Shown piece after piece: positions 1-64,000 of a DNA stretch of 64,000 nt (its first letter is position 1; each line of letters opens with the position of its first letter). The notes beneath the pieces were generated by a model. The model did no database searches, was not told where the DNA came from, and saw only the letters and a program-made list of their open reading frames with translations. Position numbers and translations under genes: made by a program. The stretch is from Azolla caroliniana. Lineage: Eukaryota; Plantae; Polypodiophyta. The stretch covers positions 4,340,001 through 4,404,000 of the forward strand of contig JBHGNT010000021.1 of the NCBI GenBank assembly GCA_043228905.1, written 5' to 3'.

Positions 1-1645
1 GTACAGTTTTGATGACTCGCTTCAACTGTCGAGGCAGGACTTCATGGCTTGGATGGAAAGCCTCGGAAAAGGGAGGAACACGTCGGCGCTCCTCCAGGAG
101 TTCGAAAAACAATTGGCGCGGCTGTCGGCGCTGGACCGAACCGTGCTCAAAATTAGTCGAGTACTACTGTTTGTCAAGTCGGTGGACGCGCTCGACAGGG
201 AAAAGGTGGGTCCCCTATTGGAGACGGACGAAGGGCTCACGACAGACTGGGCCGTGGTAAAACGAGTCTGCAGCCGTTTCAACAAACGGCGCGAGTGGAG
301 CGACGAAAGCTCGTCGGAGTCAGGACCGGTCCCGACGAGGAGGCTCGAGGAGCCGGTATCAGTGCAAGCCGGTAGGAAGGAAGAGACCCGAATTTGGCTG
401 GAGTCGGGGTCGACATCGAACAACGTGGTCAAAGGCCCATCCGGAGGAGCGGCTCTAGAGGAGCTGACACAGATGGTGCGCGACCTGTAGATCGCACAGG
501 CCCGGAGAGACAACAGCGAACAACCTCGCGATCGGAGGCCGCCGACTAGGCAGCGGTGCATGTGGTGTGACGCGATCGGTCACATTCGGAAGGATTGCGT
601 GGATTTCGCTGATGCACTCAGGACCAACGTGGTGTACCTCTGGAACGGGCGGGTGCATGCGAGCGAGACCCGGAGAGCCCTAGAATTGAATACGGGGCAC
701 AACGGAATGAAGAGGTTGATGGAAGAGGCCGCGACACGGCATGTAGAAGCCGTTAACTACTTAGTGTCGGCGGGAATTCGGGTCGGGGGTGATGAGACCT
801 GGAAGGCGAAGGACTCCGGATTCTGGCCGCTAGTGCTAGAAGGCCTCTCCGGAGTTCGGTTGAAGAAGGAAGAGGCAGACCGCGTGGAACAACGGGTCTA
901 GGAGGTCACCGGATGGGACGATCCGGTCGAAGAGAAAACGGGCTTCATAGAAGCCGCTTGCCAGAACTACGAGGTTCTGGTGGAAGACAAACGGGCAGGA
1001 AAGGCCGGAGGGGTCGGCCCCCCGCAGAGGTACGAGACCCGGTTCGGATCGAAACCGATCGGTGCCGGCAACCCAAGTGCGTTGGATGGGAAGAAGCAGG
1101 CGGGGTTTTGGTTGAGCACCGAAATCGAGAGAGCAACGGACGTACAAAAGGTCCTTGAAGAGCGGATCCTCGACAGTAAAGTGGAGCTGTCGTTGCGGGA
1201 GGTGCTGGGAATCGCCAAGAGGGAGTTCCACGACTCCATCGTAGACTTGGTGAAGTGGAAGAGGCTCTCGACGGAGCTGGAACCGGAGAAGCCGGTGGAG
1301 GTGCAGACTACGCACTTAGAAGACACAGTCCTAGAAGACGAGTTGGCGGAAAGCCACTATGCGAAGCCGCATTGGGCCAGGGCAACTACAGAAACCCCTG
1401 TGCGGATCGACAATGTTCTGGAACCGGTGGTGGCCTTGGTAGACCATGGATCCCCTGATGTCCATGGATTTCTACAAGAAGGATAAATGGCCGATCAACA
1501 CCAAGCATGGGTGGAAGATACGCGCAACGACGCGTGCTACGGAGGAGCTACATGGTGCGTGCCCGAATGTACGCGTAAAGATCGGTGACGTCGAGATAGA
1601 TCAACATTTCTTCGTGCAGGAAACATCCTCGCACCTGGTGATTCC
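1..1645 (+). pseudogene. gag-protease of copy A (fragmented)
   Basis: ORFs 44-490, 560-901 (CX2CX4HX4C knuckle), 980-1486 (VVALVDHGS) and 1446 onward. Homologous to the gag-PR of copies B, C and D. Confidence 0.85.
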
Positions 1646-4600
1646 AGTCTCTTTTGACGACACCTTGGGCGAGTTGCGAAAGGTGATCGGTGAAGACCTT
1701 AGAGAAGACTGGACCGTTCCGGTTAGTTCGATGGGAATGTACGAAGTCATCGCGTACTTCGGGGAAAGGATCGGGTCGGATCGGACGGCCCGCGTGGATA
1801 CAAAGTACAAGATTGTGGACCAGAAGGTGAGGCCAATCGCGGCACCCTTGCCGAAGGGTAGCGAGGAGCAGATAAAAGGGGTCGCGTCGGACCCAAGTTT
1901 ACGGAATCCGGCTGGCATAGGGCACCGGTTCACCGACATAACGCTACAGGAGCTCAAGGTCGGTGGGGGTGGCTTTCTACTGCCGGCGGAGGAGGACAGG
2001 TAGCGGAGAATGCTCAGAAGGCATGGGAAAGCCTTCGCGTTCTCGCCGGAGGAGATCGGGTGCATGGACTCGATGATCGTCGAACCGATGGTGATCTTCA
2101 TGGTACCGCATGTACCGTGGAATCTCAAACCGATTCCGGTGCCGAGAGCTCACATCCCGAAGTTGATGGAGCTTCTAAAGCAAAAGGTGGAGATGGGCAT
2201 CCTCGAACCGTCGAGTGCCCCGTATTCGAATCGGTGGTTTACAGTGCCGAAGAAGAACGGCATGCTACGCTTCATTCAGGACTTGCAACCGGTCAACAGG
2301 GTGACCATCCGTAATGTAGGAATCGGACCAACCATAGACGAGTTTGCGGAGGCCTTCGCTGGAAGGTTGATCTATTCGGTCGGTGACTTATACTCGGGGT
2401 ACGACCAGTTCCAGCTAGCCGTGGAGAGCAAGGATATCACGACGATGCGAACCCCTCTCGGCCTAGTACGGATGTGTACCCTACCACAAGGCGGGACAAA
2501 TTCGGTGGCGCATATGGTGAACGCAATGAACAAGGTGCTGAGGGAGTACATCCCGGACATCACCATGCCATTCTTGGACGACATCCCGATAAAGGGGTGT
2601 CTGGTGGAAGATGTGGACGAGACTGTAGGGCCAGACGGATGCCGGAGGTTCGTCGTGAACCACATCAACGACTGCGAGAAGGTGTTGCAGAGGCTCGAGA
2701 GCGCACGACTCACCTTCTCCGGGGAAAAATTGGCTTTCGGACCGTCGGAGATCTTGGTGGTCGGACACCTATGTGGGCCTTACGGTAGGAAACCGTCTCT
2801 GGAAAAGGTAGAGGCCATCTCCGCGATGAGGAACGATTGTGGGTCGGTTAAGGAGGTCCGCAGATTCTTGGGTTCATGCGCGTTCTACCACATCTGGATC
2901 CCCCACTACGCACATGTCGCGGAACCCCTCTACGGACTATTGAAAGGAGGGTGTAGCTTTGAGTGGAGGACGAAGCACATGGAGTCGGTCCGGAGACTAA
3001 AGGAGGCGCTTACGGTAGCGCCAGCTCTCCGTAAAGCGGTTTATGGCAAGGGAGTCCCCATCTACGTGATGGTGGACACGAGCCCGACCAGGATCGGGTG
3101 GGTGATCAATCAGGAGGACGAGGACGACGTACAGTTCCTGATCTGGTTCGGGGCGAAGGTATTGAGCGAGCGGCAGCGAGGATACGCCCAAGTCAAGTGC
3201 GAACTATGGGGTATCGTTTCGGCAGTCACGGCCGACAGGGACTACCTGATCAGGACGGAGGTAATAATCGAGACAGACTGCCTGGCGATACTCGGCATGG
3301 TTTCCGGATGCACGACGCCGGACCTAGCAATGCTCCGGTGGATAGCGTAAATTAAGTCCATGAACCTAAAGATACGACACATCTCCGGAAAGGATAACGC
3401 CATGGCGGACATGCTTTCGAGAGAGAGGTTCAATGATGAAGACGACATGGTTTCGGATGACGAAGAAGTTGGCGAGGACTTCTTCGGGTTGACTAACGTG
3501 ACGACGAGGAAAGGGGACACTCCGACGCTTAGAGAATTCGACGAAAGTAGGTACGACGGGGAGTGGCTCCAAATCGAGAGGTTCCTACGGGCGATGACAC
3601 CGGACGCAACGTGGACGAGAGAAGAGGCGAGCCGGGTATGGAAGAATGCGTACCAATTCTTCCTACGGGACGGGTGCATATGGAGGCACCCAAAGAAAAG
3701 AAACGGTATCCCGCTCCGAGTAGTGACAAAGAAAGAAGAACATGAGGAATTACTAGCGGCATTTCATGAGAGTCCCTGGGCTGGGCACCACGGAACGTGG
3801 GCCACATTCGAGAAGCTGAAGAAGAAGTACTGGTGGCCGGGGTTGTACCGGGATATGCATCGGTTCGTAACGACTTGCGAAAGGTATTAGATGCACTCCG
3901 TAGTCCGACATCGGGACGAGCTACACTCGACCTACCCGCCTACGGTCCATTTCAAGTGGATGGTGGACTTCGTGATGATGTCGATGGGAGTAGGACAGAT
4001 GCGGTACCTGGTGCTTGTGCGGGAAGAATTAACGAACCAGGTGGAAGGCCGTGCACTGCAGAACAAGACAACCGCGGCAGTATACCGGTTCCTGATCGAA
4101 GAGGTAGTGTGTCGGTACGGGTGCGTCGGGAGGATCGTGGCGGACCGGGGAGAGCTAGATGCGCAGGAAGCTGAGGAGCTGTTCGACCGGCTAGGGGTCA
4201 AACTCTCCCTCACTACGGCGTACAATCCGGAGGCGAACGGGAAGGTAGAACATGGGCATGGGCCGATCGTAAAGGCGTTGGTGCGTGCATGCGGAGGGCA
4301 GGTCGGGAATTGGCCGCGGCTCCTTCCTTACGCACTATGGGCGGACCGAACTACGCATAGTTCGGTGACAGGGTTTATGCCGGCAGAGCTTATGTATGGA
4401 CAGAAGCCGATCATGACGGTGGAACGGACGGTATCTTCGTGGGCAGCGGTAGATTGGAAGGACGAGATGAGCCAGGAGGAGTTGCTGACGGCGCGGATTC
4501 GGTAACTCGAGCGGAGGCCGGAGTACATGAAAAGGGCGAAGGAAAAGTTGCGGGCGGCAAGGGAGCGGAATAAGACCCGGTTCAACCGGATGCACCGATT

Positions 4601-4907
4601 GCGACCAAAGAAGATTGAGGAAGGCGACTGGGTCTTGGTTTACGACAGCAGCCTCGGCAATCAGCACAAGGCGGTGCGAAAGTTCGCGAAGAGATGGTTC
4701 GGGCCCTACACGGTGATGAGCGCGAACGACAACGACATGTACCACCTAGCGGAACTCGACGGGACACGGTTAGCGGTACCGGTGGCCGGGAAGTGGGTCA
4801 AAGCGTTCAAGAAGTGGTTCGAGGACGAGTCGGACCCTGAGGGCGTGGACGAGAGCGACGACGACGATCAGTTCGGGCCCGACGAAGAATCAGAGAGCGA
4901 CGAGTGA
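1646..4907 (+). pseudogene. pol (RT-RNase H-integrase) of copy A
   Basis: ORFs 2010-3350 (RT/RNase H), 3360-3890, 3891-4505 (integrase core, YNPEANGKVE) and 4527-4907 (WFGPY, acidic tail), separated by in-frame stops. Confidence 0.9.
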
Positions 4908-4959
4908 AGCCGGTTTTCTTCGGTATCTACCCGTCTCTGGCGCATGCCGGTGGATGCGT

Positions 4960-4976
4960 GGTTTGGTGGGGGTGGA
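4960..4976 (+). promoter_or_regulatory. polypurine tract of copy A
   Basis: GGTTTGGTGGGGGTGGA lies directly before the TG of the 3' LTR. Near-identical tracts abut the 3' LTRs of B, C and D. Confidence 0.8.
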
Positions 4977-5638
4977 TGTCGTGAAGAAAACCGGCCATAG
5001 GTGGAATCAGAGAAAAAGGCGCATGAACCGGCTCTTACATGGGTGGACGCGAGAATTGATATTTTGTACATAATTCATAATTAGGTCGGCTGATGTAAAT
5101 ACTAGGTAGTACACATTTATTAGGGGATTTGTGCGTATCTCTGTCAAAAGTGACATGGAATAAAGCGATTTGACTAGGGGAGAAGGGTCTCCCCTTGGCG
5201 AACTATTTAAGGAAGGAGAGAAGGAAGAAAAGGGACGACGCATTGGCGAGGACGAAGTGCTGCTGCAGAACCGAGTGCCAAGCTCTCTCTCCTCCGATCG
5301 TCGTTCTCTGTGGGTGTCGAGCGTTCGCTGCCTCTGCTTCGTGGACAACCCGTGTGCTTCCAGTAGAGGCTCTCCCCCCTTTTGATTCTTCGAGGCGAGT
5401 GGTTGTCGTCTGTGTGCGTGAGTAGGACCCAGTGTCAGGTCCATTACCGGTTTGCCGGTTGTAATTGTTCAAGTTGTAAGCTACTGATTATAGTCATCGG
5501 ATCCCTGTTTCTTGCTCTTATTTTCTTTCTGTGTGTCTGCAAATCTCTCTCTCTCTCTCTCTCTCTCCCACTCTCTCCTTGGTCCAAGACTCCCGTGGTC
5601 CCGCCTCTTCCTACACGCACGTGCGAAACTTCGCGACA
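4977..5638 (+). repeat. 3' LTR of copy A (662 bp)
   Basis: Termini TGTCG...CGACA, follows the PPT, and its 5' part aligns with the LTR of copy D (25346 onward). Confidence 0.9.
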
Positions 5639-7735
5639 CCGTATAAAGGCTTCCTGAGTCGGCAGACTGCTTTCTGGTGTTTACTCCATTCGAAACCAGG
5701 TGGTTGAATCATGAAAACATCCTCTTCTAATTCGCCTTGTAGGAAGGCATTCTTCACATCCATTTGGTGGAGGTGCCACCCTTTTGCAGTTGTAAGAGTG
5801 ATGATTGTTCGAACAATCATCATCTTTGCCACAGGGGCAAATGTCTCCTCGTAATCGACTCCATGTGTTTGGGCATATCCCTTAGCTATGAATCGTGCTT
5901 TGTAGCAATCTACCGAACCATCAACATTGTATTCTACCTTATATACTGCAACCGATCGCTTTCTTTTGTGGCGAGTGGGGGACGAGATCCCATGTCTCGT
6001 TTTTGCTTAGAGCTTGCATTTCTTCATTCATGGCTTCGATCCATCGTGGATCTTTGGCTACCTCAGAAAAGGTTTCCGGTTCTCGGACTGTCACCACCTT
6101 CATCATAAAGGCATAATAATATGCCATATACTCATCGTAGCTGAATCGGTTGACCGTGTTTTTCTCTCGGGTGGAGCAACGAAGCTTCTTGTTTGCAAAG
6201 GCTAAGGCTTTCTTCGCTCCATTTGTGCGGATGAGTGGGATGTCACGGCCTTCGAACTCACTATCAAGGGAGTGAGTTGATTCATTGTTGATCGAATCGT
6301 CATATTCTGGCATTTTGGCCTTCCCTTTATCTACCTTCGAACTCGACCGAGATGTGCTTTGGTCACTCGATGGCTCTTGTGGTCCGCTCAACCTTGTTGT
6401 AATCGGACTTTCTTCGAACATGCTCAGTCGAACTTCGTCTTCTATCTCTTGTTCAGCCGATTCCGGGTCAACTAGAGTCGAAATCAAAGTCGTCTCTGGT
6501 TCGTACTAGTATGCTGACTCGTCGAAAATGACGTCTCGACTTACTCAAACTTTTCAGGTACATGGATTGTAACATTGGTACCCCTTTTGTTCGAGTGAGT
6601 ACCCTACGAGGATACATTTCTCCGACTTCGGGTCGAGCTTTTATCACTTGTCGTCGAGAATATCATAGGTGATCGAGCCAAATATCCGGATATGTGATAG
6701 ATTCAGCTTCTTTCCGAGAAACTTCTCATGAGGGGTTACGTCGTGTACCCCCAAAGGTTGTACAACTATTCATGAGGTAGATGGTTGTGTTAGCCGCTTC
6801 TGCCTAGTACGATTTCAGCAGATGTTTCTCTTTCATCATGGCCCTTGCCACCTCTACTATGTGCCGATTTTTTCGTTCGGCTACTCCGTTTTGGTGAGGT
6901 GTGTGTCGGCACAAGAACTCTTGTGGAATTCCTTCCTTTCGGAGATACGCCGTAAATTCATCCGAGAAATACTGCTTGCCTCCATCCGATTGAAGGCATC
7001 GGACATGCCGGCCTGTTGCCTTTTCGACTTCGTTTTTTAATTTTTGGAAGTGTTCGAACACTTCACTCTTTTGCCGCATGGGGTAAATTCTGGTGTGCCT
7101 AGAGAAGTCGTCGATAAACGTGACATAGTATTGACATCCGCCGAATGTGGCTATCTGTGCCGGTCCCCATACCCCTAAATGTACAACATCCAGGATCGCT
7201 TTGCTCATGTTCCTCTCTTTTAGGAATGATTGTCGGTGTCATTTGCCGAATTGACAGGCTTCCCATACACTCATCATCTCCTTTTCGGTGAAAGTCAGGA
7301 GTCCAATCGTGACTCCTTTCGATTGCATGCCTTTGAGCTTCTGGAGGTTGATGTGGTCAATTCGTTTGTGGCACAGTTTCAAGTCAGTTTTGACTATGAG
7401 GCCTTTCGCAAACATAGCCAACTTCACCTTGTTGGATTTGAGGATGAACATTCGGCCTTCTCTTCGACCGTGAGCTACTAGTAGGCCTTCTTTCTCAATA
7501 AAGCACCCTTCGGTATTGAATCATACTTGCGTCCCTTGTTTGACAATTTGGCCTACGGAGACCACGTTTTTCGTGATAGTTGGGGCATGCAACACATTCT
7601 TGAGGTAGGTTTGTTTGTCGTTGTCGCAATAATATGCGCGTGCGTGTAGAAGGGGCGGGACCACGGGGGTCTCAGACGAGGGAGAAAAGGGATGCCAAGA
7701 AAACCGACACCGGACACGACCCGGATGCAATCAAA

Positions 7736-7775
<40 letters not shown>

Positions 7776-9097
7776 GAGGGAGAGCATGCGCGCGACACCG
7801 ACTCTTATGCATAAGAAACGAAGGGGTTGTGCTCCCGACACCACCAAACACCAATATGCACAAACAGATATGAGTATGTATATTGCAGGAGAAAGAATAC
7901 AACTGTCATACCCAAATGGGACATTTCCAATATGCCGAATCGGGTGAGTTGTGTCATCTCTGGTTTTGACATAGCCGGGTCAATCGGGCTTTCTCAACTC
8001 TCAGAACCAATCTTCGTGAGACGTCATATGATTGGACGTTCTAAAGTCTACAAACCATACATCGTCTGGGGAAGAGTTATTAGTCGGACCCTGTGCCAAC
8101 ATCGAATGCGCTTTATGCCTCTTTACAAACATCCTGCCATGATCATCATAATCGGAATTCGTGCCATAGTTCATGAGTTGTCAGCTAGTCGAAGCCGACT
8201 CTTGATTCTTCTTTCAACACTCCACTTCGTAGTAGCCAAGTTTTCCATATTTGTCAGTACCCGCATTCGATCAGGTTGTTGTGATGGTTCAGTCCATCAG
8301 GATGGCTCCCCCTTCTGCTGAACTCCCTAGAATTGCTCCTATCGACTTGCCAATGGTGGGTGTTGAGTTGTCAGGTCGGTTCACCTTGTCGCCCTCGTCT
8401 GAATCCTCTTCTATCGTCCGACTGGAGTAGAGCAGATGACCATCGGGTGCATGGCTCCTTTGTCGAGCGCGATTTTCTTCCACCAATAGTATCGAGTGAA
8501 GGTCGAAAAAGGAAGGTGTATTCTCCCTTGCGAGAATGACCGATTTAATCGTGTCGAATCATGGTGCTAAGCCGGCGAGGCATATTTGCACCATTTCGTC
8601 ATCGTCGATGACGACGTTGATCGATCCGAGGGCATCGCACAACTCCTTGATCTTCAAGGTATAGCTGGTGATCAACATGTCCCTCTGTTGCATATTGTTT
8701 AACTCCTGTCGAAGTTGGAGCTTATGTGCAGTCGTGTTGACTGCAAAAATCTTCTTGAGGTTGCCCCAACCTTCTTTAGGCGTTTTTGACTCTCGAATAT
8801 AGCCGAGCATGTGATTCATACACATGATGCAAGACAATACAAATACAACACACGGCTTGCGGCCTACTCCCATGCTGGGTAGTCGGCGTGTGTTGGGTTG
8901 GGTTGTAATTCATGAGCTCCTTTGATATAGGTCCAGTAACCTTGTCCGACAAGGTATTGATGCATCTTGTATTCCCAATATGCAAAGTTTGTCCCGTCGA
9001 GCTTCTCCGTAGGAAGAGTGCTTCCCATTTGAGTATTCATGATGTCAATTTCTTCTCTATTGTTGAACCGGTTCTGTTGATCGTCGGTGTGTAGCAC
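5639..9097 (-). pseudogene. copia gag-pol polyprotein, fragmented
   Basis: ORFs 8864-9097, 8559-8873, 7239-7451 (GAG-pre-integrase-like), 6804-7208, 5939-6487 and 5611-5832. Confidence 0.88.
7622..7903 (-). repeat. truncated LTR fragment (U5 end) of the gypsy family inserted in the copia protease region
   Basis: Reverse complement ends GTGGTCCCGCCCCTTCTACACGCACGCGCA...GCGACA like the LTR ends of A and D. It interrupts copia GNVPFG...KQTYLKNVLH and contains (GA)n. Right boundary is approximate. Confidence 0.75.
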
Positions 9098-9132
9098 AAC
9101 ACAATCAATTAAGCTTGATTAGATAACCACAC

Positions 9133-9144
9133 ACTCTGATACCA
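9133..9144 (-). promoter_or_regulatory. copia primer-binding site (tRNA-iMet)
   Basis: TGGTATCAGAGT on the minus strand, immediately after the LTR's terminal CA. Confidence 0.9.
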
Positions 9145-9224
9145 TGTAAAGAGTGTGAGACATAGCTGGTGTTGTGCAATAGAAGCGAGTTGTGTGTGTG
9201 TGTGTGTGAGTGCACGTGAGGCAC

Positions 9225-9279
<55 letters not shown>

Positions 9280-9465
9280 AACAAGAAGATGTATTAGTAA
9301 AAAGATAAATTACATCCAACAGTAACTAAGTTACAAAGAGTTGGTTTAAATACCAACTTGTCTAGGGCAAGTGCCCTTTCTACTAATTACAAAACTAGCC
9401 TAGTATGATGGTCACTGACTAGTGTGAACATTATCTGTATGGGAAGTTGAGTTCGATTCTCAACA
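9145..9465 (-). repeat. 5' LTR of the copia element (321 bp)
   Basis: Minus-strand termini TGTTGAG...TTTACA, adjacent to the PBS; contains (TC)n and (CA)n. Confidence 0.85.
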
Positions 9466-9613
9466 GAGATCTAAAATAAATTGAGAATTAAAACAAAATG
9501 TTTGGACTGAATTGAGAGTCATGCCATTTGGGAGAAAGAGCATGTTCTTAAATCTGACTTCCTTGATTTTGATCTGCCATTGTAAAGGTGTAATGTTTTG
9601 GAAATGGGGAGAA

Positions 9614-10792
9614 TGTTATAAGCATAATATTGAGGACCAATTCTATTCCTACTTTTAATTGCTTATGTGTAGGATAGTTGGGAACATTTTATCCTACGAA
9701 CTAAGACAAACCCACATGGACCTATGATACATAAAGGTTCAAGAGCCTTAGGTGTTGGGCTATATAAATGGGACTAGCTACACCCTTCATTACAATTTAC
9801 GATACTTGAGAGGTTGACAAGACTCTATTGGTGAGTCTACGCTCCATTCCCTGAGTATATTATTCAACCATCAATATATAACATATGATAATTTTCGTGT
9901 GTATAAAACATCAATCACATTTTATGTTCGTCTCATGTTCTTCATTTTGTTGAAAAAAATTGGTCCCTCTGGATGGGAAGAACACAAGTTGGATGGTATG
10001 GAGAACTAGCTGGATTGGCCGGAAGGCTGACATCGGACAACGATTGATCTGACCCGCAGTCTGACTCAGCCAAATCGGACTCATCTGATTGGGCTAAATT
10101 TGTAAATAGCCTAGATGTGCCTATTGTGGGCTATATTTGTAAATAGACATACAAGTATGTAAGTATAAATATAGCTAGGGAAAATAGTTAAATGATGATG
10201 ATAGTTGTTGAACAGTTTGGGGTGGTTGTTAGAGGAAGTTGAAGACATTCTCTAGGACTCTCTTTTTATTATTATCGTAATTAGCTTACCCTAGTGGTAA
10301 GTTGTTAACATTATAAGCATTGTTTCTTGGGTTCGAAAACCAAATTTTCTCACTTCTCTCTATTATATACTTCATATATATCTCTTAATTCACTAGATGC
10401 CACTGTGGAATGTAAGGGTTGAACCCATGACCACCTGGTCTCCATTGGGCAACCTTACCAACTGAGCTCTCTCTCTCTCTCTCTTGTTGTTGTCATCCGT
10501 CTACATAGACGAAGACTCTAAGAATTCGGTTGTGGCCAAATTAGACTGTTGTAATAACCCCTATGTGTCAGGGAAGAACACTTTGTATATCCACTCATAG
10601 TGAAATTGTTCTAGAGTCTGTGGGCTCCCATGGTTTTTCCCGTTAGGGTTTTCCACATTAAACTCCAGTGTATTTGTGGTTGTTTTCTTTTGGTTTATAT
10701 CTTGTCTCTCTCTATGTGATCCTACATTCTCTTGTTTTTGGGTAAAGCATACAATTATATTAATTGTACGTAAAACCCACTTAGTTACAACA
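9614..10792 (+). repeat. probable 3' LTR of an older LTR element
   Basis: Purine tract GGAAATGGGGAGAA then TGTTATAA...TTACAACA. Contains the LTR-typical motif TGGTTTTTCCCGTTAGGGTTTTCCAC, similar to the one in the solo LTR at 45802. No partner LTR in the window. Confidence 0.55.
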
Positions 10793-10799
10793 CTTCTTA

Positions 10800-12573
10800 G
10801 TCTCCTCTGCCTATCATATGCCTATATAGGGAGATGGACATCTTGTAATGCCATTAAGAAACCTGAATATGCATTTGAGGAAATAATCCCCACATGATCT
10901 AACATCCAAAATTTCCACATGAGAATACCTTTCAACTTCTTTATATAGGCTTTCACCCCATGTTTACTATCAAACATGGAAGCATTACATATATTCCAAT
11001 AGTGTTGTAGTCCCCAATAACATAAAAATTGGAACAATATCTCCATCTCACCATTTGAACCATTTTGAACATATTGAGAAAAAACCCATTGTTGAGGTCT
11101 CAAATATCAACGAATTAATACTTGCCAAACATACGATAAATACTTCCAAATAGACACACTATAGAACATTTAATGAACCTATGTGTATTGTCCTCCAATT
11201 GAATGGTGCAAAAGAAACAAGTGCTTCACCCTAGTCCTCATCTCTTTAAGGCTGAACCTAATGGAAGCCCACCAATCATGACTCTCCATATGAATACCTT
11301 TGCATGAAATGGTAGATGGGAATGCCAACCATGTTGTAATATTTTCCACCACCTTGCATTCGACTTAGATACATTCCATACCTTTTTTGCTTTAGGTGAT
11401 AACCAAGATAATAACGTCATTGCATGATGATACAATATATTTGTAGTGACCTATAACAAGTGTGTACCATCCTATAACCGCCAATCCACCCAAGGTGCAA
11501 CATTTGTTTTCAATGCCAACAATCCATGCAAGAATGGTATATCTAGTAATTTCTCCCAAATAAATTTATAATTTGGGGGAATACATAACCATCGTTTGGC
11601 ATCTTCAAATTCCGACAACTTTTGAGATTCATTATCAACCACGTGTCCCAAATGTACAACCCCCAATCGAAATAAATGATTGAATTGAGATCTCAACTTC
11701 TCTTTTCCATGCCAAAACAACACTCAAGAAGAAACAAGCAATTCATTTTGTAACGAACTACAAATTTCTCGATCACCTCAAAAAAAAAAATGCATCTTGC
11801 CATGATCTTACCAACTATTGTCCACATATAGAACGTTGAATCTTTAGAGGAATACATCCATTGAGTATTTGTCACCATTATGCTTGAATCTTTGTTTTCC
11901 CATGCACCAATCCTTCATGTTCAATAAAAGATTGCATCATAGATATCCATGGTTGAACCTTAAATTGACATATATCTCGTAATAATGCAAATATACGAGC
12001 CACCAAATGCATTTCCAAATCCAATATTGTTGCACCACCTAACCGTTTGGGAGTAGCCAAATGGTTTCATGAAATCCATGTAACTCCCATTGTTTCTCCT
12101 TTCTACCACAACATGAACCGAAGAGGTTGCAACATATTTTGCAATGCATTCTTAGTCCAAGGAAGTAATGGTAAATAATATAATAACATGGGTATCAAGA
12201 TACATTGCACCACTTTGAGCTGTACATGAAAGGGCCATAATTGAGACTTCCAATACATAAATTTTTCCTTCAATTTACTATCAATCCAATAAATTAGTTG
12301 AACATTCACAACATCAACACCCAATTGATAGCCCAAATGCCGATAAATTGATCCTTGTGTAATCACTGACCGTCGCCATCCCAAACATTCCAAATCACTC
12401 TTCGTACAAGAAATAAGGCGAGGTTTCCTCCAATTTATATGCAACCCTGAAGCCAAGGCAAATTGAACCCAAACTTGCATACTACTGAAGATTTTGTTTT
12501 GAAGCTTGTAAAAACATAAAAAAATCATCAACCAAGGGAATCTTTGGGGTTTCCTACATATATAAAAGGGCAA
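10800..12573 (-). mobile_element. degenerate L1-like LINE ORF2 3' fragment
   Basis: Fragments FALASGLHINWRK, YRHLGYQLG, TPKRLGGATILDL and AKVFIWRVMIGGLP resemble post-RT and zf-RVT regions of plant L1 elements. Confidence 0.7.
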
Positions 12574-13289
12574 GAAATCTAGTGTAAATGTTACCTTTGG
12601 GTTCTACTTCTTTAGTGCTATCTTTCGATCATCATTCTCTACCTTCTATACCCACTAAGAGCCAATTTCCTCAATGTCGATTTTCCATATAAATTAACGA
12701 AGATATGCAAGTTCTTTATGTAAAAATTATCTATTTAATTGAAATATCTAATATATCATTTATTTAATTAAAGCAAACATATATCTTAATTAGTGTAGTG
12801 ATTAGGTGTCCCTAAACATAATGCATTGACACTCCTAGCTCCACCAAGATAGATTCCATCAAGGGTGCTAGATGTGAGGGTTGCTTCCAACTTTGGGAGG
12901 CGTTGATAGGGGTGGGTGATGGGCGGTATATAGTGGCTATGGGAGCATAAATTTGTGAGGTGGTGTGACATCAGGTAAGGTGGCTTGAAGGATGTGGGAG
13001 AGGAGGAGAGGATTGACGAGGATTATATGGATGGAGAGATTATTTGAAGTAGACGAATTCTTCACATGGGTCACAAGTATGTTTGGAGGCATCATTGCAT
13101 CAAAAGATGACGCATAGTGACACAAATGAGCTAGGTGTGCATCATGGATTGGAAAGAGAGAATTGGTGGCATTATGATGAAAGTGAAGTAGGAGTGCACA
13201 ACAATAGGGCAACCATTTGGGGCTTGGTAGGGCCTTGATTGAGGTTGAAAGCAAGGACCCAGGTTGAGTGCTTGAATCAATGGAAACAT

Positions 13290-13853
13290 TGTCGTGTTGT
13301 CACGCGTGCGTGTAGGAAACTAAGGCAGGACCGCGGGGGCCCTGGACCGAGGAGTGTGCGAAGATAGAAGGAAAAGAGGAAGGAAAGAGAAAGAACGGCA
13401 GACACCAGGTACCAACAAGCACAACACTTGCCAGTTCAGACAAGGACTCGACAACACGCCAAAGATAGACAGAGATTACACTTAGGAAGAGTCGATTACA
13501 ACCAAACATAGGCTACAACATGGATTGATACAAGAAAAACAAAGGTCGGTGCTCGGTTCCCAGTCCGACAACACTTCCTCCTCCCCAAAACGCCATCCCC
13601 CCTCAGTCTTTCCTCCCCCTCCTTTATAGGCCGCTCCGGGTGAACCGTTACATCCTAGTTACATCACCTTTATTCTCTATCCCTTCGGACAGAGATACAC
13701 CTTGATTTGCTAACCTATTAATATGTTTATACTTACATCACGCCGACCTATTCTTAAATAAGTTACATTAACTTAAATTGGTGCGTATCAGTGTAAAACC
13801 CGTTCATGCGTTAGGACTTCCAATTCCTCCTATGGCCAGTTTTCTCCACAACA
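13290..13853 (-). repeat. 3' LTR of copy B
   Basis: About 94% identical to 32143-32706 by manual count; PPT (TTCACCCCCACCAAACC on +) is adjacent. Confidence 0.95.
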
Positions 13854-13928
13854 TTCACCCCCACCAAACCACGCATCCACCAGCATGCGCCGAAAAGAGA
13901 CAGATACCGGGAGAAAACGGGCCCGTGG

Positions 13929-16005
13929 TCAACCGTCGCTCTCCGAATCATCGTCCGCTCTCTTCGGGACAAGCTCATTTTCGTGCCGCTTCTTGAACGC
14001 CTTGATTCTCTTCCCCCCCACTGGTACCACTATCCGCGTTCTGTCGAGCTCCGCGAGATGGTAGGTGCCGTTGTTGTTCGCGCCCGTTACAGCGTAGGGG
14101 CAAACCACCTCCTCGTGAACTTACACATTGCCTTGTGCTGATTGTCGCGGTTGTTGTCGTAAACCAGCACCCAGTCGCCTTCCTCGATCTTCTTCGCTCC
14201 TAGCCGGTGCGTCCCGTCAAATCGGCCTTTATTCTTCACCCTTGCTGCGTGTAGCTTCACCTTCGCCCGGTCCACGTCCTCCAGTCTTCACTCGAGCTAG
14301 CGAATCCGTGCCGCCAACAACTCTTCTTGGCTCATCTCGTCTCTCCAGTCCACTACTGCCCATGAGGAAATCGTCCGCTCCATCGGCATGATCGGCTTTT
14401 GCCCGTACATCAGCTCTGTCTGCATGAACACGGTTATCGAATTGTGCATAGTTCGGTGCACCCATAACGCGTAAGGTAGGAGTCGCGGCCAGTTACTGAC
14501 TTATCCTTCGCACGCTCGTACTAACGCCTTCACGATTGGCCCGTGTCCTCGCTCCACCTTCCCGTTCAGCTTCGGATTGTACGTTGTAATGAGAGAGAGC
14601 TTAACTGGCCAAACAACTCCTCGGCTTCTTGCACGTCCAACTCTCCCTGGTCACCCACGATCTTCCCTATGCACCCGTATTGGCATATCACCTCCTCAAT
14701 CAGGAATTGAAAGACGACCGCAATCGTCTTGTTCTGCAACGCACGACCCTCCACTTGGTTCGTCAGGTCCTCTCGTGCAAGCTCCAGGCACCACATCTGC
14801 CCTACCCCCATCGGCATCATCACTAAGTCCACCATCCATTTGAAATGGACAGTTGGTGGGTATGTCGGGTGAAGCTCGTCTCGGTGCCGGATCACGGAAT
14901 GCACTTGGCAGCTTTCACAGGTCGTCACGAATTGGTGCACGTCTTGGTACATTCCCAGCCACCAATACTTCTCCTTCAGCTTCTCGAATGTAGCCCACGT
15001 TCCACGGTGTCTGGCCCAAGGGCACTCGTGATACGCCAATATCAATGCCTTCTGTTCCTCTACTCTTGCCGCTATCCGGAGTAGAACACCGTTTCGCTTC
15101 TTCGGATGCCTCCATAAGCTCCCGTCCCGCAGGAAGAACCGGAACAAATTCTTCCGGATCCAGTTTGCCTCGTCCCTCGTCCATGTTGTGTCTGGTGTCA
15201 ACGTCCTCAAGTACCTACCGATCTGGAGCCACTCCTCATCGTACTCACCTTCATTGAATTCGTTAAGTGTCGGTGTGCTCCCTTCTCTTGCCGCTATACG
15301 TGCCGACTCGAAGAAGTCTACGCCGACTTCTTTGTCTTCAGAAACCATGCCATCTTTGTCATCGAATTGTGCTTTGGAAAGCATGTCGGCCATGACGTTG
15401 TCCTTCCCGGAGATGTGTCGTATCTCCGGATTCAGGGACTTAATGTACGCGATCCACCTTAGCATTGCCAGGTCGGGCGTCACGCATCCAGAAACCATAT
15501 CAAGGATTGGTAAGCAGCCCGTCTCGATTATTACCTCCGTCTCGATAAGATAGTCTTTGTCGGCCTTAACTACCGAAACGATACCCCAGAGTTCGCGCTT
15601 AACTTGGGCGTACCCCCGCTACTGCTCGCTTAGTCCCTTCGCTCCGAACCGGATGGGGACCCTCGTGCCATTTCTGTCCTCCTGATTGATTAGTCATCCG
15701 ATCCCGGTCGAACTCGTATCCACGGTCACATATATCGGAACCTCCCTTCCGTAAATCGCTTTCCGAAGTGCCAATGCCATGGTTAGCGCTTCCTTCAACC
15801 TCTGGACCGACTTCGTATGCTCCTTGTTCCAATCGAACTTACGCCCCTTCTTCAACAACGTGGGCGTAATGTGGAATCCAGATGTGATAGAATGCACACG
15901 TGCCCAAAAACCTTTGGACCTCCGTAACCGACTTGCATTCTTCCTTTATTGCGGAGATGGCTTCCACCTCCTCGAAAGCAGATTTCTCTCCAGAGAAGGT
16001 GAGCC
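13929..16005 (-). pseudogene. copy B pol 3' part (RT end, RNase H, integrase)
   Basis: ORFs 14087-14275, 14566-15498 and 15694-15897 are homologous to pol of copy A. Confidence 0.88.
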
Positions 16006-16009
16006 ATGA

Positions 16010-16656
16010 TGTCGTGTTATTCTGCACGCGCAGGAGAAACCAAGGCAGGATCGCGGGGCCCTGAACCGGGGAATAACCGAACGGAGGGAGGAGCGACATG
16101 AAACCACGGCCGAGCCACGCACACAAATACACAGAGAACTCACAACGAAGATCAAACAATGAGTAAGGCAAATATATATTTATGATCAAGATTACAACCG
16201 GCTAGCCGGTAAGCGTCAACGCGCTGACACCAACTCACACAACGCACATAGACAACGCGAGATGGAGCCTCTGCCGGAAGCACTCGGGCTTTCCACGAAG
16301 CAGAGGCAGCCTCCCAAAACCTGAAGAGAATGATGAAAGACAGATGAGAAGAGATCAGTCCTAGTTCGACAGCACTTCATCCTCCACAACGCGATCCCCA
16401 CTCAGTCCCTTTTCCTCTCCTTTTATAACCCAAGGAGAGAGAGACGTTATAGTCTGTTACATCACTTGTATTCTCTGTCCTTCCGGATAGAGATACTCCT
16501 CGATTCCCTACCTAATGAATACGCGCTACCTAGGATATTCACATCGCCGACCTGTACCTAACTATGTACAATACATCAAAACATGTGCCCGCGTGTAAGG
16601 GCTGGTTCACGCTCTCTATTCACCGATTCCTCCTAGGGACGGTTTTCTCCACGACA
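16010..16656 (-). repeat. 3' LTR of copy C
   Basis: TGTCG...CGACA termini, about 94% identical to 27298-27942, PPT adjacent. Confidence 0.95.
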
Positions 16657-16729
16657 TCCGCCCCCACCTAACCACGCATCCACCGGTATGCACCAGAATA
16701 GACCTTTGCCGGAGAAGACCGGCTCGCGT

Positions 16730-19700
16730 TTATCTTACGATCTCCGGATCGCCATCCACTCCGAACCGGTCGCCGTCGCTATCCATGTCCTGTGGGTCCG
16801 GTTCGTCCTCGTGCCCCTTCTGGAACGCCTTGATCCTCTTCCCGGCCACCGGCACAACTATTCTCATTCTGTCGAGCTCCGCAAGATGGTAGGTGTTGTT
16901 GTCGTTGGTGCTAGTCACCGCATAAGGCCCGAACCACCTCCTCGTAAATTTCTGCATCGCCTTGTGCTGGTTGTCGAGGTTGTTGTCGTAGACTAGAACC
17001 TAGTCGCCTTCCTCGATTTTCTTCGGTCGTAGTCGGTGAGTCCAGTCGAATCGCCGCTTGTTCTTTGTCCTTGCCACTTGCAGCTTCGTCGTTGCTCGTT
17101 CCACGTCCTCCGGTCTCCGCTCGAGTTGTCGGATTTGCACCGCTAACAGCTCCTCCCGACTCATCTCGTCTCTCTAGTCTACCGCGGCCCATGAGGAGAT
17201 CGTTCGCTCCATCGGTATGATCGGTTTCTACCCGTACATCAGCTCCGCCGGCATGAACCCAGTTACCGAACTGTGCGTAATTCCGTCCGCCCACAACGCG
17301 TAAGGTAGGAGCCGTGGCCAATTCCCGACTTGGCCTTCACATGCCCGTACCAACGCCTTTACGATTGGCCCGTGTCCACGTTCCACCTTCCCGTTTGCCT
17401 CCGGATTGTAAGCTGTGGTGAGCGAGAGTTTAACCCCTAACTGATCAAACAATTGTTGGGCCTCTTGTGCATCCAGTTCTCCACGGTCCACTACGAACTT
17501 CCCTACGCACCTGTACTGACATACCACCTCTTCGATCAGGAACCGGCACACGGCCGCGGTCGTCTTGTTCGATAACGCTCGGCCCTCCACCTGGTTCGTC
17601 AGGTACTCCCGTGCTAGCACCAGGTATCGCATCTGCCCTACCCCCATCGACATCCTCACCAGATCCACCATCCACTTGAAGTGGATGGTCGGCGAGTAAG
17701 TCGGGTGTAGCTCGTCCCGATGTCGAACTATGGAATGCATCTGACAGCTTTCGCAAGTCGTTACAAACCGATGCACGTCCCGGTATAGTCCCGACCACCA
17801 GTACTTCTCCTTCAGCTTCTCGAACGTGGCCCATGTCCCCCGATGTCCAGCCCAAGGACTCTCGTGGTATGCCGTCAGCAATGCTTCTGGCTCCTCCTTC
17901 CTCGCCACTACCTGGAGTGGGACGCAGTCTCGCTTCTTCGGGTGCTTCCATATGCTTCCATCCCGTAGGAAGAATCGGTATGCTTTCTTCCAGATCCGGT
18001 TAGCCTCTTCCTTTGTCCACGCTGCGTTCGACGTCATCGTTTTCAGGAACCCACCAATTTGGAGCAACTCCCCGTCGTACTTGCTCTCGTCGAACTCATT
18101 AAGCGTCGGAGTGCCCCCCTTTCTCATCGTCAGGTAAGACGTCTCGAAGAAGTCCACACTAACTTCCTCGTCCTCTAAAACCATGCCACCCTTGTCATCA
18201 AACCGCACTCTCGAAGGCATGTTGGCCATGGCATTGTCCTTCCCGGAGATGTGTTGTATCTTCGGATTCAGGGACTTAAAGTACGCTATCCACCTGAGCA
18301 ATTCCAGGTCCGGCGACGCGCATCCGAAAACCATACCGAGAATCGGTAGGCAGTCCATCTCTATTATTACCTCTGTCCCGATCAGGTAGTCTTTGTTGGC
18401 CTAGACCGCTGAAACAATACCCAAGAGTTCGCATTTAACTTGGGTGTATCCTCGTTGTCACTCACTAAGTACTTTCGCACCGAACCGAATGGGGAACCTC
18501 GTGCCGTTCTCATCCTCTTGGTTGATCACCCATCCGATTCCGGTTGGACTCATGTCTACTGTTACATAAATCGGAACATGTTTGCTGTAGACCACTTTCC
18601 AGGGTGCCGGTGCCGCGACAAGCGCTTCGTTCATTTTCCGGACCGACTCCGCATGTTCCCCGCTCCACTCGAACTTGCGCCGCTTCTTCAACAACCCGAA
18701 CTGCGGCTCCACGGTATGGGCGTAATGCGGGATCCAAATGTGGTAGAACACGCAAGCTCCCAAGAACCTCCGGACTTCTGTAACCGACCTGCAGTCTTCC
18801 TTCAATGCGGAGATAGCTTCCACCTTAGCCGGAGACGGTTTCCGGCCATAAGGCCCGCACAGGTGTCCGACGACCATGATTTCCGACTGTCCAAAAGCCG
18901 ATTTCTCCCCGGAGAAGGTGAGCCGCACGCCTTCCAGCTTCTGTAGCACCTTCTCGCAATCTCCAATGTGGTCCGAGACGAATTTCCGACACCCGTCCGA
19001 TCCGACCGTTTTGTCCTTATCCTCCACCAGACATCCCTTGATCGGAATGTCATCCAGAAACGGCATGGTGATGTCTGGGATGCAGTCCCTTAGCACCTTA
19101 TTCATCGCATTCACCATGTGCGCTACCGAGTTTGTCCCCCCTTGCAGAAGGGTACACATCCGCACTAGGTCGAGAGGAGCCTGCATTGTCGTAATATCCC
19201 TGCTCTCCAAGGCTAGTTGGAATTGGTCGTACCCCGAGTACAGATCCCCGACAGAGTAAATCAACCTTCCGGCGAACGCCTCCATGAACTCGTCAATGGT
19301 CGGTCCGATTCCTGCGTTCCGAATGGTCACCTTGTTGACCGGCTGCAGGTCCTGAGTAAAGCGCAACGTGTCGTTCTTCTTTGGCACCGTAAACCACCGA
19401 TTCGAGTACGGGGCACTCGACAGTTCGAGGATGCCCATCTCCACCTTCTGCTTCAGTAGCTCCATCAACTTCGGGATGTGAGCTATGGGCACCGGAATCA
19501 GCTTGAGATTCCACGACACATGCGGTACCGTGAAGATCACCATTGGTTCCACGATTGTCGGGTCTACACACCCGATCTCCCCGGGCGTGAATGCGAAGGC
19601 CCTTCTGTGCCTTTCGAGCAGTCCCCGAAACCGGTCCTCCTCCGCCGGCAGTAGAAAGCCACCCCCACCGACCTTGAGCTCCCGTAGCGTTATATCGGTG

Positions 19701-21214
19701 AATCAGTGTCCTATGCCGGCTGGATCTCGTAAACTTGGGTCCGACGTGACCCCTTTCATTCGTAACTCGCTGCCCTCCGGCAAGGGTGCCGTGACTGGCT
19801 TCACCCTCCAGTCCACAGTCTTGTACTTCGTATGCACATGGGTTGTCCGATCCAACTCGACCCTCTCCCCGAAGTCGGCGATGACTTCGTACATCATTTC
19901 CGAACTGACCAGAACCGTCTGATCTTCGCTGAGGCCTTCTTTGAACACCTTCTTTAATTCCCCCAAGGTGTCATCGAAAGAGACCGCCTCCACGGCTCCA
20001 CCAATCTCATCATCGGGGCCTAGGACTCCGCACACCTTGAGACGTCCCTCCGCCCGTTTCTTCTCCCGGCCGCTAATGCCGGTTATCGTACAGCCTCCGT
20101 TGTCAAAGAACCAAAATTTCCTACCTATAGTACAAGGTTTCCTTTTTATGGTACACTTGTGGGGTTTTTCCAGGGTGTCCAGACTACCACGGCCCCACGC
20201 CTTGATAGCCCTCTCTAAAAAGCCCCCCGGCTTTCGCCGCCGAGGATCTCGTGGTTCGGTCACACCGTCAGAAATTGGACGGAGTGTCGCCCATCTTGGC
20301 TCTTCACGCGTGCATACGCCAAACCGTTATCCAACACCTTCGTCTCCAACGCGCTGTTGTAATGTATGGTCCTTCGAGTATCACCGGGTGCGAGGATGTC
20401 TCCTGCACGAAGAAGTGCTGGTCAGTCTCAACATCATCGATTTTCACCCGTACATTTGGGCAGGCCCCGTGTAGCTCCTTTGTGGCGCGCGTCACCATTC
20501 GTATCTTCCACCCGTGCTTGGTGTTGATCGGCCACTTGCCCTTCTTGTAGAAGTCCATAGACATCAAGTTGATCTTTGAACCATGGTCTACCAATGCCAC
20601 CACCGGCTCCTGGATGTCTCCAATCCGAACCGGGGTCTCCATAGTGGCTCTTGCCCAATGCAACTTCAAATAGTGGCTTTCCGCCAACTCGTCTTCCAGG
20701 GCCATGTCTTCTAGGTGCGTTGTTCGCACCTCCACCTTCTTCTCCGACTCTAGCTCCGTCGAAAGCCTTTTTCACTTCACCAAGTCCACGATGGAGTCAT
20801 GGAATTCTTTCTTGGCGATCCCAAGCACCTCCGTCAGCGACAACTCCACCTTGCTGTGGAGGATTCGTTCTTCAAGGACCTTCCGTGGGTCCGTTGTTCT
20901 TTCTATCTCGGTGCTCAACCGGTAACCAGCTTTCTTTGTTTTATCCGGTGTGTCGGAAGTACTGGCGTCATTCTGCTTCGGCCCAAACCGAGTCTCGTAC
21001 TACTGCTAGGGTCCAGCCCCTCCGGCCTTCCCCGCACGCTTGTCTTCTACCACAACCTCGTAGTTCTGGCACACGGCTTCCACGAAGCCGATCTTTTCCT
21101 CGACCGGATCACTCCACCCGGTGACCTCCCGGACCCACCTTTCCGCGCGGTCCGCTTTCTCCTTCCTCAGCCGCACGCCGGCGAGGCCTTCTAGCACCAA
21201 CGACCAGAACCCAA
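16730..21214 (-). pseudogene. copy C gag 3' part, protease and pol
   Basis: ORFs 20304-20735 (VDHGSKINL), 19703-20263, 18458-19552 (RT, PFLDD), 17228-18358 (integrase) and 16730-16957. Confidence 0.9.
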
Positions 21215-21305
21215 TGTCGTGAAGAAAACCGGCCATAGGCGGAATCGGAAAAAAGGGCACATGGATCGGCTCTTACACGGATGGACGTGTGAATCGATAT
21301 TTTGA

Positions 21306-24300
21306 TACACGAAGCCGCATTGGGCTAGGGCAACCACTACACGAAGCCGCATTGAGCCAGGGCAACCACAGAAACCCCTGTACGGATCGGTAATGTTCCG
21401 GAACCGGTGGTGGCGTTGGTAGACCATGGATCCGAAATCAACTTGATGTCCATGGATTTCTACAAGAGGGGTAAATGGCCGATCAACACCAAGCATGGCT
21501 GGAAAATACGGGCAGCGATGCGCGCCACGGAAGAACTACATGGAGCCTGTCCGAACGTGCGGGTAAAATTCGGCAATGTCGAGATCGACCAGCACTTCTT
21601 CGTGCAAGAGACGTCCTCGCATCCGGTTATACTAGGAGAGCCATACATCATGGCGGCACGGATGGAGACCAAGGTGCTGGACAACGGTTTGGCCTATGCA
21701 AGAGTCAAGAGCCAGGACGGGCGTCACTCGGTCCAATTCCTGACAGTGTGACCAAACCATGAACGTAACCGTGAGGCCCTCGACGGCGAAACCCGAGGGG
21801 ATTTTTAGAGAGGGCTATCAAGGCGTGGGGCCGCGATAGTCCCGACACCCGGGAAGAACCCCACAAATGTACAGTACGGAAGAAGACTTGTACCATAGGT
21901 AGGGAATTTTGGTTCTCCAACAACGGAGGTTGTACTATGGCCGGCGTCAGCGACCAGTAAAGGAAGCGAGCGGAGGAGCGGCTCAGGACATGCGGAGTCC
22001 TCTCCCCCGACAAAGAGATCAGCGGCGTCGTGGAGGCGGTCTCTTTTGACGACACCTTGGGCGAGTTGCGAAAGGTGGTCGGTGAAGACCTTAGAGAAGA
22101 CCAGACCGTTCCGGTAGGTTCGATGGGAATGTATGAAGTCATCGCGGACTTCGGAGAGAGGATCGAATCGGATCGTACGGCCCACGTGGATACAAAGTAA
22201 AAGAATGTGGACCGGAAGCTGAGGCTGGTCGCGGCACCCTTGCTGGAGGGCAGCGAGGAGAGGATAAAAGGGGTCGCGTCAGACCTGAGTTTACGAAATC
22301 CGGCTAGCATAGGGCACCGGTTCACCGACATAACGCTACGGGAGCTCAAGGTTCGTGGGGGTGGCTTTCTACTGCCGGCGGAGGAGGACAGGTTTCAGAG
22401 AATGCTCAGAAGGCATGGGAAAGCCTTCGCGTTCTCGCCGGAGGAGATCGGGTGCGTGGACCCGATGATCGTCAAACCGATGGTGATCTTCACGGTACCG
22501 CAAGTACCGTGGAATCTCAAACCGATTCCGGTGCCGAGAGCTCACATCCTAAAGTTGATGGAGCTTCTTAAGCAGAAGGTGGAGATGGGCATCCTCGAAC
22601 CGTCGAGTGCCCCGTATTCGAATCGGTTGTATACGGTGCCGAAGAAGAACGGCACGCTACGTTTCATTCAGGACTTGCAACCGGTCAATAGGGTGACCAT
22701 CCGTAATGCAGGATTCAGACCGACCATAGACGAGTTCGCGGAGGCCTTCGCTGGAAGGTTGATCTATTCGGTCGGTGACTTATACTCGGGGTATGACCAG
22801 TTCCAACTAGCCGTGGAGAGTAGGGATATCACGACGATGCGAACTCCTCTCAGCCTGGTACGAATGTGTACCCTACCACAAGGAGGGACAAATTCGGTGG
22901 CGCATATGCTGAACGCAATGAACAAGGTGCTCAAGGACTGCATCCCGGACATCACCATGCCATTCTTGGACGACATCCCAATAAAGGGGTATCCGGTGGA
23001 AGATGAGGACGAGACTGTCGGGACAGACGGATGCCGGAGGTTCATCGTGAACCACATCAACGACTGCGAGAACGTGTTGCAGAGGCTCGAAAATGCACGA
23101 TTCACCTTCTCTGGAGAAAAATCAGCGTTCGGGCAGTCGGAGATCCTTATGGTCGGACACCTATGCGGGCCTTACGGTAGGAAACCGTCTCCGGCAAAGG
23201 TAGAAGCCATCTCCACGATGAGGAATAATTGTGGGTCGGTTACGGAGGTCCGCAGATTCTTGGGTGCATGCACGTTCTGCCACATCTGGATCCCGCAGTA
23301 CGCACATGTCGCGGAACCCCTCTACAGACTATTGAAAAAGGGGCATAGCTTTGAGTGGAGGACAGAGCACACAGGGTCGGTAGGGAGACTAAAGGAGGTG
23401 CTTACAATAGCACCGGCTCTCCGAAAAGCAGTTTACGGCAAGAATGTCCCCATTTGCGTGACGGTGGACATGAGCCCGACCGGGATCGGGTGGGTAATCA
23501 GTCAGGAGGACAAGGACGGCGTTCGATTCCCGATCCGGTTCGGGGCGAAGGTATTGAGCGAGCGGTAGCGAGGATACGCCCAAGTCAAGCGCAAGCTTTG
23601 GGGTATCGTTTCGGCGGTCAAGGCCGACAAGGACTATCTGATCGGGACGGAGGTGATCATCGAGATGGACTGCCTGTCGATACTCGGCATGGTTTCCGGA
23701 TGCGCGACGCCGGACCTAGCAATGCTCCGGTGGATAGCATACATTAAGTCCCTGAACTCGGAGATACGACACATCTTCAGAAAGGACAACACCATGGCCG
23801 ACATGCTTTCGAGAGCAAGGTTCAACGACGACGACGACATGGTTTCGGATGACGAAGAAGTCGGCGAGGACTTCTTCGGGTCGGCTAACGTAGGGACGAG
23901 GAAAAGGGACACTCCGGTGCTTAACGAATTTGAAGAAAGCAGGTACGACGGGGACTGGCTCCAAATCGGGAGGTTCCTACGGACGATGCTGCTGGACGCA
24001 GCATGGACGAGAGAGGAGGCGAGCCAGGTATGGAAGAAGGTGTACCGGTTCTTCCTGCGGGACGGGTGCATATGGAGGCACCCAAAGAAGAGAAACGGCA
24101 TCCCGCTCCGAGTAGTGACAAAGAAAGAAGAACAGGAGGAACTACTGGCGGCATTTCACGAGAGTCCCTGGGCCGGGCACCGCGAAATGTGGGCCATGTT
24201 CGAGAAGCTGAAGGAGAAGTACTGGTGGCCGGGGCTGTACCAGGACGTGCATCGGTTCGTAACGACTTGCGAAAGCTATCAGATGCACTCCACAGTCCGA

Positions 24301-25276
24301 CACTGGGACGACCTACACCCGACCTACCCGCCTACGGTCCATTTCAAGTGGATGGTGGACTTGGTGACGATGACGATGGGAGTAGGACAGATGCGATACC
24401 TGGTGCTTGCACGGGAAGACTTAACGAACCAGGTGGAAGGTCGTGCACTGCAGAACAAGAAAACCGCGGCGGTATGCTGGTTCCTGATCGAAGAGGTAGT
24501 GTGTCGGTACGGGTGCGTTGGGAGGATCGTGGCGGACCGGGGTTGTTGAGGAGTTGTTCGACCGGCTAGGCGTCAAACTCTCCCTCACTACGGCGTACAA
24601 TCCGGAGGCGAACGGAAAGCTAGAACGTGGGCACGGGCCGATCGTAAAGGTGTTGGTGCGTGCATGCGGAGGGCAGGTCGGGAATTGGTTGCAACTCCTT
24701 CCTTACGCACTATGGGCAGACCGAACTACGCACAGTTCGGTAACAAGGTTGATGCCAGCAGAGCTGATGTATGGACAGAAGCCGATCATGCCGGTGGAAC
24801 GGACGGTTTCTTCGTGGGCGGCGGTAGATTGGAAGGACGAGATGAGCCGGGAGGAGTTGCTGGCAGCGCGGATTCGGTAACTCGAGCGGAGGCCGGAGGA
24901 CATAAAAAGGGCGAAGGAAAAGCTGTGGGCGGCAAGGGAGCGGAATAAGACCCGGTTCAACCGGACACACTGGTTGCGACCGAAGAAGATCGAGGAAGGC
25001 GACTGGGTCTTGGTGTACGACAGCAGCCTCGACAATCAGCACAAGGCGGTGTGGAAGTTTGCTAGGAGGTGGTTCGGGCCCTACACGGTGACGAGCGCGA
25101 ACGACAACATCACGTACCACCTCACGGAACTCGACGGGACACGGTTAGCGGTGCCGGTATCCGGGAAGTGGATCAAAGTGTTCAAGAAGCGGTTTGAAGA
25201 CGAGCCGGAGCATGTGAGCGGGAGCAACAACGACGGTCAGTTCGGGCCCGGCGGAGAATCGGAGAGCGACGAGTGA
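21306..25276 (+). pseudogene. copy D protease and pol
   Basis: ORFs 21407-21751 (VDHGSEINL), 22207-23568 (RT/RNase H), 23653-24549, 24518-24880 and 24974-25276. Confidence 0.9.
21799..21864 (+). promoter_or_regulatory. putative -1 ribosomal frameshift signal (slippery heptamer plus pseudoknot) between gag-PR and pol
   Basis: GGATTTT-TAG is followed by stem GGGCTATC/GATAGTCC, with loop GTGGGG complementary to downstream CCCCAC. Conserved in copies B and C. Confidence 0.75.
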
Positions 25277-25345
25277 AGCCGGTTTTCTTCGGTAACTAGC
25301 CGTCTTTGGCGCATGGTGGTGGATGCGCGGTTTGGTGGGGGTGGA

Positions 25346-25925
25346 TGTCGTGAAGAAAATTGGCCATAGGTGGAATCGGCGAAAAGGGCGCATGGACCGG
25401 CTCTTACACGGATGGACGCGTGAATTGATATTTTGATATTTTGTACATGATTCATAAATGGATCGGTTGATGTAAATACTAAGTAGTACATAATTATTAG
25501 GGGGATTGTGCGTATCTTTGTCAGAGGGGACAGGGAATAAAGCGATTTGACTAGGGGAAAAGGGGCACCCCCTTTTGGGAACTACTTAAGGAGAGGAGAG
25601 AAGGAAGAGTGGGGATCGCGCGTTAAGGAGGACGAAGTGCTACAGGACCGAGGGCTGAACTCTCTCTCCTCCTCCGACCGTCATTCCCTGTGGGTGCTTG
25701 GGAGCTCGACGCCTCTACTTCGTGGGTAGCCCGTGCACTACCAGCAAAGGCCTTTCCTTCTGCATTTCTTTGGGTTCAGTGTTTTCCGCTTGTGTGCGTG
25801 AGTAGGGTCCCCGTGCCGGGCTCATCGCCGCCTTGACGGTTGTAACCGTCGAAGTTTGTAATCTCTTGTCATTGTAATTAAGTGTTCCGTTCTATATCTC
25901 TCCTTCTCGCTGCTGCGTGTCTGTG

Positions 25926-25962
<37 letters not shown>

Positions 25963-26077
25963 CTCTCTCTCTCTCTCAATCTCTCTCTCTCTCTCAATCT
26001 CTCTCTCAATCTCGCTCGTCAGTCCAAGACCCCAGTGGTCCCGCCCCTTCTACACGCATGCGCGTAACAACGCGACA
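25346..26077 (+). repeat. 3' LTR of copy D (732 bp)
   Basis: PPT then TGTCG...CGACA; contains (CT)n/CAAT microsatellite at 25927-26012. Confidence 0.92.
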
Positions 26078-27251
26078 CCGAAGTCCTTCGTCACTCCCAA
26101 CCTGGATTCCTACCGACGCCGAGTAGTGGATGGTCTCAGCATGGCACGCCGCCACTTCTTCCATCAAACGCTTCATTCCTCCGCGTCCGATGTTTAACTC
26201 TAGGGCTCTACAGGTCTCACTAGCATGCACCCTCCTATTCCACAGGTACACCACGTTAGCCCTGAGCGCTTCCGCGAAGTCCCCACGGTCCTTCCGGACG
26301 TGACCGACCACGTCACACCACAAGCACCGATGCCCAGCCGGAGGCCTTTGGTCACGAGGCTGCTCGCCGTCGTCCCTCCTTGCCTGTGCAATCTGGAGGT
26401 CTTGTACCATCTGCATCAGCTCTTCCAAAGTCGCTCCTCCGGATGGGCCTTTGACCACGTTGGTCGATGTCAAGCCTGTCTCAAGCCAATCTCGGGTTTC
26501 CTCCCTTCGCGCCGGCGGGGGTTCCTTGAGCTTTCTTGCCACAACAGATCCCGCCCCCAATGAGCCCTTGTCGCCCCACTCAGGCCGTTTGTCAAAATGG
26601 CCGCAGACTCTCTTCACCACGGTCCAGTCGGTCGTCAGCCCGTCATCCGTCTCCAGTAGGAGACCCACCTGATCTCAATCCCGCACACAACGGATTTGAC
26701 AAACAACAAGACGCAGCTCGTGTCCAGCACTGCTCTGTCTAGCAAGAGAACCACCTGATCTCAATCCCGCACACAACGGATTTGACAAACAACAAGATGC
26801 GGCTCATGTCCAGCACTGCTCTGTCTAGCGTCGCGAAGCGTTCTTCAAACTCTCGGAAAAGCGTCGACGCATTCCTCCCCGTGGTCTCCACCCAATCCAT
26901 GAAGTCCCGCTTCGATAACCGAAGCGCGTCATCAACCCCGTACCGTTTGAGGAGCCGCACTTCGAATTCTTCCCAGGTCCGGCATCAAGCCTGCACCTCG
27001 AGGACCTCTACGTGGATGCTCGGTGTCGCCACCCGAGGGAACCTAGCCAGACGCCTTTCCTCCGGGATGTCCCTCATCACCATTTCGGCTCTGTAGGTTA
27101 CCAAAGAACTCGTGGTGTCCTTCCCATCGAACTGGCCTATTGCGCCGACAATTGCTTCAATGGCCCTAACAAGGGCGCTCCTGCCCTCGCGAGCACTTAC
27201 TATCCGATTGACTGCTGCCACCATGGCTTCGGTGAGCTTTGATCCCCTCAT
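26078..27251 (-). pseudogene. copy C gag 5' part
   Basis: ORFs 26985-27251 (MRGSKLTEAM...QFDGKD), 26739-26960 and 26006-26668 (degenerate knuckle CLWCDVVGHVRKDR). Confidence 0.85.
26665..26829. repeat. tandem duplication (79 bp x2 with 7-bp spacer) within gag of copy C
   Basis: CCACCTGATCTCAATCCCGCAC...CTGTCTAGC occurs at 26665-26743 and 26751-26829. Confidence 0.9.
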
Positions 27252-27274
27252 CTTTGACTCCTCTTCCGCCTTGT

Positions 27275-27292
27275 TTCAAGTCGTGTTCACCA
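27275..27292 (-). promoter_or_regulatory. primer-binding site of copy C (tRNA-Trp-like, 2 mismatches to copy B)
   Basis: TGGTGAACACGACTTGAA on the minus strand, 5 nt after the 5' LTR. Confidence 0.75.
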
Positions 27293-27297
27293 AATAA

Positions 27298-27942
27298 TGT
27301 CGTGTTATTCTGCACGCGCAGGAGAAACCAAGGCGGGACCGTAGGGGCCCTGAACCGGGGAATAACCGAACGGAGGGAGGAGCGACATGAAACCACGGTC
27401 GAGCCACGCACACAAATACACAGAGAACTCACAACAAAGATTGAACGAGTAAGGAAAATATATATTTATGATCAAGATTACAACTGGCTAGCCGGTAAGC
27501 GTCAACGCGCTGACACCAACTCACACAACACACACGGACAACGCAAGATGGAGCCTCTGCCGGAAGCACTCGGGCTTTCCACGAAGCAGAGGCAGCCTCC
27601 CAAAACTTGAAGAGAACGATGAAAGACAAAGGAGAAGAGCTCGGTCCCAGTCCGACAACACTTCATCCTCCACAACGCGATCCCCACTCAGTCCCTTTTC
27701 CTCTCCTTTTATAGCCCAAGGAGAGAGAGACATTCTAGTCTGTTAGATCCCTTTTATTATCTGTCCTTCCGGATAGAGATACTCCTCAATTCCCTACCTA
27801 ATGAATACATGCTACCTAGGATATTCACATCACCGATTTGTACCTAACTATGTACAATACATCAAAACATATGCATGTGTGTAAGGGCCGGTTCACGCTC
27901 TCTATTCACTGATTCCTCCTAGGGACGGTTTTCTCCACGACA
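27298..27942 (-). repeat. 5' LTR of copy C
   Basis: Partner of 16010-16656; followed on the minus strand by the PBS and the gag ATG. Confidence 0.95.
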
Positions 27943-30828
27943 GCGCACTCTCGAGCCTCTGTAACACCTTCTCGTAGTCATCAATGTGGTCCACTACGAA
28001 CCTCCGGCATCTGCCCGGTCCGACCAATTCGTCCATATCCTCCACCGGACAACCTCTGATCAGGACGTCGTCCAGGAATGGCATGGTGATGTCCAGGATA
28101 CTGTCCCTTCGCACCTTGTTCATTGCGTTCACCATGTGCGCCACTGAGTTGGTTCCTCCTTGCGGTAGGGTACACAACCGCATTAAACCGAGAGGAGTCC
28201 GCATTGTCGTAATATCCCTGCTCTCTATGGCTAGTTGGAATTGATTGTATCCTGAGTATAGATCATCAACCGAATAGATCGACCTTCCAGCGAAGGCCTC
28301 CGCGAACTCGTCAATGGTTGGTTCGATTCCTGGGTTTCGGATGGTCACTTTATTGACCGACTATAGGTCTTGACTGAAACGCAATGTGTCGTTCTTCTTC
28401 GGCACCGTAAACCACCAATTCGAATACGGGGCACTCGACGGCTCGGGGATGCCCATCTCCACCTTCTGCTTTAGTAGCTCCATCAATTTCAGGATGCCCA
28501 TCTCTTGGTACCAGAATCGGTTTGAGGTTCCACGGCACATACGGTATCGTGAAGATAACCATTGGTTCCACGATCGTCGAGTCCACGCACCCGATCTCCT
28601 CCGGCGAGAATGTGAAGGCCTTTCCGTGCCTCCCGAGCATCCTCTGAAACCGTTCCTCCTCCGCTGGCAATAAAAAGCCACCCCCACCGATCTTGACCTC
28701 CCGTAGCGTTTTGTCGGTGAACCGGTGTCCTATGTTGGTCGAATTCTGCAAACTTGGGTCCGACGCGACCCCCTTTTATCGTTCCTCGCTACCCTCCGGC
28801 AAGGGAGTCGCCACCAGCCTCACCTTTCGGTCCACAGTCTTGTATTTCGTGTTTACGCGGACCGTTCGATCCAACCCGAACTCTTCCCCAAAGCCCGCAA
28901 TGACTTCGTATATTTCCACGAAACCAACCGGAATCACCCGGTCTTCACTGAGGCCACCCTCGAGCACCTTTCCCACCTCTCCAAGGGTGTCGTCGAAAGA
29001 GACCGCCTCCACGGTGCCGCTGATTTCTTTGTCAGGACTGAGGGCTCCGCACTCCCTGAGACACTCCTACACCGGTTTCTTTTCCCTACCGCTGACACCG
29101 GTTATCTTACAACCTCCGTTGTCGGAGAACCAAAACTTCCTACCTATGGTACACATGTGGGGTTCCTCCAGGGTGTCCGGACTATCACTACCCCACGCCT
29201 TGATAGCCCTCGCTAAAAATCCCCTCGATCGTCGCTGTCGAGGGTCTCTCGGTTGCACTCGTGGTTCAGTCGTACCGTAAGGAACTGAACGGAGTGGCGT
29301 CCATCTTGGCTTTTTACCCTTGCGTACGTTGAACCGTTATCCAACACCTTGGTCTCCATACGGGCTGCCATAATGCATGGCTCGCTGAGGATAACCGGGT
29401 GTGAGGATGTTTCCTGCACAAAGAAGTGCTGGTCTATTTCGACATCACCGATCTTCACGCGCACATTCGGGCACGCTCCGTGCAGCTCCTCAGTAGCGCG
29501 TGTAGCCACGCATGTTTTCAACCCGTGCTTGGTGTTGATAGGTCATTTGCCCTTTTTGTAGAAGTCCATGGACATCATGTTTATTTCGGAGCCATGGTCT
29601 ATCAATGCTACCACCGGCTCCTGGACATTCCCGATCCGTACCGAGGTCTCTGTAGTAATTGTTGCCTAGTGTAACTTCGAGTAATGGCTCTCCACCAATT
29701 CATCCTCCAGGGCCTCGTCCTCCAGGTGCGTCGTCCGCACTTCCATGGGCTTCTCCGGTTCCGGCTCCGTCGAGAGTCGTTTACACTTTACCAAGTCCAC
29801 GATGGAATCGTGGAACTCCTTCTTCGCGATTCCGAGTACTTCTCTCAATGACGGCTCCACCTTGTTGTCGAGGATCCGCTCTTCGAGGACCTTCCACAAG
29901 TCTGTCGATCTCTCAATATCCGTGCCCAGCCGGTAACCGACCTGCTTCATTTTGTCCGGTATGCCAGGATTACCAGCATCATTCTTCCTTGGTTCAAATC
30001 GAGTCTCGTACCGGTTTGCGGGTCCAATTCCTCTGGCTCTCCCCGCTGGCTTGTCCTCTACCAGAACTTCGTAGTTCTGGCACGCCGCTTCCACAAATCC
30101 GGTCTTCTCCTCAACCGGATTGGACCACCCTGTAACTTCTCAGACCCGCTGCTCTGCGCGGTCCGCTTTCTCCCTCTCCAGTCGCACCCCAAAGAGGCCT
30201 TTTAGCACCAACGGCCAGGATCTGGAGTCCTTCGTCTTTTGGCCTTCGTCGCTCCCGACCCAGATCCTGACTGACGCTGAATAGTGGACGGCCTCTACAT
30301 GGCACGCCACAGCTTGCTCCATCAGTCATTTCATTCCTCCATGTCCGGCATTCACCTCCAGGGCTCTCCGGGTGTCACTAGCATGCACTCGCCCGTTCCA
30401 CAGGTATACCACGTTACTTCTGGGCGCTTTCGTAAACATTGCACAATCTCTCCTGTTGTGGTCGACCGCGTCACACCACATGCATTGTTTTCCTACCGGA
30501 GGCCTCTGGTCACGCAATTGTTCTCCACTGTCTCTCTAGGCCTGTGTGATCTGGAGGTTGCGCACCATCTGCGTTAGCTCTTCTAAAGCCGCTCCTCCGG
30601 ATAGACCCTTGACCACGCCGGTTAGGGCCGAGCCCGACTCGAGCCAACTTTGGGTCTCTTCCTTTCGCGCCGGCAATGGCTCCTCAGACTTGCCATAGCC
30701 GGTCCTGTTGTCGCCGAATCGTCGCTCCACTCGTGCTGCTGTCGAAACGGTTGCAGACTCTCTTTACCATAGCCAAGTCGGTCGTGAGCCCTTCATTTGT
30801 CTCCAGTAGGAGACCCACCTGTTCCCGA

Positions 30829-31587
30829 TGTCGTGCCTTTCGGCTCCGGATCGTTTGCGTGAGTCGGGTGGGAACCACTGAGGTTTTGGACTAGGAAGAG
30901 GAGAGTTTTAAGGCTAATAAGAATATAAATATGTTGTAAGAAAGAGTTATAGCAAACTCGTGAATCCCACGAGTGTATTGTATTAGATTAATCAATATGA
31001 ATATAAGAATATAAACTTCGGTTGAAAGAGAATGATATAGAATTCTCGTGAATCCCACGAGTATAGTTTATTAATTGGTGTTTTTTAGAAACATATCCAG
31101 TTTCCAAGTATTTCACACACTATTACATTGTGCTCCCCATCCTTATGTAGTGATGGGAGAGACTAAGCATAGCTACATGTTTTTTCTCTAATATGTTCAT
31201 GCACACTAAATGTGCATGTGATGCTTTTCTAATCCTTGCTTTTATTTGCTAAATATAGTGCTCATGCACGCTAGATGTGCATGAGTCACTTTTTAGTTGC
31301 TTGCGTTTTTCTATAAAATATTCACGCACTCTAAAAATGCACGATTTACCTTTTAATAAAGGTAGGCGCAAATAAAGGACTTATAGTTATTAAATCTATT
31401 TATAGAACACTAAAGATAAGGTAGTATAATGGTAAAGTTGAGGTTTGGCTACGTGGAGGTACAGGGTTCGAATCTTGCCTTATGCACGTGATAAATATTT
31501 TGATATATTATTTTATTTATTTATATGTAATTAAATCGGTTATATTATTTTTACTTTTTCACGTAGTGTACGAAACACACTACGACA
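30829..31587 (-). repeat. AT-rich solo LTR E (759 bp) inserted in the gag of copy B
   Basis: TGTCGT...ACGACA termini with a perfect 4-bp TSD CCGA. Orientation is inferred from weak similarity of the 30829 end to the U5 ends of the other LTRs. Confidence 0.85.
31415..31486 (+). other. degenerate tRNA-like sequence (Pol III A and B boxes) inside solo LTR E
   Basis: A box TAGTATAATGG (31422-31432), B box GGTTCGAATC (31465-31474), acceptor-like stem ATAAGG/CCTTAT, T4 run at 31498-31501. The anticodon arm does not pair. Confidence 0.6.
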
Positions 31588-32118
31588 CCGATCCTGCACG
31601 TCCACAGATTTGACGAATAACAGGACATAGCTCATGTCAAGCACAGTCATGTCTAATGTCGAGAGCCAGGCAAACTGTTTCTCGAACTCCTGAAGGACCA
31701 TCGACGTGTTCCTCCCCTTTCCGGGGGTCTCAACCCATTCCATGAAGTCTCGCTTCGACAACCGAAGCGAGTCTTATTACCCATACCTTTCGAGAAGTCG
31801 CCCTTTGAACTCTTCCCAGGTCTGGCAGCCAGCCTACACCTCAAGCACCTCCACGTGGATGCCCGGTGTCACCACCCGAGGGAATCCGGACAGTCGTCTG
31901 TCCTCCGGGATGTCCCTCATGATCATCTCAGCCCGATAGGCCTCCAAATAACTTGTTGCGTTCTTCCCCCCGAACCGGCCTATCATGCCAACAATAGACT
32001 CGATGCCCCTATCGAGGGTACCCGTACCCTCACGAGCGCTCACTAGCTGGTCAACGGTTGCCGCCATGGCTTCAGTGAGTTCGGATCCTCTCATCTTCCA
32101 ATTCTTATGCCGCCTTGT

Positions 32119-32136
32119 TTCACGTCGGGTTCACCA
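32119..32136 (-). promoter_or_regulatory. primer-binding site of copy B complementary to tRNA-Trp 3' end
   Basis: Plus strand TTCACGTCGGGTTCACCA matches the 3' end of plant cytosolic tRNA-Trp(CCA) as I recall it. It lies 6 nt from the LTR. Confidence 0.8.
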
Positions 32137-32142
32137 AATTAA

Positions 32143-32706
32143 TGTCGTGTTGTTGCGCGTGCGTGTAGGAAACTAAGGCGGGACCACGAGGGTCCTGGAC
32201 CGAGGAGTGTGCGAAGATAGAAGGAAAAGAGGAAGGAAAGAGAAAGAACGGCGAACACTAGGTACCGGCAAGCACAACACTTGCCAGTTCAGATAGGGAC
32301 TCGGCAACACGCCAAAGATAGACAGAGATTACACTTAGGAAGAATCGATTTCAACCAAACAGAGACTACAACATGGATTGATACAAGAAAAACAAAGATC
32401 AGTGCTCGGTTCCTAGTCCGACAACACTTCCTCCTCCCCAAAACGTGATCCCCCCTCAATCTTTCCTCCCCCTCCTTTATAGGCCACTCCGGGTGGGCCG
32501 TTACATCCTAGTTACATCACCTTTATTCTCTATCTTTTCGGACAGAGATACGCCTTGATTTGCTAACCTATTAATATGTTTATACTTACATCACGCCGAC
32601 CTATTCTTAAATAAGGTACATTAACTTAAATTGGTGTGTATCCGTGTAAAACCCGTTCACGCGCTAGGACTTCCATTTCCTCCTATGGCCAGTTTTCTCC
32701 ACAACA
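32143..32706 (-). repeat. 5' LTR of copy B
   Basis: Partner of 13290-13853, same length (564 bp). Confidence 0.95.
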
Positions 32707-33190
32707 ATGCGGTCCTAAAAAATGATAGAATTGACAACTAGGCAAAGGAGTGAGAAGAAACAAATGGAAGCTTGTATGTCAAGATTAAGAATGTGGGAGT
32801 AGTTGTCAATTACTTCTTCTACGACATTATATGGTTATATAATTTGGGGAAGTTCACTCAATTGAAGAGGAGTGAGTTGCAACATTTTTTAGCATTGTGA
32901 AACTCTAACCGAAGTCATATGTAGAAGGTGGGGTGAGTATGGATAGTGGGTGGGTCAAAGTGTCAAGAATTCACGATGTTGCATAAGTTCCATTGTGTTG
33001 TCTTGACGGGTGGTAGAGCATTCATTGGTATGATTTTTGGGCACCCAAGTGTAAGAAGACATGCATTTCTTTGTGTTTTTTTAATTGTGGGGATAGCCTG
33101 TAAGGCTTGGGATTTTGTCACTACCCACAAAATTGTAGGAAGCCAAAATTATGTTGCCCCAATGAACCACCCTTGGCCTTTATTAAGAAC

Positions 33191-33410
33191 TATTGGCATA
33201 TGGCAGATGGTATATGAATTTTGTCTATCAATTGTGGGTGTGTAACCCCATTCACCTAGATTTTGTCTCATTTTGGTTTGGCCAATGTCTTGGGTTTGTG
33301 TATTGGCATATGGCAGATGGTATATGACTTTTGTCTATCAATTGTGGGTGTGTAACCCCATTCACCTAGATTTTGTCTTATTTTGGTTTGGCCAATGTCT
33401 TGGGTTTGTG
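33191..33410. repeat. 110-bp tandem duplication
   Basis: TATTGGCATATGGCAGATGG...TGGGTTTGTG at 33191-33300 and 33301-33410, with 2 mismatches seen. Confidence 0.92.
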
Positions 33411-33493
33411 TATCTTGGTGTGTTTCGCAACCAAAACATGTGCTTCCGAGGGGCTAACCTTGAGTCATAGTTAGCTTTTTTAATACTCTCAAG

Positions 33494-33759
33494 CATAGTA
33501 CATAAAATTCGTGTTTGTCTAGCATAACATCCGTTTTCCTACATTGGAAAACAAATGCGAATGTTATTCAAACATTCTTGTGTTTCTTTTTGTTTTTTCC
33601 CCATTTTCTTAATGTTTTCTTTTTTCTTTTTTCCATTTTTTTAGGCTTATTTACCTCATAATAAATATTTAATCCAAAAGTATGGTATTTATCATTCTTT
33701 GAGGGTGTTTTTCTTACGCGAATGCGAATGCACGTATGGTACGTGTGGTTCATACTATG
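33494..33759. mobile_element. hAT-like MITE (266 bp)
   Basis: Short TIR CATAGTA...TACTATG and a perfect 8-bp TSD CTCTCAAG (33486-33493, 33760-33767). A related copy lies at 38844. Confidence 0.85.
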
Positions 33760-33802
33760 CTCTCAAGTTTCCTTCCAAACCCTTTTGTGGGCCTTCAACC
33801 AT

Positions 33803-34524
33803 TGTTAATGTGTCCATTCACCAACACATTACATGTAGTCTGTATAGGGGTTGAACCATTGCCTCAACCAAGTTGTTGGAGCAAACAATGTATGAATCAT
33901 ATGTTCAAAGATTGAGTTGTGGCCTCTGAATATTTGTGACATATTTATAAGTTTAAACATCAGAAAGAGCATTTTTACAATTATGAATTAATATAGGCCC
34001 TATATATTTAAGGCCATAAGTGTAATTTGAGGGAATGATTCGCCTAAATTTGAATATGCTCATTTTTATCAATATTAAAATAAGGTTCAAAAAACTTCTA
34101 GAAACTTGGAAAGAATTCTAGAAACATCTCAACCACTCTAATGAGGGTGATGAGTAACCTACTATAAAAAATGGAATTAAGGAAGAAAATAATCAATCAA
34201 TCAAGGAGTAAAGTAAAGAAGCATGCAATAACATTAGGGAAAAAGAGCGTGAAGTGAGGAAGAAGAATAATAATAGTAATATAGAAGAAAAAGAAGAAGA
34301 CAATGATGAGGGAGAATTAGAGGGAGAAAAGGCAGAGTTGATCGTGAAAAGGAAAATGAATGAAGGTGATAACGAAGCAGGAGGGGGGAAGGGAGACCGG
34401 GGTGTAGCCTATCACAAAAAAATTTGTCTAATTTCACCTGGTTCCTTCTAATTAAGACACTATGGGAAGAAGTGAAAGGTTTATAGTTTCACCATAATTT
34501 TACCTCTATCTTGTACATTTAACA
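33803..34524. repeat. possible old solo LTR
   Basis: TGTTAA...TTAACA termini, internal CTATAAA and purine-rich stretch. No matching TSD found. Confidence 0.3.
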
Positions 34525-34575
34525 TAACTACATATAAACCCCTTTTAGTCTTCAAGGCTATTTCCTAAGGTTTCT

Positions 34576-35170
34576 CTAAATCTTGTCAAATTTTCTTTGT
34601 ATCATACTTGGTGTTTGGGTACCAATGTCAACGTCCATGTCATCAAAGTGTAGGAAGTAGGTGTACAACAAGGGATTGATTACCTTTGCATTCAGTCTAT
34701 TACAATCCCCAAAGCTATGGACTAGGAATTCTACGATCAAATTTAGGAAGTGGGATACGCCCACAAGGCATTATGATGTATCTCTTTTTTTTTCAAAGGT
34801 GAACTAATGGGTCCTTATAAAATCAATACCCCGTTTGTTGAATGATTGATAAGCTAAAGCCTAAAACTAGTGCCAATGGGTTCTAATTGGCATTGAGTGG
34901 ATTTTTTTTGTTTTTCGCACTTATTGCATAATTTAACTTACTCTTTGATGGTGGATTTAACAAGGTGGCATGTAGGATCTTATAGGATGTGATGTTTCTA
35001 CCATCACTCCCATAAAGTCATGGTCTAGAATGCATTGTCGTAAGATGTGATCATTGCCTCCTTTATAGAGGTGCCTTTGTATCATGGTATATTGCTTATG
35101 ATACCATACCAAGGGTCTAGTGGTCTCATTACCTAGTTGTTGCAAGAAGAGTCCCTTTGTTAGCACTTGG
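34576..35170 (-). pseudogene. degenerate gypsy integrase remnant
   Basis: Fragments HLYKGGNDHILRQCI and GIDFIRP-like resemble gypsy integrase N-terminal and core motifs. Confidence 0.5.
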
Positions 35171-37206
35171 GCAATGACTAATGCCTATTTGAGTATCATG
35201 TCTATCGTGAATAGAATTGTGTTAAATGTACCATCATCAGATTTCAATGAAACACCTCAATGAATTGTTGATAATATCCAGCATACCCCATAAAAGCTAG
35301 GAGTTTCTTTTTGTCTTTTGAGGTGCAACATATCTAGTATGAGTTTGACCTTTGCCTTGTTTATGGTGATCCCATATTTCGACACTTCATGCCTTAATAT
35401 TACTCCATGTCTCACCTAGATTGGCATCTAAGAGGGTTCACTTAGAGTTTTGGTCAAAAGTAGTACCAAATTATTTGTCCATGCATGCACTTGAGTTCAA
35501 ATCTCACTATATGTAATACTTTAATAGATGCAACCACTAAATGTAGAAGTTGAGCACATGACTTTCTAGTCTCTGACAAACAACCTTATGTCCTAGGCCA
35601 CAACAACCTCCCTCTCTATTTGACTCTTTATTTACCCGTTTTCACGTTTGATGGTGGAAGTTCTATCTGTAAATAGTTGCTATCAATTATATCTATAAGA
35701 TTCTGTCGATCTTAAACCATTGGACAAGACATGTTTACTCTCATTTCAAGTGTATGCTTTTCGTAAGAGGCCAATTACATCATTCACTTCCAAGATCAGT
35801 TCATCAAAAGTCAAGTGAGGTGGTTGCTATAGCTACATGGAAGTTAGCAAAAGACATATTTTACTCTTTACTAAGCATATGCATGTTTCTCTTGAAGGGA
35901 CTACTACCACTACTAGCTAGGTAGGTAGGTACTAGTCAATCATTTTGAAGTTGGCATTTAATCGACCTTAAATGCTAAAAGACCACAAGTATTAAGATAT
36001 ATTCACTCTTGAGTGCATGCTTTTCATCGGCTTACATCACTCGATTGAAGGTTCTAAATAGTTGCTCTCGAGCTCATGCCTTAACAGTAAAAACCCATTC
36101 TACTCCATGCCTATCTATGTTGCTTCAACCCCGGGTTTGTTTGTTGGAGATGACGCGGTTTGTTTGCTTTTTTAGCTCAGCTAAGATTCCCCTATTGAAA
36201 AGTTAGCTTCATTTGCAGACACACAAAACATGTCGATCCCACCGAAACCCCACCTTCCTCCAAGCACACATTTATGTCACCCAAAGAAACCGTACATGGA
36301 CACCACTCGGACCCATCTAAGATTTCTCATATCGAAGACTTCTCTTCATTTCCAGACCCATGGAACATGTTCCAACCTCTGTCAACCTTATTAGTTTCGG
36401 ACCCACAAAAGATGTGCAAACCACCACATCCCCCTTGGCACATGTTTGTGTCAATGGCAGAAATCTGTGTAGGCACTAGGCACAATTCGAACCTTACACC
36501 AAATCAAAGTCTGAGGGAAACCTTGGGCTAACTAAGAATCATGCACAATCTGAATCTTCAAAATGATAAATTTAGTGCTTAAATTACTTCCATGAGACTT
36601 TACACCCATCGTTAACCTTTCTCCCCCAAGTGCATCATAGAAACCTCTGATATAGAGTGATTTGTTGACAAATAAGAAGGCATCTACATCCAGTAGTTGG
36701 TATTCCATGGATTCGCAGACTCGTGGTCATCATGTTTTTGTCATTCCAGACATACCCCAAAAAATTGGAATGGATTCTGCCACAATTTCGATGCGGAACA
36801 AAACCTGCAACTTGGAATATAATTTCATCCCATTACCCAGAATCAGGCATCAAATCTGCCCAATGAATAATTTATTTCGAATACATCGACCACAATTGAG
36901 TGCACACTCCGCACTAAGTATATATATAATAAGTTTGTTTTTAAAGACATCAATCACTCTTGGTTCCGAAATGTCACCACTCTCAATTCTAGACTCCAAC
37001 TCAAAAATCAAACCAAAAAAAGATTGATTAATTGGATCGCGGACAAGGTCAATTGATCATGGATTGCAGAGAAGATCAATTGAACATGATCTTGTTTGAC
37101 CATTGCTACAATGTTTCGTGGGACTTATGTTCATTGAATTTCCAGTTGCCACCTATAATGGTCTCTGGAGATTCTCCCTCAATCATTCAATCATTCAATC
37201 AATTAA

Positions 37207-37247
<41 letters not shown>

Positions 37248-37500
37248 GTTGGTTACAAGCAATAACGATTTTTGAACATACAGATATACACTTTGAGGAG
37301 CCATGGCTCATCCTGCCATTATTATGAACAGACACGTGAAGTACATAACATGGAGGGCAAAAGACCTCTCAAAGTTTGTGTGCATATACTTTAATGGTGA
37401 TTATGTACAAGAAAAACAGAAAATCCAGGGTTTTTCACATTGAATGGCCGAAGAAGAAAACTCGGACTATTTGCAAGATCAAGTGTTATAATATCATGAG

Positions 37501-38661
37501 CTAATTAGCAACTAATGTGACGCCTCGATATAGTTGTTTGTTCTGATTCAGATTCCCTTCCCAATTCCGCTCCCCCGTCAGTAGATTCTCTTTGAATCTT
37601 GTAATGAAGGCATCGGCTCGGCTCTGCAGTTCATTGTACCCACCACTTTTCTCATGATTCATATCAGTATATCCACCTCGTTTCGCTTGATTTAGATTAG
37701 TATTCCGACCATTTCTCTTGTGATTCTTAATCTTAAGAGATTCCATGGTATTAATATAATAATTGTTAGTTTCTGAGTCAGTACTATAGTAAGATTCGTG
37801 CTCCTTTTCCACTCTGAAATTAATGATTTGGGCAGAATATTTCAAATCGGGCGGCGATTCAGAAGAGAACTTGTCGTTATTATGTCCGTCAAGGGGAGAA
37901 GAAGAAGATTGTGGTGAAGGATAAGAAGAATTTGCAGTGTTATGATGACGATCATCGATTTGATCTATTACATCTATGGCAAAGCTTACCTTCTTTTTAA
38001 TAGTTTTCTTGGTTTTAGCCATTGCCGACACAAGTTTGACCATATTCTTGTTCTGATCATCTGTGGTTGTAGTAAGAGGAGGAGGAGAAGAAGAAGAAGA
38101 AGAAAGACTCAGATATTCATCAAAACTTGTAGACACTTCGTTAATGGCGGTATTTCTCTTATCTGGGATCGTGTGGAGATCAACTTGCTTTGTTGAATCT
38201 AGAACATCAAGATCCATATCCATATTTCGTCTTGCCTCTGATGCGTCTTCATCTTCGTCCTCGTATTCTGCTGCTACGGAAACGCCGGCCTTCTCCTCCC
38301 TTCGATCTGCAAGTCCTTGGCTCGAGGAGTACAAGAAGACAGCAGAGCAGCTCGGATCCATGGCTTCTTCAGCATCAGCAGCGAAGGCATCCCTCTCGTC
38401 GTGGTATGCATCTCCGGCCTCCACGAGAGCAGAGCTTCCATGGTGATCGTGGCCGAGTAAGAAGATCGCCATAGCGATGGCGCTGAGGCCAGCGAGGAAA
38501 GAGACGGTATATCGATGGGAGAGGATGGCATAGTCATCTTCCAGGGATGGAGGGAGGGGGATGAGATGGAGGGAGTGGAGGATCAAAGGGGACAGGCGAT
38601 GGATGAGGAAGAGGGAGCAGGCCAGGATGCAGGCTCTGTGCAGAAGGGGAGTAGCAGTCAT
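37501..38661 (-). CDS. intronless DUF761 (cotton-fibre-expressed-protein-like) gene, 386 aa
   Basis: Uninterrupted ORF with hydrophobic N-terminal segments, a low-complexity acidic/Ser middle, and C-terminal ELQSRADAFITRFKENL matching the DUF761 pattern. Confidence 0.75.
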   Translation of the reverse strand: MTATPLLHRACILACSLFLIHRLSPLILHSLHLIPLPPSLEDDYAILSHRYTVSFLAGLSAIAMAIFLLGHDHHGSSALVEAGDAYHDERDAFAADAEEAMDPSCSAVFLYSSSQGLADRREEKAGVSVAAEYEDEDEDASEARRNMDMDLDVLDSTKQVDLHTIPDKRNTAINEVSTSFDEYLSLSSSSSSPPPLTTTTDDQNKNMVKLVSAMAKTKKTIKKKVSFAIDVIDQIDDRHHNTANSSYPSPQSSSSPLDGHNNDKFSSESPPDLKYSAQIINFRVEKEHESYYSTDSETNNYYINTMESLKIKNHKRNGRNTNLNQAKRGGYTDMNHEKSGGYNELQSRADAFITRFKENLLTGERNWEGNLNQNKQLYRGVTLVAN

Positions 38662-38843
38662 GGCGACCTTAACGGAGCTTCTCTGTGTCTGTGTCTGTGT
38701 CTGTGTCTGTGTGTCTATGGCGTTTTACAGAAGGAAGAGAAAGAGAGAGAAGAAGAGTGAGGTGGGGGTGGGGGAGGGGCATTCGCATAAATATAAGAAA
38801 CTTGGAAACTTTTTAACTGAAATATAAAAGAATTATACTTTAA

Positions 38844-39104
38844 AATAGTACGTAAATTTCGTGTTCGATATTCCTACATTCGAAAACGAATGCGAATGTT
38901 TTTCAAACATTCTTCTTTTGCTTCTTCTTTTTTTTGCTTTTTTCCCCTTTTTTTAAGTTTTTTTTCCTTTTTTTAGGTTTAATTACATCATAATATGTAA
39001 ATAGTTAATCCAAAAATAAAAGTATGGTATTTACCATTCTTTGAGGGTATTTACCATACTCTCGAATGGTTTAAACATTCGTGGTGCGTATGGTTCATAC
39101 TATA
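38844..39104. mobile_element. second copy of the hAT-like MITE, upstream of the DUF761-like gene
   Basis: Aligns with 33494-33759; ends AATAGTA...TACTATA; TSD TACTTTAA/TACTTTTA (7 of 8). Confidence 0.8.
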
Positions 39105-39109
39105 TACTT

Positions 39110-39500
39110 TTAATTAATTAATAATGAAAATGCGGAGGGCGGGGAGGGCATTTGTTTTTGGTAAATATAAGAAACCAGAGCAAGACACTGGAATTTAAAT
39201 AAGAAATATATAATTAATCAACTACTTAGTTAATTAATCATTTGCTTTCTAGCTTAATTAATCAATTGTTGGCTTACTTAATTAATCAATTTCTTGCTTA
39301 CTTACTTAATCGATCGATCAATTACTTAATTACTCAATTAATTAATTAATCGATCCATTAATTAAACCAATAATTAATCGATCAATTTATTTTTTTATTT
39401 TTTATTTTTTTATTTTTTTATTTTTTTATTTTTTTATTTTATTTTATTTATTTATTTATTTACTTAATCGATTACTTAATTAATTACTTAATTAATTAAT
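39110..39500. repeat. AT-rich low-complexity region of TAATTAAT/ATCGAT units and (ATTTTTTT)n
   Basis: Directly visible repeated short palindromic units. Confidence 0.8.
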
Positions 39501-41377
39501 AAAAGGCAGGGCGGGCTGTTCCGTAAATATAAGAAATTATAAAAGTTCCCTTCACTCTCTTTGTTTTTTTTTGTGTTAGTTTTGAACGCCTTTTTTCTAT
39601 CTTTTTCTCAATGCAATAATTCCCCCATTCAACATAACATATATAATATTTATTATTCTCCTTTTCTCTTATTCTTCTTCTTCTTTCTTTTTCTTTTTCT
39701 TTTTCTTTTTACTCGTTTCCGCGTGTGCGTGTGCCGGATACGATCACCACCTCTCCATCAATCGCACACGAGGCCGTACGAAGGCAGCAAAACAAAAGAA
39801 AAAACTAAACGTAGCAATGGGTCGGACATCTCGGTAGGCCCCACCATTCGTCCATCCGTCCGTCCACTCGTTCATTCATCCATCTGTCCGCACCCCCAAT
39901 TTGCCCAACACGAACCCTAAAGATCCTACCAACGTTTGCACCTTGGTCCTACCAACATGCGCCTTCACAATCGGCGTCGAGATCTGCTGGTTCCACCCAT
40001 ACCTCCCTCCCGCCTGCGTGCCTCCTTTAAAACATGGGGGAAATACAATTCCTAGCTTCATTGACATCCTTCCAAACATCTACGTTCTCGAACATCGCGC
40101 TCATTGTTGAAAACAAACAAACAAACAAACACGAATGTGTGGGACGTTTCTGAAGAAATTTTCTCAACACGTTATCATAGAAAGTGCCGCATATTTCCTT
40201 CCAGATATTAAAGACGATATACAATTCACTGCACATTTGTGATGTAATATTTCTATGCGTTTGTTGTCATGAATTGATCGGCCAACCTTGTGTTGTTTAG
40301 TCAATGATCCAATCCTTCTTCAATATTTTATTGCCTTCCGCAATATGTATGTATAAATGCACATATATACAATGATATTTCCACACATATGGCATGACGT
40401 ATTCGTCGATCAACATTATCTCGTAGTCAATGATCCAATTCTTCCACACTTTATACCCTTTCGAGCTTCAAATCATTATCTCCAAATAACGTCTATAAAC
40501 TTTTATTTTTTAAACAGAGAGTTGGTTACGAATTTGGTTTTGTTGATCTTATCCGTCTTAGAAATCCCTCTTTCACATGCAACCAATGGTAGTTATAAAA
40601 CAAAAAACCATTAGTCTAAAGTTTCATCATTCATGGAAAAGACTGATGTTGGCATTCATCGATATTAGTACAATCTTTTCACAATCTATGTGTGTTTTTA
40701 TCTCAACAATAACTTCTTATCCTGGCATAACAAAAGTGTGCCTCTCCCCTTTCCATTCTTCTTTTTGTCAATCAATTGATGCACACGATTTCTCACCGAA
40801 TAGACTCTTGTAACCACTCTCTCTTTGCCTATGCATCTAATTTGTCAGTTGTTTTAAAAAAAAAATCGCCAGTACATTGGACAAATGAATTTACATCTTA
40901 AAACATATCAAAAGTCATTCTTAAAACAATCTCTAATAACAAATATAATCAATATGTCTTATGTAGCTTTAGTTAAACAAATCATATGAATAGTTGTTTT
41001 CCCATACATTGAACATGACAACAAATTGAGAAATGTAAAATCATCTATTTCGCGAATTTGTTTCACAATGTTGGTCATGAATTATATTCAATAGTTGTTC
41101 TTAATCGTTGGAGGGTGACCAAGAATGTCTCAAGAGTTGCAGGTCGTACAAGAGCATTAACAAACATTGAGCATGGAGAAGTTAAATTAAAAATTTGTAA
41201 AACAATAATTTCCATATTACTGTCCATTTCAATATCTAGACAGGAAATTGAAAAAGAAAAACATTTCACAATGTTTTCCATCAAGGCAAGCTATTTTAAT
41301 TTCTTTTCTTTTTTTCTTTTTCTTTTTTCCAAAAAAAAACTCCTTTCATTAGTTATAAAATTTTACAAATGAGACGA

Positions 41378-44300
41378 TTATGTACAAATCCCTGAAGGGA
41401 CGCAATAGTTCCATCTTATGTGGATGCCCACTAACTCAAGAAAGGGAGAGGACGACCATTGTTGGATGAAGGCTATTCATTGTCTTTCAACTCCCTCGGA
41501 GTTGCCCTTAAGGCCATCATATTGGCTCTTCAGAGTGACTACAATTTCACTCCATATCTCTTGCAATAACCTTGTCGGATGTGCGGTTTGGTTGGAGACA
41601 ACTCTCCTACATCGTTGTTTCCATAGACCCCAAAGAGTTATTGGGCTGATCAATTCCAACACCTCTTGAGATTTGTCATTAAGAGGAGTGGAGTGGACAT
41701 TGCCGCTAGAGGAGAAAAAGACCTCTTGCGCTTTTATCACCAAAGTCATCCCCTCCTCCTGATGCTCGTATCTGCCAATTACGACTTGCCATGATAGCCA
41801 ACATATATTTCCCCACTTGATTGAGCCTTGCACCTGGCATAATTGCAATAAGCATCCAACCCCCCGCCATATTTGATGGGACATTGGGCAGTCCCACAAA
41901 GCGTGTCGTATTGATTCTACTACATGTGAGCACTCTACACAATTAGGAGAGCTAAGGTTCCCACATTGCCATGCTCCCACCGGTAGGGACTTATGTATTA
42001 ATAGCCATTGGAACGTGGTAATTCGCCTCGCATGTTGTTGTTTCCAGATTTTCTGCCAAAACTTGGTGATTATTGTGGGAGGAACTTGAAATGTGTGCCA
42101 GACCTTCGCAACAGCCGGTTTGAGCAGCTAGAATGTGGCGACCCAATCTAATTGTGAATTGGAAGAAAGGGATGGGTTTGCTTCCTTGCCTTGCATAGGG
42201 GTCACGCCATGTCCATTGCAAAGGGTCCCAACTGACGTTACGTAGCCATGTGTTTTCATGAGTACATATGTGCCAATTGGGTTGTACTTTGATCGGATCA
42301 GGATCTACAACCCATTTATGACCAATATACGCGAGTACTCGAATTGCGTTATTCTGTGTTGGTGTCTCAATGTCTCGCACTTCAGAGCCTTCGAGTCTGT
42401 TTGGTGGTCCCCTACCTCTCGGGATCAGAGATCCCTCCTCCTCGTGGCCTATCCATTTCTCCATTGTCGTCCTTTGAGTAGCAGATTCCCTAATCAGTAG
42501 AGCGTTAATGATTTCCGATCTCATAGTCCATCCGCCCCTAATTCCATGGAGTATGTTTGCCTGATCTTGTAGTGGCAGTGACATAAACTGTCGCCAACAT
42601 TCTATACTTTTTCTTGGACCTTCTGCAATGTATCCCCATGACAACCCCTTACATGATCCCAGTAGTTGATTAGATTCATCCTTGATACATGGGTTCCATA
42701 GGATACGTTGACTGAGCCAGGCAGGTTCGGATCTCGGTTGATCACACTTGAGCCCTCGACGAATGTCACACCATGCCTTCCACATGGATGCACTGAATAT
42801 ATCCTCCTATTGGCGGGAGAAACTAGGTTTGAGATCCATGTTTAGAATCCATCCCGTTTGGGGGGCCCAATTGACCCCTTTTCGTGGCCTAAAGTAAGTG
42901 AAACATAACCTCAATAGCATTTTCCAACAGTCATTTCCTGGTTGGAGTCCTCGCACCACAAATTTGGCAAGTAAGGCTTTCGATTGTGAAAGGGGATCAA
43001 TAAGACCCAATCCCCCTCTTGACTTAGGCGTTGTGAGTATAGGCCACGCCACCTTGGCACGAGCTACATGGTCTTCCTTACCAGACCAAATGTAGTTGCG
43101 GACCAATCGTTGAATCTGATGTATACTTTCCTTGGAGATTGTCCAACATGATAGACTGTACCATGTTGTTGCGAGTAGTACCTGATTTGCCACTATGATG
43201 CGACCCGCTAGCGACAATTTTTTCGAGCTTCAATGTATCAACTTTTGTCAAATGGAAAGGATAACGGGTGTGCAATCATAGTCTTCGGCGGTATGTTGAA
43301 ACCAATTTGGAAACCCAAATATTTGGTGCTCGCTCCTTGATTGATCCATTTGAAAGCGAGATGTGGGTGCCACGCCGGATGTGTTTCCTGAGAGAGCCAT
43401 ATTGCGCAGGATTTGTGCCAATTGATCATGGCGTTGAATCTCTTGCAAAATACAGCTAGCCCACTTTCTAGCTTTTGGAGGTTCTCCAAGCCCCCTTGTA
43501 GGTAAACTGTTGTGTCATATGCAAATTCTATATCCAGGATGCTTTGGTGAGAATGAGGTACGGGAAGGCCACGTAGGTTGAGATGTCGCGAGTTGAGAAA
43601 GCAAGAGAGTGCTTCGGCGTATAATAGAAATGAGGATGGAGCTAGTGGGCATCCCTGCCATACAGATCGGGATATTCGGAAAAAGGGGCCCCTTTCACCT
43701 GCCAGCGAAACGCAACTGTTGCCATTCCTATAAAGTCCTGCAATGCCTTTGATACATGTCTCTTGAAAGCCGAGTTTCCTCATCACACTTTCTAGAAAGT
43801 TCCAGCATACCCTGTCATATGCTTTCTCAAAATCTAGTAGCACCACCGCTACCTTGTTGTCGGTACGCTTGGCAAGGGCTACTGCTTCCCAAAATGAGAA
43901 GAGGTTGTCTAGGATGCTCCGATTTCTAACAAAACATGTCTGGGACAGATGAATGAGTTGAGGGAGAAGTGGTGTTAAACGGCGTGCCACGATTTTTGCG
44001 AGCAACTTATAGACAATATTGAGAAGAGTTATGGGCCGCCACTTGCTAATGTCGTTGGCATTCCCACCACTTTTAGGAATGAGATGTATCATCCCCTGTC
44101 CAAATTCCTCTGGCATGCTTATAGAGGTGATGATCTCCTCATATGTCTAGAGGAGGTCTTCTTTAATAGTGTCCCAAAGGCATGTGAAAAAGTCTGGGGT
44201 GAGGCCGTCGATTCTGGGGCAGCTATCGCCATCTAAATCAGTGAGGGCCTCCCATATCTTGATGATTGATAGGGGACGCACGAGCCATGTATTCATTTCC

Positions 44301-45678
44301 GACATGACTTTCTTGAGTATGCTTTGGAGGATAATATCTTCTCTTATGTCTTCCCATGTAGCTATAATGTCTTCGGTAAGTAGGCGGCTATAATAACTTG
44401 TGGCAATATTCCTCATTTCGTCGCCATCCTCAATGGTCATTCCATCCTCTCAGTTGAGGTTGCGCATCACAGTTCTAGCGTGCCTCGGGCCTTTGGAGTG
44501 GAAGAATTCCTTCGTGGTTTTGTCCCCTACTCGAATCCATTGCGCCATGCTTCCATGAAACTCCATGTCATATATTTCCTTTTCTGCCATGCTAAGTTCA
44601 TGTTTGTCCGTGGCGACTTGTCCTACGATCCAAATATAGGACGTGTATCTCTGTTGGAGTCGTTGTAAGGCTATTAGTCCTCGTTTTGTCCTCTGTCGCT
44701 TCTCCTAAGCATCCTTGCTTCTGGTCTTGACAATCTCATGTAGGAGAGTAGAAGCTCTTGTTAATTTAGGTAAAAGTTTGTTTGATGTTGATGAGTCATT
44801 GACGGGTAATGTCCATTGGTTGGATAGTTGGTCCTTCATGTCTATATGTGTGTAAATAGTGTGTGGGATGCGAATCTAGAATGGGCCCCATTTTCGGTGC
44901 AATTGAAAATGACCAGCTACTAGGTAATGGTCAGAGAAAGTCGTGCCTGGAGTTATGCAACACCACGGGGACACCACCCTCCCTTCGCTTCTAGAGCCTC
45001 CCCCACATAAATGCGGTCAATGCGAGATAGGGTGGGTCCACTATTCCGCCCGTCTTATCAGGAGAATAGGAGAGAATCCCTTTTCCGTTGGAAGTTGGCA
45101 GAATGCCATATGTCTCGCAGGTTAAGGTGGACACATAGCTTCTCCCATTGTTTACGTTCCCTTCCTTGTAGAACTATGGGGTTGTTGTTGGAGCTATTGT
45201 GAATGGATTCGATCATATTAAAATCCCCTCCAACGCACCACTCTTCCGCACCCGCTACTTGTAGGCGGATGCGGTCCCAGAATGTTGCCCTTTTTGTTCT
45301 GCTATTTGGAGCATAAACATTCATGAAGTTCCATCGTTGCCCTTGGATGGCCAACGTGCAAAAATGTGCCCTACCAAGTATAAGTGATTATTGGTGTATT
45401 AAGCCTTGGGCTAGATGTTCCCGAATCAAAGTGCAAATACCACCATGATTTCCATCCTCCCCAATTGATGGCTCCCAAATCGTTCGCCATGATCCTAGTA
45501 GAAGTTATCCAACTTCCTTTAACTGCGTGCTATCGAGGTGGTGTTCCTGCAACATGATGATGTCAGCAACACTCCCTAGTAAATATTCTTCAAGATCCCT
45601 TCTCAGTTTCCATCTATTTTGTTGGTCTAGTCTACTTCTAAGCCCTTGCACGTTCCATGTTATAATCTTCATACTCAT
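41378..45678 (-). pseudogene. LINE ORF2 (AP endonuclease, RT, zf-RVT), fragmented
   Basis: Motifs MKIITWNVQGL, NVYAPN, GGDFN, WRPITLLN, DFEKAYDRV, QGCPLAP, FAYD (mutated catalytic motif) and ESIRHALWDC. Confidence 0.92.
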
Positions 45679-45801
45679 GGAATGGGGTGGGAGATTGCCA
45701 GTTGTTCCTAGTGCTTTACACAACAGGTCGTGAGTGGGGAGCACTCACCATTTAGACATCCAGTCATTTCCAAGGATGGAATAGTGGTCCACATCCATGA
45801 G

Positions 45802-46297
45802 TGTTAGGAAACAGATCCCTCCGGATGGGAAGTGAGAAGAACCGTGTTGATGAGCAACTCGGCCGAGGCCGAAACCGGAAATCGTGGAGATAGCCAACAC
45901 GGAAGGCTAAACTTGTAAATAGTCGAAAGGTTACAAGTAATTAGGGCAATCATGTTAGATAAGTGTGTGTAGTATTGTAAAGTTACTGTTGTTGAGGCCG
46001 TGGCCTCTAAAACAGTGAGAGTGAACGAGTGTGAGTGGAAGCAAGTGAGCTCCATAGCCGCCTGTTGGCGAAGCAGGATCTAGAGGTTGTTGCCTCTGAG
46101 ATCTCTGATTGTATTCCTTTCTCTCATAGTGTTCTGTTTCGGAGTTTGTGGACTCCACGTGGTTTTTTCCCAGTTTGGGTTTCCACGTTAAAATCTGTGT
46201 CATGCTCAGTTTCTGTATTTTGTTTTTCCTTTCCATTAGATTGACTATTATTCCGCACATGTACAACCGGTTGTGGCAGGCAACGATTTTAACTTCA
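45802..46297. repeat. solo LTR (496 bp) inserted in the LINE between ORF1 and ORF2 remnants
   Basis: TG...CA termini with a perfect 5-bp TSD ATGAG (45797-45801, 46298-46302) and motif GTGGTTTTTTCCCAGTTTGGGTTTCCAC. Confidence 0.9.
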
Positions 46298-46463
46298 ATG
46301 AGTGGATTTTGTGGGTTATCCTGTGAGCTTCAATCGCCCCTTCATGCTTCTCATAGAAATAGAAAAAGCTTGGAGTTAGTTAGGTGTCTATGATAGTCTG
46401 CAGGTGGATGTGGCAAAGACGAGTTTCCTCTTCATCCATGGTGCACCAGAATTCATTGTTCTG

Positions 46464-47909
46464 CTAATGTTGCTTTAGTTCGTTCATGAGCTCTTCATCT
46501 CTTATTTGTGCTACAAAGCACGCTGCTTGGCTACATAACGTATCTTTAATCTTGGATTTCGACCAATCTTCCTGTGTCGGAAGCAAGAGTGGAAAGGATA
46601 TTGAGGTCGTCGGAACTCTGTTATTGTATACCGTTGATACATGTACCCTTATTTTTTCCACTGTCTTGAGCCCTATACCTAGCCATTTCAAGGCATTTTG
46701 CGGGTGTGGTTCAAGGTCTTGGTTAGAGGAAGCGCACTCATTTGTGTCCGGGAAGACTATGATCTGAGGCGTGACATTCAAACTTCTACCTTGGTTTGTT
46801 GCTTCTGCATTGGGTGTCGTTCCACTCAAGCTCCTTATTAAGGTCTTTACATGACTTATTTGTCTTCGCTTCCCTGTTTTGTAAGCTTTAACGAGAACTT
46901 TCTCTTGTGTGCTTGGTGTCACCTTAGGTTGTTCCTTGGGGCTTAAGAAAGAACTAGGGGAATGCTCGTCTGAGGGGGGGAGCTCTTGTAGTAGATCAAA
47001 TCGATTGGGGCTCATAGGCGATGGAGGATTTTGTGCCGATGATGTTTTTCGAAGGACGTTAGTTTTTTCCACCAATCGTCATTCCATCACAGCCTTGCCG
47101 GGTCGTGGTGGGGGAGGCTTCTGATGTCTTATGGTGTCTTGACCTTCCAGAGTCTCCTTTGTAGGATCTTTAATACGTCTTGTTGGGCAGTTCTTTTTTA
47201 AATGACCAAGTTTTTTGCATGCAAAACATTGCCCCGGTGCGCCAATCACTTCTATGCGTTGTTCAATCCGCATTCCATTTTTCCCGAGAATGAGTATCTT
47301 GGAAGGAAGTTTATTGATGTCCTGCACCAAGAGGCGGATAGAGGGAGGGCCTAGGTGCTTCTTTAGCTTGTCTACTAGCGTTAGTTCCTCATCTAACATC
47401 ATACCAAAGGAGTTGCCAATAGTAGGAAGTAACATGTTGTATTCTAAGGATAGTCCAGGAAACAACATTGTTACCTTTTTCATGGAGTCATCCTGTTGTG
47501 CGGCTTTCTTTGGGTTAAAACCATGTTTCCATTTACACATGAACAACCATGTGTTTCGAACCTGGTAGGGAGATAGTGCTATGAGGTTCGTTGCAGAATC
47601 CTTGTCTTCTAGTATGATTTGATAGAAGCCTTTACCAAGCAGTTGGACTTCTTTTATACCACGTAGTTGTGAATGAAATTTAGCTTGCAACAACCCTCTA
47701 TTTGGTCGTGATCCCATCATGCGGCATATGACCGTTATTCGCTCAAGGCGCTCTATCTCTTGGTCAAGTAGAAGCATCTCTTCGTTATTGAAAATAATCT
47801 CAACAGGACCCCCGTTATCAGAGATGTTTTTATCTTGCATTTTTCTGTTATCATTCGAGGGGTCTGTTTGTGCTATGTGTTCGACAGTGGCGATGTTTAA
47901 AGGTGCCAT
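46464..47909 (-). pseudogene. LINE ORF1 (DUF4283/RRM-like plus zinc knuckle)
   Basis: ORF 47079-47909 with LLGKGFYQI and CFACKKLGHLKKNC, continued after one stop by 46464-47075. Confidence 0.85.
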
Positions 47910-48399
47910 GAGTGACGGAGTTGAACTGCGTCTCTTTTTTTTTCCTTTTTTTTTATTTTTTAGTTTTTGGGGTGGGGGGTGTTACGGGCGTGGGGGCCCA
48001 ACTACTCGAACTGTGGTTGGTGGGTTCTCACTTGTCAAACTAGGGGTGGGGGGGACCCATTTTTCGAAAAAGGGGGGGGGACCCTAAATGATCTACTCCT
48101 CGAAATGGAGGAGGGCGATGCAGCAGCGGCGGGGAGGAGAGGCTTCTATGTCGAAATGAGCAGTGGGAGGCTTTTGGACCCCCACGTTTGCAGACCTCCT
48201 CCCTGCACTGTCGCGGTTCAAAACGGCTCCTGCTCCGGCTCTGTTTCCGCTACCTACTGGCGCAGGTCAAACCTCCTGTGTCGCTGCTCCGCTGTGTCGG
48301 ACCTCCTGGTGAGACGCTCACACACCACAAACCTCCATCGGGGACTGGCACGCCATTCTACTACTCTATTGCTCCAACTATTTTAATTTCTTAATTTAC

Positions 48400-48437
<38 letters not shown>

Positions 48438-50871
48438 CAAATTTCGAGTTTTAACACAATAATCTAATGTACCTTTATACTAGTAGTTGTGAGGTGGGCT
48501 CAAAAGTCGTGAAAGAATTAAACATTTCATACATATTGCATGTATTTCTATGAACTATTTTTTTTCATACACTAGTTGCTATTAGCTAGGAACTTGTATT
48601 GTAAATTATAGACATGATAAACGTATGCCTATACGATATCAATTATTGTATATATTATATTTTGTTTTTGATGTCCACTTTACAATGTTACTTTCAATGG
48701 ACAACGATTGTGTTATCCCTTATTCATGTTGACATGTGAGATTTATTTATTTTTTCCAAAAAATGACATGTAAGATTTTTGCATTCAAGTCTTATGACTG
48801 TCTCTAAATATTTTTATCTGTTACATGGCATTTTTAAAAGGCCTTATGACAATTGGACTACCTTCAAATCCTACCATGCCTCATATACAAATTACTTAGT
48901 CATTGGAATTTGGTAGAACTTTATGTCTATACACATTGTTCTCCACTCTAAGCGAATGAATGAACAAAGAGGGAAGTGGTGGAATCAATTGAATCTTCCA
49001 TCTCTCTGGGCCTAGTTATAACGAAAGGGGTGTGGCAAAAAGAACACCGAAAATACCCCTAATCATGATTATGAAAATTACCACTATGCTTTTTAGATTA
49101 CCAAAATAGCCCAACTTTTTTTTTACATTACCCTAATACCCTTGCCATTCTAGATTACATTGATATCCCTATATGTTTTGAATTGTCATGGTAACCCTAC
49201 TTAGGATGAACTTGAATTAACTCTAATTTGATCATTTGTATGATGCTTATTTTTCTGATGATTAGATTATGATGCTTTTCCATATTCCCAAATCTTTGTG
49301 CTTATCTCAATTGCTAACACATAATGTGTTTCTCCTCACAAAACTAGAGCTTCTCCAAATATACATTTGTAAAAGTTGGTCCATACTCGATGATTACAGA
49401 AAACATCACTAGTGCCCAGTATTTTGACTTAGTGAGGGAAATGTTTTTATGAGGTTCTTGGTTTGAGCCATTTTTGCAATTGAATCTCAATCCATTGCAT
49501 GGATGTGGTGTTCAAGAATGCATCGATTAGATGATTGCCACTCAAATAGATGCTAGAAAGTGAAAGATGTCAACAAACTTCTTGGTTCATTTCACTTTAG
49601 TTCTATGTCACACCATTGGGTATTTCTACTAGGAGGTGTGATCACCATAGTGGGTCATTTTTTAATGCATGAGCTCCGAATTTTTGAAACAATACAAAAT
49701 TTTTAAGGCTTGGTTTTTCCTATGACAAAAAGAATGGATGATAAGCACAATATTCTATGAAGCTTGTCTTTCTTGCATTGGCGTATCATTACGATATCAT
49801 GGCATTATTTAATCTATGATGTATCATGTGAAGACTAGTTAACATAGTGTGGATGACACGTGTAAACATGTGCATAAGTAGTGTTCAATGGAGGTTGATA
49901 ATTCATATATTTTGTGTTATCTCCCAAATCTCCAATTTAGGATGAAACCTCTTACCAAACCGAAATATGCATGTTGTTGATTTCTTCACTCTTCAAGAAC
50001 AATGACAATTTAAGTGTTAACGCACTTTGTAAAAATGTATATGTCAATATACTCATAATTTATAGACTTTTTGGATGTCCTCATTGTTTACTACTTGTGG
50101 ATCCACCCCATTAACCTTAATGAATTTTGAATTCAAATGTATGAACATGATGGTGCAATGGTAAAGTTGGTGCTTTGCAACAATAAAACTTCTATGTGCA
50201 CGTATCGAGTTTGAGTTAAATACTACACTCATTATTAAAGAAACTTATCATGAGAGCGCACATTCTAGGAGATTGCATGATGCTAACAAACACATCCCCT
50301 TATTGTACATAAATCAATGATGATATCTTGTACCCATATACAGCGGGTCCATGTTGATTGAAAAGTCTTTGCTCTCTATGTCTCAATTGTTGTAGTCAAT
50401 CATGCTACTTGACATAGATGCCCACTTGAAAATAAAGAAACAATTACAAATCGAGAATAATGCATCTGTGCTAAAAAGAAAGAATTTTAAAAGGGCAAAT
50501 GAATATCATATATATAAATTTATAATATTATATTATGCTCATGTTCATGATTATTGCATAACTAGTTAATAAAGGTGCACTCCAAACATCTCTCACAAAA
50601 GCATATTTTGTTCATTCAAGGTCTTAATAATATTAGATATTTGCATGGTTGCAATTGTATTTGTTGGATAATCTTGTGTGAAGGCCACACAAAATTAAAC
50701 AAAGAAGAAAGTCTCAACGAATTATCCATTTTGTAGCATACATATTTAATATCTAATAAATCATAAGACCATGTTATGATGTAATGTTCCCTTATGAAAG
50801 AGATATACCATTATTGTTCATCAAATATATTTATTGAATTTGACTACCTAATTGATATACTAGGAGAAAAT

Positions 50872-50913
<42 letters not shown>

Positions 50914-52059
50914 TCAATACACATATAATCAAGAATACAAGAGAGAATGAGAAGAATAATCCTATCAATCAAATACTAATGATAAGCGGTAAGTCTTTGG
51001 ATCAAGAAAAGAATCGTTTAAGGATGAGAGACGACTATCTCCTAGTGAAGGATGAGAGACGAATATAAAATACCATATGTGTCTTATACCATCAAATATT
51101 ACCTCATGTTATACATCAGATGTTGGAGTCTTGACAATGTCTCGAGATCCCCTTTATATAGCCCAACACCGAAGGCTCCCAGATTACCTCCTATCCCCAT
51201 GTGTCATATAGCCTTATGGTTTTGTCCTAAGTTTTGGGCTAACTATTTTTGCAAATATCGTAGACTTCAACGATTAAAGTTAGCTTTTGAATTGGTACTT
51301 AAGGCTATGCCTATAGCATACGCCCTATTTTGAAAACATGGCATTCTTACAATGACAAAGCAAAATCAAGAAGGTTATATGTAAAAATGTGCTCCTTCTC
51401 CCAAGTGGCATCACGCATAAGTTGATCCAACCATTTATTTTTGAATTCTTAGTAGATCTCAAATTCTTAGTTTGAGCATCCATAATATTTTTTAGCAAAT
51501 GAGGTTTAGAAGATATGTTCTTGTGAATTTCTAGATGGTTTATGATGATTGTTTTGACATCAATGAATTGGTAACTCGCAAAATTATAATAGCTCATCAA
51601 TGGCTTTGTAAGTCAATCCACGAGTTCTTCCTTGGTTTTAGTTGGTATAAATTGGGCTAAATTTGTTAGTCAATTGGCTATGACCCACATAGAGTCATGA
51701 CCTCTTTGTGTTTGGGACAAACTAGCAATAGAATCAATACAGTTGGAAGGAACTTCAAACACAGTGGAAGTTGCGAGACTTTCCTTTCAACAATCATGGT
51801 CAATTTCATCCTTGGTGGATTATGTAGATGGTGTGCCAAAATGGTGTTACACCACGCCAAAATTGTTATTTCCACCTTGGCAACCCAACCAGGAAGGTAC
51901 ATGATAAACACATATTGGGGTAATGTGGTTGAATGCATATGATGGCATTTCTGTTGTACATATTGGTGTAAAGACATTCTACCTAACTAATGGGGAGTAT
52001 CTTTAAAAAAAGAACAATGGAATAAATCCATATACTTTCCCATTTATTCTTAGGAATAT

Positions 52060-52570
52060 ATAGAAGAGACCCTCGCAGGTAAACGAACCCCACCGGCTGA
52101 GAATTTAATGATGATCTGGTTTAATCTTATTTCTACGTTGCGAGGTGAGTTTGAAAGTCTTCAAGGGCCATCAGATGCAAGTGAAGAAGCTAGAGCTCGA
52201 TTCCTTCGGAAATGGAGCGGTTCATCGATGCTGCAGATAATGGATGGTAAAGTGAAGTGGAATTATCAACCACCGCGGTGGTTGTTCCCTCCAAGTGTTC
52301 CTAACATCTAGATGGGTGCTGCCATGAGGAGCGAATGGAGGACATCTATGCTGAATTCTGTTTTGTATGAGGCTCACGTGGAGAATATGTGTTCGAGTAA
52401 TGCTATACACATAGAATGATGTGGTGTTTTGGAGTTGTTTTTTTATGTTGTTTCATCTACACATTGTTTTCCTTTGACATGCAAGATGTCTTGTAAGATA
52501 TGAGTTGTAAATGATTCCTTTGTACATTCTTAACTAATGGAAGTAGATGTTTTTGGGAAAAAAAAAAAAG
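52060..52570 (+). mobile_element. 5'-truncated L1-like LINE 3' end
   Basis: IWFNLISTLRGEFESLQG...WNYQPPRWLF is similar to the ORF2 C-terminus of the full-length LINE (IWSEIVVTLKSQYDGLKG...WNY). Ends in an A13 run. Confidence 0.75.
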
Positions 52571-53299
52571 GCTTGTAGCTTTAAGCCACTCAATCTTATT
52601 CACTTGACATTGCAAACATTTATCACATAAATTTGCATGTCATGGCATAAATTAGGCACTGAAAAAATACCAATGCTAGGTTATGAGAATGAGTGTTTGA
52701 TTTATTCTAGGGTACACAATTGAGGGTGTATAATGTTGTTGAATATTAATGTATGTTATAACTTGGAAGTTGATACAAATATATGCGAAAGATGACAATA
52801 TTGCATCACAACAGAGGCTTGACAACATCTCAATATGTCATAATGAAGGGGTAGGTAGTTCCAATTATATGTCCCAACATCTAAGGTTCTTAGACTATAA
52901 TGTGTACCTTATGGGTTTGTCTCAAGGTCCTACGATGACTAGTAGTTTCCAATCTATCCCACTCTTAAATCCATTCAAATTAGCTTTACAATTAATCATT
53001 AAGGGCATGCCTATAACAAATACAAATAATTTGTATTAATGCTTGGAAGGCCAATGCCGCATATAAGATAAAATATATATAACAAACAATATGAAGCCAG
53101 TGTTTGAGAAATGAAAATTAACAAACACTAATGTAGACATGAAAAGGCTTCCAAAATCACATGAGATGCTTTATCTTGATGATGCTAGCCATCCCTAGCC
53201 ATAAGTTATTGAACTATCAATGCAAAACTTTGATGTTTCCCAATTATGGCTCATTATTCTCCCATTTGGCATATGGTATCTTGTAGCAATCATGTTTTA

Positions 53300-53364
<65 letters not shown>

Positions 53365-54706
53365 TCGGGTAATAAGATCATTTGCCTCTCTTATATGTAG
53401 TTTATTTAGGCTCAAAGTGAGTGGGTGGGTGAGTGTGTGTCTCTCACATACAAACCTTTTTCATTTTTCTAATCTCTTTTATAGGAATACTACTTTTGCC
53501 AAGCATATGAATGCAACTTGTAAGTAAATGAGAATTCATTTCTAATTTTTGCAACACATAAAGGAAATGTACCAAAATTTCCTCGAAAAACAAAAATAAG
53601 TTTGGCTTATTATTCTTGGAAGCATATTGGACTTGTCATACTACTAACTCGTGCATTAGGCTCATGAATTGCACTAGTTATTGGACAAAGATGTGCAATA
53701 TAGAGAGGGCTTGAATGTGTGACCTTGTAGTTTCACTGGACAACCTTATAAGCTATAAGCTACATCTGTATGGTTCTGTCATCAAGTGTTATATCACACC
53801 AAATACACTAATTTATAAATGTCTCACATAATCTCTTTTAATGGGTTCACCCTCATGATATGCGCATAAGGTTCAAATCAATCTTTTTATCCTTTTGTGT
53901 CATTATATATAGACTATCCTAAATTGTGAGCCACATTTGTATATCACAACAAATGACATCATGATCTCCAAAAAGTTGTCATGACAACACAACTACGCCC
54001 TGATTGTATCTCCGTATTCAATATACTATACAAAACTAAAAAAATTACTACACATACAAAAGAGAATATGAAGATATAGTAGGGTGCTAATAAGAAGTCA
54101 GGTTCATCATTGGAAACAAGAGCCTCATGGGTTATGATGTTGAATTGCCAGTGAAGAAAACCTCTTAAACAATCAATTTGATTTTGTATTCTGTTATGAG
54201 AATCAAGGATGATCATTGGGTGGATAGGCCAATCAAGCTACCAACCCAAAAATGCTAGATGTGGAAGACAATCATCACATGCACTTGCACAAAAAGTCTC
54301 CTAGTTTCGGTTCACCAAGAAACTAATCACATGGATACATGATTTCCCCAACAAAAGAACACCACACCCTATGTATTAGACACAATATGCATCATGTTAT
54401 TTAACAAGATAAAAGATATGTGATAACAAAGTCTCCTCAATTGTAGTACAAAATAAGCAAGATACATTTGGAATGTTTTGTTTTGAAAGGGGAGAAGCAA
54501 GTGGGACCCCACCTAACAACACATGCCAAACAATTTACTCTACATTTGAAGAGTTTTTTTATTAAGTCAACGCACAATTATAATGAATTGACAACATCCT
54601 CAACCTTTATGGAGGGAGACCTCAAAGAAACTTGTCCTTGAATTTTTACCATGGTTTGGTAATCAATGTGCAAATGATATATTTTATTGGTGGGTGCACA
54701 CTCTAG

Positions 54707-54892
54707 GTTTAGGCTATCATTAGTTTTTCAATCTTGCCAAAGGCTATCCAAAGGTAGACAAGGAAAGGTTTGTCGTGTACACAATGTTTATGAAATGATC
54801 GTTTTAGGCTATCATTAGTTTTTCAATCTTGCCAATAGGCTATCCAAGTGTAGGCAATAAACAATTGTCATGTACACAATGTATCTAAAATG
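54707..54892. repeat. diverged tandem duplication, about 94-bp unit
   Basis: TTTAGGCTATCATTAGTTTTTCAATCTTGCCAA begins both units, near 54708 and 54803. Confidence 0.8.
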
Positions 54893-56231
54893 GTAGGCGA
54901 TAAATTGAAGTGCTTTAAGCACACTAAGCTTTAGACACAATGATTGAAATGCCATTAAAGTAGAGCATGGAACCTAAAGTGCAACAACAATGAGATCGCA
55001 TCTTGCAATCCTATTAACTTTGTGGTCCCTCTCTCATTCTTTGTCATCTCACAAAACTCCTCTATAGTGTGAAGTGTTGGCCCCCATCAAGAATAGACTC
55101 TCACGACCCACTTAGATCCATGTGATCCCTTTTATTTTCCTCACACTCTCGATGGAACGCCATGGAATGGAGCTCATCTCTTCCTTGACGTGGACGTGAT
55201 GGTTTACGAAGAAGCATTGTGTGGCTTCCATGCACATGGACTTGGAATACTTCTATGAATCCATGGAGTTCTGCGTCCACGTCGATATCGTTGGCCAAAG
55301 GATCTGGACCTTTATTTATTGTAATGGTAGCGAATTGGGTGAGAGTGGTTGTCATTCGCCCTCAAGTGTCTATTCTCACAACCTTAGTATAACTGGCACT
55401 CACACTGACTCACTATCTCATGTTAACTCTCTCTTAATAGAAGATCATCACTAAACACACATATAGATACAAAGAATACAAGGGTAAGGTAAACATCATT
55501 TCTATTATTAGAATGTATACAACACACATACAAGGGGTAGAGTGATCAGGGTTTGGGCCAATTAGCTCTTGGCCTTAATCGCGCTTTGGGTCAAGTGAAT
55601 GATTGAGAGGAAAGAGTTAGAGTTCTAGTACAACTCTATGAAAGGAGAAAATTCAAGAAGGAAAAAGAGCTACCATATAGCTTTTTCAACGAGGCTGGGC
55701 CCCCCATTCACATTAGGGTGACCATTTTGGTTACAAGTTCTAAAGTAAGATTTCTTCCACCCCCTTTTTATAGTGTCCTCTCGAGCTGTCCGTATATTCA
55801 TGGGTGCCGATGTCTTTGTGGTTCTTGTCCCGGATGGCGGGTACATAACAAGCATCGGGGGGAGTCAATAACAGGAAAGGGAGGAGATGACACATCGGGA
55901 ACCCACCGTTCGGAAATTCGTTAAAAATTCTCTCTTGCTCTCTACTATTCTGTCTTTGTCTGTATGTCTGTCTAGACTCTCTCGCCCACTATTAGCGGGC
56001 AGCAATGTTATGAAGTTCTCTGTTTACATATCAATATAAGTTATAACAACACACACACACACAATGCATAACGAGAATAAATAGATAAGACATGATGGCA
56101 TAGGCATTAGGGGTATTTTGGGAATTTCGGAAAACGGGATAAAGAATGGATTACAGATTGGAGTAAAATTATGAGAGTAAAAAATGGCAGGGAGGTGAGG
56201 GGGCCTTCTCCTTCTGTGAGGAGCGAGAGCC

Positions 56232-59200
56232 ATGGCAGCAGAAGAAGACGCAGGAGCAGCAGCAGCGGGAAAGCTTCCTGCCTCCATGCCATCATCACAC
56301 ATCGATCCCGTCTCTTCTTCTTCTTCCTCTTCTTCTTCCGCAGAAGAAACGGTGCCGTTCCTTCACCCGTTCCCTACCATTATTAGTCCCATCGACAGAG
56401 ATCGGATCGATCTTGAAGCTGGCCCAGGCGAGCAGCCCCAGTGCAGGATTTGTCTCGAATCGGACGGTTAGCAATTACTGCCTTTCTGTTTTCTATCTTG
56501 CCCGCCCCCGTTCTTTCAAATCTAGCATATCCCATCATCCGTACACGTCTTCCAAGGTTCCTTGTCGAGTTAAAGAAGGAAAGGATTCCGATCTCTAGGG
56601 TTTTAACATTGTAAAACACAGTTTTTTTTTTCTTCCTTCGATAAACTATATACATATTTTATGGATCAGATGCATATTTACATACATAGTTATGATGGCC
56701 AAAGAAGCAATAGAAAATTTTCTCTAATGAAGAACATAGATATGTAGCAAACAAGTAATTCATGTATTTTTATTGATCATATCTTCTTATGTTTGTGATG
56801 GGGAAAGGAATAGGGGAGATGATCTATGAATCAGGAACAAAAATCTTCCACGAGGAAAACTCAACACTGAGAATGAAAATCTTTAACAAAAGGAAGAATT
56901 AATGTGTGAGAGAAAGAGAGATGATGACAATGAGAGGGGTAGATTTTATTATTATTCTCGGAGGTCAAACATGAGCTATTGTACCAAAAATGAAATATTT
57001 TCACATAATATGTGGAATGAGTAGTGACTTCCGGTGTTCTAGAGTTTTACTAATGAACTTTTCAATCGAGAATATGTATTTCAGGAAGAGACTTCATTGC
57101 AGGAAGAATTTTACAAATGAACTTTTACTAATATGTATTTCAGGAAGAGACTTCATTGCACCGTGCAAATGTAAAGGTTCTGCAAAGTATGTCCATCGGG
57201 AATGTTTGGACCACTGGAGATCTGTGAAGGTTAAAATTCTGTGATCAAAATGAACTTCTACATTTGTATATCCCTTATACTTATGGGTTTACGTTTCTGC
57301 TTCCAGGAAGGTTTTGCATTCTCTCACTGTACTACATGCAAAGCCCTTTACCATTTAAGAGTTCAAGTACCAGCAGACAGAAAGTGGAGGACGTTGAAAT
57401 TTCGGTTTTTTGTGACGAGAGATGTTATCTCTATCTTTCTCATGGTTCAACTGGTATGATTATGTCCATATAAGCTCTGCTGGCTTAAACATGATTAGGC
57501 TGGGTATAACACGTAAATGTATGGTACTCATTTTTCATCATATGTTAGGAAATCATTTGCATTTGTTCTATGACAATCAATGATTGTTTGCAAACTTTGG
57601 TGTATAGAACTATGTTTTGATACTATTATTAGTGAGCTAAACTCCAAGCAGCTAAGAAAAAGAGAATAATCTTAAGAAAAGGTTTTCTAGGGTTGGAAAT
57701 CAAAGTTAACCGAGTCTTTAATTTTCCAAGGATTATTCAAAGAGGTCAAGATTGCCGGTCAGGATTTGAATAAATATTGGGAAACCGAGGACTGCATTTG
57801 AGAAAGGCTTTAGAGAAAGAGCTTTAGAATCTCTATCTTCACAATTTTTACAGGATGCTGTGCATGAATGCATCCCAATGCAAAGTTAAACAAAGTTGCG
57901 ACTCAGAAATCAGTGAAGATAAAAAAGTGGGCTAGATTCCAATAAGAAAGATTTAAGTGTAGTTACTGCCAAAAAAACTCACTTGACCTAAGATACCCAT
58001 GTATGAAAGCCACTTACTATGTTATCATATAGAGAGGCCAGGGTAACTACTGAGGCGCTCTTTTGTGAGATGATAGGAATTTCAGTTTAAAATCATGAAA
58101 AGTAATTGTTAAGGTAAGTGAAGATATTGAAGGGTGAATTGGAAGAGAAATTGTAAGATATGCAGCAGGGTGCATGGAGTTCCTGGGCTGAATAAAATGC
58201 AATCTTGGAGAATGCAGAAAGGTTAAGAAATCAATAACGAAGAAACCAAATTTACCAATAATAATGTAGCATCGTAAGCCATATGCGTGCCACATCTGCT
58301 GTTAACTGGATCTACTTGCTAAAATATCAGGACAGCCTGACTTGAATGCTCAATCCTTGGTTGAGCTGAAGGCTGAAGTTTTAATTTATGAATTCATATT
58401 CAATAGAGTAGTGGGGATACATTTTATGATCACCCAACAGTATGTTTTGGTTGGGAATATGGGGAAAATCTGGAATTGCAGGCTGGAAAAGAACATGTTA
58501 ACTTTACAGCAGAGCATGAGTTTTTTTCAAGAGGTCATTTAAGGATTTGATTATCATGAGTGGCAGTTTAGACTTTTGTGATAATTTTTTTGTATTGATC
58601 GATATTAAAAGTTGTCAGTGGAGCACTGAAGGTATTGTGCCTTGTATTTCATCTCTATACTCATTAATTCAATGTTTATGCAGATTATTGTCTCTTTAGC
58701 ATATTCTGTTTATTGCATTGATCATCATCAAAAGGATTGGCTAAGATTATTATGGGGTTTCCAGAGTCCCTTTCGATTCTACTACATCTGTGGTATGATC
58801 AAGTATAGGATTTATGAAATGACATGAAATCATCTTTCCTCTGTAGGCATAAGTCAAGAAATTGACAATGAATAAAAAATGATTCTTGTATATTGGCTTC
58901 TTTTACAGGTTCCCTTCTGTTTTTTGCTTTGCTTGGTTTATCTGGCTGCCTAATAACATGCTATGATCGACGAGTGAGGAATGACTTGGCACAACCATGC
59001 CGAGAACTTTGTGTCTGCTGCTGTCATTCAGGGTTTTGCTCTACCCCCTATCTCTTTATAATGAACGAGAAAGGGGAAGTCACGGTTACATTTAATAATT
59101 GCAAATATTAACATGTAACATATAAAAAATAATTCAGTACAGAACATAATGTAAATTGTCTAAGTGTTTGTAAAATAGCCATTTCCGTTTGTGATTATGG

Positions 59201-60165
59201 TTATAACAATTAACATCTTTATGTGGTCTTCAGAAGGTGCAAATTACTTATATCCTATTCCGTCTTTTCCTTGTGATAGTGTTTGTGCAGATTGTCATAT
59301 TTCGGGAACTTTCTGTATGTGGGCAGATTGCTCAGCGTGTATTGAAGGATGTGCTGGAACAGCAGGGGAATGCACTACTTGTCTTGGCGGTGCAGGAGAA
59401 GCTGGGGCCCCAGTAATAGTGATTATTGGCCTTGTTGCTCTTGCACTCTTCACTGTTGTGGGGATCTTTTATAGTGTTCTTGTTGCAACCATGGTGGGGC
59501 AAAGGATATGGCAGCGACATTACCATATCCTTGCTAAACGAATGCTTACAAAGGTAAAAGATACTCTTGACTGTTTTGTTGCTTTCTTTCTATTTGTTGG
59601 ATCACATGATACATCAAGGCCTAAATGGTATTTGAGAAAGTTAATCAGAAGTAGATGTTTAATGTAATTTCGTTAAGGGTCTTTTCTTCTCAGTTTGTCC
59701 CTAATCTTACATGTACCCAAAGTGTTACTAGCTAGGTCACATAAATCAGGGCCAAAATGAAATAATAGGCTTCCATATTTGAGATATATAATAAAAAACA
59801 GAGATTTACTCCAATTTGTAAAGTTTGTTTTCTTTTTTCTTTTTGAAGCTAATGTTAAGAGGCCCACACAATATGATAGGTCACAGTAACTAGGGGTGGA
59901 ACCAAAATAAGGGCATTTTCTAAGTGATAGTTAATTAAAATTAGTGGTTTTTGTACTTTGGCCCTAATTATGGCTGTAATACATGTGTTGCTTTATGCAT
60001 AGCACATCCATTGGATGGGTTCAATGAAAACGTTTTTATAAATGATGATGATATCAGGAGTATGTTGTAGAGGATTTAGATGGTGAATCAATGGGTCCAG
60101 ATTGGGTGCCTCCACCGCTTCATCCTGACCATGTACAGCAGTTAAAATCATTGGGACTCATATAA
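56232..60165 (+). CDS. RING-CH (RINGv) zinc-finger membrane protein, probable E3 ligase; 7 coding exons: 56232-56466, 57144-57229, 57307-57453, 58684-58792, 58909-59032, 59280-59553, 60058-60165
   Basis: Spliced frame reads CRICLESDG|RDFIAPCKCKGSAKYVHRECLDHWRSVK|EGFAFSHCTTCK (C4HC3), then TM segments, a Cys-rich loop and QRHYHILAKRMLTK|EYVVEDLDG. All introns are GT-AG with consistent phase. Confidence 0.93.
57071..57160 (+). repeat. 31-bp direct repeat spanning the intron 1/exon 2 boundary
   Basis: AATATGTATTTCAGGAAGAGACTTCATTGCA at 57071-57101 and 57130-57160. Confidence 0.92.
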
Positions 60166-61957
60166 AGATCATAAACCCCGACCCCATCAAGATTAATTTT
60201 GTAAGGGGAGTTGACATATAAAACAACTTATGTTCCCAACATTGTGAGGATGCATATCAGCCTTTACGTATCTCTCGTGGGAGTGCAACTGTATAATGAA
60301 AGGGTTCAATATCCAGTGTGTGGACATGAAGTTTTTGGCCCTTGGTTTTATACTATGATTGACATACAGCCATTATAAATTGTGGGGTCAAAATTTCTGG
60401 TTTCTTCAGTAAGTGGCAATAATTTACAGTTCAAAAGCTCAGATCTATCAATGTTTTTGTATATCCTCATTGATTAATAGTGGTTAAAAAATATAAATAT
60501 AAGGCATGCACAAATAAACATACTGTATTTCAATGTATGGCATGAGCTGAGGTGTAAAGCTCCAATGCCTTGAATATGTATGTATGGGACCTATAGAGAC
60601 TGACCTGTTCTTCAACAGTGAATAGAACTCAAACCTCCTCTGTAAGTTTCAGAATTGTCGAGAAGATAAGGTTAAAATGTCGAGAAAATCGTCACTGTCA
60701 ACAATTATTGCTGATATTCATCATTAATACATTTATAATAACTTGACATGGAAAGGCTGGTCAGTAGTTAGAAAATGTTCTCGTGACATGGAAAGACATG
60801 TACAGTTCTTGTGACAAAGATGAAAGATGAGAATAATGTAAATTACATTACCATTTAAGTCATAATGTTGGTTTTATTCTTACTGATGATGAGATGAATG
60901 ATGCTGCTCACAGAACCATACAGGTTGTTGCATAATGTATAGTAATGTGGGCATGTTTATGTCAATTTATAACATTATGCGTAGAATCTTGTTTACATGA
61001 CAGGAAAAAAAAGAATGCAGAATGAGTCTAGTTAAGAATTGAATATTATTTTGTAAATGTAAATTATTATGCTCATTGATTACAAGAAATCTTAGAGCAT
61101 GAACTCTGAAGACTAGGTGTTCTTGGTTCAAGCCCCAATTGTCGTTGCTGAAGGTGGCTAATTTGCTCATGCTCCAACATGTGCGTTTTTCGAAGATGTT
61201 GGGTCTGGGCTAACAATGGATCACAACTCCACTAGTGATGGTATTCATGAAGCTCTTTGTTCAAAAAGGCATGTGTGTAGTCAAAATACAGGGCAAAAAG
61301 CAAAGATAATCTAGAAAGTATATCAAAATAACACTACAATTACCAAAATCTCCTTGGACATTGCACTCTTTCTGTGTTAGGCTTTACCCTAGTGGTTACC
61401 CTAAGTTTTTACCAACTTATGCATAGAGTCTGTGTGTGTTTTACTTCAATCTTTTCACCTTGCTCTCTTCTATCGTCGGAAACAACAAGCTTTATTATTA
61501 ATTTAGTTTTTACTTCTACCTTTATTTTTACATTTAAAAATCCCCAAACCTACACGCTTGGTGGGACTGCTATGTAAAGATTGTTCATCACATGGTGCAT
61601 GTTGGGCCCCCTTCAATATTTTGTTTTTGTCTGCCTATCTCTAATAGTAATACCGTTGGTATTTCACTCAATTCATACGACCCTTGCTTGATCATTATTT
61701 ATCCCATTTACCATAGGTTTGTATTCTTTGCTCCTTTTGTTTTCTTGTTAGACATTATATAATATCTCACCTAGATTTAATTTCTTTCATATCATGGGTC
61801 ATTTTGGCCTTTCAAAGACATTAATATATATTTTCCTTTCATAGTAGAATCAACCAAAAAGGTATACAATATTCAATACAATATTATACTTTGGTTGTTT
61901 GTATTGCAAAAGTTTTTTACACCTTGAATTGCCCAAAGATTGGAGTGCAGCACCTAT

Positions 61958-62070
61958 TTTTTCATTGATTAGACACATATTGTAAGGTCTACTTGAACTA
62001 ATATTCATTATATAGTAACTATTATTTTCATTGATTAGACACATATTGCAAGGTTTACTTGGGACTAATA
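61958..62070. repeat. short diverged direct repeat, about 66-bp period
   Basis: TTTTCATTGATTAGACACATATTG...ACTAATA occurs twice. Confidence 0.75.
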
Positions 62071-63098
62071 TAGTCCATATTTCATTCATATAGTGAGATG
62101 GAACCGGGCTATGATGAAACACAAAAATGGGCACAATCTTGATTTTGATTCCCATAGCGGAGCACAAAAATAGAGAATGGTGCTATTACGAATTTAAGAT
62201 GTAAAACGTATATGAAGGTTTCTTAAAATACCAGCATGCAACAAACATGCAACGGGGTTGCTCATGCAACAAACTACAGCTGACAACAGAAAATTACACA
62301 ACATTGAGATTGATAAATCTTATTGCTAAGGCATGTTGTTTTCATTTGCTATTCCAAAGAAGAGAAAAAACTCAATATTCCCTGGATGGAGCTGTATGAC
62401 GTGAGAGTGTCACGTACGGTTGTTTGAGAAGGGTGCGGATACACATTTTGGGCTAAGGGCCAATTTATTTCATTGGAATTTGTAAATTAGGTTTCTACAT
62501 GCAATCTCTCCATGTTCTTTAAAGAATGTGCTTATTATAAGTGAACTCACCAAGTGGTCATAGCAACAATTGGGATGAGGTAAAAGAAAATCTCTTAGAA
62601 AAAACGATCTCATCTCACTTGGGGGCCACAACCAACTATAATCTAGTAGCATTATGAAAGAAACAGAAACTGTTGTAAAGTTTGAGCCTCATGTACCATA
62701 AATTTGCTATATAAAAGCAGAAATGGATAACACACAGATATGTAGTTTTCCCATAACAAAACGAGAATTTTGATTGATTGGATTCTCTAAACTTCCTTAA
62801 TTGTAATGAAGATCTAAATTCTTGAAGACAATGTTTCAGAAAACTTAAAAAATGATGCATTAAAATACATAAGGTGAGGTAAAATTGAGACCGATTTTCA
62901 AAATCTTTCAGCATAAGTCTATTCAATATCACTGGGGTAGAACAAACAGATTGTTAAAAATGTTAGTTGTTTTAAAGTACAGTGGGCAAATTCACTTGCT
63001 TGGGTCCATCAAAATTCTTATCGATGTTGATTTTGGCAAAACAAGATCATATCTTGACTCTGCCATTTCATTGTTTTTTACAATAGTTTTGATGAAAT

Positions 63099-64000
63099 TC
63101 AAAACACTTCTTGGTACGGTTGCTGTTCATATAAGGCATTATTTTCAACATATGCGTCATACCCTGATTCTAGCATCTCCACAACCTCATTCATTTTTAG
63201 AACACCGGCACTACAAAGGCTTTCAACCTCCCCTAAAACCATAACTTGGTTATCCAATGCTCTACTAGTAGAAACATCATCTGAATCAACTTCTAAGAAG
63301 AAGTGCCTTAAGTAGGTCAATAGCTTTGAAATCAATGTACCAAAATGCATCACACCAAGGCGTTGGTGGTTTTCTAGGTCCACATCTGTCAAGCTCCCTT
63401 CACTTGGGATCGAATCAACAACTATCATTGGCTCATGCTTCTCGTCAAGCAATATGCTTTCAGGTGTGGTCACAAACGTAAGATCTTGCTCATGAAGGTA
63501 CTGAAGACCACATGCTACCCCTAAAACTATCTTATAACAACTGGTTATATCCAATAATGGCTTTTCGAATGTATATGTCCCTTCTTCCAACAGTGCATCT
63601 AGTGACCCTTGAATTGACACCTTTTCGTCGTATACAAACCAACATTTGGGACCATTTAGTGAGACAGCTCGAAGGGAAATGATGTTCCCATGGCGAAGCT
63701 GGAGAAGTTGAGAGACTTTTGTCCACAATTGTCTCATGTTGGTGCTATCACGAGTGCTTTGGACTAGCACCCTGGTACCGTCAGAGAGCACACCATGGTA
63801 CATAGAAAACATTGTAATATTATTGGCCTTATTCGAAAACCTTGTAGTTGCTGCTGAGAGTTCTATATAGGAGATCATGGGAGCTGAAAGGGAATATTCC
63901 TTTAGCATGGCAGTGTCCAAGGATCGATCTGAAGCCCTTGTTTTCATTATCAACACTTTGAAAAGCCTCAAACTCATATTAATCATTGCAAATGAGGGAC
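63099..64000 (-). CDS. RLK/Pelle-type pseudokinase domain; the frame is open to the window edge, so the 5' end probably lies outside
   Basis: ISYIELSAATTRFS, YHGVLSDG, LRHGNII, GSLDALL, KIVLGVACGLQYLHE and SILLD match the receptor-like kinase scaffold, but GxGxxG, VAVK, HRD and DFG are absent. Confidence 0.8.
   Translation of the reverse strand, partial: PSFAMINMSLRLFKVLIMKTRASDRSLDTAMLKEYSLSAPMISYIELSAATTRFSNKANNITMFSMYHGVLSDGTRVLVQSTRDSTNMRQLWTKVSQLLQLRHGNIISLRAVSLNGPKCWFVYDEKVSIQGSLDALLEEGTYTFEKPLLDITSCYKIVLGVACGLQYLHEQDLTFVTTPESILLDEKHEPMIVVDSIPSEGSLTDVDLENHQRLGVMHFGTLISKLLTYLRHFFLEVDSDDVSTSRALDNQVMVLGEVESLCSAGVLKMNEVVEMLESGYDAYVENNALYEQQPYQEVF

What the first reader, a model, noticed from the sequence alone, without database searches (positions are those of the whole stretch)
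13286..32710. A gypsy-type family that appears to integrate at CpG sites, making 4-bp NCGN target duplications
Seen: every junction of the TGTCG...CGACA-type LTRs has a 4-mer with central CG or a CG-deamination product. Solo LTR E has CCGA/CCGA (30825-28, 31588-91; the 5-bp flanks do not match). Copy D has CCAA/CCGA, and a 4-bp duplication restores the host gag spacing seen in copy A. Copy C has ATGA/GCGC, with exactly 4 extra bases relative to the host ESARLTF frame but 3 mismatches. Copy B has ACAT/ATGC, explainable as ACGC/ACGT deaminated on opposite strands. The single visible flanks are CCGT (copy A, 5639-42) and TCGT (7618-21). The unrelated solo LTR at 45802 has an ordinary 5-bp TSD. 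Known: plant LTR retrotransposons usually make 5-bp TSDs with weak sequence preference, while 4-bp CG-containing targets are known for Drosophila errantiviruses such as ZAM and tirant. Inference: a CpG-specific, possibly methyl-CpG-directed, integrase in a CpG-rich element would steer new copies into older copies and away from AT-rich gene space. This could explain the nested pile without a chromodomain.
Basis: partly seen in the sequence, partly recalled or inferred. Interest (0 to 1): 0.82.

Follow-up and report, generated by a model that had tools for sequence, protein, structure and literature searches.

The report
Phygy-like retrotransposons insert at CpG
These nested plant jumping genes do insert with a four-base duplication centred on CG, but that habit is already published for the moss Phygy lineage they likely belong to, and nothing tested here shows that they sense methylation.

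Summary
All six junction sets in the window carry a CG or a decayed CG (CA/TG) at the centre of the flanking 4-mer, and host spacing gives exactly 4 extra bases for C, D, E and X. In independent metagenome contigs, 33 of 42 left flanks and 19 of 23 right flanks have CG in the register of a 4-bp duplication (background 0.039). Loose-end consensus in four sequencing runs ends in ACGT. The trait is already published: Neumann et al. 2019 list Phygy (186 Physcomitrella elements) with 4-bp NCGN TSDs, a tRNA-Trp PBS and no extra domain. The window elements match these features, but no Phygy sequence was available for a tree. Small addition: the preference is narrower, (A/C)CG(G/T), and avoids TCG. 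Methyl-CpG targeting is untested; no reader domain was found. Only 10 of 63 outside flanks lie in same-lineage DNA and 19 of 63 are AT-rich, so strict steering into older copies is not supported. The scan noted NCGN TSDs before, in a fungal window.

The parts
13290..32706 (-). Copy B, Ty3/gypsy element (6,717 bp without nested inserts); LTRs 13290-13853 and 32143-32706, 93.6% identical
13286..13289 (+). B left flank ACAT (CA centre)
32707..32710 (+). B right flank ATGC (TG centre)
32119..32136 (-). Primer-binding site of B; exact complement of an 18-nt CCA-ended plant small RNA (miR894 family); tRNA-Trp identity recalled
16010..27942 (-). Copy C nested in B's reverse transcriptase (7,066 bp without D); LTRs 16010-16656 and 27298-27942, 93.6% identical; flanks ATGA (16006-09) and GCGC (27943-46)
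17228..18400 (-). Integrase region of C (zinc-binding and rve core); tail has the GPY/F SH3-like part and an acidic end, no chromodomain
21215..26077 (+). Copy D nested in C's gag region; 5' LTR cut to about 96 bp, 3' LTR 25346-26077; flanks CCAA (21211-14) and CCGA (26078-81)
30829..31587 (.). Solo LTR E, AT-rich, different family, nested in B's gag; perfect TSD CCGA/CCGA (30825-28, 31588-91)
1..5638 (+). Copy A (5' end outside window); RT-RH ORF 2004-3350, integrase 3351-4907, 3' LTR 4977-5638; right flank CCGT (5639-42) in a copia element
7622..7902 (-). Fragment X, shortened LTR of the A/D type inside a copia element; flanks TCGT (7618-21) and CTGT (7903-06, boundary inferred)
45802..46297 (.). 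Unrelated solo LTR in a LINE with 5-bp TSD ATGAG (control)

Best explanation
The window holds nested non-chromodomain Ty3/gypsy retrotransposons, likely of the Phygy lineage, whose insertions carry a 4-bp duplication centred on CG, and their integrase likely selects that short palindrome directly by sequence and shape rather than by methylation. Shown: 4-bp register, central CG, a narrower (A/C)CG(G/T) preference, no reader domain, and decay of the duplicated CG to CA/TG in older copies. Inferred: the intasome makes a 4-bp staggered cut and needs a sharp bend at a flexible pyrimidine-purine step, as known for retroviruses with 4-bp TSDs, with extra base contacts choosing CG over TA/CA. Inferred: later methylation and deamination erode the two TSD copies independently. 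Inferred: nesting follows passively, because the elements are about four times richer in CpG than their surroundings.
For: 33 of 42 left and 19 of 23 right outside flanks have CG in the 4-bp register. Loose-end consensus before the LTR start ends in ACGT in 4 of 4 runs (34, 53, 25, 29 contigs; 3 samples) while the rest agrees at only about 0.4; the other LTR end gives ACGT in one listed row (13 contigs). 35 of 51 CG sites are (A/C)CG(G/T) against 0.19 in flank background, and T at the outer base is 1 of 51 against 0.34. E-type LTR ends in three loci have CCGG, ACGT and ATGT. Phygy per PMC6317226 Additional file 5: 4 bp 100% NCGN, tRNA-Trp 81%, no extra domain. Window PBS and domains fit. Central YR selection with 4-bp TSDs is described in PMC4422553. 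Ginger1 uses CCGG/CCGT/ACGG and the ZAM group CGCG.
Against: No Phygy reference sequence could be placed in the tree, so membership rests on shared features. B and C (6.7 and 7.1 kb) are below the Phygy range of 7.7-10.0 kb. Only 1 of 11 outside contigs with both flanks has an exact 4-bp duplication; 7 PPT-LTR-PBS joins in that call suggest chimeric assembly, but this was not proven. YR bending alone does not explain why CG beats TA or CA. The biases at the bases next to the LTR may be inflated by later CHG deamination. No integrase assay or methylation data exist here, so independence from methylation is not shown.
Confidence: 0.75

Rival explanations
1. The integrase or a host tether prefers methylated CpG, which would steer new copies into silenced repeats.
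For: 3 of 6 window insertions are in same-lineage copies and 2 in copia. At least 20 of 63 outside flanks hit some retroelement with a very small library. Phygy is enriched at centromeres of a liverwort, and Phygy-in-Tcn1 nesting is common in P. patens. A precedent for methyl-guided retrotransposons exists in CopiaMBD.
Against: No MBD or chromodomain in window ORFs or 9 lineage proteins, while the control protein P0227 shows its chromodomain. Strong avoidance of TCG points to sequence readout. CG-centred targets occur in a host without methylation. B and 19 of 63 outside flanks are AT-rich. Decay of TSD CpGs shows methylation after insertion, not before.
Confidence: 0.15
2. Same integration chemistry, but in a sister lineage distinct from Physcomitrella Phygy that shares the NCGN habit by descent or convergence.
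For: Shorter elements than Phygy. No Physcomitrium-named hit among the listed rows of three protein searches (120 of 196, 115 of 115 and 120 of 168 rows shown, most unnamed). The RLG2 transcript start (400 letters seen) shows no evident likeness by eye.
Against: TSD, PBS, lack of chromodomain and aRH, and compact coding layout all agree with Phygy. Relatives occur in Riccia, Calypogeia and Adiantum in one clade, and Phygy has been annotated in a liverwort. A P. patens small RNA with a genomic precursor is complementary to B's PBS region at 19 of 20 bases.
Confidence: 0.08
3. The pattern is an artefact of CpG-rich hosts and of accepting CA/TG as decayed CG.
For: Only E is a perfect pair; B matches at 1 of 4 bases and C at 1 of 4. 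CA+TG make up 11-17% of host dinucleotides.
Against: Intact CG in 33 of 42 outside left flanks against background 0.039 and 0-2 of 42 in other registers, including flanks with GC 0.29-0.35.
Confidence: 0.01

Closest known systems
Phygy, non-chromovirus Ty3/gypsy clade of Physcomitrium patens (Neumann et al. 2019, PMC6317226)
   Same: 4-bp TSD with NCGN preference; PBS of the type recalled as tRNA-Trp; no chromodomain or aRH; polyprotein fills the internal region.
   Different: Different host (a non-seed plant; 'fern' comes only from an untested earlier scan note); B and C are 6.7-7.1 kb against 7.7-10.0 kb; here the motif resolves to (A/C)CG(G/T) with TCG avoided; phylogenetic membership untested.
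Selgy and TatI (same paper)
   Same: 4-bp TSDs in non-seed plants; TatI also uses tRNA-Trp.
   Different: No NCGN preference reported; Selgy uses tRNA-Ala and averages 5.0 kb; TatI has aRH, not seen here.
Ginger1 DNA transposons (PMC2836005)
   Same: Gypsy-type integrase with GPY/F motif, TGT termini, 4-bp TSD CCGG (75%) or CCGT/ACGG (24%), which lie within the same (A/C)CG(G/T) set.
   Different: Cut-and-paste DNA transposons of animals; the commonest target here is ACGT.
Drosophila ZAM/Tirant errantiviruses (PMC5408687)
   Same: Palindromic 4-bp CG-containing target (CGCG).
   Different: env-bearing insect elements with AGT/AnT termini; their target has GC rather than CG at its centre; host lacks DNA methylation.
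CopiaMBD of arthropods (PMC6673714)
   Same: Retrotransposon accumulating in CpG-dense regions.
   Different: Carries a captured MBD; none was found here, and the specificity here is at the cut site.

Membership tests
Ty3/gypsy | Domain order gag-PROT-RT-RH-INT between LTRs, with PBS and PPT | tested here: met
   protease seen only weakly by Pfam, in relatives P0187 and P0190
Phygy | Clusters with P. patens Phygy in RT-RH-INT trees (the primary definition) | not testable with these tools
   REXdb fasta (Additional file 3) too large to read; no Physcomitrium-named hit; tree has no Phygy row
Phygy | 4-bp TSD | tested here: met
Phygy | NCGN target motif | tested here: met
   51 of 63 outside flanks CG, 9 more CA/TG
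Phygy | PBS for tRNA-Trp | tested here: inconclusive
   PBS is the exact complement of an 18-nt CCA-ended small RNA; the Trp identity is recalled; searches for a matching tRNA gene found nothing
Phygy | No chromodomain, no aRH, no extra ORF | tested here: met
   one sub-threshold RVT_3 hit (E 0.047) in P0138 overlaps its ordinary RNase H
Phygy | Size 7.7-10.0 kb (descriptive; the paper calls size of little value for classification) | tested here: not met
   B 6,717 and C 7,066 bp; both copies are decayed
Chromovirus (Tcn1, Tekay, CRM and others) | Chromodomain at integrase C-terminus; mostly 5-bp TSD | tested here: not met
   long branch away from chromodomain-bearing rows
TatI | Additional archaeal-type RNase H | tested here: not met
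Methyl-CpG-guided retrotransposon (CopiaMBD-like) | MBD domain; binding to methylated DNA | tested here: not met
   no MBD by Pfam; binding itself not testable here

The most novel reading that the evidence does not exclude
The integrase catalytic core itself senses 5-methyl-CpG in an (A/C)CG(G/T) palindrome, without a chromodomain or MBD. An old lineage across mosses, liverworts and ferns would then home on silenced DNA and consume its own targets as methylated CpGs decay.
Probability: 0.12. Interest if true: 0.7.

Novelty: new member of a known kind. Interest (0 to 1): 0.2.

Why it matters
As it stands it extends a one-line published remark (Phygy inserts at NCGN) to another non-seed plant and sharpens the motif to (A/C)CG(G/T). 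That makes these integrases a usable natural case of base-specific target choice in plants, and it warns that TSD-based annotation will miss older copies because the duplicated CpG decays. If methylation sensing were shown, it would be a new route of heterochromatin targeting without a reader domain.

Tried and rejected
No whole genome is held, so the genome-wide TSD table could not be made. The search for related loci in viral contigs found no relative. Three protein searches gave no Physcomitrium-named row among those listed; cluster look-ups of 10 proteins gave no organism names; the Atlas search gave only generic integrase clusters. Supplement of PMC7466625: the RLG2 transcript is cut at 400 letters and was uninformative. 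Neumann Additional file 6 gave clade labels only. Searches for a tRNA gene matching the PBS were empty. Outside contigs with both flanks were rejected as a test of TSD identity (1 of 11 exact; 2 of the 11 had bad LTR-end calls; chimerism likely). Summed contig depths were not used as copy numbers. An apparent short TGTCG..CGACA element at 7622-7797 was rejected in favour of an end near 7902. The count of 18 'same-lineage' flanks printed mixes in 8 low-identity protein hits to other retroelements; 10 is the blastn count. No fold or complex job was run.
Full report
Setting. No genome is held for this window. Self-comparison and ORFs show a pile of GC-rich (about 54%) Ty3/gypsy copies in 38% GC DNA: A (to 5638, +), B (13290-32706, -), C inside B (16010-27942, -), D inside C (21215-26077, +), solo LTR E inside B (30829-31587) and fragment X (7622 to about 7902) inside a copia. 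Pfam gives RT, RNase H, integrase zinc and core domains, a weak DUF4100 and a weak SH3-like tail. Named relatives are from Riccia, Adiantum and Calypogeia, so the host is a non-seed land plant by inference; 'fern' comes only from an earlier AI note and was not tested.

Observation in the window. Against uninterrupted paralogs the insertion C adds 4 bases in 3 of 3 comparisons, E adds 4 against A and 5 against the locally rearranged C, and D adds 4 by inner anchors, the automated figure being spoiled by a 14-nt deletion. X turns out to have a second junction with 4 extra bases against the copia in L025, flanks TCGT and CTGT (boundary inferred). Only E is a perfect pair and B matches at 1 of 4 bases. 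Five of six insertions keep an intact CG on at least one side, against host CpG frequencies of 0.036-0.076. The solo LTR at 45802-46297 has a 5-bp TSD. The copies are several families, not one.

Independent test. A 25-letter LTR-start pattern that finds all 7 A-D termini in the window was scanned, slightly loosened, over metagenome contigs: 86 matches in 85 loci, of which 41 are PPT junctions and 45 external, 42 distinct after removing 3 duplicates. CG lies at -3,-2 in 33 of 42, CG/CA/TG in 40 of 42, background CG is 0.039, and neighbouring registers give 0-2. Of 37 matches with a called LTR 3' end, 23 distinct right flanks were external, and 19 have CG at +2,+3; two rows with bad end calls were dropped for later counts (21 kept). 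CG at -3,-2 and at +2,+3 is compatible only with a 4-bp duplication. Against this, only 1 of 11 contigs with both flanks shows an exact duplication; 7 PPT-LTR-PBS joins in the same set suggest that short-read assembly joins different copies across the LTR. These contigs come from a few related, unnamed assemblies and need not be the window's species. Contigs of four runs holding the window's DNA were laid on PPT plus LTR start: loose ends before the LTR give a consensus ending in ACGT in all four (34, 53, 25, 29 contigs; three samples, one of which may be the window's source), with otherwise low agreement. The other LTR end gave the same in the one row listed. Pooled, 51 of 63 flanks have CG, 35 of the 51 are (A/C)CG(G/T) against 0.19 in background, and T at the outer position is 1 of 51. 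E-type ends in three loci read CCGG, ACGT and ATGT.

What is known. PMC6317226 (passages, section 9, Additional file 5 whole, text of file 6; files 1 and 3 unreadable, and they hold the per-element TSDs and the domain sequences that would bear on motif and membership) states that Phygy elements have an insertion preference for NCGN, and lists 186 elements, 4-bp TSD 100%, mean 8,628 bp, tRNA-Trp PBS 81% and no extra domain. PMC6911290 (passages, supplement search with two picture files unsearchable) reports 4-bp TSDs with GC-rich centres and Phygy nested in Tcn1. PMC12885004 (two passages) annotates Phygy in a liverwort, enriched at centromeres. PMC2836005 and PMC5408687 (passages) give CCGG/CCGT/ACGG for Ginger1 and CGCG for the ZAM group. 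PMC4422553 (passages) links 4-bp TSDs to a flexible central YR step. PMC6673714 (abstract and introduction) describes MBD-bearing copia and notes loss of methylation in D. melanogaster. PMC7466625 (passages, supplements in part) did not help with membership. PMC5846777 and PMC1838911 (passages) were used for the PBS. I found no paper testing methylation dependence of Phygy integration or giving the narrower motif in the listings of searches; the library lacks most subscription papers.

Membership. TSD length, motif and absence of chromodomain and aRH are met. The PBS complements a CCA-ended 18-nt small RNA; its Trp identity is recalled and my searches for the tRNA gene were empty. Sizes are below the published range. 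An RT tree of 44 rows puts the window copies in a supported clade with liverwort and fern sequences, far from chromodomain-bearing rows, but has no Phygy reference and has long-branch warnings. So it works like Phygy and is probably a member; the defining tree test is open.

Mechanism. Shown: 4-bp register, CG centre, flanking base bias, no reader domain. Inferred: direct readout of a bendable palindrome by the intasome, later deamination of the duplicated CpG, and passive nesting from CpG density (0.075 in the elements, 0.019 elsewhere). On steering: 10 of 63 outside flanks hit same-lineage DNA within 400 nt, about 10 more hit other retroelements, median GC is 0.445 and 19 have GC of 0.40 or less. 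Assembly favours unique flanks, so nesting is underestimated, and without the genome share of the family no enrichment test is possible. B sits in DNA with CpG 0.009. Methyl-CpG direction is neither shown nor excluded.

Earlier scan notes. e1-10582392 reported NCGN TSDs in a fungal window and pointed me to Ginger1, which I checked in the paper.

Verdict. Real, robust and largely known: interest 0.2, new member of a known kind. The methyl-sensing reading has about 12% probability and would merit 0.7.

Noticed in passing
window 32119-32137; PMC1838911 Table 1; PMC5846777 Table 3: The PBS of copy B is the complement of the so-called miR894; the original P. patens clone 1-39 matches B's PBS region at 19 of 20 bases, so this 'miRNA' is probably a tRNA 3' fragment or a retroelement PBS (inference).
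   Followed up: partly
window 21215-21310 vs 25346-25441: D's LTR stub differs from its 3' LTR by K2P 0.14 although D is nested in C, whose LTRs differ by 0.067; short alignment, CpG decay or recombination could explain it. A tandem repeat of about 33 bp sits at the deletion junction near 21310-21370.
   Followed up: partly
window 30829-31587; L016, L038, L056: E is a separate AT-rich LTR family with internal tandem repeats that also shows CG-centred flanks; its lineage is unknown because no internal region was seen.
   Followed up: partly
window 26652-26829: 86-bp tandem duplication in C's gag region, not an insertion.
   Followed up: no
window 5639-9230: Decayed Ty1/copia element on the minus strand, host to copy A and fragment X.
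   Followed up: partly
window 37501-38724 (-): 407-aa ORF with a weak C-terminal DUF761 hit (E 0.03); likely a host gene about 5 kb from the pile.
   Followed up: partly
window 41400-48400 (-): Broken LINE (DUF4283, zf-CCHC, RT, zf-RVT) carrying the 5-bp-TSD solo LTR.
   Followed up: partly
window 33191-33413: 110-bp tandem duplication, 98% identical.
   Followed up: no
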